Assembly (NCBI GenBank): GCA_947085095.1
Contig: CAMTVD010000035.1
Coordinates: forward strand, 30,035 to 94,034
From: an uncultured Thermus sp.
Lineage (GTDB): Bacteria; Deinococcota; Deinococci; Deinococcales; Thermaceae
Direction of reading: 5' to 3'
Length of the DNA: 64,000 nt
The translations under genes and the position numbers were made by a program. Position 1 is the first letter of the stretch; every line of letters starts with the position of its first letter. Under the pieces are notes generated by a model. It made no database searches, was not told the origin of the DNA, and saw nothing but the letters and a program-made list of their open reading frames with translations. Shown one piece after another: positions 1 through 64,000 of the stretch.

Positions 1-186
1 GCCCTCCTGAGGGAGCTCCACGTCCTGGAAGGGGAAAAGGTCCACCGGGGCTACGGGGCTTTCCTGGCCCTGAGCCGGAGGCTTCCCCTTCTCTTTCCCC
101 TCTACCCCCTCCTCCTCCTGGGCCGGGTGGGCGGCCTAGGGGAAAGGCTTTACGGCGCTTTTGCCCGGAGGCGGCCCCGTGCCTGA
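1..186 (+). CDS. 3' part of a probable DCC1-like (DUF393) thiol-disulfide oxidoreductase family protein, truncated by the window edge
   Basis: Frame 1 is open from base 1 to TGA at 184-186 (ALLRELHVLEGEKVHRGYGAFLALSRRLP...GERLYGAFARRR), resembling the DCC-family C-terminus; overlaps the mutM start. Confidence 0.55.
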   Translation, partial: ALLRELHVLEGEKVHRGYGAFLALSRRLPLLFPLYPLLLLGRVGGLGERLYGAFARRRPRA

Positions 187-973
187 GCTTCCCGAGGTGG
201 AGACCACCCGGAGGCAGCTCATCCCCCTCCTTCAGGGAAAGCGCCTCCTCGAGGTCCGCCACCAGGACCCCCTCCGCTACCGCCACACGCAAAGGGCAGC
301 GGGGCAGGTGGTGGAGGGGGTGGAAAGGCGGGGGAAGTTCCTCCTCTTTGGGCTTTCCGGGGGCCTAGAGATGGTGGTCCACCTGGGGATGACCGGGGGC
401 TTCCGCCTGGAGAAGACCCCCCACACCCGGGCCGAGTTCCTCCTCCCCGACGGCGCCCTTTACTTCCACGACCCAAGGCGCTTTGGGCGCATCCTGGTGG
501 TGGAGCGGGGGGATTACCGGGAAGTCCCCCTCCTAAGGCGCCTGGGCCCTGAGCCCCTTTCTGGGGCCTTCCGCTTCGAGCCCTTCTTCCTGGGCCTAAG
601 GCGAAGCCCAAAACCCCTCAAGGCCCTCCTCCTGGACCAGACCCTGGCCGCGGGGGTGGGGAACATCTACGCGGACGAGGCCCTCTTCCGAGCCCGCCTA
701 AGCCCCTTCCGCCGGGGCCAAGGGGTTTCCGAGGAGGAGGCTTTGAGGCTCTTCCGGGCCCTCCAGGCGGTCCTCGCCGAGGCCGTCGCCCTTGGGGGAA
801 GCACCCTCTCCGACCGCACCTACCAGCAGCCCGATGGCCTCCCCGGCGGCTACCAGGAGCGCCACGGGGTCTATGGGCGGGGGGGCCTCCCCTGCCTCCG
901 GTGCGGCACCCCCATCGCCAAGGGGGTGGTGGCGGGCCGGGGGACCCACTACTGCCCCCGGTGCCAGCACTAG
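179..973 (+). CDS. mutM: Formamidopyrimidine-DNA glycosylase Fpg
   Basis: N-terminal PELPEVE after GTG at 179, HLGMTG, GVGNIYADE H2TH motif, C-terminal CxxC...CxxCQ zinc finger. Confidence 0.97.
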   Translation: MPELPEVETTRRQLIPLLQGKRLLEVRHQDPLRYRHTQRAAGQVVEGVERRGKFLLFGLSGGLEMVVHLGMTGGFRLEKTPHTRAEFLLPDGALYFHDPRRFGRILVVERGDYREVPLLRRLGPEPLSGAFRFEPFFLGLRRSPKPLKALLLDQTLAAGVGNIYADEALFRARLSPFRRGQGVSEEEALRLFRALQAVLAEAVALGGSTLSDRTYQQPDGLPGGYQERHGVYGRGGLPCLRCGTPIAKGVVAGRGTHYCPRCQH

Positions 974-2457
974 CCGACCCGCCCCCGGCCCCGGTCCAGG
1001 AGGTAGAAGAGGAGGGCGGAAAGGAGGGCCAGGAGGGCGGCCAGGGCTAGGGCCTCCTGGTAGGGCCCCTCCCCGGGCCTTCCTAAGCGCTCGTAGATGG
1101 CCAGGGTCAGGGTGGTCCACTCGGGCCGCCAGAGGACGAGGCTCGCCCCAAACTCCCCTAGGATGGCGGAAAGGGCCAGGGCGCTCCCCGAGGCCAGGGC
1201 CGGGAGAAGGAGGGGAAGCTCCACCCTCAGGAAGGCCCTAAGGGGAGTGGCCCCTAAGACCCGGGCCGCCTCGAGGAGGCTTGGGGGAAGGCTCCTCAGG
1301 GCGGGGAGGAGGACCCGGGCCACCAGGGGATAGGCCAGGAGGGCGTAGGCGGCAAGGAGTAGGGCCAAAGACCCCCTCAAGGAGGGGTAGGCCAGGAGGT
1401 AGCCCAGGCCCACGGCCACCGGGCTCACCATAAGGGGGAAGAGCCCCAGAAGGTCCAGGGCCCCCCTCTTCCGCGCCGCCACCCCGTAGGCCACCCCCAG
1501 GGGCAGGGCCAGGAGGAAGGCTAAGAAGGCGAAGCGGAGGCTGTTCCCCAGGGCCAGGGGCAGGGGGGTGAAGTCCTCGGAAGCCCAGGCCCGGGCCAGG
1601 GCCCTTAGGTCCATCTCCAGGAAGAGGGCGAGGAGAGGGGCGAAGAGGAGGAGGAAAAGGAGAAAAAGCCCCAAGGTGAGGGCCCAGGGCCGCCCGCTGG
1701 GGAGGAGGCCGCCCGGGGGGAGGGGGTAGGAGGGGATCCTGAGGTAGAGGAAAGCGGCCAGGCCCAGGGTAAGGAACTGCAGAAGCATCAGGGCACTGGC
1801 CTCGGGGAAGGCCAGGCGGTGGGCCAGGAGGGTGTAGACCTCCACCTCCAGGGTGGCGTACCGCCCACCCCCCAAAAGGAGGGGGACGCCAAAGGCGGAA
1901 AAAGCGTAGATGAAGATGAGGAGCCCCGCCGAGCCCAAAGCGGGGAGAAGGAGGGGAAGCCCCACCCTCAGGAAGGCCCGAAAGGGGCTCGCCCCCAGGA
2001 CCCTGGCCGCCCGCAGGGGGCCCTCGAGGCGGAGGGCCACGGGAAGGAGGATGCGGAGGGCAAGCCCCAGGTTGTAGAAAACCGCCGCCAGGAGGAGGAG
2101 GGCCAGGGTGCCGTAGAGGTCCACCCCCAGAACCCCCCTGGGCCCGAGGAGGGCCATAAAGCCCAGGGCCACCACCGGGGTGGGGAGGACGAAGGGCAGG
2201 GTGCTCCAGGCGAGGAGGGCCTCCCGGAAGGGGAAGCGCCGGCGGAAAAGGAAGGCCAGGGGCAGGGCCAAAAGCAGGGTGAGGAGGGCGGAAAGGAGGC
2301 CGTACTGGAGGCTGAAGAGGTAGCGGCCCAGGTAGTAGGGGTTCCCCAGGGCCTGGGCGAACCCCTCCCCCACCCCCAGGAGGAGGATGCGCCAAAGGGG
2401 GTAGAAGAGGGCGAAGCCCAGGAAGAGGAGAAGAAGCCCCCCAGCGAGGCGGACCAC
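970..2457 (-). CDS. thiP: Thiamine ABC transporter permease
   Basis: Duplicated permease with two EAA-like loops (AARVLGA); downstream of thiB and a TPP riboswitch. Confidence 0.85.
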   Translation of the reverse strand: MVRLAGGLLLLFLGFALFYPLWRILLLGVGEGFAQALGNPYYLGRYLFSLQYGLLSALLTLLLALPLAFLFRRRFPFREALLAWSTLPFVLPTPVVALGFMALLGPRGVLGVDLYGTLALLLLAAVFYNLGLALRILLPVALRLEGPLRAARVLGASPFRAFLRVGLPLLLPALGSAGLLIFIYAFSAFGVPLLLGGGRYATLEVEVYTLLAHRLAFPEASALMLLQFLTLGLAAFLYLRIPSYPLPPGGLLPSGRPWALTLGLFLLFLLLFAPLLALFLEMDLRALARAWASEDFTPLPLALGNSLRFAFLAFLLALPLGVAYGVAARKRGALDLLGLFPLMVSPVAVGLGYLLAYPSLRGSLALLLAAYALLAYPLVARVLLPALRSLPPSLLEAARVLGATPLRAFLRVELPLLLPALASGSALALSAILGEFGASLVLWRPEWTTLTLAIYERLGRPGEGPYQEALALAALLALLSALLFYLLDRGRGRVG

Positions 2458-2466
2458 ACCCCTACC

Positions 2467-3501
2467 CTACCGCCTGGCCCGCCGCACCGCCTCGGGGCTT
2501 TGTCCCTGGAGGACCACCTTGGTCCACTCCTCTATCCAGCGCTCCCGGTTCTTGGCCATCACCCCGGGGTCCAGGCGCGCGCTCCCTATGGGCTCGGGGG
2601 CGAAGCGGAAGACCTCGGGAAGCTTGGCGTCCCGCCTGGCGGGGTACATCCACATCTCCGTGGGCAGGTTCTCCTGCACCGGGCGGGAGAGGAACCAGTC
2701 CACCACCTTTCTGGCCCCTTCCAGGTTCTTGGTCCCCTTCAGGATGCCCACGAACTCCACCTGGAAGAAGCTGAGCTCGGGGAAGAGGTTCCCCGTGGGA
2801 GGCTCCTGGTACTTACCCTCGGAGTAGTAGACCTCCGCCGCCGGGGAGGTGGTGTAGGAGACCACCAGGGGCCGGTCCCCCTTGTAGAGGGTGAAGTGGG
2901 TGTAGTAGGCCTCGCTCCAGCCCTTGGCCACCCGCACCCCCCCGTCCCTCAGGGCGGCCCAGAAGTCCAGGTAGCCGTCCTCGCCGAAGTGGGCCACGGT
3001 GGCCATGAGGAAGGCCAGGCCCGGGGAGCTGGTGGCGGGGTTCTGGACCACGAGAAGCCTGGCGTACTCGGGGCGGGCCAGGTCCTTTGGGGTCTTGGGC
3101 AGGGGGCGGTCCTTGAAGTAGGCCTTGTCGTAGTTGAGGCTCACCCAGCCGTAGTCCACGGGGAGGGCGCGGAAGGTGGGGTCTAAAAGCAGGGTGGCCT
3201 TCAGGTTCCGGATCTCCGGGCTCCGGTAGGGGAGGAGGATGTCCGCCTCGAGGGCCCGGGAGAGGAAGGTGTTGTCAAAGCCGTAGATGACGTCGGCGAT
3301 GGGGGCCCCTTTGGTGAGGATGGCCCGGTTCAGGGTCTCCCCTGCATCCCCCCCCTTGAGGAAGCGGAGCCTAAGGCCCGTCTCCCGCTCAAACTGGGCG
3401 ATCAGGGCCTTGTCCAGGGAGAAGCTTGCGTGGGTGAGGACGGTAACCTCCTGAGCCAGTCCAAAAGCCAAGAGGACGAGAAGCGCCAAGGTTCTAACCA
3501 T
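2467..3501 (-). CDS. thiB: Thiamine ABC transporter substrate-binding protein
   Basis: Signal peptide, THASF, PATSSPGLAF, SYTTSP and QVEF motifs of TbpA/ThiB; TPP riboswitch upstream. Confidence 0.92.
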   Translation of the reverse strand: MVRTLALLVLLAFGLAQEVTVLTHASFSLDKALIAQFERETGLRLRFLKGGDAGETLNRAILTKGAPIADVIYGFDNTFLSRALEADILLPYRSPEIRNLKATLLLDPTFRALPVDYGWVSLNYDKAYFKDRPLPKTPKDLARPEYARLLVVQNPATSSPGLAFLMATVAHFGEDGYLDFWAALRDGGVRVAKGWSEAYYTHFTLYKGDRPLVVSYTTSPAAEVYYSEGKYQEPPTGNLFPELSFFQVEFVGILKGTKNLEGARKVVDWFLSRPVQENLPTEMWMYPARRDAKLPEVFRFAPEPIGSARLDPGVMAKNRERWIEEWTKVVLQGQSPEAVRRARR

Positions 3502-3534
3502 AAAACCCCTCCTTTGTCACCGGGAGGGGCCTCG

Positions 3535-3613
3535 GTCACCTTCCCTACGCCGGCATTACCCGGATCAGGTTCCAAGGGTATCTCTCAGCCCCTTAGGGGC
3601 ACCCCCGGTGACA
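3535..3613 (-). promoter_or_regulatory. TPP riboswitch
   Basis: Minus strand reads GGGGTGC...GCTGAGAGATACCC..GAACCTGATCCGGGTAATGCCGGCGTAGGGAA, the TPP aptamer consensus, directly upstream of thiB. Confidence 0.95.
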
Positions 3614-3621
3614 CCCCCAGT

Positions 3622-4470
3622 TTACCCTTCCCGGGACACCAGGAGAACCCCCAGGGCTTCCCGCAAGGCCCCGGCGAAGGCCTCGGGCTCATCTATCCAG
3701 GGGAAATGCCCCGCCCCAGGGACCACCCGGATGGAAGCCTTGAGGCGTTCCGCCACCTCTTCGGCGTAGGGGTAGCTGGTGCCGTCCCTCTCCCCCACCA
3801 CCACGGCCACGGGCCTCCGGCTGGGAAGGAGGTAGGGGGTGTAGTCCAGGCGCCAGAGGCCGTTTCTCAGGAAGACCCGGGCCGGGGCGTCCGGACCCAG
3901 GATCCCCGAGCCCTCCACCACCCACTCGTACTCCAGACGGCCCCTGGGGCTTGGGAACATGAGGCGGTCAAAGAGGAGCTTGGGCTCGGCCCTTTCCAGG
4001 GCGGCCCGGAGGTTTGCCTCAGGGTCCTCTAAGGGGGTTAGACCAGCGGCCTCCGCCAGCCTAGCGGCAAGCCAGGGGAAGCTCACCCAAGGGGAAAGGA
4101 GGATGGCCCCCTCCGCCCCGGAGTAGCGGCGGAGCACCTCCAGGGCCACCACCGCCCCGAAGCCGTGGGCCAGGAGGGCGAAGCGCTCCAACCCCAGGGC
4201 CTCGGCCAGGAGGAGGGTGTCCTCCGCCAGGGCGTCTAGGGTGAAGAGCCTCGGGTCCTCGGGGAGTTCCAGGCTCCGTCCCGAGCCCCGCTGGTCAAAG
4301 TAGACGACGCGGAAGTCCTCCAGGTACTCCCCAAGGCCCTCGCGGAGGGCGTAGGCGTTCCCCCCCGGGCCGCCGTGGAGGACGAAAAGGGCGGGGGCGT
4401 GGGGGTCCCCCACGTCCTCCACGTAAAGCTCCGCCTCCCCTACGGGGATGTAGCCGATTTCTTCCCGCAT
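3622..4470 (-). CDS. Proline iminopeptidase-like alpha/beta hydrolase
   Basis: LHGGPG, DQRGSGRS, GAGHFP; nucleophile elbow reads AHGFG. Confidence 0.8.
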   Translation of the reverse strand: MREEIGYIPVGEAELYVEDVGDPHAPALFVLHGGPGGNAYALREGLGEYLEDFRVVYFDQRGSGRSLELPEDPRLFTLDALAEDTLLLAEALGLERFALLAHGFGAVVALEVLRRYSGAEGAILLSPWVSFPWLAARLAEAAGLTPLEDPEANLRAALERAEPKLLFDRLMFPSPRGRLEYEWVVEGSGILGPDAPARVFLRNGLWRLDYTPYLLPSRRPVAVVVGERDGTSYPYAEEVAERLKASIRVVPGAGHFPWIDEPEAFAGALREALGVLLVSREG

Positions 4471-4679
4471 CCCCTATAGACTACCCCATCCTGGAAGCGG
4501 AAAGCCCAAACCCTAGCCCCGGGAACCTCCTTGGCCCTATTCACCGCTTCCTCCGAGGCTCCGAAGACCTGAAGGAGGAAGACCCCCTCCCCCTCCAAAA
4601 GCCAGAAGGGGTGGGGAAGCTCCTGGGCCAGGGCCTTTAGGGTCTCCAGGTCCTTGCCCTCCACGAAAAGCACCCTCAT
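4440..4679 (-). CDS. Small hypothetical protein (79 aa, MRVLFVEGKD...)
   Basis: ATG overlaps the upstream aldolase stop; Thermus-like codon usage; it is the C-terminal part of the 4440..5285 ORF. Confidence 0.7.
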   Translation of the reverse strand: MRVLFVEGKDLETLKALAQELPHPFWLLEGEGVFLLQVFGASEEAVNRAKEVPGARVWAFRFQDGVVYRGCGKKSATSP

Positions 4680-5254
4680 CCTAGCCTCCAGAGGCGTTCG
4701 TAAAGGAGGATCTCGGCGCTCTCCTCCAGGGTGGTCATGAGGCTGTAGGCCTCCAGAAGGGCCTCCTCGGGTTTTTCCTTTCCGCCCCAGGCGAAGGCCC
4801 CGTGCCCCTTGAGGAGGCAGACCCGGTGGGCCTTTAGGGCCTCGGCCACGGCCAGGGCCGCCTCCTCCGTGGCCGAGACCGTCTTGGGGGAGAGGACGGG
4901 CACCTCCTTCAGGTAGAACCGGCCCTCGAGGTCCAAGGGGACAAGGCGCTCCAGGTGAAGGGAGAGGGCCACCGCCACCCGGGGATGGGCGTGGACCAGG
5001 GCCCGGGCCGGGGTCTTTAGGTAAACCTCCCGGTGGATGACGCTCTCCACGCTGGCCCCTTCCGGGATGGGGCCCTCTAGGGGCACCTCCACCAGGTCCT
5101 CCGGGGTGAGGTGGGCCTTCTGCACCCCGCTTCGGGTGATGAGAAACCCCTCCTTGGTGCGCACGGAGAAGTTGCCCGCCGTGGCGGAGATGAGGCCCTG
5201 GTGGAAAAGGTCCTCCCCCACCTGGCGGAAGGCGGAAAAGACTCTGGCCAGCAT
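4676..5254 (-). CDS. Class II aldolase (fuculose-1-phosphate aldolase-like)
   Basis: GNFSVR, SVESVIH, VHAHP, LKGHG zinc-binding motifs; start MLARVF at 5254. Confidence 0.88.
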   Translation of the reverse strand: MLARVFSAFRQVGEDLFHQGLISATAGNFSVRTKEGFLITRSGVQKAHLTPEDLVEVPLEGPIPEGASVESVIHREVYLKTPARALVHAHPRVAVALSLHLERLVPLDLEGRFYLKEVPVLSPKTVSATEEAALAVAEALKAHRVCLLKGHGAFAWGGKEKPEEALLEAYSLMTTLEESAEILLYERLWRLG

Positions 5255-5264
5255 TTTTCCCCTT

Positions 5265-5303
5265 AGAAGATCCCGCCGAGGCCAAAGCCTCGGCGGGATC
5301 TTC

Positions 5304-5304
<1 letters not shown>
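5265..5304 (-). terminator. 18-bp perfect hairpin immediately after the rpoC stop
   Basis: AGAAGATCCCGCCGAGGC-CAAA-GCCTCGGCGGGATCTTCT. Confidence 0.65.
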
Positions 5305-9878
<4,574 letters not shown>

Positions 9879-9905
9879 CTTTCCTCCAGCTTGCGAATCT
9901 CTGGC

Positions 9906-13265
<3,360 letters not shown>

Positions 13266-13389
13266 GCGTCACCTCTAAGGGAAAGCGGGCCGCCCGAGGT
13301 AAGCTAACAGGGTTCTTCCGCAAGGGGTCCCCCTTGCGGCGGCTGGCTCTTACCGTGCTCCCTTGGCCCGACCAAAGAGCACAAACCTT

Positions 13390-13419
13390 AGCCTATATGG
13401 CTCTGCCTCGTCCCGTCAA
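13390..13419 (-). promoter_or_regulatory. Putative sigmaA promoter of rpoBC
   Basis: TTGACG-N18-TAGGCT on the minus strand, about 125 nt upstream of the rpoB ATG. Confidence 0.6.
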
Positions 13420-13442
13420 GCCCAACGCCGAAAACCCCTCTC

Positions 13443-14084
13443 CTAGCGCTCCACCTCCACCTTGATTTTATAGTTGCCCCGCCGGGTCTCGCCAAGGACC
13501 TCTAAAAGCCTCAGGCTCCCGAGGCCCTCGGCCAAAAGGACATCCCCAGGGGCCATCTCCTCCTTGGGGGAGGCCACCTTGCCCTTGAGGCGCACCTTCC
13601 CCGCCTTCACGCCTTGGACGAAGTAGGTGCGGGAAACGCCGAAGCCCTTGGCCCCCACGGCGTCCACCCTGAGGGAGGGGACCACCAGGGTACGCACCCT
13701 CTCCTTAGAGGGCCTCAGGGCCCCTTCGGGAGGGGGAAGGAGGGCAAGGCCTGCCCCCTCCAAAGCCTTCCTCCCCTGGGGCAGAAGGGCCACCAGGAAG
13801 CCCTCCTCATAAGGCTCCACATCCCCCAGGGCCTCCCCCAGGTCAGGGGGCTCCTTTTCCACGTAGAAGACCTCCACGGGGTCGTGGACCGAGGGGATTT
13901 CCGGCGGGTACAGCACGGCCACTTTCCGCTCCGCCAGGGCAAAGCCCCCGAAGAAGGCCACCTTGAGGCCCTCCTTCTGGGCCAGGCCTTCCAGCTCCGC
14001 CTGCTCCTCCGGGGAGAGGAAGCCCGTCTGCACCACCCGGCCGCCCCGGGCCCGCTTGAAGTAGGCCAGTAGGTCCGCCATCAC
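13443..14084 (-). CDS. YlmH/Sll1252-like S4-domain RNA-binding protein
   Basis: TGFLSPEE, FFGGF..AERK, C-terminal SLRVDAV S4 domain. Confidence 0.85.
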   Translation of the reverse strand: MMADLLAYFKRARGGRVVQTGFLSPEEQAELEGLAQKEGLKVAFFGGFALAERKVAVLYPPEIPSVHDPVEVFYVEKEPPDLGEALGDVEPYEEGFLVALLPQGRKALEGAGLALLPPPEGALRPSKERVRTLVVPSLRVDAVGAKGFGVSRTYFVQGVKAGKVRLKGKVASPKEEMAPGDVLLAEGLGSLRLLEVLGETRRGNYKIKVEVER

Positions 14085-14506
14085 CCTTCCCTAAGGGCGA
14101 AGCTCAGCGTGGCCCTGGCCCTTTCCTCCCCTTCCACCAAGGCCCGCACGGCCACCTTGCCCAAGCCCCTCCGGAAGAAGAGGAGCTCCCCCTCCAGAAT
14201 CAGGGTGTCCCCGGGAACCACGGGCTTCTTGAAGCGGGCCTCCTCCACCCCCACCAGGAAAACCAGACCCCCCGGGGCCACCCCCGGCTGGCGGGCCAGG
14301 GTGCCCACCGCCGCCTGGGCCATGGCCTCCAGGATCAAGACCCCCGGCATGATGGGGTAGCCGGGGAAGTGCCCCTGGAAGTGGGGCTCGTTGAAGGTGA
14401 CGTTCTTTAGGGCGCGGAAGCGCTTCTCGTCCGCCTCGAGGACCCGGTCAATGAGGAGGAAGGGGTAGCGGTGGGGAAGGAGGTTGAGGATCTCCCCGAT
14501 CTCCAC
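14081..14506 (-). CDS. fabZ: 3-hydroxyacyl-ACP dehydratase
   Basis: LPHRYPFLLIDRV, GHFP..PIMPGVLILEAMAQ. Confidence 0.97.
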   Translation of the reverse strand: MEIGEILNLLPHRYPFLLIDRVLEADEKRFRALKNVTFNEPHFQGHFPGYPIMPGVLILEAMAQAAVGTLARQPGVAPGGLVFLVGVEEARFKKPVVPGDTLILEGELLFFRRGLGKVAVRALVEGEERARATLSFALREG

Positions 14507-14510
14507 GGCC

Positions 14511-15542
14511 TCACCTCTTCAGGACATCGTCCGAGGAGAGGATGGTGTCCTCCAGGACGTGGAGCATCTCCAGGGCCTTGCCCGTGCCCAGGGCCACCGC
14601 CTCAACGGGGTTCTCCGCCACCACCACCGGCACCCCCGTGGCCTCCTGCAGGGCGATGTCCAGGTTCCGGAGGAGGGCCCCGCCCCCGGTGAGGAGGATG
14701 CCCCGCTCGTAGATGTCCGAGGCCAGCTCCGGGGGCGTAGTCTCCAGGACCGACTTCACCCCCTGGAAGATCTTGTCCAGGGGCTCCTTCAGGGCCTCGG
14801 CCACGTCCTCCGCGGGGATCTCGGCGGTGCGGGGAAGGCCGGTGAGGAGGTCCCGACCCCGCACCTCCGCCACCTCCCTCTCCTCCCCGGGCAGGATCTT
14901 GGCCCGGCCCAGCTGGATCTTGAGCTCCTCGGCGGTGCGCTCCCCGATGAGGAGGTTGTGCTTCTGGCGGATGTAGCGGATGATGGCCTGGTCCATCTCG
15001 TTGCCCGCGATCCTCAGGCTCTCCGAGCGCACAATCCCCCCCAAGGAGATGACGGCGATGTCGGTGGAGCCGCCCCCGATATCCACCACCATGCTCCCCG
15101 TGGGCTCGGCCACGTGGATCCCCGCCCCGATGGCCGCGGCCAGGGGCTCCTCTATGAGGTAGACCTTTTGCGCCCAAGCGGAAACCGCCTGCACCACCGC
15201 CCGCCTCTCCACGTCCGTGACCCCGGAAGGCACCCCCACCATAACCCGGGGCTTGAAGAAGCGGCTTAAGGGGGAGAGGACCTTCTGCAGGAAGAGGATG
15301 AGCATGCGCTCGGTGAGGGCGTAGTCGGCGATGACCCCGTCCTTAAGGGGCCGCACGGCCACGATGTTGCCGGGGGTGCGGCCCAGCATGCGGTAAGCCT
15401 CGGCCCCCACCGCCTTCACCTCCTTTTTGCCCTGCACCACGGCGATCACCGAGGGCTCCCGCAGAACGATGCCCTTCCCCCGCACGTAAATGAGGACGCT
15501 GGCCGTCCCCAGGTCAATCCCGATGTCCTCGCCTTTAAGCAT
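14511..15542 (-). CDS. mreB: Rod shape-determining protein MreB
   Basis: IDLGTA, RPLKDGVIAD, DIGGGSTD, LTGGGALL. Confidence 0.97.
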   Translation of the reverse strand: MLKGEDIGIDLGTASVLIYVRGKGIVLREPSVIAVVQGKKEVKAVGAEAYRMLGRTPGNIVAVRPLKDGVIADYALTERMLILFLQKVLSPLSRFFKPRVMVGVPSGVTDVERRAVVQAVSAWAQKVYLIEEPLAAAIGAGIHVAEPTGSMVVDIGGGSTDIAVISLGGIVRSESLRIAGNEMDQAIIRYIRQKHNLLIGERTAEELKIQLGRAKILPGEEREVAEVRGRDLLTGLPRTAEIPAEDVAEALKEPLDKIFQGVKSVLETTPPELASDIYERGILLTGGGALLRNLDIALQEATGVPVVVAENPVEAVALGTGKALEMLHVLEDTILSSDDVLKR

Positions 15543-15553
15543 ATCGCCTCACT

Positions 15554-17245
15554 TCACCTAGCGTACTCCACCACCCGGGTTTCCCGCACCACGGTCACCT
15601 GCACCTGGCCGGGGTAGTTCATCTCCCGCTCAATGCGGCCCGCGATCTCCCGGGCCAGGAGGGTGGCCTTGGCGTCGGTGATCCTGTCGGGCTTGACGAT
15701 GACCCGGACCTCCCGGCCCGCCTGGACGGCGAAGGCCGTCTCCACCCCGGGAAAGGAAAGAGCGATGCGCTCCAGGGCCTCGAGGCGCTGCAAATACTCC
15801 TCCAGGCTCTCCCTTCTGGCCCCGGGCCGGGCGGCGGAGAGGGCATCGGCGGCGGCCACCAGGACGGCGTAGACGGTCTCGGCGTTCTCCGGGTCGTGGT
15901 GGTGGGCGATCCCGTCTATGACCTCATGGGGCTCGCCGAAGCGGCGGGCGAGGGCGATGCCGATCTCCACGTGGCTTCCCTCCACCTCCCGGTCCACGCT
16001 CTTGCCGATGTCGTGGAGAAGCCCCGCCCTGCGGGCGAGCCCGGCGTCCAGACCCAGCTCCGCGGCCATGATCCCGGTGAGGTGGGCCACCTGGACCGAG
16101 TGCTTGAGGACGTTCTGGCCGTAGCTGGAGCGGAAGTGGAGCCTGCCCAAGAGTTGCACCAAGCCCGGCTTCAGGCCCACCACCCCGGCCTCGAGGGCCG
16201 CCTCCTCCCCCCTTTCGTAGATGAAGGTCTTCATCTCCTGCTTGGCCTTCTCCACCACCTCCTCTATGCGGCTTGGGTGGATGCGCCCGTCCTTGAGGAG
16301 CTCCTCCAGGGCCATGCGGGCGATCTCCCGCCGCACGGGGTTGAAGGAGGAGAGGAGGACCGCCTCCGGGGTGTCGTCAATGATCAGGTCCACTCCCGTC
16401 AGGGCCTCAAAGGTGCGGATGTTCCGCCCCTCCCGGCCGATGATCCGTCCCTTCATGGCGTCTGTGGGGATGGGGACCACGGAGACCGCCAGCTGGGCCG
16501 CCGTCTCCGAGGCCTGGCGCTGCATGGCCTGGGCCAGGATCTTCTGGGCCTCGCGCCTCGCCTCCACCCGGGCCCTTTCCAAAGCGGCCCGCACCCGGGC
16601 CGCCTTTTCCTCCTCCAGCTCCCGGTCCAGCCTCTCCAGGATGAGCCTCCTGGCCTCCTCCCGGGAAAGACCCGCCACCTGGTAGAGCCGCTCTTCTATC
16701 CCCTTCTCCCGCTCAACCAGTTCGGCTTCCCTGGCCTTCAGGGCCTCCTCGAGGGCGTCCAGCCTGAGGGCCCGGGCGTCCAGGGCCTCGCCCCTTTTGG
16801 AAAGCCTCTCCGCCTCGCGGCGGAGCTCCTCCCGCTCCTCCTTGAGGCGCTCCCGCTCCCCCTTGAGCTCCTCCCCCAGGGCCTTGAGCCGCTCCCTTTC
16901 CGCCCTAACCTCCTCCCGCTCGGCCCTTAGGCGCTCCTCGGCCTCGGCCAGGCGCCTCCCTGCCTCCTTCTCCAGAGCCTCGGCCCGGGCCCGGGCCTCC
17001 CTTTCCACCTCCTGGCGGAGGGCCTCCGCCTCCCTCCGGATGGCCTTGGCCTCCTCCCGGGCGGCCTCCAGGATCTCCTTGGCCTCCTTGCGGGCGGCCT
17101 CCAGGGCCGCCTTGGCCTCTTCCCGCGCCGCCTCGAGGATCTCCCGGGCCTCCCCTCGCGCCTGGTCCTCTCCCTTACGCCGGAGGAGGAGAGCCCCAAG
17201 GAGGACCAGGACCAGCAGCACAAGCACCAGGTCCAGAAGGGTCAT
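15554..17245 (-). CDS. rny: Ribonuclease Y
   Basis: N-terminal TM, coiled coil, KH (KGRIIGREGRNIR) and HD (LLHDIGK) domains; downstream of recA. Confidence 0.97.
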   Translation of the reverse strand: MTLLDLVLVLLVLVLLGALLLRRKGEDQARGEAREILEAAREEAKAALEAARKEAKEILEAAREEAKAIRREAEALRQEVEREARARAEALEKEAGRRLAEAEERLRAEREEVRAERERLKALGEELKGERERLKEEREELRREAERLSKRGEALDARALRLDALEEALKAREAELVEREKGIEERLYQVAGLSREEARRLILERLDRELEEEKAARVRAALERARVEARREAQKILAQAMQRQASETAAQLAVSVVPIPTDAMKGRIIGREGRNIRTFEALTGVDLIIDDTPEAVLLSSFNPVRREIARMALEELLKDGRIHPSRIEEVVEKAKQEMKTFIYERGEEAALEAGVVGLKPGLVQLLGRLHFRSSYGQNVLKHSVQVAHLTGIMAAELGLDAGLARRAGLLHDIGKSVDREVEGSHVEIGIALARRFGEPHEVIDGIAHHHDPENAETVYAVLVAAADALSAARPGARRESLEEYLQRLEALERIALSFPGVETAFAVQAGREVRVIVKPDRITDAKATLLAREIAGRIEREMNYPGQVQVTVVRETRVVEYAR

Positions 17246-18268
17246 CTACTCCCCCTCTTCCTCGCTGGCGGAAAGCACCACCTCGCCCGCCCGTTCCAGC
17301 ACCTTGGCGCGAATCTCCTCCCGGAGCTCGGGGCGCTCCCTCAGGTACTCGGCCGCCTTCTCCTTGCCCTGGCCCAGGCGGTGCTCCCCGTAGGAGAACC
17401 AGGAGCCGGCCTTCTCAATGACGTTTGCGGCCACCGCCACGTTGACCAGGTCCATGATGGGGTCCAGACCCTTGCCGAAGTAGATCTCCAGCTCGGCCTC
17501 GCGGAAAGGAGGGGCCAGCTTGTTCTTCACCACCTTGACCTTGACCTTGATCCCCACGGCCTCGTTGCCCACCTTGATGGGCTGGCCGCTTTTGCGCACA
17601 TCCAGGCGCACGCTGGAGTAGAACTTGAGGGCCCTTCCCCCCGGGGTGGTCTCGGGGTTGCCGTACATGACCCCCACCTTCTCCCGCACCTGGTTGATGA
17701 AGATGGCGGCGGTGTTGCTCTTGGAGAGGACAGCGGTGAGCTTCCTCAGGGCCTGGCTCATGAGCCGGGCCTGGAGGCCCACGTGGGCATCCCCCATCTC
17801 CCCCTCAATCTCCGCCTTGGGCACCAGGGCGGCCACGGAGTCCACCACGATCACGTCCACCGCCCCCGAGCGGGCCAGGAGCTCCACGATCTCCAGGGCC
17901 TGCTCCCCGGTGTCCGGCTGGGAAACCAGGAGGTCCTCCACCTTGACCCCCAGCTTCCCCGCATAAAGGGGATCCAGGGCGTGCTCCGCGTCCACAAAGG
18001 CCGCCACCCCGCCCTGCTTCTGGGCCTGGGCGATGATGGTGAGGGCCAGGGTGGTCTTCCCCCCCGATTCCGGCCCGTAGATCTCCGTGACCCGCCCCCG
18101 GGGAATGCCCCCGATGCCCAGGGCCAGGTCCAGGCCCAAGGAGCCCGTGGGGATCACGTCCACCTGGAGCTTGGGCATCTCCCCCAGGCGCATGACCGCG
18201 CCCTTGCCGAACTCCTTCTCAATGGTCTTCAGCGCGTTCTCTAAGGCCTTCTTCTTGTTCTCGTCCAT
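17246..18268 (-). CDS. recA: Recombinase A
   Basis: [28 protein letters not shown] at 18268 preceded by GAGG. Confidence 0.99.
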
Positions 18269-18812
18269 GATCACCTCGCAAAGGAAATTTCTCCAGAATC
18301 GTGTAAACGGGTCCCCGGGGTTTGAGCTCTGAGCGCACCAGGGCGAACTCGGACACGGGCCAGCTGAGGCCGAAGACCAGCGGGGGGACCCTGGGGGCAG
18401 GGGCCTTGCGCCGGGCCAGGGTGATGTGGGGCTTGAAGGCCCTCTCCCCCTCCGCCTCCAAGGCCTCCTCCCCCAGAATCTCCTTCACCCCCTCCCGCAG
18501 GCCCTGGGCCAGGAGGGAAAACCCCTCCCCCTCGGCCTTGGCGAACCAGACCCTGGGCGCGCCCTCGTTGGGGAAGTAGCCGGTGCCCCGCAAGGAGGCG
18601 GTGAAGGGGGGCACCTTCCGTCCCAGGCGGTGGCCCAGGGCGATCAGGTCCTCGAGGTCCCCTTCAGGCCTTTCCCCCAGGAAGAGGAGGGTGAGGTGGA
18701 GCTGGTGGGGGGGGACCTCCTTCCAGCCCTTGTAGCGGGAAACCTTTTCCTGGGCGGCCACCAGGGCCCGCCTCACGTCCTCGGGTAGGAAAACCGCGTA
18801 GAAAAGCCTCAT
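18219..18812 (-). CDS. thpR: RNA 2',3'-cyclic phosphodiesterase (2'-5' RNA ligase)
   Basis: MRLFYAV start, two HxT motifs (HLTL, HITL); between cinA and recA. Confidence 0.93.
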
Positions 18813-19993
18813 GTCACCAGGAGGGCTAAGGCGGCGTACACGCTCCGAAGCCTCACCGCCTCCCGGTCCCCGGGGAAGCGGTACCGCCTGGCCTCCACCC
18901 CCTTGGGTCCGGCCAGGGCCACGTAGACCGTGCCCACAGCCTCCCCTTCCAGGGGGTCCGGCCCCGCCACGCCCGTGGTGGAAAGGGCGTAGGTGGACCC
19001 GAAAAGCGCCCGGGCGGCCTCCGCCATGGCCTTGGCCGTCTCGGCGGAGACCGTCTTGGCGAGGAGTTCCTCCGGCACACCGAAGCGGGCCTTGGCCCCT
19101 AGGGAATAGGATACCACGCCCCCCAGGAAGAAACGGCTGGCCCCGGGCACGCGGGTGATCTCCGCCCCCAAAAGCCCCCCGGTGAGGCTTTCCATGGTGG
19201 AAAGGGTGGCCCCCTCCAACTCCAGGCGCCTCTGCACCGCCTCGGCCAGGGTGAGCTCCCCTTCTCCCCAGACCTCCTTGATGAGCCTCTTCTTGATTTT
19301 CTCCGAGAGCTCGGCCACCAGGTCCTCCTGGCCCCGCACCACCACCTCCACCCCGTGGAGCTTGGGGTAGGTGCCCACCTCCACCGCCTCCCCCCGGAGG
19401 AAGAGATCCCCAAGCCGCTCCACGATCTCCGACTCCCCCACGCCCCAGGTCTTCAGCACCCGCTTGGCGTAGGCCCTTTTGGGCAGGGCCAGCCTGGGGA
19501 GCACCTCCTGCCACATGGGCCGCCACTCCGGGGGTGGACCCGGGAGGAGGACCAGGTCCTTGCCCGCTTTGCGCACCCACCAGCCGGGGGCGGTGCCGTG
19601 GGGGTTTTCCAGCCAGCGGGCCGAGGGGATCTTCAGGGCCTGTTTGCGGTTGGCCTCGGGCATGGGGCGGCCCCGGGCGCGGAAGAGGGCCTCAATCCGG
19701 GAAAGCACAGCCTCGTCCAGCTCCAAAGGCTCCCCCAGGGCCAGGGCCACCGCCTCCCGGGTCACGTCGTCGGGGGTGGGGCCCAGGCCCCCGGAGAGGA
19801 CCAGGAGGCGGGCCCGCTCCCAGGCCTCGGCCACCTCCCGGGCCAGGGGGGGGATCTCGTCCACCACCCTCAGGGTCCTCTCCACCTTGAGGGCGTAGGC
19901 CTCGAGGCTTCTGGCGATCTCCGCGGTGTTGGTGTCCAGGGTCTCCCCGTGGATGAGCTCCGTGCCTACGCCGATGATCTCTGCCCGCTCCAT
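18809..19993 (-). CDS. cinA: CinA family NMN deamidase-related protein
   Basis: [20 protein letters not shown]-terminal ESLTGG and TTGVAGP PncC domain. Confidence 0.95.
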
Positions 19994-20739
19994 AACGCCT
20001 CCTCAAAGGGATAGGCGAGGAGGAGGTACGCCCCCCCGCCCCCCGTCACCACCGTTCCCAAGGGCACCTCCTTGCGCACCAGCCCCAGGCCCAGATGGCC
20101 GAAGGGGGTTTCTTCCAGGCGCTTCACCGCCCCCACCCGCTTGCCCTCCAGGAAGAGCTCCCCCCTCTCCCCCGGCTCCAGGACCTCGAGGCCCACCAGG
20201 CGGTAGGGGACCTCCTTCCCCTCGGTGCGGGCCATGATCTCCTGGCCCACGTAGCACCCCTTGCCGTAGTCCACCAGGGGAAGAAGGCCCACGCTCTGGG
20301 GAAGCTCCCCGCGGATGTCCTCCAAAAGGGGAATCCCCTTGAGGAGGGCGTAGACGGGGAAGATCTCCGGAGGAAGCCCCCCTTCTCCCCTTTGGGCCAC
20401 CTCCTCCCGGCCGTCGGTGTGAAGGAGGCGGAAGAGGGGAAGCTCCTCTAGCTCCACCTGGTCAAAGATGATGTAGCGCTCCAGGCGCGCCTTCAGGCCC
20501 ATAAGGGTACCCCAAGGGGCCAGGAGAAAGCCCTCAGGGTGGGGAAAGAGGGTGGCGGCCTCCTCAATCTGGCCCTTATGGTTCAGGAAGAGGACCCCGG
20601 CGGGGCCCTGAAACCGCCCCAGGTCGCGGGTGGCCTGGCCCTGCAGGAAGCTGAAGGCATCGGGGCCCTTGAGGAGGAGAAGCCCGGGGAAGGCGAAGAA
20701 CCCTTCTCCGGCCAGGGCTTTTTTCAAGGCGTCCTCCAT
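19966..20739 (-). CDS. YgfZ/GcvT-like folate-binding protein
   Basis: KGCYVGQE signature, FLQGQAT; start could alternatively be 20748. Confidence 0.88.
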
Positions 20740-20777
20740 GCTCCCCATTATTGACCAAAGGGTCAGCAAGGAGGAGA

Positions 20778-21818
20778 ATGGCGGACGTGCGCTTTTTCCT
20801 AGGGGCCTTCCTCTCCCTTTTCCTGGTGGGCGTGGTGGTGGCCTTACCCGGGGCCGCCCTTCCCCACTGGCGGAAAGCCTTCGGGGTGGAGGAGGAGGTT
20901 TCCTGGTTCTTCGCCGCCCTCCTCCTGGGGCTTTTCCTGGGAATCCGCCTGGCCCAAGGGGAACGGCGCCACCCCCTCTTTCCCGGGGCCCTCCTCCTCC
21001 TGGCCCTGGCCTTGTTGGGGGTGGCCCTGGCCGAAAGCTTCCTTTGGGTGGTGGCCCTGGCCTTTTTCCTGGGTCTGGCGGAAGGGGTCATGAACGTGCA
21101 CGGGAACAGCCTGGTGGGGGAGCTCTACCCCGAGCGCCGGGTGGAGCTGGTCAACCGGGTGAACGTGGGCTTCGGCCTGGGGGCGGTCTCCACCCCCTTG
21201 GCCCTCACCCTCCTGCCCTACGCCACCTTCCTCCTCCTGGCGGGCCTTTTGGCCCTCCTGGCCGCCCTTTTGGTCTGGGAGGCCCCGGCGGTGAAGAGCC
21301 TTCCCCGGGGAAGGGCCATGGGCCTCCTCCCCTTCCTCCTGGCCGTGGCCCTGTACACGGGCCTCGAGGGGGCCTTGGCCACCTGGAACCGGGTGTGGCT
21401 GGAGCGCCTGGGCCACGCCACGGCCACGGGCGGGGTCCTCCTCTCCCTTTACTGGCTCTTCCTGGCCCTGGGGAGGCTGTTTTTGGCCAGGCCGGTGGCG
21501 GAAAGACCCCTGGCCGCCCTGCGCGGCCTCCTCCTAGGGGTCCTTCTCCTCCTTCTCCTCAACCTCTTTCCCCCCACCGCCCTCCTCTTCCCCTTGGCGG
21601 GGTTTCTGCTGGGCCCCCTCTTCTCTACCCTCTTCGCCCTGGTCCAAACCCGCTTCGGCCACCGGGCCCTGGGGGGGCTCCTCTACGCCGGGGCGGCGGG
21701 GAGCACCCTGATCCCCGCCCTCTTCGCCCTCCTGCCCCTTCCAGGCATTCCCTTCGGGCTCCTCGGCCTCGCCCTGGGGCTCTTTCTCCTGGTAAGCGTT
21801 TTACAGAAGGATGCTTAG
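20778..21818 (+). CDS. MFS transporter
   Basis: About 12 hydrophobic segments; AGGAGG RBS before ATG 20778. Confidence 0.8.
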   Translation: MADVRFFLGAFLSLFLVGVVVALPGAALPHWRKAFGVEEEVSWFFAALLLGLFLGIRLAQGERRHPLFPGALLLLALALLGVALAESFLWVVALAFFLGLAEGVMNVHGNSLVGELYPERRVELVNRVNVGFGLGAVSTPLALTLLPYATFLLLAGLLALLAALLVWEAPAVKSLPRGRAMGLLPFLLAVALYTGLEGALATWNRVWLERLGHATATGGVLLSLYWLFLALGRLFLARPVAERPLAALRGLLLGVLLLLLLNLFPPTALLFPLAGFLLGPLFSTLFALVQTRFGHRALGGLLYAGAAGSTLIPALFALLPLPGIPFGLLGLALGLFLLVSVLQKDA

Positions 21819-22437
21819 GGCCCTCCTCTTTGACCTGGACGGCACCCTGGCGGACACCGATCCCCTGCACCTTTTGGCCTGGCGGGAGGTCCTGAGGCCC
21901 TTTGGCCTTCCGTTGGATCCCCCCTTCTACCGGGAGCGCATCTCGGGAAGGCTCAACCCCGAGATCGTGCGGGACCTCCTGGGGCTGGAGGGGGAAGAAG
22001 CCCAGGGGCTTATAGAGGCCAAAGAAGCTCGCTTCCGGGAGCTGGCCCAAGGCCTTAAGCCCACGCCGGGGCTTAGGGAGCTCCTGGGCCTGGCGCAAGG
22101 GAAGGGCCTCCTTTGGGGCGTGGTCACCAACGCCCCCAAGGAGAATGCCCGCCACGTGCTGAAGGCTCTGGGACTGGACCCGCCCCTCCTGGTCCTGGCC
22201 GAGGAAGTGGGCCGGGGCAAGCCCGACCCCCTCCCCTACCGGGTGGCCCTGGAGCGTCTGGGGGTGGGGCCGGAGGAGGCCCTGGCCTTTGAGGACTCTC
22301 CCTCCGGGGTAAGGAGCGCCGTGGGGGCGGGGATTAGGACCTATGCCCTCCTCACGGGGCACGAGGAGAAGGCGCTTCTCAAAGCAGGGGCCCAAGGGAC
22401 CCTGAAGGATTTCCGGGAAGCCCTAGGCCTCCTTTAG
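21811..22437 (+). CDS. HAD-superfamily phosphatase (beta-phosphoglucomutase-like)
   Basis: FDLDGTL, VVTN, KPDP, FEDS..G motifs. Confidence 0.9.
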   Translation: MLRALLFDLDGTLADTDPLHLLAWREVLRPFGLPLDPPFYRERISGRLNPEIVRDLLGLEGEEAQGLIEAKEARFRELAQGLKPTPGLRELLGLAQGKGLLWGVVTNAPKENARHVLKALGLDPPLLVLAEEVGRGKPDPLPYRVALERLGVGPEEALAFEDSPSGVRSAVGAGIRTYALLTGHEEKALLKAGAQGTLKDFREALGLL

Positions 22438-23508
22438 GGCGTACTTGAGGAAAGCCGCCTCGTCAAAGCGGGCCTCTACCAGGTCCTCCCAGTAGAGCCA
22501 CCCCTCGCGGAAGGCGGGGAAGTCCAGAAATCCTCCCTCTGCCTTGAGGTGGAAGGCCAGCTCGTTGGGCTCCGTGACCCCCTGCTGGAAGGCGAGGAGG
22601 GCGGACTGGTAGGCCCCGAAACTGCTCTGGGCCTGGCTTCCCACCATGGCCCGTTTGCCCTTCTCCCGGGCCAGGGAGAGCATCTCCAGGGTCCAGGTGG
22701 CCCCGGTGCGGGCGGGCTTGAGGTTCAGGATGTCAAAGGTGTCCAGGAGAAGCTCCCGCCTGAGGTCCTTCGGGGTCATGGCGCTGTCGTCGGCGATGAG
22801 GGGGAGGACCTTCTTCTCCCTTAGCCGCCTCCTGGCCTCCACCTCCTCTATGGGCAGGGGCTCTTCCACGTAGAGGAGGCCAAGCTCCTTCCAGGCCTGG
22901 AGGTAGGCCTCCGCCTCCTTGGGGTTCAGGGCCTCGTTGGCATCGGCGTAGAGGTCCACCTCGGGGAAGGCCTCCTTGAGGCGCTGGATCCGCTCCGTGT
23001 CCCCCTTTAGGTCCCGCCCCACCTTGACCTTGAAGACCCGAACCCCCGCCTCGTAGGCCATGCGGGCGTCTTCCAGCACCTCTTCCTCGGAGGAGAGGCC
23101 CAGGATGTAGGCCACCCGCACCCGGTGCTTGGCGGGCTTCAAGACCCGGTAAAGCTCCTCCCCCTCGCTCCTAGCCCAGGCCTCCCAGAGGGCCAGGTCC
23201 AGGGCTCCTTTTAGGGCGTGGTTGCAGGGGAAGCTCTCCAGCACAGCGCGGATGGCCTCCTGGTCATCGGCCTCGAGGCCCAGAAGCTTAGGCCTCAGGT
23301 AGGCGAGCCCCCCAGCCACGCTTCCCCAGGTCTCCCCATAGATGGTGGGCCTGATGGCCACCTCAGCCCGGCCCAGGGAGCCCTCGGAAAGCTCCACCTC
23401 CAGAAGGGCGTGCTCCAGGGCCGCCATCTCCGAGGCCTTCCCCCAGCGCAAGGGGGTCTTCAAGGGAATGCGGAAAGGGATGAGGCGAAGCTCCTTTATG
23501 GTCGCCAT
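22423..23508 (-). CDS. Enolase superfamily (muconate-lactonizing/dipeptide epimerase-like) enzyme
   Basis: KVKVG, DANE, EEP, ADDS, NLK motifs; ATG 23508 is 7 nt after TAGAAT. Confidence 0.85.
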   Translation of the reverse strand: MATIKELRLIPFRIPLKTPLRWGKASEMAALEHALLEVELSEGSLGRAEVAIRPTIYGETWGSVAGGLAYLRPKLLGLEADDQEAIRAVLESFPCNHALKGALDLALWEAWARSEGEELYRVLKPAKHRVRVAYILGLSSEEEVLEDARMAYEAGVRVFKVKVGRDLKGDTERIQRLKEAFPEVDLYADANEALNPKEAEAYLQAWKELGLLYVEEPLPIEEVEARRRLREKKVLPLIADDSAMTPKDLRRELLLDTFDILNLKPARTGATWTLEMLSLAREKGKRAMVGSQAQSSFGAYQSALLAFQQGVTEPNELAFHLKAEGGFLDFPAFREGWLYWEDLVEARFDEAAFLKYALKEA

Positions 23509-23518
23509 AAGGCCCATT

Positions 23519-24232
23519 CTAGAAGCCCTGGCCCCGGAGAAACTCCCGAACCGCCCGAAGCTCCGCCTCCAGGTCCATAACCTCCGTGTCCAGGACCAGG
23601 GCCCGGGGGTGGCCCCTTAGGAGGCGCAGGGGGCCTTCCGGGTCATAGTTCTTCTTCTCCTCGGCCACGATCTTGAGCTTGGCCAAGACCTCCTCCACCG
23701 GGGCCAGGGCCAGGGCCTCGGCGAGCTCCTCCGGGGAGAGGACCCCCTGGGCGAGCTCATGGAGCCTCCCGGCCTCCTCCGGGGAGAGGGCCACCCGGTC
23801 AAAGGCGTCCTGGCGGGTGAGGAGGCGCTTTAAGCGGGTGATCTCCCGGGCCTGCAGGACCACGAAAAAGGCCTTGGGCAGGTGCTCCAGGGCAAAGGCC
23901 ACCTCCTTCTCCCCCCTGAGGCCGTCAAAGAGGAGAAGGGGCTTGGGAACCACGTACCCCCGGTAGAGGACCTCGGCCACACCCCCCGGGAACTCTTCCC
24001 GGAAGCGCCGGGTGAGGCGGAAGCGCTCCTCCCGGGGAATGGGGGGCTTGGCCCCATAGCGGGGGAGGACGTAGCGGTCCACGAGCTCCCTGCGGTCGGG
24101 AAGCCGGGGCAGGTCCAGGGCCCTCGCCAGGGTGCTCTTCCCCACCCCCGTGAGGCCCACCAGGATGAGGAGGGGAGCCTCCCGGGCAGGAAGGAGGCCG
24201 GGAAGGGGGTCCAGGGCAAAAAGGGCGCTCAC
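23519..24232 (-). CDS. P-loop NTPase/kinase-like hypothetical protein
   Basis: LVGLTGVGKST Walker A, LLFDGLR Walker B-like. Confidence 0.75.
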   Translation of the reverse strand: MSALFALDPLPGLLPAREAPLLILVGLTGVGKSTLARALDLPRLPDRRELVDRYVLPRYGAKPPIPREERFRLTRRFREEFPGGVAEVLYRGYVVPKPLLLFDGLRGEKEVAFALEHLPKAFFVVLQAREITRLKRLLTRQDAFDRVALSPEEAGRLHELAQGVLSPEELAEALALAPVEEVLAKLKIVAEEKKNYDPEGPLRLLRGHPRALVLDTEVMDLEAELRAVREFLRGQGF

Positions 24233-24264
24233 GGCCCCATGGTACCTGGTATGATAGCGGGGAT

Positions 24265-24756
24265 ATGAAGCGCCTTCTTGCCACCCTCGGCCTTCTCCTC
24301 GGCCTGGCCCTGGCCCAGGCCCCGGCCTACCCGGAGAACACCGCAGGCTTCGGCTATAGCCCCGACAAGGGCTTCTACCTGCAGGGGAGCCTGGTCCTGC
24401 CCGTGAGCCCCTTGGGGATAGATACCGGCCTGGACGCCCAGGTCCTCCTCTCCCAAAGCCCCGAAGTCCACACCCTCCTCAAGGCCAACCTCTTCCCGGG
24501 GCTGATCCTTGGGGACTTCTACACCTCCTTCGGCCTGGGCCTGGACCTCCGCTACCCCTTCGGGGTCCACCTGGGGCCCTTGGTGAGCCTCGAGGTCCCC
24601 GGCGGGGCCCTCTCCGGCTTCCTGGGCCTGGGGTACCAGGCGGGCTTCCACCTCGCCTGGGGGGCGGGCTTCCGCCTCTATCTGGAACCCTTGGCCCTGG
24701 AGATCTCCGCCTCGGACCGCTACCCCTTCCTCCTCGCCCTCCTCTACCTCTGGTAG
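24265..24756 (+). CDS. Secreted, probable small outer-membrane beta-barrel protein
   Basis: Signal peptide (LALA/Q), Gly/aromatic alternating strands, C-terminal LYLW. Confidence 0.6.
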   Translation: MKRLLATLGLLLGLALAQAPAYPENTAGFGYSPDKGFYLQGSLVLPVSPLGIDTGLDAQVLLSQSPEVHTLLKANLFPGLILGDFYTSFGLGLDLRYPFGVHLGPLVSLEVPGGALSGFLGLGYQAGFHLAWGAGFRLYLEPLALEISASDRYPFLLALLYLW

Positions 24757-24760
24757 CCCC

Positions 24761-25600
24761 GTGCGGCGGAAGCTTCCCCTCGCCCTCTTCTCCCTCCCGG
24801 CCCTCCTCACCCTAGGAGTCTTCGTCCTCTACCCCTTCTTGGACGTTATCCGCTTCTCCGCCTGGGACTGGTCCGGCCTCTCCGAGCCCAAACCGGTGGG
24901 CCTCAAGAACTACCAGGACCTCCTCCAGGACCCCGCCTTCTGGGGTAGCCTCTGGGTCACCCTGAAGTTCATGCTCCTGGCCCTGCCCCTCTTCGTGGGG
25001 CTCTCCTTGGCCCTGGCCGTGGCCCTGGAAGGGGCCCCTTACGAGCGCTTCGCCAAAAGCCTCCTTTTCCTCCCCGGCCTGGTGACCCTGGGTGGGGCCA
25101 CCCTGAGCTGGTACACCCTCTTCACCCCCGAGTACGGGGCCCTGGCCCAGTTCCTCCCCATCCCCCCCTGGGACCGGGAGGGGTTCTGGGCCCTGGTCAT
25201 GGTGGTCCTCTTCACCCTGTGGCGGCACCTGGGCTACGGGGTCCTGGTGGCCTCCGCCCGGCTCAAGGCCATCCCCAAGACCCTCCTCGAGGCCGCCTAC
25301 GTGGACGGGGCGGGGCCATGGGAGGCCTTCCGCCACGTGGTCCTGCCCCTCATGCGCCCCGCGGTGCTCTTCCTGGTGGTGGTGGGGACCATCCTCTCCC
25401 TGCAGTCCTACGCCGCCGTCTTCCTCCTCACCCGGGGCGGGCCCTACGGGGCCACCCGGGTCCTGGGCTACTACCTCTACGAAACGGGGTTTGAGAACTT
25501 CCGCCTGGGCTACGCCGCGGCGGTCACCGTGGTCATCCTCCTCCTCACCCTCCTCTTCGCCTACGCCCAGCTCAGGCTCCTCCGTCACGGGGAGGAGTAG
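24761..25600 (+). CDS. Carbohydrate ABC transporter permease (MalF-like)
   Basis: VGLKNY, EAAYVDGA EAA loop, LTRGGP, GYAAA. Confidence 0.9.
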   Translation: MRRKLPLALFSLPALLTLGVFVLYPFLDVIRFSAWDWSGLSEPKPVGLKNYQDLLQDPAFWGSLWVTLKFMLLALPLFVGLSLALAVALEGAPYERFAKSLLFLPGLVTLGGATLSWYTLFTPEYGALAQFLPIPPWDREGFWALVMVVLFTLWRHLGYGVLVASARLKAIPKTLLEAAYVDGAGPWEAFRHVVLPLMRPAVLFLVVVGTILSLQSYAAVFLLTRGGPYGATRVLGYYLYETGFENFRLGYAAAVTVVILLLTLLFAYAQLRLLRHGEE

Positions 25601-26598
25601 CGGTGGCGGGCCAGATCCCGCAGGTGCCCCTCAAAGTCGGTGTTCAGGAAGATCCTGCCCCTAGCGTGGAAGAAGTAGAGGTAAGGGCGGCCCTTTTCGT
25701 CGGTGCGTACGGGGTTGAGGACCGCCAGGAGGGCCGCCCGCCCGGGGTTGGCGATGGGCCCTGGGGGGAGGCCCCGGTAGCGGTAGGTGTTGTAGGGGGA
25801 GTCCACGGCGAAGTCCCCGGCGGGGCGGGAGAGCTCAGGGAGGCTTTTGCCCAAGGCGTAAGCCACGGTGGGGTCCGCCTGCAGGGGCATCTCCCTCTCT
25901 AGCCGGTTCAGGAAGACCCCGGCGATCTTGGGCATCTCCTCCTCCCTTCCCGCCTCCACCTGGACGATGGAGGCCAGGGTCACCCAGGCGTGGACGGAAA
26001 GCCCCCGCTCCTGCAAAAGCCTCCGCACCGGGGGGGTGAGCTCCGCCTCAAAGCGGCGGAGCATGGCCCGCACCACCTCCTCCGGGGTGGCCAGGAGGTC
26101 AAAGGTGTAGGTGGCGGGGAAGAGGTAGCCCTCTAAGGTCCTCCCCTCCACATAAGGGGGCTTCAAAGCCCCGGGGCCTTCCACCAGGCGCAGGAAGCCC
26201 TCCCCGTCCAGCCCCGCCCCGGAAAGCCTTCTGACGTAGTCCACCGCCCTTTCCCCCTCGGGGAAGGTGAGGGTCACGGCGAGGGGCCTCTTTTCCCCGG
26301 TGAGGGCCCGGGCCAGGCGGAAGGCCCCCTCCCCCTCGAGGCGGTAGACCCCGGGCACAAGGCGCCTTTCCCGGCCGGAGAAGCGGAGGTAGGCGGAAAA
26401 GAGGTAGGCGGAGCGGAGAAGCCCCGCCTCCTCCAGGATCCGGGCCGCATCCACCCCCTTCGCCCCCCTGGGGATGCGCACCACCGCCTCCTTCCCCGTG
26501 GGGCCCAAGAGCCAAAGGGCGTAGAGGAGGAGAAGGGCGAAGGTGAGGAAGAAAACCCAAACCCCCCGCCAAAGCCACGCCCTAGAGCCTTCGGGCAA
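25585..26598 (-). CDS. mltG: Endolytic transglycosylase MltG
   Basis: [42 protein letters not shown]. Confidence 0.93.
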
Positions 26599-26989
26599 GG
26601 TACCCCTCCAGAAGGACCACAGCGCTCATCTCGTCCAGCTTGCCCTTATCCCGCCGCACCCGCTTGGGAGCGTGCTGAAGGCGGGCCAGGGCCGCCTGGG
26701 TGGTGTAGCGCTCGTCCAAGAGTTCCACCTCCACCCCCCTCGCCCTCAAGGCCTCCACCAGGGGGAGGACCCGCCCCGCCTGGGCGCTTTCCCTCATATC
26801 CGTGCGCAGGGGAAGGCCCACGATGAGCTTGGATAGCCCCTCCCGGCGCACGAAGTCCAGAAGGGCCTCCACGTCCTCTTCCAGGCCCCGGCGCACCAGG
26901 TACCCCCGGCCGAAGGCAAAGGGAAGGCCTTCCTCCCCCACGGCCAGGCCGATCCGGGCCTCCCCCACGTCAAGCGCGCCCACCCGCAT
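26582..26989 (-). CDS. ruvX: YqgF/RuvX pre-16S rRNA nuclease / Holliday junction resolvase-like protein
   Basis: [22 protein letters not shown]; alaS-ruvX-mltG synteny. Confidence 0.92.
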
Positions 26990-27656
26990 AGCGCACGCTT
27001 CGGTCCGCCAGGGCCACCCCCAGGTAGAGGAGGGTGATTCCCAGGGCCCGCCCCACCTCCTCCAGGCCCACCACCCCGAAGCGGTTCAGGGTACTGGTGG
27101 AGGCCAGGATGAGGGCGGCGAGGAAGATGAGGGCCGTGCCCTGAGCCCTCATGGGGTTCCTGCGCCAGAAGAGGAGGGTGGTGTAGAGGGCCACCCCCGC
27201 CAGGAGGAGCGTACCCAGGAGGTTGAAGGGGATGGTCCAGAGCCGGGGGGAGGTGAGGCTTGGGGGCGGGAAGGCGGCCCCGGAGGGGGTGTAGGGCTCG
27301 GGGAGCCGGGCGAAGTCCAGGGGGGCCGAGGCCACCAGATAAAAGCCGTAGAGGATCAAGGGGGAAAGGAGGAAAAGAAGCCCCCGGGCGGCCTTGGGGT
27401 TCAGGAGGGCCAGGCTCCCCAGGCCCAAAAAGGTCACCCCGTGCATGGCCCCGGTGAAGTACCAGAGGCGGTAGAGGAAGGGGTCCCAGGCCCCTAGGAG
27501 CCGGGAGACCAGCTCCGCGGACACCGCCAGGGCGAAGAAGAGAAGCCCCAGGCTGTAGAGGGCGTTGTGCAGCGAGGGCCGTTTCCGGTAGCGGCCAAAG
27601 GTGAGGGCGAAGAGGCCCCAGGAGAGGGCCACCGCCAAAGCGCTGAGGAGGATCAT
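26970..27656 (-). CDS. Hypothetical multi-pass membrane protein
   Basis: About 7 hydrophobic helices; native codon usage; TAAAAT 6 nt before ATG. Confidence 0.75.
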
Positions 27657-27665
27657 GCCCCTATT

Positions 27666-30314
<2,649 letters not shown>

Positions 30315-30466
30315 GGCTTTGATTATAGGGTCTGGACCCACGAAGCGGGCGATCCGGACCCTGGCCTCGAGGGAGCAAGCCCGAACAGCCTCCCGGGCCT
30401 CCCCCCGGACCCGGAAGCCGCAGAGGGCGGCCTCCCGCACGCCGCTTGATGCCTTAAACTTAGCCC

Positions 30467-30742
30467 ATGAAGGTTCAGATGCGCCGCTACACCCTGAAGG
30501 AAGGGGCCAGGGAGGCTTTCCAGAAGGTCTTTTTGGAGACCATCGTCCCCCTGCGCCGGGCCCTGGGCTTCCAGGTCCTCGGGGCCTACTGGCTCTCGGA
30601 GCGGGAGTTCTTGTGGTTCGTGGGCCACGAGAACTTTGAGGAGGCGGAAAAGGCCTACTACGAGCATCCCGAACGGCAAAAGGTGAGGCCCCAGGAGTTC
30701 CTGGAGGCGATAGACACCCGCTTCGTGGAACGCCTCTTGTAG
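30467..30742 (+). CDS. NIPSNAP-like small protein
   Basis: RRYTLKEG...GFQVLGAY...YYEHPER ferredoxin-like pattern. Confidence 0.65.
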   Translation: MKVQMRRYTLKEGAREAFQKVFLETIVPLRRALGFQVLGAYWLSEREFLWFVGHENFEEAEKAYYEHPERQKVRPQEFLEAIDTRFVERLL

Positions 30743-30786
30743 CCCCGGCCACGCCAGAGCCCTCCCCCCGGGGTAAGCTTGGGGGG

Positions 30787-31929
30787 ATGGAGGTCTTTCT
30801 CCTGGTCCTGCGCAACCTCATGGCCCGGCCCGTGCGGAGCCTGCTCACCCTCCTTGGGGTGGTGGTGGCCACCAGCAGCATGGTCCTCTTCCTTTCCTTC
30901 GGAGAGGGCCTGCGCAAGGCCCTCTTCCAGGAGCTCTCCCGGGTAGGGCCCGCCATCCAGGTGGTGCCCGAAGGCGTAGAGGGCTTCGGCTTTGGGGCTT
31001 TCCCCGAGATCACCCCGGAGAGCTTTCGCGCCCTGGAGGAGGCGGGGAAAAACCTGGGCGTAAGGGCCGTCATCCCCACCCTTTTCCTCACCCGGGGTGG
31101 GTTTGACCCCAGCACCAGCTTCTTCTTCCAGGGCCTGCCTGAAGGAACCGCCCCCGACCTCCTCTACCCCGGGACGAAGAGCAAGGAGGGCCGCCTCCTC
31201 CCCTCGGCAAGGGGCGCGGTGGTGGGGGCCAAGGTGGCCAAGCGAAGTGAACTGGGCCTGGGAAGCCCCCTGCGCCTCTCCCCCAGGGTGGAGCTTAGGG
31301 TGGAAGGGGTCCTGGAAGAAACCGGGGGGCTCGCCGACAACCTCATCTTCGTCCCCCTTCCCGCGCTGCAGGAGGTCCTGGGCACCAGGAACTACAGCAC
31401 GGTGCTGGTGGCCCTGAACCCCGGGCAGAAGGCGGAGGAAGTGGCCCGGGCCCTGGAAGGGGCCGTCCCCGGCCTCAAGGCCCAGACCACGAGTGAGGTG
31501 ATGCGCTTCGCCGAGAGGGCCTTGCGCATCAGCGACCTGGTGCGCTTTGGCATCAGCCTGGTGGCCCTCGTTGTGGGCGGGCTCCTCGTGGCCAACACCG
31601 TGATGATGTCCGTCTACGAGCGCATCCGCGAGTTCGGGGTCATGCGGGCCCTGGGGGCCAAACGGGGCTTCATCTTCCGCCTGGTCATCCTCGAGGCCCT
31701 CCTCCTCGCCCTCCTGGGGGGGGTTTTAGGCCTAGGGGTAGGAAGCCTAGCCTCCTCGGCCATCAACCTCTACACCGTGGACCAGGTGGGCCTGGCCCTC
31801 TCCGCCATCACCCCCAGGCTCGCCCTCTTCGCCCTGGGGGTGGCCCTAACCCTTGGCCTGCTGGCCGGTCTGCTTCCCGCCCACAACGCCAGCCGCATCC
31901 CGGTGGTGGAAGCCCTGGGGAGGGTGTAG
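30787..31929 (+). CDS. MacB/FtsX-family ABC permease
   Basis: [39 protein letters not shown]. Confidence 0.9.
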
Positions 31930-32622
31930 ATGCTCAGAGCCGAGAACCTGACCAAGCGCTACCGGCAAGGGGAGAAAGAGGTGGTGGCCCTCCAGGGCTT
32001 CACCTACGCCTTTCCCAAGGGGGCCACGGCGGTGGTGGGGCCTTCGGGCAGCGGAAAGACCACCCTCCTAAACCTTCTCGCTGGCTTTGACCTGCCCACG
32101 GAGGGCGGGGTCTTCCTGGGGGAAACCCCCCTCCACCGCCTCCCCGAGGACGAGCGGGCAGGCGTGCGCCTCAGGCACATGGGTTTCGTCTTCCAGCAGT
32201 GGAATCTAATCCCCACGCTCACCGCCCTGGAGAACGTGGCCTTTCCCCTCCTCCTTTCGGGCTGGCCCCAGGGGAAGCGCCAGAAGCGGGCAGCGGAGGT
32301 GCTGGAACAGGTGGGCCTGGCCCACCGCCTCCACCACCTGCCAAACCGCCTCTCCGGTGGGGAGCAACAAAGGGTGGCCCTGGCCCGGGCCCTGGCCCTG
32401 GACCCCGAGATCCTCTTCGCCGACGAGCCCACGGGCAACCTGGACGCCGAGAGCCGGGAGCAGGTGGCCGCCCTCCTCTTCGCCGCGGGGGAGGCCCGCA
32501 CCCTGATCCTGGTTACCCACGACCTGGAGCTGGCCCAAAGGGCCGGGCGGATCCTCTACCTCAAGGGGGGGCGGCTCGTTCGGGAGGAGATCCTAAAGGT
32601 TCCTCAGGGCCAGAACCTCTAG
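31930..32622 (+). CDS. LolD/MacB-family ABC ATP-binding protein
   Basis: GPSGSGKTT, LSGGEQQR, ADEPTGNLD, VTHD. Confidence 0.93.
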   Translation: MLRAENLTKRYRQGEKEVVALQGFTYAFPKGATAVVGPSGSGKTTLLNLLAGFDLPTEGGVFLGETPLHRLPEDERAGVRLRHMGFVFQQWNLIPTLTALENVAFPLLLSGWPQGKRQKRAAEVLEQVGLAHRLHHLPNRLSGGEQQRVALARALALDPEILFADEPTGNLDAESREQVAALLFAAGEARTLILVTHDLELAQRAGRILYLKGGRLVREEILKVPQGQNL

Positions 32623-33402
32623 GGCCTTCTCCCGGTTCCCGTTGCAGCTTATTCGCCTGGGGGCGGAAAGGAAGCGCACCGAATAACCCAGGCGCCGATA
32701 AAGCTCCACCACCCGCGGGGTGGCCTGATTGGATATCACCACAGGACCAGGGTGCTCGGCCAGCCACTCCGCCAGGTCCACCTGGTCCTCAAAGCGGAAC
32801 CCCCCCGGACTGTACTCCGTGAACTCCACATCGTAAGGGGGGTCAGCGTAGACGAAATCCTCGGGGAGAAGAGACACCTGGCGAAAGTCCATGCAGGTGA
32901 ACTCCCAGTTGCGGAAAGCTTGCTTGTAGGAAGAAAAGTCCCGCATGTAGGCAACGACCTTGTATTTACCGAAGGGAACGTTGAACTCGCCTTTGCGGTT
33001 GAAGCGGCAAAGACCGTTATAGCCCGTGCGGTTAAGGTAGTAGAAGAGTTCAGCGGCCTCTTGGGAGTCTGCCTGACCCTCCCGAATAAGCTGATTAAAA
33101 CGTGCCCGGTAAGCGTAGTAGAGTTCCCGATCGTAGCGCATCTCCAGCTTCAGAACGAGCCCCCTCTTGAGCCAGCGGTAGAAGTTGATGAGGTGCGGAT
33201 TGATATCGTTAAGAAGCGCCCTTTCCGGCATCAACCCCAGGGCCACGGCCAAGCCGCCAGCGAAAGGCTCCACTAGCCTCCGGTGGCGGTGGGGCCTATA
33301 CATCTTTTCCAGATAGGGCACCAACCACCGCTTACCCCCCGCCCATTTGAGGGGAGGGTCCAGCCTCTTGGACGCAGGGTTGGGGAAAAGGGGGGTGATC
33401 AT
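32593..33402 (-). CDS. Dam-family (D12 class) N6-adenine DNA methyltransferase
   Basis: KWAGGK, EPFAGG, LNDIN, YLNRTGYNGLCRFN..GEFNVPFG, DPPY. Confidence 0.93.
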   Translation of the reverse strand: MITPLFPNPASKRLDPPLKWAGGKRWLVPYLEKMYRPHRHRRLVEPFAGGLAVALGLMPERALLNDINPHLINFYRWLKRGLVLKLEMRYDRELYYAYRARFNQLIREGQADSQEAAELFYYLNRTGYNGLCRFNRKGEFNVPFGKYKVVAYMRDFSSYKQAFRNWEFTCMDFRQVSLLPEDFVYADPPYDVEFTEYSPGGFRFEDQVDLAEWLAEHPGPVVISNQATPRVVELYRRLGYSVRFLSAPRRISCNGNREKALEVLALRNL

Positions 33403-33410
33403 ATTGGCCG

Positions 33411-33854
33411 TTAGCCCCTTCTTCTCCTGCGCACCGGCCTGCTTTCAAAGAACTCCCTTAGCCAGGCCTCCAAAAAAGACTCGTGTATGAAGCCCTCGGT
33501 GAGGGCCCAGCGGCGCATTTTGGGTCCAAACCCCGAGCCTCCCACCACAACCACAGAGTGCACGCCAAAGATCCGGTCCCTCCTGGCCTCCTCCGCCGCC
33601 CGGAAGAGCTTATCCTCAGCGCTACCGGAGGTGGACTGCCACTTGCACTCCAAAAAGAGATAAGGCCGGAGGTCCTCCTTTAGCAGAACCACCACATCCA
33701 CCTTCCTGCCCTGCTCACGGATAGCGCTTCCGTGGGGGGACGGGTATTCCACCTCCACGTGGAAGCGCCCCTCGAGGCCAGCTTCCCGGATGATGCGCTC
33801 CACCGTTTCCCTAACCTTCTCCCTGAAAAGGTCGCCTGAGGACGGGGAGGTCAT
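33411..33854 (-). CDS. Small PD-(D/E)XK nuclease-superfamily protein (147 aa)
   Basis: KVDVVV...LECKWQSTSGSAEDKL; TATGAT and GGAGG before ATG 33854; co-oriented 8 bp upstream of the methylase. Confidence 0.72.
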   Translation of the reverse strand: MTSPSSGDLFREKVRETVERIIREAGLEGRFHVEVEYPSPHGSAIREQGRKVDVVVLLKEDLRPYLFLECKWQSTSGSAEDKLFRAAEEARRDRIFGVHSVVVVGGSGFGPKMRRWALTEGFIHESFLEAWLREFFESRPVRRRRRG

Positions 33855-33908
33855 GCCTCCATCATACGGGGACATCTGGCCCAAGGGCCCTGTGGCACAA
33901 TACCCCCC

Positions 33909-35240
33909 ATGGGCAAGCGCATGGTGGTGGTGGGTGGGGTGGCGGGCGGGGCCTCCGCCGCCGCCAAGGCCAAGCGGGAAAACCCCGAGCTGGAGGTGGT
34001 GGTCTACGAGAAGTCCGGGTGGGTGTCCTACGGAGCCTGCGGCCTGCCCTACGTGCTTTCAGAAGAGATTCCCAATCTGGAAAAACTGGTGGCCCGCACC
34101 CCGGAGGAGTTCCGCAAGCAAGGGGTCCTGGTCCACACCCGCCATGAAGTGGTGGATGTGGATCCCGCCTCGAGGACCGTAACCGTCTTTGACCACAAGG
34201 AGGGGCGCACCTTCCAAGACCGGTACGATCACCTGGTCCTGGCCACGGGGGCCAGGCCCACCATCCCCCCCATTCCCGGTACGGAGCAGGAAGGGGTCTT
34301 CACCCTAAGAAGCATGGAGGACGGCCAAAGGCTCCTTGGGGCCCTCGAGGGGGCCAGGCGGGCCGCCATCCTGGGGGCGGGGTACATCGGCCTGGAGGTG
34401 GCCGAGGCCTTCCGCAAGCGGGGCCTGGAGGTCACCCTCCTGGAGGCCCGGGACCGGCCCCTCCCCCACTCTGACCCCGAGGTGGGCGCCCTCCTCAAGG
34501 AGGAGCTGGAGCGCCACGGGGTGGAGGTCTGGACCGGCGTCAGGGTAGAGGCCTTGCGGGGCCAGGGGCGGGTGGAGGCGGTGGAGACCTCGGAAGGGGT
34601 GGTGCCGGTGGACCTGGTCCTCTTGGCCACCGGCATCCGGCCCAACGTGGAGCTGGCCCAGGCCATGGGGGTGGCCCTGGGGCCCACGGGGGCCATCGCC
34701 ACCGATGAAGGGATGCGCACCAACCTGGAAGGGGTCTACGCCGCCGGGGACGTGGCGGAGAGCTTCCACCAGGTCCTAAAGCGCCCCTACTGGCTCCCCC
34801 TGGGGGACGTGGCCAACAAGCACGGGCGCACCGCCGGGAGCGTCATCGCCGGGAAGGAGGCCCGCTTTCATGGAGTGGTGGGGACGGCCATCTTCAAGGC
34901 CTTTAGCCTGGCGGTGGCCACCACCGGCCTCTCCCTCGAGGCCGCCCGCAAGGAGGGGTACGCCGCCAAAAAGGTCTTCATCCAGAGTCGGGACGGCGCC
35001 CACTACTACCCGGGAAGCCAGCCCCTCTTTGTGGAGCTGGTCTACGAGGAGGGAACGGAACGGCTTCTGGGGGGTGCGGTGGTGGCCCACGGGCACGGGG
35101 CCCTGCGCATAGACGCCCTGGCCGCCCTTCTTTCCCAGGGCGGGACCGTGGAGGACCTCCTGGCCCTGGACCTGGCCTACGCCCCGCCCTATAGCCCCGT
35201 CTGGGACCCCCTCCTCATCGCCGCCCAGCAGGTGCGCTAA
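33909..35240 (+). CDS. cdr: CoA-disulfide reductase / NADH oxidase family flavoprotein
   Basis: GGVAGG, SYGACGLPY redox Cys, GAGYIG, YAPPYS. Confidence 0.85.
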   Translation: MGKRMVVVGGVAGGASAAAKAKRENPELEVVVYEKSGWVSYGACGLPYVLSEEIPNLEKLVARTPEEFRKQGVLVHTRHEVVDVDPASRTVTVFDHKEGRTFQDRYDHLVLATGARPTIPPIPGTEQEGVFTLRSMEDGQRLLGALEGARRAAILGAGYIGLEVAEAFRKRGLEVTLLEARDRPLPHSDPEVGALLKEELERHGVEVWTGVRVEALRGQGRVEAVETSEGVVPVDLVLLATGIRPNVELAQAMGVALGPTGAIATDEGMRTNLEGVYAAGDVAESFHQVLKRPYWLPLGDVANKHGRTAGSVIAGKEARFHGVVGTAIFKAFSLAVATTGLSLEAARKEGYAAKKVFIQSRDGAHYYPGSQPLFVELVYEEGTERLLGGAVVAHGHGALRIDALAALLSQGGTVEDLLALDLAYAPPYSPVWDPLLIAAQQVR

Positions 35241-35348
35241 AGCGGTGTAGGCAAAGTCTGGGCACACCGCCCAACCGTGTGAAGCTCCGGGCCTTACACC
35301 CTACACCACAAGGGCCTCCACCCCCAGACTGGCCCTTGGAGGTGCCGG

Positions 35349-36665
35349 ATGGAACCCTTGAGCATGCTGACCCCGGAGATGCGGCAAGAGGCGGAGGCCC
35401 TGAGGCGGGAATGGGCCACCAACCCCCGCTGGAAAGGGGTGAAGCGGGACTACCGCCCCGAGGACGTGGTGCGCCTCAGGCCCAGCGTCCTGGTGGAGCA
35501 CACCCTGGCCAAGCGAGGGGCGGAAAGGCTCTGGCAGCTCCTCCACGAGCGCCCCTACATCCACACCTTCGGGGCCTACACCGGGGCCATGGCGGTGGAG
35601 ATGGTGCGGGCTGGGCTGGAAGCCATCTACCTCTCCGGCTGGCAGGTGGCCGCCGACGCCAACCTGGCCTGGCAGACCTACCCCGACCAGTCCCTCTACC
35701 CCGTGAACTCCGTGCCCCAGATCGTGAGGCGCATCAACAACGCCCTCATGCGGGCGGACATGATTGAGCGCTCCGAGGGCAAGGTGACCCGGGACTGGTA
35801 CGTGCCCATCGTGGCCGACGCCGAGGCGGGATTCGGCGGAGCCCTGAACGTCTTTGAGCTCACCAAGGCCATGATTGAGGCGGGGGCCGCGGGGATCCAC
35901 TACGAGGACCAGCTGGCCTCGGAAAAGAAGTGCGGCCACCTGGGGGGGAAGGTCCTGGTGCCCACCGCCCAGCACATCCGCACCCTGCAGGCGGCCCGCC
36001 TGGCGGCGGACATCCTGGGGGTGCCCACGGTGATCATCGCCCGCACCGACGCCGAGGCCGCCACCCTCATCACCAGCGACATTGACGAGCGGGACAAGCC
36101 CTTCATCCTCAAGGGCGAGCGCACCCCCGAGGGCTTCTACCGGGTGAGAAATGGGATTGAGGCGGGGATCGCCCGGGCCCTGGCCTACGCCCCCTACGCC
36201 GACATCATCTGGATGGAGACCTCCAAGCCCGACCTGGAGGAGGCCAGAAAGTTCGCCGAGGCGGTGAAGCGGGAGTTCCCCGACAAGCTCCTCGCCTACA
36301 ACCTCTCCCCCTCCTTCAACTGGAAGAAGTTCCTGGACGATGAGACCATCGCCAAGTTCAACCGGGAGCTGGGGGAGATGGGCTACAAGTTCCAGTTCAT
36401 CACCCTGGCGGGCTGGCACACCCTGAACTACTACATCTGGGAGCTGGCCAAGGGGTACAAGGCCCGGGGCATGCCCGCCTTCGTGGAGATCCAGCAGAAG
36501 GAGTTCCTGGCCCAGGCCCAGGGCTTCACCGCGGTGAAGCACCAGCGGGAGGTGGGGGCGGGCTACTTTGACGAGGTGGTCCTGGCCCTCACCCAGGGGG
36601 AGGCCTCCACCCTGGCCCTCAAGGGCTCCACGGAAGAGGCCCAGTTCAACGAAGCCGTCCACTAG
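35349..36665 (+). CDS. aceA: Isocitrate lyase
   Basis: [11 protein letters not shown] signature, [18 protein letters not shown]. Confidence 0.98.
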
Positions 36666-36680
36666 GCCAGAAAGCTCCCG

Positions 36681-36707
36681 CTCCCCGGAGTACTCCGGGG
36701 AGTTTTT
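36681..36707 (+). terminator. Intrinsic terminator after aceA
   Basis: Perfect palindrome CTCCCCGGAGTACTCCGGGGAG followed by TTTTT. Confidence 0.85.
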
Positions 36708-36749
36708 CGTGTGCACAAAACCAGACAAAAGCTTTATAGTGTAAACGCG

Positions 36750-39512
36750 ATGTCAGATGCGAATACACCCTGGCTCCGCTACCTAGAAGACCTCCGCCCC
36801 CACCTCAGGGGGCGGGACCACCGGGGCAAGAAGGGCTCCCTGCGTTGGCTCGAGGCCCTCATGGCCGAACGGGGCGGACGGGCGGGCACCGTGCGCAACA
36901 TTCTCTACAAGGACCTGGGAAGCCCCGAGGAGAAGGAGCGCCTCTACAAGGTGATCGCCGACCTCTACCGGGAGGCGGGCCTGGAACCCCCATCCCCCCC
37001 GGCGGAGCTCTTTTTGGAGAGCGCTCGCAAGGTGCTGGGCCGGGACAAAAGGCGCATCTTCCGCCGCTTCCTCAAGGAGCTGGAGGCGGGGGGCAGGCCC
37101 CAGATGGTGGTGGTGGGCGGGCCCGCCACGGGGAAGGGGGTCCTCCTCTCCGCCCTAGGCCGGGCCCTCTCCGCCCTCCCGGGAAAGGAGCCCTTCCTCC
37201 TCAACCTGGGCGGGGAGCTGGCCCAGGCCCTGGTGCCCCTGGCGGAGACCCTGGGGGTGGCCGAGGAGGTGCGGGGGCTTCTGGCCCAGCTCTCCCCCAC
37301 CCAGCCCTACGTGCTCCAGGGGGCCTTGCAGCAGGAGGCCCTCGCCCTTTTGGCCCAGGCCCTGAACCGGGAGGGGCGTCCCCTTCTCCTGCGGGCGGAG
37401 GCGGAGGGCACCCTGGAGGGCCTGCCCCTTAGAGGGGCAGACGGGGGAAAAAAGGGCCTGGCCGCCTGGTTGGAACCTTTTTTGAAAAAAATGCACATAC
37501 CTTACCTGGCCGCCCTTTCCGAGCCCCCACCCACCCTTCCCTACCAACCCCTTTCTCCCCCGAGCCGGGAGGAGGCCCGCCGCTTCGTGCGGGAGAGGCT
37601 TCCCCACCTGCCCCCGGAGCGCCTGGAGGCCCTGGTGAACCGGGCAGGGCGCAACTTCGGGGAGCTTTCCCGCCTGGTCCTCCTGGAGGCCGCCAAGCAC
37701 GACCCCAACACCCCCCTCCAGGACGACCCCGCCCTGAGGCCCCTCCTCCAGGCCCTTTCCGCCTTCAGCCCCGAGGCCGACCCCGCCTTCCCCCTGGAAC
37801 TCTTGGAAAAGGCCCTGGGAAAACCCCTGGAAAGACTCTCCCATGCGGAGAGGGCGCTCCTGGACTGGGTAGGGGAGGGCCTGGTGCGCCCCGCCCTAAG
37901 GAGCCTCCTGCCGGAGGAGGTCCCCCGGGAGCTCCACCGCCTGGCCCTGGAATACTTCCCGCGGGAAAACCTCTTCCGCAAGCTCCACCACGCCCGCAAG
38001 GCGGGGGAAAGGCAAGTCATTCTGGAGCTTCTACACGAAGATCCCGCCCGCCTGGCCCTCCTGCCCGGCCTGTGGGAGGAGGCCCAAGGGTGGCCGGAAA
38101 AGGACCTCGAGGCCCTGGCCTCGGTGGTGGTGCGCTACCGGGCGGTCTTGGGCCAGTACGCCCACCCCGAGGCGGAGGAAGCCCTCCAGGTCCTTTCCCG
38201 GTCGGAAAACCCCACCCTGCGCACCTGGGCCCGCATCAAGGCCGCCGAGGCCAAGGCGGATGCCGCCCTCTACCGGGAGGCGGAGGAGCTCCTTCCCCCC
38301 AAGGAGGACCTGGAGCACCTGGACGAAACCGCCCAGGCGGAGGGGCTTTTGGTGATGGCGGCGGTGGAGCGCTGGAAGGGGGACTACGAGAAGGCCGCCC
38401 GCTTCGTGGCCGAGGCAGAAGGCCTGCCCGTGGTGCCCTTCCTCCGGGACCGGGTGCAGCTTTGGCGGGGCCTGGTGGCCAAGGACCTGGGACGGTACGA
38501 GGAGGCCCTAAAGGCCCTCTCCCAGGTGGGGCACGACCCCCTCCTCCTGGGGAGGGCCCGCTACCAGATGGGGGACCTCCTCATGCGCCTGGGCCGCCTC
38601 GAGGCCCAGGAACGCATGGCCGAGGGCCTCAAGGCCCTGGAGGAGGCCGGGGCCCCCAAGGACGAGGTGGCCCGGGTGCGGGCCCGCTACGCCACGCTCC
38701 TAAGACGGCTTGGCCGCTACGAGGAGGCGGAGGCCGCCCTCGCGAAGGCCCTTTCCGAGGCGGAAGACCCCTTCACCCGGGCCCGGGTGGAAAGCGAGGG
38801 GGGCATCCTCCAGGCCGCCTGGGGAAGGCCCTTCGCCGCTCTGGAGCTTCTGGTGCGGGCGGAGGCCTACTTCCGCGCCACCAAAGAGCGGCCCAAAGAG
38901 GCCCGCTACCGCCACCTCCGCACCCTCTTCCGCCTGGGAGCCACCTACCTCCTCCTGGAGGCGGGCCAGCCCTACCGCCCCCCCTTCCTGGGCAACCTTG
39001 CCGCCCCCCAGGCGGAGCGCCTCCTAAAGGACCTCCTGGCCGCCATCCCTGAGGAGGCCACGGACCGCTACACCGCCCTCAGGCTGGATACCGCCAGCCT
39101 CCTCGCCCTCCTTCTGTCACCCCAGGAAGGGAAAGACCTCCTCAAGCCCCTGCTTTCCCTGGAAAACCCCTACCTCCGGGCCCAGGCCCGCCTGGGGTAC
39201 GCGGAGGTCCTGATCCGGGAGGGAGGCTTTGGCGAGGCCCTGGCCCAGATCGTGGCCCTCCCCCCCCTCGAGGACCCCGGCCTCCTGGCCCAGGCCCGGG
39301 CGGTGGAGGTCCTGGCCCTTTTGGGCCTGGGCGAGAAGGAGGCCGCTTGGGCCAAGCTAGAGGAGGTCCGGCAGGGAAGCCTGCCCCCCGCCTTCCGCTT
39401 CCAGCTGGGCCGCGCCCTGGGCCGCTTCTGCCCCGAGCTGGAAAAACGCCTCCCCCCAAGCCCCCTGGGCCTGGCGGAGGCCCTGGGGTTCCACCTGGCA
39501 AATCCCGACTAA
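36750..39512 (+). CDS. Large hypothetical protein: putative N-terminal HTH, degenerate P-loop, C-terminal TPR-like repeats
   Basis: VVVGGPATGKG; repeated LGRYEEA helical motifs; native codon usage. Confidence 0.75.
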   Translation: MSDANTPWLRYLEDLRPHLRGRDHRGKKGSLRWLEALMAERGGRAGTVRNILYKDLGSPEEKERLYKVIADLYREAGLEPPSPPAELFLESARKVLGRDKRRIFRRFLKELEAGGRPQMVVVGGPATGKGVLLSALGRALSALPGKEPFLLNLGGELAQALVPLAETLGVAEEVRGLLAQLSPTQPYVLQGALQQEALALLAQALNREGRPLLLRAEAEGTLEGLPLRGADGGKKGLAAWLEPFLKKMHIPYLAALSEPPPTLPYQPLSPPSREEARRFVRERLPHLPPERLEALVNRAGRNFGELSRLVLLEAAKHDPNTPLQDDPALRPLLQALSAFSPEADPAFPLELLEKALGKPLERLSHAERALLDWVGEGLVRPALRSLLPEEVPRELHRLALEYFPRENLFRKLHHARKAGERQVILELLHEDPARLALLPGLWEEAQGWPEKDLEALASVVVRYRAVLGQYAHPEAEEALQVLSRSENPTLRTWARIKAAEAKADAALYREAEELLPPKEDLEHLDETAQAEGLLVMAAVERWKGDYEKAARFVAEAEGLPVVPFLRDRVQLWRGLVAKDLGRYEEALKALSQVGHDPLLLGRARYQMGDLLMRLGRLEAQERMAEGLKALEEAGAPKDEVARVRARYATLLRRLGRYEEAEAALAKALSEAEDPFTRARVESEGGILQAAWGRPFAALELLVRAEAYFRATKERPKEARYRHLRTLFRLGATYLLLEAGQPYRPPFLGNLAAPQAERLLKDLLAAIPEEATDRYTALRLDTASLLALLLSPQEGKDLLKPLLSLENPYLRAQARLGYAEVLIREGGFGEALAQIVALPPLEDPGLLAQARAVEVLALLGLGEKEAAWAKLEEVRQGSLPPAFRFQLGRALGRFCPELEKRLPPSPLGLAEALGFHLANPD

Positions 39513-39599
39513 ATCACTATACTTTTGGAGGGCGCCGGGCTATACTTTTACTGCGAACGGGTCGCAGTAAGGAAGGACCCGGCACCAGGAGGCAAAAGC

Positions 39600-40352
39600 A
39601 TGAACCAGCTGGAAATCCGCGACCTCTGGGCATCCATTGACGGGGAGATGATCCTTAAAGGGGTGAACCTGGTGGTGCCCAAGGGCCAGGTCCACGCCCT
39701 CATGGGCCCCAACGGGGCGGGAAAGAGCACCCTGGGCAAGATCCTGGCCGGGGACCCCGAGTACCGGGTGGAGAAGGGGGAGATCCTCCTGGACGGGGAG
39801 AGCATCCTGGACCTCTCCCCCGATGAAAGGGCCAAAAGGGGCCTCTTCCTGGCCTTCCAGTACCCGGTGGAGGTCCCAGGGGTGACCATGGCCAACTTCC
39901 TCCGCCTGGCGCTGCAGGCCCGCCTGGGCCGGGAGGTGGGGGTGGCGGAGTTCTGGACCAAGGTGAAGAAGGCCCTGGAGCTTCTGGACTGGGAGGAGGG
40001 CTACCTCTCCCGCTACCTCAACGAGGGCCTTTCCGGCGGGGAGAAGAAGCGGAACGAGATCCTGCAGCTTCTGGTCCTCGAGCCCTCCTACGCCGTCCTG
40101 GACGAGACCGACTCCGGCCTGGACATAGACGCCCTCAAGGTGGTGGCCCGGGGAGTGAACGCCATGCGGGGACCGGGCTTCGGGGCCCTGGTCATCACCC
40201 ACTACCAGCGCCTTCTCAACTACATCGTCCCCGACCGGGTGCACGTGATGATGGACGGACGCGTGGTGGCCGAGGGCGGCCCCGAGCTGGCCCTGGAGCT
40301 GGAGGCCAGGGGCTACGACTGGCTTAGGGAGAGGGTCAAGGAGGGCCTATGA
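39600..40352 (+). CDS. sufC: Fe-S assembly ATPase
   Basis: [32 protein letters not shown]. Confidence 0.97.
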
Positions 40353-41755
40353 GCGACGTGGACCTGAAGACCCTGGGAGACGAGTACAAGTACGGCTTCG
40401 TGGACGAGGTCAAGCCGGTCTTCGTGGCCGAGCGGGGCCTCTCCCGGCGGGTCATTGAGGCCATCAGCTACCACAAGGGCGAGCCCGAGTGGATGCTGAA
40501 GTTCCGCCTTAGGGCCCTAGAGATCTTCCAGAAGAAGCCCATGCCCACCTGGGGCCCCGACCTCTCGGGCCTGGACCTGGACAACCTGGTCTACTACGTG
40601 AAGCCCGCCGAGGTGCGGGACGCCAGGAGCTGGGAGGAGATCCCCGAGGAGATCCGGAAGACCTACGAGCGCCTGGGCATCCCCGAGGCGGAGCGCAAGG
40701 TCCTGGCCGGGGTGGGGGCCCAGTACGACTCGGAGATGGTCTACCACCGGGTCAAGGAGGAGCTGGAGCGCCAGGGGGTCATCTTCGTGGCCATTGAGGA
40801 GGGGATGAAGAAGTACGAGGACCTCTTCCGGGAGCACTTCGCCAAGGTGGTCCCCCCCGAGGACAACAAGTTCGCCGCCCTGAACTCCGCCGCCTGGTCC
40901 GGGGGCTCCTTCGTCTACGTGCCCCCGGGGGTGAAGGTGGAGCTTCCCCTCCAGGCCTACTTCCGGGTCAACACCCCGGAGTTCGGTCAGTTTGAGCGCA
41001 CCCTCATCATCGTGGACGAGGGGGCGGAGGTGCACTACATTGAGGGGTGCACCGCCCCCATGTACTCCACGGAAAGCCTCCACACCGGGGTCATTGAGAT
41101 CGTGGTGAAGCGGGGAGCCAAGAGCCGCTACACCACCATCCAGAACTGGTCCACCAACATGTACAACCTGGTGACCCAGCGGGCCCTGGTCTACGGGGAG
41201 GCCTACCACGAGTGGCTGGACGGCAACCTGGGCTCCAAGGTCACCATGAAGTACCCCTCCAGCTACCTCCTGGAGCCCGGGGCCCGCACGGAGATCCTCT
41301 CCATCGCCTTCGCCAAGACGGGGCAGCACCAGGACACCGGGGGCAAGATCGTCATGGCCGCCCCCCACACCTCGGGGACCATCGTCTCCAAGAGCATCTC
41401 CAAGGGAGAGGGGCGGGCCAGCTATCGGGGCCTGGTGAAGGTGATGGAAGGGGCCCGCCAGGCCAAGGCCAACGTGGAGTGCGACGCTCTCCTCATTGAC
41501 CCGGAAAGCCGGACGGACACCTACCCCTACATTGAGATTGAGGACGACTCCGCCCACGTGGGCCACGAGGCCACCGTCTCCAAGATCAACGACGAGCAGA
41601 TCTTCTACCTGCAAACCCGGGGCCTCAAGGAGGACGAGGCCGCGGCCCTGATCGTGCGGGGCTTCATTGAGCCCATCGCCAAGGAGCTACCCCTGGAGTA
41701 CGCCGTGGAGCTGAACCGCCTCATTGAGCTGGAGATGGAGGGTTCCGTCGGCTAA
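40349..41755 (+). CDS. sufB: Fe-S assembly scaffold
   Basis: [25 protein letters not shown]. Confidence 0.97.
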
Positions 41756-41785
41756 AGGCCGAGGCTTGCCGCGCAAGGAGGCAGG

Positions 41786-43081
41786 ATGCTGGTACTGGAC
41801 AAGACGCAAGTGCAAGCTATATCCCACGCCCTAGGGGAGCCCGCCTGGGTGCTCAAGAAGCGGCTTGAGGCCCTCGAGGCCTTCGCCCGCCTCCCCTACC
41901 CCAGCAAGAAGGACGAGAACTGGCGCTACACCGACCTCTCCGAGGCCCCCTTGGAGAGCCCGGTGGAAACCCCCAAAAGGCTCCACCTCACCCGGGACAC
42001 CCTGCCCGAGGTGGTGCGGCGGCGGCTGGAGAAGACCGATGTCTCCGCCTTCCTGGTCTTTGTGGGGCCCGACCTCGTCTACCGGGAGGTGCCCGAGGAG
42101 CTAGAGGCCAAAGGCCTCGTCCTCACCTCCCTGGCCGAGGCCATGCGCCTTTACCCGGGAAAGGTGGAGGCCACCCTCTTCGGGGCGGTCTTCACCGAGG
42201 ACAAGTTCGCCGCGGAGAACAGCGCCTTCTTCACCCACGGGGCCTTCCTCTACCTGCCCGCGGGGCTGGAGGTGGAGAAGCCCGTGGGGGTCTTCAAGGT
42301 GCTCCTGGAGGGGAACCAGGCCTCTGCGGGGCGGAGCCTCATCTTCCTGGAGGACAACGCCAAGGCCGCCTACATCGAAGAGTACCTCTCCTTGGACCTC
42401 CCCCCCACCCTGCACCTCTCCGCCACGGAGATGGTCTTGAGGCCTGGAGCCCGGCTGCGCCACGCCCACGTGCAAACCCTGGGCGACGGGGTCTGGCACT
42501 TCCACCGGCAAAGGGCCCTGCTGGAGCGGGATGCCGCCTTAAACGACCTGGTGGTCAACCTGGGCGGGCGCTACGCCAGGAGTGAGGTGGCCTCGGAGCT
42601 ATTGGGCCCGGGAGCGGAAAGCGAGATGCTGGGGCTTTACTTCGGCCACGGCCTCCAGCACTTCGACCACTACACCCTGCAGCACCACGTGGAGCACCAT
42701 ACCCGAAGCGACCTCCTCTACAAGGGAGCGGTGAAGGACGAGGCCCGGGCGGTCTTTTCCGGCCTCATCAAGCTGGAACGGGGGGCCCAGAAGACCGACG
42801 CCTACCAGGCCAACCGCAACCTCATCCTCTCCCCCACCGCCCGGGTGGACTCCATCCCCCAGCTGGAGATCGGGGCCAACGACGTGCGTTGCACCCACGG
42901 CAGCACCACCGCCCCCGTGGACGAGATGCAACTCTTCTACCTGCAGTCCCGGGGGCTTTCCCGTAGCCTGGCCCAGGAGCTTTTGGTCAAGGCCCACCTG
43001 GCGGACGTCCTTAACCGCATTCCTCTAAAGGCCTTAAGGGCCCACCTCGAGGCGGTCATCGAGGAAAAGGTGCGCATCTAA
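41786..43081 (+). CDS. sufD: Fe-S assembly protein
   Basis: ENWRYT, PQLEI..NDVRCTHG, FYLQSRG. Confidence 0.95.
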   Translation: MLVLDKTQVQAISHALGEPAWVLKKRLEALEAFARLPYPSKKDENWRYTDLSEAPLESPVETPKRLHLTRDTLPEVVRRRLEKTDVSAFLVFVGPDLVYREVPEELEAKGLVLTSLAEAMRLYPGKVEATLFGAVFTEDKFAAENSAFFTHGAFLYLPAGLEVEKPVGVFKVLLEGNQASAGRSLIFLEDNAKAAYIEEYLSLDLPPTLHLSATEMVLRPGARLRHAHVQTLGDGVWHFHRQRALLERDAALNDLVVNLGGRYARSEVASELLGPGAESEMLGLYFGHGLQHFDHYTLQHHVEHHTRSDLLYKGAVKDEARAVFSGLIKLERGAQKTDAYQANRNLILSPTARVDSIPQLEIGANDVRCTHGSTTAPVDEMQLFYLQSRGLSRSLAQELLVKAHLADVLNRIPLKALRAHLEAVIEEKVRI

Positions 43082-43084
43082 GCC

Positions 43085-43387
43085 ATGTGGACCCCGGTAG
43101 CCCGGCTGAGCGAGCTACAAAACGGCCGCCTGGTGGTGAAGCGGCCCGAGCACAAGAAGCCCATCCTCCTCCTCTACACCGGGGAGGAGGTCTTCGCCCT
43201 GGAGGACATCTGCACCCACGACGGCGGCCCCCTCCACGAGGGGGATGTGGAAGACGGCCAGATCGTCTGCCCCCGGCACGGGGCCCGCTTCGACCTGAAA
43301 ACAGGCCGGCAGACCCTTCCCGCCCCCAGGCCCGTCAAGGTCTTCCCCGCCAAGCTGGAGGGGGATACCATCCTTCTGGACCTATAG
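43085..43387 (+). CDS. Rieske-type ferredoxin
   Basis: CTH...CPRHG Rieske motif, directly after sufD. Confidence 0.92.
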   Translation: MWTPVARLSELQNGRLVVKRPEHKKPILLLYTGEEVFALEDICTHDGGPLHEGDVEDGQIVCPRHGARFDLKTGRQTLPAPRPVKVFPAKLEGDTILLDL

Positions 43388-43404
43388 ACGCCCATCCCGT
43401 CCGC

Positions 43405-43433
43405 AAGGCCCCAAGGAGGACTTGGGGCCTTTG
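43405..43433 (+). terminator. Hairpin/terminator after the Rieske gene
   Basis: AAGGCCCCAAG-GAGGA-CTTGGGGCCTTT. Confidence 0.6.
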
Positions 43434-43436
43434 TCC

Positions 43437-43492
43437 TTGACGGCGGGCGGAAGAAGCGCTAGGGTGAGAGTACCCACCCCACCTGGGGTGGG
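43437..43492 (+). promoter_or_regulatory. copZ-csoR-copA promoter with probable CsoR operator
   Basis: TTGACG-N17-TAGGGT followed by inverted repeat CCCACCCCA-CC-TGGGGTGGG (C/G tracts typical of CsoR sites). Confidence 0.75.
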
Positions 43493-43504
43493 GGGAGGTA
43501 AGGG

Positions 43505-43705
43505 ATGCTGAAGCTCAAGGTAGAAGGCATGACCTGCAACCACTGCGTGATGTCGGTGAAAAAGGCGCTTCTTAAGGTACCCGGGGTGGAGAAGGTCGAG
43601 GTGAGCCTGGAACGGGCCGAGGCCCTAGTGGAGGGCAAGGCGGACCCTGAGGCCTTGATCCGGGCCGTGGAAGAGGAAGGCTACCGGGCCGCCCTGGCGG
43701 GCTAA
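43505..43705 (+). CDS. copZ: Copper chaperone
   Basis: GMTCNHC HMA domain, 66 aa. Confidence 0.93.
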
Positions 43706-43714
43706 GGAGGCCCT

Positions 43715-43999
43715 GTGCCCCGCCACCCCCTCCACCTGGACCCCAAGGTGCGGGAAGAGGCCAAAAGGCGCCTCCTCTCCGCCAAGGGCCACCTCGAGGG
43801 CATCCTGCGCATGCTGGAGGATCCCCACGTCTACTGCGTGGACGTGCTGAAGCAACTCAAGGCGGTGGAGGGTGCCCTGGACCGGGTGGGGGAGATGGTC
43901 CTAAGGGCCCACCTCCGGGACCACGTGGCCACCGCCCACGAGCGGGGGGACGTGGAGGAAATCGTGGAGGAACTGATGGAGGCCCTCAAGTACCGTTGA
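43715..43999 (+). CDS. csoR: Copper-sensing repressor
   Basis: [24 protein letters not shown]; between copZ and copA. Confidence 0.92.
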
Positions 44000-44085
44000 T
44001 CCCACCCGGTCCAGGGCGGGGCAGAAGCCCAAGGGCACACCAGCCCGGGGAAAGCAAAGGGGTTTCCGCTAGGAGGTATGAAGCT

Positions 44086-46461
44086 ATGGCATTGGAAGTG
44101 AAAGTAGGGGTAAAGGGAATGACCTGCGCCTCGTGCGTGGCGCGGGTGGAAAGGGCCTTAAAGAGGGCCCCGGGCGTGGAGGAAGCCCGGGTCAACCTCA
44201 CCACCGAGGAAGCCTTCTTGCGACTGCAAGAAGGCGTGGACCTGGGCGAGGTGCTCAAGCAGGTGGAGGAGGCAGGTTACGAACCCGTGGTGGCCCGGGC
44301 GGAGATCCCCGTAAAGGGCATGACCTGCGCCGCCTGCGTGGCCCGGGTGGAACGGGCCTTGAAGAAGCTACCCGGGGTGCTTTCCGCCCACGTGAACCTG
44401 GCCACGGAGAAGGCCTTCGTGGAGTACCTCCCGGACACCGTGACCCTGCCCCGCCTGCGCCAGGCCATCCGGGATGCAGGGTACGAGCCCCTGGAGGTGG
44501 TCCAGGAGGAAAAACGGGCCCCCGCTTATCCCTTGGACCTCCTCATCGCCCTGCCCTTTGCCTTCCTCACCTTTCTCCTAGCCATGGGGCCCATGCTTCT
44601 TCCCCTTCCCCACCTCCCTCCGCTTTTGCAGGTCCTCACCGCCCTCCCTGTCCTTTACGCGGGTAGGCGCTTCTTCCGCCAGGCCCTGGCGGAGATCCGG
44701 CACCGCTCCCTGGGCATGAGCACCCTGGTGGCCCTGGGGGCGGGAAGCGCCTACCTTTACTCCTTTTTGGTCCTCCTCTTCCCCACCCTGTTCCCCGAGG
44801 AGGCCCGCCATCTTTATCTGGAAGCAGGAGCGGTGATCCTGGCCCTGATCCTTTTGGGCAAGCACCTGGAGGAAAAGGCCAAGGGGAAGGCCTCGGAGGC
44901 CATCCGCAAGCTCCTGGCCTTGAGGCCCAAGACCGCCCGGGTGGTTCAGGAAGGGGAGGAAAGGGAAATCCCCGCCGAGGCCCTCATCCCCGGGGATCTG
45001 GTGCGGGTGCTTCCCGGGGAGCGCATCCCCGCAGATGGGGTGGTGGTGGAGGGCTTTAGCCACGTGGACGAGGCCATGCTCACCGGGGAGCCCATTCCCA
45101 AGGTCAAAAAGCCCGGGGATGAGGTGGTGGGGGGTACGGTGAACGGGGAAGGAGCCCTCCTGGTGCGGGTCAGCCGGGTGGGGGAGGCCACGGTCCTGGC
45201 CCAGATGGCCCGCCTGGTGGAGGAAGCCCAGGCCTACAAGCCCCGGGTGCAGGAGGTGGCGGACCGCATCGCCAGCGTCTTCGTGCCCATCGTGCTCATC
45301 ATCGCCCTTATCACCTTTACCCTTTGGATTCTCTATGGCCCCGGCCTCTCCTACGCCTTCGTGGCCGTCCTTTCCGTGCTCCTCATCGCCTGCCCTTGCG
45401 CCATGGGCCTCGCCACCCCAGCGGCCATCGCTGTGGCCACGGGGCGGGCGGCCCAGCTCGGCCTCCTCTTCCGCAAGGGCCAGGCCATCGAAGGCCTCGC
45501 CCGGGCGGATACCGTGGTCCTGGACAAGACCGGGACCCTGACCCAAGGGAAGCCCACCCTCACGGAACGCCTGGGGTTTGCCCTAAGCCCTGAGGAGGCC
45601 TTGCGCCTCGCCGCCGCCTTGGAGCGGGGAAGCGAACACCCCATCGCCAAGGCGGTTCTGGAGGCAGCCAGGGATCTCAGCCTGCCCGAGGCCGAAGGGG
45701 TGCGGGCCCTGCCCGGGGAGGGCATCGAGGGAGTGGTGGAGGGGAAGAAGCTTTACCTGGGGGGCCCAGCCCTGATGGAGAGGCTTGGGGTGGCGCTTCC
45801 CAAGGAGGCCTGGGAGCTATCCGAAAAGGGCTACACCCCCCTTTACCTGGCGGATGGGGAGAGGCTTTTGGCCGCCTTCGGGGTCTTTGACCCCCCCAAG
45901 CCCGAGGCGCGAAGGGTGGTGGCCGCTTTAAAGGCCCTGGGCCTCAAACCCGTCCTCCTCACCGGGGACCACCCCATCCCGGCCAGGCGGGTGGCCGAGA
46001 CCTTGGGCATAGAGGAGGTGCTGGCCGGGGTGCGCCCTGAGGGTAAGGTGGAGGCCATACGGCACCTCCAGGCCCAGGGGCGGAAGGTGATCTTTGTGGG
46101 GGACGGCATCAACGACGCCGCCGCCTTGGCCCAGGCCGATGCGGGCATTGCCCTGGCCACGGGCACGGACATCGCCGTGGAGGCAGGGGATGTCATCCTG
46201 CTTTCTCCGAGCCTGGAAAGCTTGGTGGACGCCATCCTTCTGGCACGGCGTACCCTTCGGACCATCTACCTCAACTTCTTCTGGGCCTACGCCTACAACA
46301 TCCTCCTCATCCCCGTGGCGGCCGGGGCTCTTTACCCCTTCACGGGGCTTCTTCTGAACCCCATGCTGGCGGCCGGTGCCATGACCCTCTCCAGCCTCTT
46401 CGTGCTCAGCAACTCCTTGAGGCTAAAAGGGTTCCAGCCAAGGAGCTTTACCGTAGCTTAA
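44086..46461 (+). CDS. copA: Cu(I)-exporting P1B-1 ATPase
   Basis: Two GMTCxxC domains, TGE, CPC, DKTGT, GDGIND, YN and MxxSS. Confidence 0.95.
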
Positions 46462-46478
46462 TCCGCCGAGGCTAAGCT
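46446..46478 (+). promoter_or_regulatory. Direct-repeat promoter element, copy 1
   Basis: CTTTAC-CGTA-GCTTAA-N11-TAAGCT upstream of the SHOCT/two-component operon. Confidence 0.75.
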
Positions 46479-46498
46479 GGAACTAGGAGGTGAAAGGT

Positions 46499-46711
46499 AT
46501 GTGGTGGTGCGACCACGGTGGGTACCTGGGCTGGTGGGGGCCCCTCTTAAGCCTCCTTTGGTTCGCCCTCCTAGGCCTCTTGGTCTACTGGATCGTCAGG
46601 ACCTTAGCCCCTGAGCGGCGGGACCGGGCCTTAGAGGTGCTAAGGGAGCGCTACGCCAGGGGGGAGATCGACAAGGAAACCTTTGAGCGGATGAAGCGGG
46701 ACCTGGCATGA
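46499..46711 (+). CDS. Small membrane protein with SHOCT domain
   Basis: One TM helix, then ALEVLRERYARGEIDKETF; AGGAGG 8 nt before ATG. Confidence 0.85.
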   Translation: MWWCDHGGYLGWWGPLLSLLWFALLGLLVYWIVRTLAPERRDRALEVLRERYARGEIDKETFERMKRDLA

Positions 46712-47385
46712 AGGTCCTCCTGGCGGACGACGACCCGGCCCTCCTCGAGGTCCTCGGGGCCTACCTCGAGGGGGCCGGGTTTGAGGTCCTCGTGGCGGAG
46801 GACGGGGAGAAAGCCCTGGAGCTCTTCCCCACCGCCGATCTCGTCATCCTGGACCTGATGCTCCCCAAGGTGGGGGGCTTGGAGGTGGCCCGCATCCTGC
46901 GAAGGGAGCGCCCCGAGCTTCCCCTCCTCATCCTCACCGCCAAGGGGGAGGAGGAGGACCGCGTCCTAGGCCTGGAGCTCGGGGCCGACGACTACGTGGT
47001 CAAGCCCTTTAGCCCTAAGGAGGTGGTGGCCCGGGTCAAGGCCCTGTTGCGCCGAGCCGGGCTTAAGGAAGAGCTCGTTTACGGCCCCTTACGCATCCTC
47101 CCCAAGGCCCGCCAGGCCTACCTGGAGGGCAGACCCCTCTCCCTTTCCCGGCTGGAGTTTGACCTCCTTTTGACCCTCGCCCAGCACCCGGGGATGGTCT
47201 TCAGCCGGGAAAGGCTTTTGGAGAAGGTCTGGGGACCGGACTTTCCGGGCGTGGACCGGGTGGTGGACGTGCACATTGCCTCTCTCCGAAAAAAGCTCGG
47301 GGACGACCCGGAAAACCCCCGCTTCCTGGAGACGGTGCGGGGCGTGGGCTACCGCTTCAAGGACCTGGATGCGCCTCTTCCTTAA
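46708..47385 (+). CDS. OmpR-family response regulator
   Basis: DDD, LDLMLP, LTAK, KPF receiver; winged helix ending ETVRGVGYRF. Confidence 0.95.
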   Translation: MKVLLADDDPALLEVLGAYLEGAGFEVLVAEDGEKALELFPTADLVILDLMLPKVGGLEVARILRRERPELPLLILTAKGEEEDRVLGLELGADDYVVKPFSPKEVVARVKALLRRAGLKEELVYGPLRILPKARQAYLEGRPLSLSRLEFDLLLTLAQHPGMVFSRERLLEKVWGPDFPGVDRVVDVHIASLRKKLGDDPENPRFLETVRGVGYRFKDLDAPLP

Positions 47386-48490
47386 GCTCTTTCTGAGCCA
47401 CCTTCTGGTGGCCCTGCTCGCCCTTGGGCTTCTCCTGCTCCTGGCCGAGGCCTTCGCCCCCGCCTTCTACCGGGGGCACGTGGAGCGCATGTACCACGCC
47501 CTGGCCATGATGGGCGGGGGCATGATGGCCGAGGCCCTAAGGCAGGACCTGGAAAAGGGCCTGCGCTCCACCCTCACCGCCGCCCTCCTCTCCGCCCTCC
47601 CCCTTTCCGCCTTGGGGGCCCTTCTCACCGCCCTTTTCGCCAGCCTCCGCCTTTATCGCACCGCAAGGCTTCTCGCCGAGGGGAGCCGGCGCATGGCCCA
47701 GGGGGAGTACGGAATCCGGCTTCCCCTCTTGGAGCGGGACGAGCTCGGGGAGCTTGCCCTCCACTTCAACCGCCTGGCCGAGGCCTTGGAGAAGGTGGAG
47801 CGAACCCGGGCCGAGCTCATCGGCACCGTGGCCCACGAGCTCAGGACCCCCTTGGCCGCCCTCCAAGGCTACGCCGAGGGGCTTATGGACGGGGTCCTCT
47901 CCAAAGAAAAGGCGGCCGAAGGGATCCTGCGGGAGGTCAAGGCCCTGGGGCGCCTGGTGGAGGACCTCTCCCTCGTCTCCCGGGTGGAGGCGAAGGCGGT
48001 GGAGATCCGCCCCAGGCCCTTGGACCCCAAAGGCCTGCTTGAAGAGGCCTTCACCCGCTTCCAAAGCGCCTTCCAGGCCAAGGGGGTGGCGCTTCGCCTG
48101 GAGGCGCCGGAGGGGCTTTCCCCGGTGTGGGCCGACGAGGAAAGGGTCCTCCAGGTGCTGGCCAACCTCCTCACCAACGCCCTCCGCCACACGCCCCCAG
48201 GCGGCGAGGTGTGCCTTGGGGCCTTCCGCCAGGGGGAGGCTGTGGCCTTCCAGGTGGAGGACACCGGACCCGGCATCCCCCCGGAGCACCTGCCCCACAT
48301 CTTTGAGCGCTTCTACCGGGTGGACAAGGCCCGCAGCCGCAAGGAGGGAGGAAGCGGGGTGGGGCTCACCGTCGCCAAGGGCCTGGTGGAGGCCATGGGG
48401 GGAAGGATCTTCGTGGAAAGCCAAGTGGGCCAGGGAAGTCGTTTCACCTTCACCCTTCCCCTTTACAAGGGCTTAACATCCCAAGGCTAG
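47369..48490 (+). CDS. HAMP-domain sensor histidine kinase with a Met/His-rich extracytoplasmic loop
   Basis: HELRTPL, NLLTNA, DTGPGI, GSGVGL; loop HVERMYHALAMMGGGMM. Confidence 0.95.
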   Translation: MRLFLKLFLSHLLVALLALGLLLLLAEAFAPAFYRGHVERMYHALAMMGGGMMAEALRQDLEKGLRSTLTAALLSALPLSALGALLTALFASLRLYRTARLLAEGSRRMAQGEYGIRLPLLERDELGELALHFNRLAEALEKVERTRAELIGTVAHELRTPLAALQGYAEGLMDGVLSKEKAAEGILREVKALGRLVEDLSLVSRVEAKAVEIRPRPLDPKGLLEEAFTRFQSAFQAKGVALRLEAPEGLSPVWADEERVLQVLANLLTNALRHTPPGGEVCLGAFRQGEAVAFQVEDTGPGIPPEHLPHIFERFYRVDKARSRKEGGSGVGLTVAKGLVEAMGGRIFVESQVGQGSRFTFTLPLYKGLTSQG

Positions 48491-48493
48491 GGT
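48461..48493 (+). promoter_or_regulatory. Direct-repeat promoter element, copy 2
   Basis: CTTTAC-AAGG-GCTTAA-N11-TAGGGT, 7 nt before the cueP ATG. Confidence 0.8.
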
Positions 48494-48500
48494 AAAGGGC

Positions 48501-49019
48501 ATGAGAAAGACGTTGGCGTTCCTAGGCGTGGCGTTGGCCTTGGGACTGGCCCAGGCCCCTAGCCCTGAGGCCCTCAAGGGCCTGGGGCCCGAAGAGGCCC
48601 TGGCCCTGGCCAAGCGGTGGCGGGAAGAAGGGCAAAGGGTGGTGAGCTACGTGACCCCTGAGGCCTTCTTCTTCGAGTTCCCGGACGGCCGCAAGGCCCA
48701 GGTGGCCCTCAAGGACCGCTTCCTCCTGGCGGTGGCCCCCTATGTCAGCCGCACCCACCCCTGCCAGGTCCACTACTTTTCCAGCTGCACCGGGGAGCTA
48801 CAGGAGGAGGTATTTCTGGTGCGGGTGCTGGAGGGGGAAAAGGAGGTGCTCAAGACCCAGGTCAAGACAGGAAAGGACGGCTTCTTTGAGCTTTGGTTGC
48901 CCCGGAACCGCCGCTACACTCTGGAGATCCGCTTTGGAAATCTGGTGGCCACAGGGCCCGTGGCCACCTTCAGCCAAAGCCCCACCTGCCTGACCGGCTT
49001 CCGCCTTGCCTCGCGGTAG
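48501..49019 (+). CDS. cueP: CueP-family periplasmic copper-binding protein
   Basis: Signal peptide, APYVSRTHPC..H..SCTGEL, GFFELWLPRN, PTCLT. Confidence 0.82.
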   Translation: MRKTLAFLGVALALGLAQAPSPEALKGLGPEEALALAKRWREEGQRVVSYVTPEAFFFEFPDGRKAQVALKDRFLLAVAPYVSRTHPCQVHYFSSCTGELQEEVFLVRVLEGEKEVLKTQVKTGKDGFFELWLPRNRRYTLEIRFGNLVATGPVATFSQSPTCLTGFRLASR

Positions 49020-49025
49020 AACGCC

Positions 49026-49781
49026 ATGCGCCCTCTCGCCCTCCTTCTCACCCTGGGCCTTGCCCTAGCCCAAACCTCCTTGGGCCCGGTGCCTACCCGG
49101 GACGTCCACGCCCTTTTATGGCACCCCTCGGGAGCCTTGCTCCTGGGCCACCACGACGGCATTGTTCTCTGGAATAACAGCACCCCCCAGGACCTGGTGC
49201 GGCGGCGGGACTGGGACGCCATGAACCTGGCCTGGGACGGCAGGCGCCTCCTGGTTGCCGGGCACTGGATTCTTGCGGAAAGCCAGGATCTCAAGCGCTT
49301 CCGCGACCTAAAGCCCAAGGGCCTTCCCGCCTTGGACCTCCACGCCTATGCCGTAAATCCCAAGAAGCCCGAGGTCCACTACACCCTCGAGGCCACCTAC
49401 GGTTACCTCCGCAGCCAGGATGGAGGGCAGAGTTTTGCCAAGCTTCCCGCCCAGGGCCTGCCCAAGGCGGGGATGGCCTTTTTACTGGTGGACCAAAAAG
49501 GGCGCCTCTGGGCCTCCCTTATGGAAAGAGGGCTCTTCCTGAGCGAGGACGGGGGCCAAAGCTTCCGCCCCCTCCCCTCCCCAGACCCTGCCCCGGGACC
49601 CTTGGCCCTCTCCCCCTCCGGCACCCTGTACCTAGGAGGGCAGCTTGGAATATGGCAACGAACAGAAGTGGGCTGGCGCAGGCTCTGGCAGGGTACGGTG
49701 CTGGCCTTGGCCGCCCATCCCCAGCAGGAGGGTTTACTGGCCTGGGTGGACGGGAAGGGCACCCTCTGGCGGGGGCGCTAA
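49026..49781 (+). CDS. Secreted BNR/Asp-box beta-propeller-like protein
   Basis: Signal peptide, DVHAL, GHHDG, DLHA, two S.DGGQSF Asp boxes. Confidence 0.75.
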   Translation: MRPLALLLTLGLALAQTSLGPVPTRDVHALLWHPSGALLLGHHDGIVLWNNSTPQDLVRRRDWDAMNLAWDGRRLLVAGHWILAESQDLKRFRDLKPKGLPALDLHAYAVNPKKPEVHYTLEATYGYLRSQDGGQSFAKLPAQGLPKAGMAFLLVDQKGRLWASLMERGLFLSEDGGQSFRPLPSPDPAPGPLALSPSGTLYLGGQLGIWQRTEVGWRRLWQGTVLALAAHPQQEGLLAWVDGKGTLWRGR

Positions 49782-49784
49782 GGG

Positions 49785-50440
49785 CTATTCCTTCCAGGCC
49801 ACCCCGGCCACATGGGGGGCCACCAGGGGAAGGGGCAAAGCGAAGGACGCTGCCTCCACCCGGGCAAACCCGGCCTCCCGGATAAGGGCCAGGGTTTCCC
49901 GGTTGGGATGGCAACCATCCCCCAGAAGGGCCCAAGGGGAACAGAGGAAATCCTGGGCCCGGCGAAGGCAGGAACCCCGGTCACGCGAAGCGTACCTTGA
50001 GGGGCGGCCACGTGTTCCAAAAAGACGAAACGCCCCCCGGGCTTCAACACCCTGAGGATCTCCGCCAACGCCCGCCTGGGATCCTCCACCGAGCACAGGA
50101 CCAAGGTGGCCACCACGGCCTCCACGCTTCCCTCCGGCAGGGGGATGGCCTCCGCCTGACCTAAAAGAACATCGCCGGAAAGCCCCCTGAGGCTTAGAGC
50201 CCGCCGGAGGTGGGGGTGGAAGTAGGGATTGGGCTCGAGGCCAATCCAGTAGACCCCATCCGGCAGGTAGGCCAGGTTGACCCCCGTTCCCGGGCCGATC
50301 TCCAACACCGTGCCCGCCAGGTCTCCCAAAAGCCTCCTCCGCCAAGGCTCGCTTACGTGGGCGTGCCCCTGGGAAAGGGTGGGTAGCAGTGCGGCGAAGA
50401 ACCGAGCCCTTAAGCCCCCCTTAGCCCCCATGCTTCCCAT
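49785..50440 (-). pseudogene. Class I SAM-dependent methyltransferase, frameshifted by a 20-bp insertion
   Basis: LEIGPGTG, LVLCSV, RVLKPGG.FVFLEHV in one frame; GCHPNRE C-terminus in another; removing 49981-50000 joins them in frame. Confidence 0.85.
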
Positions 50441-50441
50441 G

Positions 50442-51266
50442 CTAGAGGTTCCAGTAAAGCACCGTGTCCAAAAGCCCCAGGGCCACGAAGACCACCCCTG
50501 CGCCCCTTAGAAGGACGCTTCCCGCAAGGCGCATCCCCCTCAAGGCCTGGCCCCGGCTCATGCGGGCGAAAAGGAAGAGCAGGAAACCCAGGGGAAAGCC
50601 CGTCCCCAGGGCGAAGAGAAGGGGAAAGAGAAACCCAAAGGGAGAGGCCAGGGCCAAGGGAAGTAGAAGCCCGAAGAAAAGCCAGAAGAGGGTAGGGCAG
50701 AAGGCCAAGCCGTAAACCCCGCCCAAAGCTAAGGGCCCAAGAAGTCCACCCCACGCCTCCACCCGGGCCACCCAGCCCTCCGATGCCGCCCAGGCCAGGG
50801 GCCAGCGCACCACCCCCAAGAGGCCCAAGCCCACCAGGACCATGAAGGGGCCAAGGGCCAAGCGCACCGGGCGGAAGACCGCCCCGGGGTTGTCCAGGGA
50901 CCCGCCTAGCAAGAAGAGGACCACTCCGGCAAGCACCAGGTAGGTGAGGGCCTTCCCCAGGAGAAAGGCCAGAAACCTGGGCCAGACCCTTCCCTGAATA
51001 GCGGAAGGAGCCAGGTAGGCCAGGGCACTGGCCCCCGTGGTGATCTGGCAGGGAGCGAAGGCCGCCAGGACTCCCAGGAGAAAAGCGGAAAGCCATGGCA
51101 CCCCCACCTCCCGCCTCAGCCCGTCCACCCACGGGGCCAAGAGGGCGTATAAGGAGTTGGCTACCCGGTAAAGCTCCCAGGATACCTCTTTCAGTAACCC
51201 ACTTCCCAAGGCCAACCCAATCAGGACCAGGAAAGCGAAACCAAGCCCCACGTATCCTCTCGGCAT
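50442..51266 (-). CDS. CcdA/DsbD-like (UreH/TauE-like) membrane protein
   Basis: Multi-TM with FAPC and AFCP membrane Cys motifs. Confidence 0.75.
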   Translation of the reverse strand: MPRGYVGLGFAFLVLIGLALGSGLLKEVSWELYRVANSLYALLAPWVDGLRREVGVPWLSAFLLGVLAAFAPCQITTGASALAYLAPSAIQGRVWPRFLAFLLGKALTYLVLAGVVLFLLGGSLDNPGAVFRPVRLALGPFMVLVGLGLLGVVRWPLAWAASEGWVARVEAWGGLLGPLALGGVYGLAFCPTLFWLFFGLLLPLALASPFGFLFPLLFALGTGFPLGFLLFLFARMSRGQALRGMRLAGSVLLRGAGVVFVALGLLDTVLYWNL

Positions 51267-51274
51267 CTACGTAA

Positions 51275-51347
51275 AGACTAGGGGCCCAATGTTAAGCCCA
51301 GGTAAAGCCAGCTCCTTTACGCCAGCTTAACAGTACCGGTCTAGGGT
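51275..51347. promoter_or_regulatory. Back-to-back direct-repeat promoter elements, copies 3 (minus) and 4 (plus)
   Basis: Minus: CTTTAC-CTGG-GCTTAA-N11-TAGTCT (51307..51275); plus: CTTTAC-GCCA-GCTTAA-N11-TAGGGT (51315..51347). Confidence 0.8.
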
Positions 51348-51364
51348 ATAGGTGGAGGTGGATC

Positions 51365-51607
51365 GTGGGAATGATGGGTTTCGGCAGCATGGGGTTCGGG
51401 TGGTTCCTCGGGCTTCTCAACATGCTCCTCATCCTGGCCCTCTTGGCTGGCCTCTTTTACCTGGGGCTTCGGGCCTGGGGGAGAGGCGGCGGGCCCAAAA
51501 AGGATGAGGCCCTGGAGGCCCTGCGCCTCCGGTACGCCAGGGGCGAGCTGGACGAGGAAAGCTACAGAAGGCTTAGGAAGGAACTGGAAAGGGGAGGTGA
51601 AGCATGA
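51365..51607 (+). CDS. Second small SHOCT-domain membrane protein
   Basis: Met/Gly N-terminus, one TM, ALEALRLRYARGELDEESY. Confidence 0.82.
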   Translation: MGMMGFGSMGFGWFLGLLNMLLILALLAGLFYLGLRAWGRGGGPKKDEALEALRLRYARGELDEESYRRLRKELERGGEA

Positions 51608-52257
51608 AACGCTACGGTATGGTCTTAGGAGTTCTGGGCCTTTTGCTCTTGGGCCTTGCCCTCACCCAGGGCATGATGGGGAACTTCGGCCCGGGGATGA
51701 TGGGCTACGGCCCCCAGTACGGCCCGGGGATGATGGGCTACGGGATGATGGGCGGCCACGGGATGATGGGCATGATGGCGGTCTACCCCCCGGAAGCCCG
51801 CCCCATTCCCCAGGCAGAAGCCAAAGCGCGAATGGAGGCTTACGCCAAGCGCCTCTACCCAGGGGCACGCCTTAAGGACTTCATGGCCTTCAGCCAAAAC
51901 TACTACGCCCAGGTGGTGGACGAGAAAGGGCAGGGGCTTTTTGAGCTCATCGCCGACCGCTACGCCGGGGTAGTCTCCCCGGAACCTGGCCCCAACATGA
52001 TGTGGAACACCCGCTACAGCATGATGGGCGGGCCCGTGCAGACTCCTGTCCGCTTCTCTGTGGAGGAAGCCAGGAAGCTGGCCGAAACCTTCCTGAAAGG
52101 CTACCTCCCGGATGCCCGGGTCCTGGGAACCGGGGCCTTTCCCGGCTACTACACCTTTGACTTCGGGCGTAAGGAGGTGGAGGGCATGCTTTCCGTGAAC
52201 GCCTACACAGGGGAGGTCTGGGTCCACACCTGGCACGGCTTCTTCCTGGGAGAGTGA
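51604..52257 (+). CDS. Secreted Met/Gly-rich protein with PepSY-like modules
   Basis: Signal peptide, GMMG repeats, VNAYTGEV, WVHTWHG. Confidence 0.75.
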   Translation: MKRYGMVLGVLGLLLLGLALTQGMMGNFGPGMMGYGPQYGPGMMGYGMMGGHGMMGMMAVYPPEARPIPQAEAKARMEAYAKRLYPGARLKDFMAFSQNYYAQVVDEKGQGLFELIADRYAGVVSPEPGPNMMWNTRYSMMGGPVQTPVRFSVEEARKLAETFLKGYLPDARVLGTGAFPGYYTFDFGRKEVEGMLSVNAYTGEVWVHTWHGFFLGE

Positions 52258-52397
52258 TCCCGGTAGGGCCCTTGCCCGGGGCAGCTGCCCCGGGCGGGGC
52301 CCAGGGCCTTTCCTATACCCCCCAAAACTCCTCAATACAACTTTCACGAAAGGCCTTTTCTCTCAGGTTCCGCTACCCTTTAGGTAGGGAGGGTACC

Positions 52398-52787
52398 ATG
52401 CCGGACTTAAGGAAAACCCTGAAGACCAGCCTGGCCGAGGCCCGGGCCCGGTTGGAAACCGCGCTAAGGGAAGAAGGTTTCGGCATCCTCACGGAGATCG
52501 ACGTGGCCGCCACCCTCAAGGCCCGCCTGGGCCTGGAAAGGCCCCCCTACCTGATCCTGGGAGCCTGCAACCCCAGCCTGGCGGCCAAGGCCCTCGAGGC
52601 CGAGCCCGATATCGGCCTCCTCCTCCCCTGCAATGCGGTGCTCAAGGAGGGGCCAGAGGGCGTGGAGGTCCTCTTGCAGGATCCCAGGGAGATGTTCCGG
52701 GTCCTTCCTACAGAAACCCAGGAGGCGCTCAAACCCGTAGCCGAGGAGGCGAGAAACCGGCTGGAGAAAGCCTTGGCCAAACTCTAG
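52398..52787 (+). CDS. DUF302 family protein
   Basis: GFGILTEIDV, ILGACNP, IGLLLPCN. Confidence 0.87.
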   Translation: MPDLRKTLKTSLAEARARLETALREEGFGILTEIDVAATLKARLGLERPPYLILGACNPSLAAKALEAEPDIGLLLPCNAVLKEGPEGVEVLLQDPREMFRVLPTETQEALKPVAEEARNRLEKALAKL

Positions 52788-52803
52788 GGGGTTCTGGAGG
52801 GAC

Positions 52804-52836
52804 CTTTATACTTCTTTTACAAACCCCCCCTATCCT
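52804..52836 (+). promoter_or_regulatory. Degenerate direct-repeat promoter element, copy 5
   Basis: CTTTAT-ACTT-CTTTTA-N11-TATCCT, 8 nt before the oxidase ATG; same geometry as copies 1-4. Confidence 0.55.
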
Positions 52837-52844
52837 CTAAGGGT

Positions 52845-54248
52845 ATGAATACCGACCGCCGAACCCTTCTTAAGCTCACGGCAGGCCTTCTTCTATCTCC
52901 CCTGGCCCGGGGCCAGGCCTCCTTCCTCGCCCCCCCGGTTCTCAAAAGCCGGGAAGGGCTCCTGGAGGTGCGGCTGAAGGCCGCCCCCACTCCCGTTACC
53001 GTGGCCGGGCGGGAAGCTCGGCTTTGGACCTATGGGGGTAGCTTCCCGGGGCCCACCCTTCGGGTACGCCCTGGGGATACGGTTCGCCTCGGGCTGGAAA
53101 ACCTCCTCCCCGAATCCACCAACCTGCACTGGCACGGGCTTCCCATCTCCCCCAAGGTGGACGACCCCTTTTTGGAAATCCCGCCCAGGGAAACCTGGAG
53201 CTATGTTTTCACCGTCCCCCAGGACCTGGCGGGAACCTTCTGGTACCACCCCCACCTGCACGGGCGGGTGGCCCCCCAGCTCTTCGCCGGACTAGCGGGG
53301 GCCATTGTGGTGGAAAGCCCCGTGGACGGGATTCCCGAACTCCGGGAAGCCGAGGAGCACCTTTTGGTCCTCAAGGACCTGGAACTCGCATCGGGCCGTC
53401 CCGCCGCCCACACCCCCATGGACTGGATCAACGGCAAGGAGGGCAACCTCCTCCTGGTCAACGGGGCTTCCCGCCCCACCTTGCGGGCCAGCAAGGCCAC
53501 CTTGCGCCTCCGCCTCCTGAACGCCAGCAACGCCCGCTACTACCGGCTCCAGTTGGAAGGGCATCCCCTTTACCTCATCGCCAGCGACGGGGGCTTCCTG
53601 GAGGAACCCTATGAGGTCCCCGAACTCCTCCTGGCCCCCGGGGAACGGGCAGAGGTCCTGGTGCGCTTCCAGAAGGAAGGGGCTTTCCGCCTCCTCGCCC
53701 TTCCCTACGACCGAGGGGTCCACATGATGGGCGGGATGGAGCACATGGGCCACGGAGGAATGGCCATGGGAACAAGCCAAAGGCCCCAAACCCTCCTCAC
53801 CCTGGTGGCCCCGCCCCGCCCCAAACCCCTCCCCCTGCCCAAGGCCCTGGCCAAACTGCCCGCCCTCAGCCCCAACCAGGCCAGGGTGACCCGGCGCATC
53901 ACCTTCACGGAGGACATGATGGCCGGGCGCTTCTTCATCAACGGCAAGACCTTTGACCCCCGTCGGGTGGACTTCCGCGGGCGGGTGGGCGACCTCGAGG
54001 TCTGGGAGTTGGAAAACCAAGGGGACATGGACCATCCCTTCCACCTCCACACCCATCCCTTCCAGGTCCTCTCCGTGAACGGCAAGGCCTTCCCTTACCG
54101 CGCCCTTAAGGACGTGGTGAACCTAAAGGCTAAGGAGGTGGTGCGCCTCCTGGTTCCCCTTAGGAACCTGCCCGGGAAAACCGTCTTCCACTGCCACATC
54201 GTGGAGCACGAGGACCGGGGCATGATGGGGATTCTGGAGGTGAGCTAA
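52845..54248 (+). CDS. Tat-exported multicopper oxidase (laccase/CueO-like)
   Basis: DRRTLLK Tat motif, HWHG, WYHPH, HPFHLH, HCHIVEHEDRGM, Met-rich loop. Confidence 0.96.
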   Translation: MNTDRRTLLKLTAGLLLSPLARGQASFLAPPVLKSREGLLEVRLKAAPTPVTVAGREARLWTYGGSFPGPTLRVRPGDTVRLGLENLLPESTNLHWHGLPISPKVDDPFLEIPPRETWSYVFTVPQDLAGTFWYHPHLHGRVAPQLFAGLAGAIVVESPVDGIPELREAEEHLLVLKDLELASGRPAAHTPMDWINGKEGNLLLVNGASRPTLRASKATLRLRLLNASNARYYRLQLEGHPLYLIASDGGFLEEPYEVPELLLAPGERAEVLVRFQKEGAFRLLALPYDRGVHMMGGMEHMGHGGMAMGTSQRPQTLLTLVAPPRPKPLPLPKALAKLPALSPNQARVTRRITFTEDMMAGRFFINGKTFDPRRVDFRGRVGDLEVWELENQGDMDHPFHLHTHPFQVLSVNGKAFPYRALKDVVNLKAKEVVRLLVPLRNLPGKTVFHCHIVEHEDRGMMGILEVS

Positions 54249-56275
54249 TGCCTCCCCACCACCATCACCACCACCATCACCACCCTTCCCACACTGCCTC
54301 TACTAAGGCTTTGGACCGGCATGCCGGCCATACCCCGGAGATGTTCCGGAATCGCTTCCTGGTCTCGCTTCTCCTCACCCTGCCGATCCTTTACGCCTCC
54401 GAGGAGGTGCGGGGCCTCCTCGGCCTTCCCCCCTGGGAGGGAGCCTCCTGGATCCCCCTCCTCCTCGGAACCCTCATCTACTTCTATGGCGGGGGCGTAT
54501 TTCTCCAGGGTGCCAGCCGGGAGCTAAGGGGAAGGCGGCCGGGGATGATGACCCTGGTGGCCTTGGGGATCACCGTGGCCTATATCTACAGCCTGGCCGT
54601 GGAGCTGGGCCTAAAGGGGAAACCCTTCTGGTGGGAACTGGCCACCTTGGTGGACGTGATGCTCCTGGGCCATTTTCTGGAAATGAAGGCCATCCTGGGG
54701 GCAGGGGAGGCCCTAAGGGCCTTGGCCAAGCTGATGCCCCAGACGGCCCACCGGATCCGGGATGGCCGGATTGAGGACGTGCCCACCGAGGCCCTAAAGG
54801 AAGGCGACCTCATCCTCATCCGCCCGGGGGAGCAGGTGCCTGCGGATGGCGTGGTGGTGGAAGGAGCCACCAGCATGAACGAGGCCTTCCTCACCGGGGA
54901 GTCCCGGCCCGTGGCCAAAGGGGTGGGGGACGAGGTGCTGGCTGGGGCGTTAAACGGGGAAGGAGCCATCGTGGTGCGGGTAACCCGCACCGGAACCTCC
55001 ACCACCCTGGGGCAGATCATGCGCCTGGTGGAGGAAGCCCAGGTTTCCCGGAGCCGGTTTCAGGACCTTGGTGAACGAGTCGCGGGGTGGCTTTTCTACG
55101 TGGCGGTGCTGGGTGGAAGCGCAACCTTCCTCCTATGGCTTCTAGCCGACGCATCCTTGTCCTTCGCCCTGGAGCGGGCGGTGACCGTGGTGATTATCGC
55201 CTGTCCCCACGCTCTGGGCCTGGCCATACCCTTGGTGGTGGTCAACGCCACAGCCATGGCCGCCCAAAGGGGAATCCTCATCCGAAACCGGGAGGCCTTT
55301 GAGCGGGCCACGGGCCTAAGGTATGTGGCCCTGGACAAGACCGGCACCCTCACCGAAGGGCAGTTTGAGGTGCGGGCGGTGTATGCGGATGGCCTTGGGG
55401 AGCAGGAGGCCCTAACCTTGGCCGCGGCCCTCGAGGCCCTCTCCGAGCACCCCCTGGCCCAGGCCATCCTGGAGGCCGCCAAGGAGCGGGGGCTTCCCCT
55501 CCCCTCGGTCCAGGACTTCCGGGCCATCCCCGGGAAAGGGGTGGAGGGCCGGGTGGAACGCCGCCTCTACCGGGTGGGCCGCCCAGAGTGGGCGGGGGAG
55601 CTGGGCCTGGAAGTGCCCCCTTCCCTGCGGCAGGGCCTGGAGGAGGCCGAGGCCCGGGGGGAGAGCGTGGTGGCCCTGATGGACGAAAGTCGGGTCCTCG
55701 CCTACCTGGCCCTCCGCGACCGCCTCCGCCCCACGGCCAAGCAGGCGATAGACGCCCTGAAGCGCATGGGGATCACCCCGGTGATGCTCACCGGGGACGC
55801 GGAGGCCGTGGCCCGAACCGTGGCCCGGGAGCTGGGGATAGAGCGCTACCACGCCCGGGTGCTACCCCAGGACAAGGCCCGTATCGTGCGGGAACTAAAA
55901 TCCCAAGGCCCCACCGCCTTTGTAGGGGACGGGATCAACGACGCCCCTGCCCTCTTGGAGGCGGACCTTGGGGTGGCCATCGGAGCGGGGACCCACGTGG
56001 CCATGGAATCCGCCGATGTGGTGCTGGTCAAAAGCGATCCCCTGGACGTGGTCCGCCTCCTCCACCTGGCCCGGGCCACCCGGAGGAAGATGCTCCAAAA
56101 CCTCTTCTGGGCCACGGGGTACAACATCGTGGCCCTGCCCCTGGCCGCGGGCGCGGCCTACCCCTTCTTTGGCCTCCTGCTTCCCCCGGCCCTCGGGGCC
56201 CTCTTCATGAGCCTTTCCACGGTGGTGGTAGCCCTCAACGCCCTCCTCTTAAGGCGGGCGCGCCTGGATACCTAG
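54248..56275 (+). CDS. copB: Copper-exporting P1B-3 ATPase
   Basis: N-terminal His9 tract, CPH, DKTGT, YN and MSLST. Confidence 0.92.
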   Translation: MPPHHHHHHHHHPSHTASTKALDRHAGHTPEMFRNRFLVSLLLTLPILYASEEVRGLLGLPPWEGASWIPLLLGTLIYFYGGGVFLQGASRELRGRRPGMMTLVALGITVAYIYSLAVELGLKGKPFWWELATLVDVMLLGHFLEMKAILGAGEALRALAKLMPQTAHRIRDGRIEDVPTEALKEGDLILIRPGEQVPADGVVVEGATSMNEAFLTGESRPVAKGVGDEVLAGALNGEGAIVVRVTRTGTSTTLGQIMRLVEEAQVSRSRFQDLGERVAGWLFYVAVLGGSATFLLWLLADASLSFALERAVTVVIIACPHALGLAIPLVVVNATAMAAQRGILIRNREAFERATGLRYVALDKTGTLTEGQFEVRAVYADGLGEQEALTLAAALEALSEHPLAQAILEAAKERGLPLPSVQDFRAIPGKGVEGRVERRLYRVGRPEWAGELGLEVPPSLRQGLEEAEARGESVVALMDESRVLAYLALRDRLRPTAKQAIDALKRMGITPVMLTGDAEAVARTVARELGIERYHARVLPQDKARIVRELKSQGPTAFVGDGINDAPALLEADLGVAIGAGTHVAMESADVVLVKSDPLDVVRLLHLARATRRKMLQNLFWATGYNIVALPLAAGAAYPFFGLLLPPALGALFMSLSTVVVALNALLLRRARLDT

Positions 56276-56290
56276 GGCTAAACTGGAGGC

Positions 56291-57505
56291 ATGGACTTCA
56301 CCAGCCTAAGGGAAGCCTTCCCCTTGATTGCGGGGCGGCCGGATCTGGTCTACCTGGACTCCGCCGCCACCAGCCAGAAGCCCAAGCGGGTCCTGGAGGC
56401 CCTGGACCGCTACTACAAGGAGCTCAACGCCAACGTGCACCGGGGAGCCTACCGGCTTTCCGTGGCCGCCACCGAGGCCTACGAGGAGGCCAGGCGCCGG
56501 ATAGCCCGCTTCCTTGGCGCCGAGGAAAGGGAGATCATCTTCGTGCGCAACACCACCGAGGCCCTGAACCTGGTGGCCTACGCCTGGGGCTTAAGGAACC
56601 TTAAGGAGGGCGACGAGATCCTGGTCACGGAAATGGAGCACCACGCAGGGCTTGTGCCCTGGCACCTGGTGGCGGGGCTAACGGGAGCCCGCATCCGGGC
56701 CATACCCCTCACGGAGGAGGGCCGGCTGGACCTTTCCGCCCTGGACACCCTCCTCACGGAAAGGGTCAAGGTGGTTTCCGTGGTCCACATGTCCAACGTC
56801 CTGGGCACCATCAACCCCGTGGCGGAGATCGCCAGGAGGGCCAAGGAGGTGGGGGCCCTGGTGGTGGTGGATGGGGCGCAAAGCGCCCCCCACCTGCCCG
56901 TGGACGTGAAGGCCCTGGGGGCCGACTTCTTTGCCCTCTCTGGCCACAAGATGTTGGGGCCCACGGGGGCCGGGGTGCTTTGGGGGCGGTATGAGGTCCT
57001 GGAAGGCATGGGGCCCTTCCTGGGGGGTGGGGAGATGATCCTCGAGGTCCACGTGGACCGCTCCACCTACGCCCCCCCGCCCCAGCGCTTTGAAGCCGGC
57101 ACCCCCCCCATCGCCGAGGCCATCGCCTTGGGGGAAGCCGCCAGCTACCTGATGGAGATCGGCATGGAACGGGTCTATGCCCATGACCGGGCCCTTTTGG
57201 AATACGCCCTAAAGCGCCTGGCCGAGGTGCCGGACCTCAAGGTGTACGGCCCCAAGGGGGAGGACCGGGGCGGGGTCATCCCCTTCACCTTAGGCCGCCT
57301 TCACGCCCACGACCTAGCCACCTTCCTGGACCAGGAGGGCATTGCGGTAAGGGCCGGGCACCACTGCGCCCAACCCCTGCACCGGAAGCTGGGCCTGGCC
57401 GCCACGGCCCGGGCCAGCTTCTACCTCTACAACACCTTCGAGGAGGTGGACCGCTTCGTGGAAGCCCTCCTTCGCATCCACACCCGGTACCGGGCCTGGC
57501 TATAA
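56291..57505 (+). CDS. sufS: Cysteine desulfurase
   Basis: YLDSAATSQKP, SGHKM, RAGHHCA. Confidence 0.96.
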   Translation: MDFTSLREAFPLIAGRPDLVYLDSAATSQKPKRVLEALDRYYKELNANVHRGAYRLSVAATEAYEEARRRIARFLGAEEREIIFVRNTTEALNLVAYAWGLRNLKEGDEILVTEMEHHAGLVPWHLVAGLTGARIRAIPLTEEGRLDLSALDTLLTERVKVVSVVHMSNVLGTINPVAEIARRAKEVGALVVVDGAQSAPHLPVDVKALGADFFALSGHKMLGPTGAGVLWGRYEVLEGMGPFLGGGEMILEVHVDRSTYAPPPQRFEAGTPPIAEAIALGEAASYLMEIGMERVYAHDRALLEYALKRLAEVPDLKVYGPKGEDRGGVIPFTLGRLHAHDLATFLDQEGIAVRAGHHCAQPLHRKLGLAATARASFYLYNTFEEVDRFVEALLRIHTRYRAWL

Positions 57506-57516
57506 TGGGGGCATCC

Positions 57517-57933
57517 ATGAGCGTCCTTGACGAGCTTTACCGGGAGATCATCCTCAAGCACTACCAGAGCCCCAAAAACTTCGGGGTCCTGCCCCAGGCC
57601 ACCAAGACCGCCGGGGGCATGAACCCTTCCTGTGGGGACCAGGTGGAGGTGATGGTGCGGCTGGAAGGGGATACCATCGCCGACATCCGCTTCCAGGGTC
57701 AAGGGTGCGCCATCAGCACCGCAAGCGCCTCCATGATGACCGAGCTGGTGAAGGGGAAGAAGGTGGCGGAGGCCCTGGAGCTTTCCAGGAAGTTCCAGGC
57801 CATGGTGGTGGAAGGAGCCCCCCCCGACCCGGCCCTTGGGGATCTCCTGGCCCTTCAGGGGGTGGCCAAGCTCCCCGCCCGGGCGAAGTGCGCCACCTTG
57901 GCCTGGCACGCCCTCGAGGAGGCCCTGCGGTGA
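57517..57933 (+). CDS. sufU: SUF-system NifU-like protein
   Basis: NPSCGD, GCAIS.AS, R.KCATL.W. Confidence 0.93.
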   Translation: MSVLDELYREIILKHYQSPKNFGVLPQATKTAGGMNPSCGDQVEVMVRLEGDTIADIRFQGQGCAISTASASMMTELVKGKKVAEALELSRKFQAMVVEGAPPDPALGDLLALQGVAKLPARAKCATLAWHALEEALR

Positions 57934-58136
57934 GGCGTTACCCCGCCCACAAGGTGACCCCTTTGCTGGTCCAGTACCCCGACCTCATGGAGGCCTGGAA
58001 GGAGGCCGCCAAGGCTGGGCTCCTTTGGGCGGAGAGCCAGGATGGGCGCAACTATGTGGTGGTGGAAGACCCAAGCCTCATCGCCCGGCTCAAGGCCTTG
58101 GGCCTCGAGGGGGAGACCGTCAAGGAGGAGGCATGA
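57930..58136 (+). CDS. Small hypothetical protein (68 aa, MRRYPAHKV...)
   Basis: GTGA overlap with the sufU stop and ATGA overlap with the next gene; native codon usage. Confidence 0.72.
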   Translation: MRRYPAHKVTPLLVQYPDLMEAWKEAAKAGLLWAESQDGRNYVVVEDPSLIARLKALGLEGETVKEEA

Positions 58137-58843
58137 AGGGCGTGGTCTTCCTGCACGCCTTCCCCTACAACCCCAGGATGTGGGCCATGGAAACGGAGCT
58201 CCTCAAGGCCCGGCTTCCCGTCCTGGCCCCCCACTACCTGGGCCTCTCCCTGGAGGAGGCGGCCAGGAAGGTCCTTTCCGAGATGGAGGAGAGGGGCCTG
58301 GAGCGGGCGGTCTTCGTGGGGCTCTCCATGGGGGGGTACCTGATCTTTGAGCTCTTCCGAAGGGCCCCGGAGCGCTTTTTAGGGGTGGTCCTCTCCAGCA
58401 CCCGCGCCGGCCCCGACAGCGAGGAGGCCAGGCGAAACCGCTACGCCCTCAGGGAGCGGGTCCTGAAGGAGGGGGTGGGCTTCCTGCCCGAGGCCCTGCT
58501 TCCCGGCCACCTGGGCAGGACCACCCGGGAGACCAAGCCCAAGGTGGTGGAAAAGGCCAAGGAGCTCATCCTCGAGGCCTCCCCCGAGGCGGTGGCGGGA
58601 AGCCTCAAGGCCCTGGCGGAGCGCCCCGACTCCACCCCCCTCCTTTCCCAGATGACCATGCCCGCCCTGGTCCTGGTGGGGGAGGAGGACACCCTCACCC
58701 CCCCGGAGGAGGCCAAGGGGATGTGGAAGGCCCTGCCCGAGGCCCGCATGCTCATCCTCCCCGAGACCGGCCACCTGGCCAACCTGGAAAACCCCAAGGC
58801 CTTCCGCACGGCCCTCCTGGGCTTTCTCTCCGAGTTCTTCTAA
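58133..58843 (+). CDS. Alpha/beta hydrolase
   Basis: LHAFP, GLSMGG, GEED, GHL..LENP. Confidence 0.9.
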   Translation: MKGVVFLHAFPYNPRMWAMETELLKARLPVLAPHYLGLSLEEAARKVLSEMEERGLERAVFVGLSMGGYLIFELFRRAPERFLGVVLSSTRAGPDSEEARRNRYALRERVLKEGVGFLPEALLPGHLGRTTRETKPKVVEKAKELILEASPEAVAGSLKALAERPDSTPLLSQMTMPALVLVGEEDTLTPPEEAKGMWKALPEARMLILPETGHLANLENPKAFRTALLGFLSEFF

Positions 58844-59160
58844 AGCCTGAAGGCCTCCCCTGCGGTGAGGGTGAGATCCAGGCAGGGGATGTAGACCTCC
58901 CCCCCTTCCTCCTCCACGAACCCCTCCGGGGTCCTCCGGTAGGCCAGGAGAAGCTGTTTCTCCGGGTCCACCAGGAGGTAGACCTGGAGGCTATCCAGGC
59001 TTTGTGCTTCCCCCTGCGGTCCAGGGCTTCCGTGGCCGGGGAGAGGACTTCCACCAAAGCGCAAGGGGCCTCCTCGTAGTAGGGGTTTGGGGGCCCTTCT
59101 CGCTTCGCCCTGCAGATGGGCCTCCAGAGATAGGGGTTTTCGGAGCAGCTTCTCTCCCAT
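58840..59160 (-). pseudogene. Degraded Uma2-family (DUF820) endonuclease
   Basis: PCALVEVLSPATEALDRRGK in one frame, SLQVYLLVDP...IPCLDLTL in another; middle section missing. Confidence 0.75.
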
Positions 59161-59177
59161 CCTGCGCCCCTCAGGCT

Positions 59178-60143
59178 TCACTCGGCCTTGGGCTCCCGGG
59201 CCATGAGGGCCTGGAGGGCCTTCAGGGGGTCCAGGCCCCCGTAGGCCACCCCGTGCACGGCCTCGGCGATGGGAAGCTCCACCCCCGCCCCCTCCCCCCA
59301 GGCCACCATGGCCTTCACGGCGTAAAGCCCCTCCACCACCCCCCGGTCCTCGAGGCGCTCCCTGGCCTCCCCCCGCACCAGCCTCTCCCCCGCCCCGCGG
59401 TTGCGGGAGTGGAGGCTATAGGCGGTGGCCAGGAGGTCCCCCAGGCCGGAAAGCCCATAGAAGGTGGCCTCCTCCCCCCCCAGGGCGGTGCCGAAGCGCA
59501 CCATCTCCTTTAGCCCCCGGGTGAGGAGGGCGGCCTTGGCGTTGTCCCCCAGGCGGAGGCCATCCACCATCCCCGCCGAAAGGGCCAGGACGTTCTTCAC
59601 CGCCCCCCCGAGCTCCACTCCCCTCAGGTCCCGGCTGGTGTAGACCCGGAAGGTGGGCCCGGTGAAGAGGTCCTGGACCCTTTCCGCAAGGTCCTTTGGT
59701 CCCGCCGCCACGCTGGCCGTGGGCAGGAAGCGGGCCACCTCCTCGGCGTGGTTGGGACCGGAGAGGGCGGCCACCGGGCGGCCCGTGAGGCGGGCGATGA
59801 GCTGGCTCGGGGTCAGCACCTCCCCCTCCTGGAAGAAGAGGCCCTTGGTGGCGGAGAGGTACCAGGGGGCGGGGGGAAACCCCTCCAGGGCGGAGAGCGC
59901 CTTGGAGGGCAGGGCCACCACCGCAAGCTCCGCGCCCTCCAAAGCCTCCTCCGGGTCGTGGGTGGGGTAGAGGTAGGCGGGAAGGGCCACCCCGGGGAGG
60001 TAGTCCCGGTTTTCCCGCCTGGCCCGCATGGCCTCCACCTGCTCCTTCCGCCTGGCCCAAAGGGCGGTGGGTATGCCCTTGCTGGCGAGAAGCACCCCCA
60101 GGGCCGTGCCCCAGGCCCCCGCCCCCAGGATGGCCACCTTCAC
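59178..60143 (-). CDS. gpsA: NAD(P)H-dependent glycerol-3-phosphate dehydrogenase
   Basis: GAGAWG, LSGPNHA, KNV, GLGDL..T, SRN. Confidence 0.95.
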   Translation of the reverse strand: MKVAILGAGAWGTALGVLLASKGIPTALWARRKEQVEAMRARRENRDYLPGVALPAYLYPTHDPEEALEGAELAVVALPSKALSALEGFPPAPWYLSATKGLFFQEGEVLTPSQLIARLTGRPVAALSGPNHAEEVARFLPTASVAAGPKDLAERVQDLFTGPTFRVYTSRDLRGVELGGAVKNVLALSAGMVDGLRLGDNAKAALLTRGLKEMVRFGTALGGEEATFYGLSGLGDLLATAYSLHSRNRGAGERLVRGEARERLEDRGVVEGLYAVKAMVAWGEGAGVELPIAEAVHGVAYGGLDPLKALQALMAREPKAE

Positions 60144-61141
60144 AGCAACACCCCCACCTCAAAGGCCTCGTACCAGGCGGCGAGGAGGAGGAAATACGCC
60201 CCCAGGTAGAAGGCGAGGAGAAGCCCCCTAAGCCCCTTCCTGTACCCTTCCCCCCTGGCGGTCTTGGCCAGGAGCAGAAGCCCCCCGAAGGTGACCAGGA
60301 TGTAGGCCTGGAGCTCCAGGAGGATGGTGGGCAGGTGGAGCAAAAAGGCCCCGCCCAAAAGGGCCGGGGAGAGGGCCAAGCCGAAGACGAAGTAGCGGAG
60401 GGCGTTCAGGAGGAGGACGGGCACCCCCAGGAGGAGGGCGGGAAGAAGGCCGGTAAGGAAGAGCCCCTGGCTGAAGTTCCAGTGGAAGATGACCCCGGCG
60501 AGGACCAGGAGGCCTTTGCCCACCGCCTCCTCCAGGCCGATGGCCTCCAGGGCCCCCGCAAAGAGGACCTGGAGGGCCCGGGCCAGATCGGGCATCCCGT
60601 AGGCCAAAAGGGCCCCCAGGGCGAAGAGGCCGTAGAGGAGGAGGTTGGTGAAGAGGTAAAGCCCTTTATGGGCCCGCAAGAGGGAAAGGGCCTCCAAAAA
60701 CCAGGCCCTAAAGGGGGTGGGCTGGAAAAGGAGAAGGGTCCAGAAGAGGGAGAGGAGCAAAAACCCAAAGCCCGCCAAGGGGGTGAGGAGGTAGGCGGGC
60801 AGGGCAAGCCCCTCCGGGCGGAAGAAAATGCGCCGCACCTCCTCCCCCTCCAGGACCACCACCACCTCCCCCACCTCCTCCCCTAAGGCGGCGGGGAAGG
60901 CCACGCGGTTTCCCTCCACCTTGGCCCCCTCCAGGTTCACGGAAAGCCCCTTGGGGGGCGGGGGAAAGAGGGCGTAGCGCTCCAGAAGCTTGGGGGCCTC
61001 CTCAGGGGGGGCCTTCACCACCTCCTCCAGCCTCGGGGAAAGCTCCCCCTTGAGCCAGCGGGCCACCGCCTCCCTGGCCACCTCCTCTGGGGCGGCCAGG
61101 GCTAGGGCCAGAAAGAAGCCAAGAAGTCCCAGAAGGCGCAT
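60140..61141 (-). CDS. Hypothetical membrane protein (SpoIIM-like C-terminal region possible)
   Basis: Signal peptide, soluble domain, then about 6 TMs with HLP..LLEL.A and AA.YE. Confidence 0.7.
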   Translation of the reverse strand: MRLLGLLGFFLALALAAPEEVAREAVARWLKGELSPRLEEVVKAPPEEAPKLLERYALFPPPPKGLSVNLEGAKVEGNRVAFPAALGEEVGEVVVVLEGEEVRRIFFRPEGLALPAYLLTPLAGFGFLLLSLFWTLLLFQPTPFRAWFLEALSLLRAHKGLYLFTNLLLYGLFALGALLAYGMPDLARALQVLFAGALEAIGLEEAVGKGLLVLAGVIFHWNFSQGLFLTGLLPALLLGVPVLLLNALRYFVFGLALSPALLGGAFLLHLPTILLELQAYILVTFGGLLLLAKTARGEGYRKGLRGLLLAFYLGAYFLLLAAWYEAFEVGVLL

Positions 61142-61144
61142 GGT

Positions 61145-61696
61145 CTAGACCTCCTCCAGGGGAACCCCCGCCCGGCAGAGGGGGCAGGCCTCGGGGGCGT
61201 ACTGGGGGACCTCGAGGCGGGCCAGGGCCCGGAAGGGAGCCCCGAACTCCGCCTTGCCCCCGCTGCGGTCCACCAAAGCCCCCACCCCCACCAGCACCGC
61301 CCCCCTGGCCTCCGCCGCCCGGATGGCCCTCCGCACGCTCTCCCCCGTGGTTACCACGTCCTCCACCGCCAGGAAGCGGTCCCCAGGGTTCACGAGAAGC
61401 CCCTTGCGGAGGAACATCCCCCCTTGGGCATCCTTCTCCGCAAAAAGGGCCCGGGCTCCCAGGGCCCTGGCCACCACGAAGGAGAGGACCACCCCCCCGA
61501 TGGCGGGGCCGATGACGAAGTCTATCCCCTCCTCCTCAAAGAGCCTGCCCAAGGCCTCCCCCACCGCCTCAGCGTAAAGGGGGTGCTGGAGGAGGGCCGC
61601 CGACTGGAGAAAAAGGGGGGAGTGCATCCCCGAACGCAGGAGGAAGTGGCCCTCCAGGAGGGCCCCCGTCCTCCGGTAAAGCTCCAGGACCTCCAT
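61145..61696 (-). CDS. pyrE: Orotate phosphoribosyltransferase
   Basis: GHFLLRSG, VEDVVTTGES; next to pyrF. Confidence 0.95.
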   Translation of the reverse strand: MEVLELYRRTGALLEGHFLLRSGMHSPLFLQSAALLQHPLYAEAVGEALGRLFEEEGIDFVIGPAIGGVVLSFVVARALGARALFAEKDAQGGMFLRKGLLVNPGDRFLAVEDVVTTGESVRRAIRAAEARGAVLVGVGALVDRSGGKAEFGAPFRALARLEVPQYAPEACPLCRAGVPLEEV

Positions 61697-61701
61697 CCCC
61701 C

Positions 61702-62472
61702 CTACTCTACCAGGGCAAAGAGGGCCTCCGCCGCCTTGAGGGCCTCCTCCAGGTCCGGCTTTCCCCCAGGGTAGTAGAGGGCACGGCTGGCGCTATTTAA
61801 GAGGCCAGGGCCCTTTAGGGGCTTCCCTCCCTGCGCCCCCACCCCGGGAAGGAGGAGGGGAGCGTGGGGAGCCAGGTCCCGGACGGCCAGGACCGCCCCC
61901 TCCGCCGTGGCCCCGGCCACCATCCCCACCCGGCTCCAGGACCCTTCCCGGTAGGCCTCCCCCGCCTTGGCCAGGGCCTCCGCCACGTGGAGGTAAAGGG
62001 GCCTGCCCCCCACCTCCAGGTCCTGGAGGAAGCCCGAGCCCGGGTTCGTGGTCTTGGCCAGGACGAAGACCGCCCCTCCTCTGGCCGAGGCCGCCCGGAA
62101 GAAGGGTTCCAGGGCATCCAGCCCCAGGTAGGGGTTGGCGGTGAGAGCGGTTCCAGGGAAAGCCTCCAGATAAGCCCGGGCATACGCTTCCGCGGTGGAG
62201 CCGATGTCCCCCCGCTTCCCGTCAAAGATCACGGGAAGGCCCATGACCCGGGCCCCGCTCACCAGCTCCCAAAGGAGCTCCATGCCCTCAGGCCCCAGGG
62301 CCTCAAAGAAGGCCAGCTGGAACTTGACCGCGGCCAGGCGAGGGGCCAGGGCCTCCAGGAGCTCCAGGGTGTAGCGGCGGATGTGGGCCAAAGGCTCCCG
62401 GCCGTGCAGCTCGGGCCTGGGGTCCACCCCCAGGACCAAAGGAGGGCGGGAAAGGGCCTCGAGGAAGTCCAC
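61702..62472 (-). CDS. pyrF: Orotidine-5'-phosphate decarboxylase
   Basis: [29 protein letters not shown] start 7 nt after TATAGT. Confidence 0.95.
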
Positions 62473-62489
62473 GCCCTTCACTATAGGGC

Positions 62490-62518
62490 TTGACAGGGCA
62501 AAGGTCCCGAGGTACACT
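62490..62518 (+). promoter_or_regulatory. Near-consensus sigmaA promoter of the subtilase gene
   Basis: TTGACA-N17-TACACT, then AAGGAGG RBS. Confidence 0.8.
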
Positions 62519-62543
62519 CCCCGGCGTACCGCAAGGAGGTGCT

Positions 62544-63752
62544 ATGAAGAAACTCGTCTTGGCTTTGGGCCTTCTGGTTCTGGCGGCCTGCCAGCAGCAG
62601 CAGGTGGGGCTTGCGCCCCAAAGCCTTCAGGGGGGCGGCACCTACATCGCCGTCCTGGAGCCGGGCCTCCCCGACCGGGCCCGGATGGCGGAGAAGCTTT
62701 CCGCCCTGGAACGGGAGCACGGCCTCAGCATCCCGGCCGAGGACCGCCTCGAGGCCCTGGGGGCCGTGATCCTCCGCAACCTCTCCCCCGCCAAGGCGGA
62801 GCGCCTGGCTAAGGACCCCCGGGTCTACGCCCTGAGCCCCGACCAGGAGGTGCGGGCCTACGGGGACACCATCCCCTGGGGCGTGGAGCGGATCGGAGCC
62901 CCCACCACCACGGCCAAAGGGGCAGGAGTCTCGGTATACGTTTTGGACACGGGCATCAAGGTGGGCCACGAGGACCTCACCAACCTCAAGGGCGGGTACG
63001 CCGTGGTCAAGTGCCGGGGCCGGTGCGCCGCTTCCTACGACGACGACAACGGCCACGGCACCCACGTGGCGGGCACCGCCGCCGCCGTGGCCAACGGCCT
63101 CGGCGTCCTGGGCGTGGCTCCCCAGGCCGAGCTCTGGGCGGTGAAGGTGCTCTCTGGCTCGGGGTCCGGCTCCATAAGCGGCATCGTCCAAGGGATCAAC
63201 TGGGTCATCGGCCACAACAACGGGGGCAAACCCAAGGTCATCAACATGAGCCTGGGCGGAAGCGGCACCGACGACCAAGACGGCCTCTACTGCCCCACCA
63301 CCCGCTCCACCAACGCCTTCCATAACGCAATCCAGAAAGCCGTCTGCGACTACCGGATCACCGTGGTGGTGGCCGCCGGCAACGAGGGCATAGATGCCCG
63401 CAACGCTGTCCCCGCCGCTTACGATGAGGTCATCACCGTGAGCGCCACCAACAGCCAAGACGACTGGCCCTCCTGGTCCAACTACGGCCCTGACGTGGAC
63501 CTGGCCGCCCCCGGGGTCTCCATCCTCTCCACCTGGCACACCTCCACCAAGAGCTACAACACCATCAGCGGCACCTCCATGGCTTCTCCCCACGTGGCTG
63601 GAGCCGCCGCCCTGGTCCTCTCCCGCTACCCCAGCTACACCCCCCTCCAGGTGAAGCAGGCCCTCCTGCAAAACGCCGAGAGCACCGCCTCCTGGACCAA
63701 CACCTCAGGGCATCCCCACCCCGAGCCCTTCCTGAACGTGCGGGGCTTCTAA
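62544..63752 (+). CDS. S8 subtilisin-like serine protease, predicted lipoprotein
   Basis: Lipobox LAAC, I9-like propeptide, VLDTG, HGTHVAG, AAGN, GTSMASPHVAG. Confidence 0.93.
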   Translation: MKKLVLALGLLVLAACQQQQVGLAPQSLQGGGTYIAVLEPGLPDRARMAEKLSALEREHGLSIPAEDRLEALGAVILRNLSPAKAERLAKDPRVYALSPDQEVRAYGDTIPWGVERIGAPTTTAKGAGVSVYVLDTGIKVGHEDLTNLKGGYAVVKCRGRCAASYDDDNGHGTHVAGTAAAVANGLGVLGVAPQAELWAVKVLSGSGSGSISGIVQGINWVIGHNNGGKPKVINMSLGGSGTDDQDGLYCPTTRSTNAFHNAIQKAVCDYRITVVVAAGNEGIDARNAVPAAYDEVITVSATNSQDDWPSWSNYGPDVDLAAPGVSILSTWHTSTKSYNTISGTSMASPHVAGAAALVLSRYPSYTPLQVKQALLQNAESTASWTNTSGHPHPEPFLNVRGF

Positions 63753-63756
63753 GGGG

Positions 63757-63814
63757 AAAACGCCCCCTCCGCGGGAGGGGGCCAAAGCAGAAACCCCCCT
63801 AACGGGGGGTTTCT
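63757..63814. terminator. Two hairpins between the convergent subtilase and 16S genes
   Basis: GCCCCCTCC-GCG-GGAGGGGGC with an AAAA run just to its left, and AGAAACCCCCC-TAAC-GGGGGGTTTCT. Confidence 0.75.
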
Positions 63815-63861
63815 CGCGCTGGCTTGGCGGGGCTTGAAAGCGCGGGAACGGGCTTCGTGCT

Positions 63862-64000
<139 letters not shown>

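Follow-up and report, generated by a model that had tools for sequence, protein, structure and literature searches.

The sole characterised relative of the two-component system considered here is CopRS of Corynebacterium glutamicum, for which the excerpted description reports copper-specific activation, with a response to Cu but not to Ni (PMC3140484). Its kinase has two transmembrane (TM) helices, a short His/Met loop and HAMP, HisKA and HATPase domains, and its regulator is of OmpR type. The CopR operator, TGAAGATTT-nn-TGAAGATTT (of CTTCA type when read on the opposite strand), is a direct repeat with an 11-bp period. According to the same excerpts it occurs once, 59-78 bp ahead of copR, and serves two operons. 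CusRS, PcoRS and Pseudomonas CopRS also place envelope copper detoxification under two-component control, but they have a large periplasmic sensor, and in E. coli a palindrome, as opposed to a direct repeat, precedes cusC.

Similar repeats are found outside copper control. E. coli PhoB recognises the half-site TGTCAY and has a different signal and different targets. The PmrA/BasR box, given in excerpt as CTTAAT-N5-CCTAAG, has an 11-bp period, as does the cyanobacterial SphR Pho box, in which CTTAAC/CTTTAC occurs in three repeats at phosphate genes (PMC1906773, in excerpt). T. thermophilus CsoR, as cited in the accessible parts of PMC10318464 and PMC10141476, is a cytoplasmic repressor that acts on a GC-rich palindrome at a promoter with a canonical -35, and so differs from the system described below.

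The repeat element and the copper cluster

The DNA comes from an uncultured Thermus sp. (GCA_947085095.1, contig CAMTVD010000035.1), and all coordinates refer to the window, the whole analysed stretch of 64,000 nt. A sequence-only reading had proposed CTTTAC-N4-GCTTAA-N11-TANNNT as the element of a copper two-component regulon. Its four exact copies are confirmed at 46446-46478 (+), 48461-48493 (+), 51275-51307 (-) and 51315-51347 (+), against a mean of 0.01 matches in 100 dinucleotide shuffles. The genome-wide scan that it called for finds these four as the sole matches at up to two mismatches across 2,076,267 bases; the element is not common elsewhere. The degenerate copy at 52804 (CTTTAT ACTTC TTTTAC N10 TATCCT) is far from the proposed string and holds up as a direct repeat, fitting YTTWAY-N5-YTTWAY-N10-TANNNT with no mismatch. 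The element is best read as the direct repeat CTTTAC-N5-CTTAAC-N10-TAnnnT: the G preceding CTTAA is spacer (91/129 sites), and the base following it belongs to the half-site (C in 125/129 sites). The proposed 11-bp period of the half-sites stands, while the distance to the -10, given as 11 nt, becomes 10 nt from the hexamer end because the base after CTTAA is counted with the half-site.

Under a matrix built from 67 non-Thermus sites only, the five window sites (boxes 1-5) rank first to fifth in the genome at 20.7-35.7 bits, with the next best site at 14.7. One match above 20 bits (21.4) turned up in three simulated 2-Mb genomes, which puts box 1 near the chance tail under this matrix. Box 1 includes the stop codon of copA, and the codons of box 2 read Leu-Tyr-x-Gly-Leu-Thr, as might be expected if the boxes were chance or codon by-products. 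This explanation is already contradicted and has next to no probability: only boxes 1 and 2 fall at the ends of coding sequences, boxes 3-5 being intergenic; the shuffles predict 0.01 copies; reversed-pattern controls gave 0 in 32 Thermus genomes; and rare codons have become fixed in box 2, where position-anchored comparison finds a CTT codon in 20/20 and the rare Leu codon TTA (2.1% of 889 Leu codons) in 18/20.

The cluster begins with copZ-csoR-copA (43505..46461, +; Pfam HMA, Trns_repr_metal and P1B ATPase), which is directly upstream of the two-component genes. The copZ promoter (43437..43493, +) combines -35 TTGACG, a 17-nt spacer and -10 TAGGGT with a CsoR operator (43472-43493) that is identical at 21/22 positions to the T. 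thermophilus CsoR site quoted in the accessible part of PMC10318464. It has no direct repeat, as had been noted for the CsoR arm. Box 1 (46446..46478, +; CTTTAC-N5-CTTAAT-N10-TAAGCT) overlaps the copA stop codon and would autoregulate the operon that it precedes. This encodes a small membrane SHOCT protein (46499..46711, +; PF09851), an OmpR/PhoB-family response regulator (46708..47385, +; PF00072 and PF00486) and a sensor kinase (47369..48490, +; two TM helices, HAMP, HisKA with H156, HATPase). The SHOCT start, ATG 46499 with an SD, was set from orthologues; the ORF tool gives GTG 46490. Box 2 (48461..48493, +) lies within the C-terminal codons of the kinase, and the ATG of cueP follows 7 nt past its -10, which makes the promoter leaderless. 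cueP (48501-49019, +) is followed by a BNR-like/F510_1955-like protein gene (49026-49781, +); for this pair, PF21172 and NF038094 score above cut-off and NF045728 below.

Boxes 3 (51275..51307, -) and 4 (51315..51347, +) stand back to back with a 7-nt gap. The -10 of box 3 is followed after 8 nt by the ATG of a ccdA/DsbD_2-like membrane protein gene (50442-51266, -), beyond which lies a class I methyltransferase gene (49778-50440, -) whose reading frame is broken by 20 inserted nt near 49980-50000. Box 4 precedes genes for a SHOCT protein (51365-51607), a Gly/Met-rich PepSY-like exported protein (51604-52257) and a DUF302 protein (52398-52787). The PepSY label is a lead only (20% of the members of one Atlas cluster), and Pfam did not confirm the domain. 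Box 5 (52804..52836, +; CTTTAT-N5-TTTTAC-N10-TATCCT) has the multicopper oxidase ATG 8 nt past its -10. The oxidase (52845-54248, +) is orthologous to the T. thermophilus laccase that has been crystallised; a His-rich CopB-type P1B ATPase follows (54248-56275, +). The five target operons named earlier are in place, with the qualification that the methyltransferase is frameshifted in the source genome. DUF305 was not found in that genome, which is 93% complete.

CsoR-controlled read-through is possible because box 1 overlaps the copA stop codon and the terminator scan found no terminator-like site there; the hits of that scan (11 vs 15.9 in shuffles) are uninformative. Transcription of copA under CsoR may therefore read into the regulator operon. 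Two Thermus loci also have a box-led DUF305 gene between csoR and copA. The proposed separation from CsoR is thus no more than partial.

The regulator, its probable promoters and its recognition helix

The boxes share their register with the E. coli phoB and pstS promoters (hexamer-N5-hexamer-N10-(-10)). None of the five sites matches a -35 at more than 3/6 positions, and a sigma-70 consensus scan of 43200-57000 returned no promoters, as expected without -35 elements. The boxes show the features of OmpR/PhoB activator boxes: tandem hexamers, an 11-bp period, 10 nt to the -10, the lack of a good -35 and an adjoining regulator with receiver and Trans_reg_C domains. The box occurs in 23/23 Thermus genomes with the regulator and is absent in 7/9 without it; these genomes are related and hence not independent. 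In one of the two exceptions a decayed cluster keeps a single site with 1 mismatch, and in the other a 65% complete genome has one exact site; no regulator was found in either. In 4/5 regulator-less genomes examined, the -10 and the SHOCT gene persist after copA, and one or both half-sites have drifted. Part of the co-occurrence is trivial, since targets disappear along with the regulator (the oxidase is absent in 5/5 regulator-less genomes searched). Co-occurrence, decay, the covariation of helix and box and the PhoB register together support the earlier proposal for all five promoters: the cluster's own regulator very probably binds the boxes and activates transcription.

A regulator that mainly represses, blocking the -35 region until a signal brings relief, is most improbable. 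The box does cover that region, and TANNNT alone can drive transcription in the phylum. However, the 10-nt spacing fixed across the phylum and the missing -35 fit an activator that contacts polymerase, and C. glutamicum CopR, in the excerpts available, activates. Promoters with TANNNT 6-7 nt ahead of a start codon have been tested in the phylum (PMC12340547, in excerpt); 63/152 sites in relatives have this form, and three of the five window promoters are leaderless. A look for transcript reads turned up 22 runs, all of them assembled contigs.

The regulator belongs to the same winged-helix family as PhoB, and D49 is its likely phospho-acceptor. In its recognition helix, RVVDVHIASLR, H189 corresponds to PhoB H198 and S192 to PhoB R201, a position that is Ser, Ala or Gly in its clade. 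No close solved structure was found, the best being MtrA (1e-53). Loci with His in the helix have the T-type box in 51/53 cases and loci with Arg in 0/5, whereas 4 of the same 5 Arg loci have a G-type box. In one locus (L163) an Arg regulator neighbours a His regulator, and each is preceded by its own type of box. The His-to-Arg change accompanies the T-to-G change of the box (5/8 Arg loci), and counts as one event because the Arg regulators tested form one clade. Among the 8 Arg loci, 2 lack a G-type box within 10 kb; one of these has a T-like tandem that does not keep the promoter register. A further Arg locus is truncated by its contig. T-type boxes next to an Arg regulator looked like a counter-example at another locus, which proved to contain two tandem systems. 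The equivalent residue of PmrA, His193, was proposed as a determinant of base specificity (PMC3973317, in excerpt), although by our own count it faces, in the excerpted docking model, the base opposite position 3 and not position 2.

The half-site resembles cyanobacterial Pho boxes (PMC1906773) and the PmrA box, each as excerpted, and the genome has five other OmpR-type regulators, so that the box could be read by another protein such as the Thermus phosphate regulator or an OmpR paralogue. We consider this highly unlikely. The pstS promoter of the same genome lacks the window repeat, so the box is not a Pho box; it has TTGAC/CTGAC-type repeats scoring below 12 bits. Genomes that keep the paralogues without the cluster regulator lack the box, and box type tracks the helix of the adjoining regulator. 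BasR is distant in the regulator tree, and the targets of BasR and SphR are unrelated.

The sensor kinase and copper as candidate signal

The TM helices of the kinase extend on the outer side into a short helical hairpin, which carries H37, M41 and D60 together with a Met-rich turn (modelled helices 2-47 and 51-110, pLDDT 95). A fold search with the N-terminal model found no match at E<=0.001, only HAMP. H37 and M41 are invariant in 12/12; of 104 family representatives, 73 retain H37 and 68 retain M41. The domain order matches that of CopS, and by eye CopS H41 aligns with H37 and CopS H56 with D60, residues being those named in the excerpts of PMC3140484. This comparison uses orthologues of two other species standing in for the C. 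glutamicum proteins; one of them (L142) has a kinase with exactly the H39/H41/M42/M44/H56 named there for CopS, and identity to it is 39% for the window kinase and 42% for the regulator. CopRS orthologues on Corynebacterium plasmids have local CueP, multicopper oxidase, CopB, DUF305 and CcdA/TlpA, as in the window gene set, where cueP, the multicopper oxidase gene and copB adjoin the two-component genes in the C. glutamicum manner. Both Corynebacterium loci carry the TGAAGATTT repeat, with near-matches in one Chloroflexota locus (L112). The C. glutamicum box, as excerpted, has the opposite orientation and a more distant upstream position, in contrast to CTTWAC repeats at five promoters, each 10 nt before the -10. 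The CopR operator TGAAGATTTnnTGAAGATTT was rejected as the window operator since the window boxes are CTTWAY repeats (the CopR-box scan covered other loci only).

The kinase core tree places the window kinase with CopS at 72.6/84, which is weak support, and has BaeS as sister group; in the regulator tree, the sister group includes BaeR and CpxR. Scores fall below the cut-offs for CusRS/PcoRS/CzcRS-type membership (TIGR01387, 151 vs 279.2 bits; TIGR01386, 162.9 vs 292.55) and for the cyanobacterial RppAB type (NF041734, 150.9 vs 250; NF041735, 160.4 vs 400).

The genes present and the relationship to C. glutamicum CopRS make copper quite likely the main signal. An unlikely but appreciable alternative keeps regulator and box and has the kinase sense envelope, thiol-redox or other-metal stress, in the manner of BaeS, CssS or DsbS, with copper genes as part of the output. 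His and Met can bind Ag, Zn or Ni. Over its full length the kinase is most similar to NCBIfam models that include BaeS/SmeS and WalK, each scoring short of its cut-off; BaeS is the sister group in the kinase tree, and some box targets are not copper-specific (CcdA, Lgt, LysM/M23 peptidase, DUF3105). Against this, the recurring target core across four families of the order consists of dedicated copper proteins, the His37/Met41 pair is widely kept, CopRS, the only relative that has been characterised, is described as responding to Cu but not to Ni, and lineages with a changed or lost His/Met loop mostly have no copper neighbours (L041-L043, L047, L054).

The element is probably the operator of the adjoining two-component system, working like C. 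glutamicum CopRS. Copper outside the cytoplasmic membrane would bind His37 and Met41 of the kinase hairpin, with Asp60 and the Met-rich turn. The kinase would then phosphorylate the regulator, a step established for the family, and the regulator would bind both hexamers head-to-tail over the missing -35, in the register observed, and recruit housekeeping-sigma polymerase as PhoB does. Its own operon, cueP-BNR, ccdA-methyltransferase, SHOCT-PepSY-like-DUF302 and oxidase-copB would switch on, and CsoR-controlled copA transcription may also enter the regulator operon.

Distribution and meaning

Across Deinococcota, the box adjoins regulator orthologues ahead of varied genes (DUF305, CueP, oxidase, CopB), and its targets also include DUF411 and cupredoxin. 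The literature searched holds no description of the site or of a copper two-component regulon in Thermus or Deinococcus; an earlier prediction in RegPrecise, subscription papers or supplements is possible. The site and its spread across Deinococcus-Thermus thus appear undescribed; the sequence-only reading missed C. glutamicum CopRS, which lowers the novelty. The mechanism is of a familiar kind and not a new one.

A broader reading is tentative. Minimal copper sensors with a helical His/Met hairpin may form a widespread family that has hardly been studied, with members in Chloroflexota, Spirochaetota, Actinomycetota and cyanobacteria, and the present system may be its branch in Deinococcota. 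The operators of this family might follow a readable code set by the recognition helix. A single change from His to Arg would then turn CTTWAC into SGTWAC and insulate a duplicated system from its neighbour, and would have let one lineage drop copper genes for a new signal. In Chloroflexota and Spirochaetota loci, a de novo search under a two-site, near-identical rule found nothing strong; four-hexamer arrays were noticed there by eye only. If this reading is true, the box would assign a copper-stress role to DUF302, SHOCT, the PepSY-like Gly/Met protein, DUF3105 and F510_1955-like proteins. Side-by-side paralogues that differ in helix residue and box make OmpR-family specificity and insulation testable by a one-residue swap. 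The element would offer thermophile genetics a compact, probably copper-inducible promoter, and its 33-nt signature predicts the regulon across Deinococcus-Thermus. For Thermus itself, the operator would supply the missing envelope arm of copper control, including the T. thermophilus-type laccase and CopB promoters.

A tandem-repeat element at five promoters

The cluster comprises copZ-csoR-copA, SHOCT-regulator-kinase (regulator 46708-47385, kinase 47369-48490), cueP-BNR-like, divergent ccdA-like and methyltransferase genes, SHOCT-Gly/Met-rich protein-DUF302, and oxidase-copB; one box heads each of five units. The four exact copies reported by the sequence-only reading are present at 46446 (+), 48461 (+), 51275-51307 (-) and 51315 (+) (boxes 1-4; shuffled expectation 0.01), and a scan of the 2.08 Mb genome at ≤2 mismatches found no other match. 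Box 5 at 52804 (+), thought to be degenerate, fits YTTWAY-N5-YTTWAY-N10-TANNNT with 0 mismatches, but only when the element is read as a direct repeat. The consensus from 129 distinct sites in relatives is CTTTAC-N5-CTTAAC-N10-TAnnnT, with core columns biased because the sites were picked with the pattern at ≤1 mismatch. Under a matrix of 67 non-Thermus sites only, the five window sites take ranks 1-5 in the genome; among three simulated genomes, a single match, in one of them, scored as high as the lowest of the five. The next-best match (G000:C6:51894 in the window genome, 14.7 bits) consists of another kind of repeat ahead of an exported-protein gene, ~6 kb from another two-component pair, whose operator it probably is.

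The -35 is unusable at all five promoters (best match ≤3/6), and the hexamer-N5-hexamer-N10-(-10) register recurs at two control promoters, those of E. coli phoB and pstS. TANNNT ~6-7 nt before the start codon is a promoter form with experimental support in this phylum (PMC12340547). Here, the start codon lies 7-8 nt past the -10 in three units, and a Shine-Dalgarno leader is found in the other two. The element can be rejected as a Pho box, since pstS of this genome carries other repeats. Tandem TTGAC/CTGAC repeats with an 11-bp period, on contigs of the window genome at G000:C21 ~13100-13185 (upstream of pstS) and G000:C28 upstream of 2776 (an OmpR-type regulator), are a candidate Thermus Pho box.

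Boxes 3 and 4 (51275-51347) stand back-to-back with a 7-nt gap (3-8 nt at other loci), and two regulator dimers may sit together there. The methyltransferase gene (49778-50440, -) has a frame-shifting 20-nt insertion at 49980-50000 relative to four orthologues; a difference between strains seems likelier than a fault of assembly, since contigs of two public runs have it and those of two do not. The cluster is enclosed by the suf locus: upstream lie sufC-sufB-sufD and a small gene of ferredoxin type (within 39600-43387), and downstream sufS-sufU (within 56291-57933), beginning 15 nt after copB. Transcription running on from box 5 could tie copper stress to Fe-S repair, but a -10-like TAAACT belonging to sufS itself lies 6 nt before its ATG.

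Pairing of box and regulator

Across Thermus, the box is found in 25 of 32 genomes (reversed pattern, 0/32), including all 23 with a regulator orthologue (≥79% identity), and is absent from seven of the nine without one. The exceptions are G023, where one imperfect site is left in a decayed cluster and no regulator was found, and G021, a 65% complete genome. This co-occurrence is partly trivial, because the five regulator-less genomes searched all keep copA and have no oxidase; sufS follows the remnant cluster in all five. Half-site decay is more telling: in four of the five, the SHOCT gene and its -10 persist behind copA, yet the half-sites have drifted (e.g., CTCAGC CGTAG CCTAAG, spacer identical to box 1). 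When box 2 is anchored on the kinase C-terminus instead of the motif, CTT is kept in 20/20 loci and a rare TTA codon in 18/20, a codon usage that points to constraint at the DNA level. Order-wide, a slightly relaxed pattern is matched exactly in 125 of 201 genomes, against about 27 for the reversed control.

Covariation with recognition-helix residue 189 was followed in 60 regions hand-chosen from the listed regulator matches, together with the G023 remnant and G026; a regulator is present in 59 of these. The T-type box (CTTWAC repeats) accompanies His in 51/53 loci, Gln in 1/1 and Arg in 0/5. In four of the five Arg loci it is replaced by SGTWAC-N5-SGTWAC-N10-TAnnnT, a G-type box found mismatch-free in no His locus of this set. 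One locus, L163, carries tandem Arg and His regulators with the same kinase family, the first behind a G-type box (12061-12159), the second behind a T-type box. Further G-type boxes lie beside Arg regulators at L041:5734-5830, L042:10411-10520, L043:8482-8514 and L047:8521-8553. In the regulator tree, those Arg regulators that were tested all fall into a single clade, so the covariation counts as one event. Among eight Arg loci, one is truncated, and at two others a 10-kb search gave no G-type box, although one of these two shows a T-like tandem that has no -10 in register. In PmrA the corresponding residue is His193, proposed from a docking model to determine specificity (PMC3973317); by our count, the model places it on the base neighbouring the one covarying here. 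In L041-L047, the kinase loop Met is lost, copper genes are for the most part missing from the surroundings and Pfam gives no match for the box-led genes; this system was possibly co-opted to another signal.

Copper as the probable signal, and related systems

Box-led genes in relatives vary by lineage and centre on copper: DUF305 (most Deinococcus loci), DUF411, cupredoxin, oxidase, CueP, DUF302 and CcdA. DUF305 and DUF411 are presumably copper-binding CopM- and CopG-like proteins. The main rival, in which the kinase answers a broader envelope or redox signal, is regarded as unlikely beside this copper-centred set, which also takes in Lgt, LysM/M23 peptidase and DUF3105. In the Deinococcus-type loci L048, L050 and L055, the box-led genes include the LysM/M23 peptidase and an additional lgt (prolipoprotein diacylglyceryl transferase), and lgt is also present in a Rubrobacter cluster; copper has reportedly been linked to lipoprotein remodelling in Listeria. 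The outer part of the kinase is predicted to be a helical hairpin extending two membrane helices, with His37 and Met41 one turn apart (kept in 73/104 and 68/104 family representatives, respectively). Its closest named records are from Thermus, and the family reaches Chloroflexota and Spirochaetota (same neighbours), Actinomycetota and cyanobacteria.

C. glutamicum CopRS activates on copper, not nickel (PMC3140484). Its cop layout and the TGAAGATTT repeat recur at two loci on Corynebacterium plasmids. The kinase loop of one of these has precisely the residues that were published for CopS, and identity to this locus is 39% for the window kinase and 42% for the window regulator. A kinase-core tree sets window-type and Corynebacterium kinases apart from CusS, RppB, PhoR and the genome's other kinases (weak support, 72.6/84; sister BaeS), and the regulator tree has BaeR and CpxR in the sister group. 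The window system probably works like CopRS but differs from it in the operator, and is therefore filed as a variant rather than a member. CusRS and RppAB membership were rejected, with scores under the family cut-offs. In front of SHOCT or Gly/Met genes, five Chloroflexota loci (L110, L112, L118, L126, L132) show, on inspection by eye, some four hexamers in a row (CTTTAC/CTTCAT/TGTCAC types) with an 11-bp period, the last one finishing 10 nt short of a -10. The array of L112 fits the CopR box of C. glutamicum with two mismatches, and most of the regulators at these loci have retained Arg where PhoB has residue 201.

The proposed circuit and its meaning

Alongside the observed register, distribution and covariation of the element, we consider it probable that outer copper would activate the kinase, and that the phosphorylated regulator would bind the tandem hexamers that cover the -35 region and recruit polymerase at five promoters, its own included. 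The suggested separateness of the CsoR arm stands in part. The copZ promoter has its own TTGACG-N17-TAGGGT and a CsoR operator (21/22 match to the published TtCsoR operator), but box 1 overlaps the copA stop and no terminator-like site was found there, so the two arms may be coupled. Contrary to coupling, the CsoR operon points away from the regulator in loci L014 and L015. In two Thermus loci (L008:16643-17198; L011:16656-17205), a box-led DUF305 gene is lodged between csoR and copA, which would bring copA under the regulator too.

No description of the element or regulon was found in the open-access literature, to which the search was confined. A direct-repeat regulon under an OmpR regulator is ordinary in kind; its value lies in a signature across the phylum, function hints for unknown genes and a natural specificity switch.
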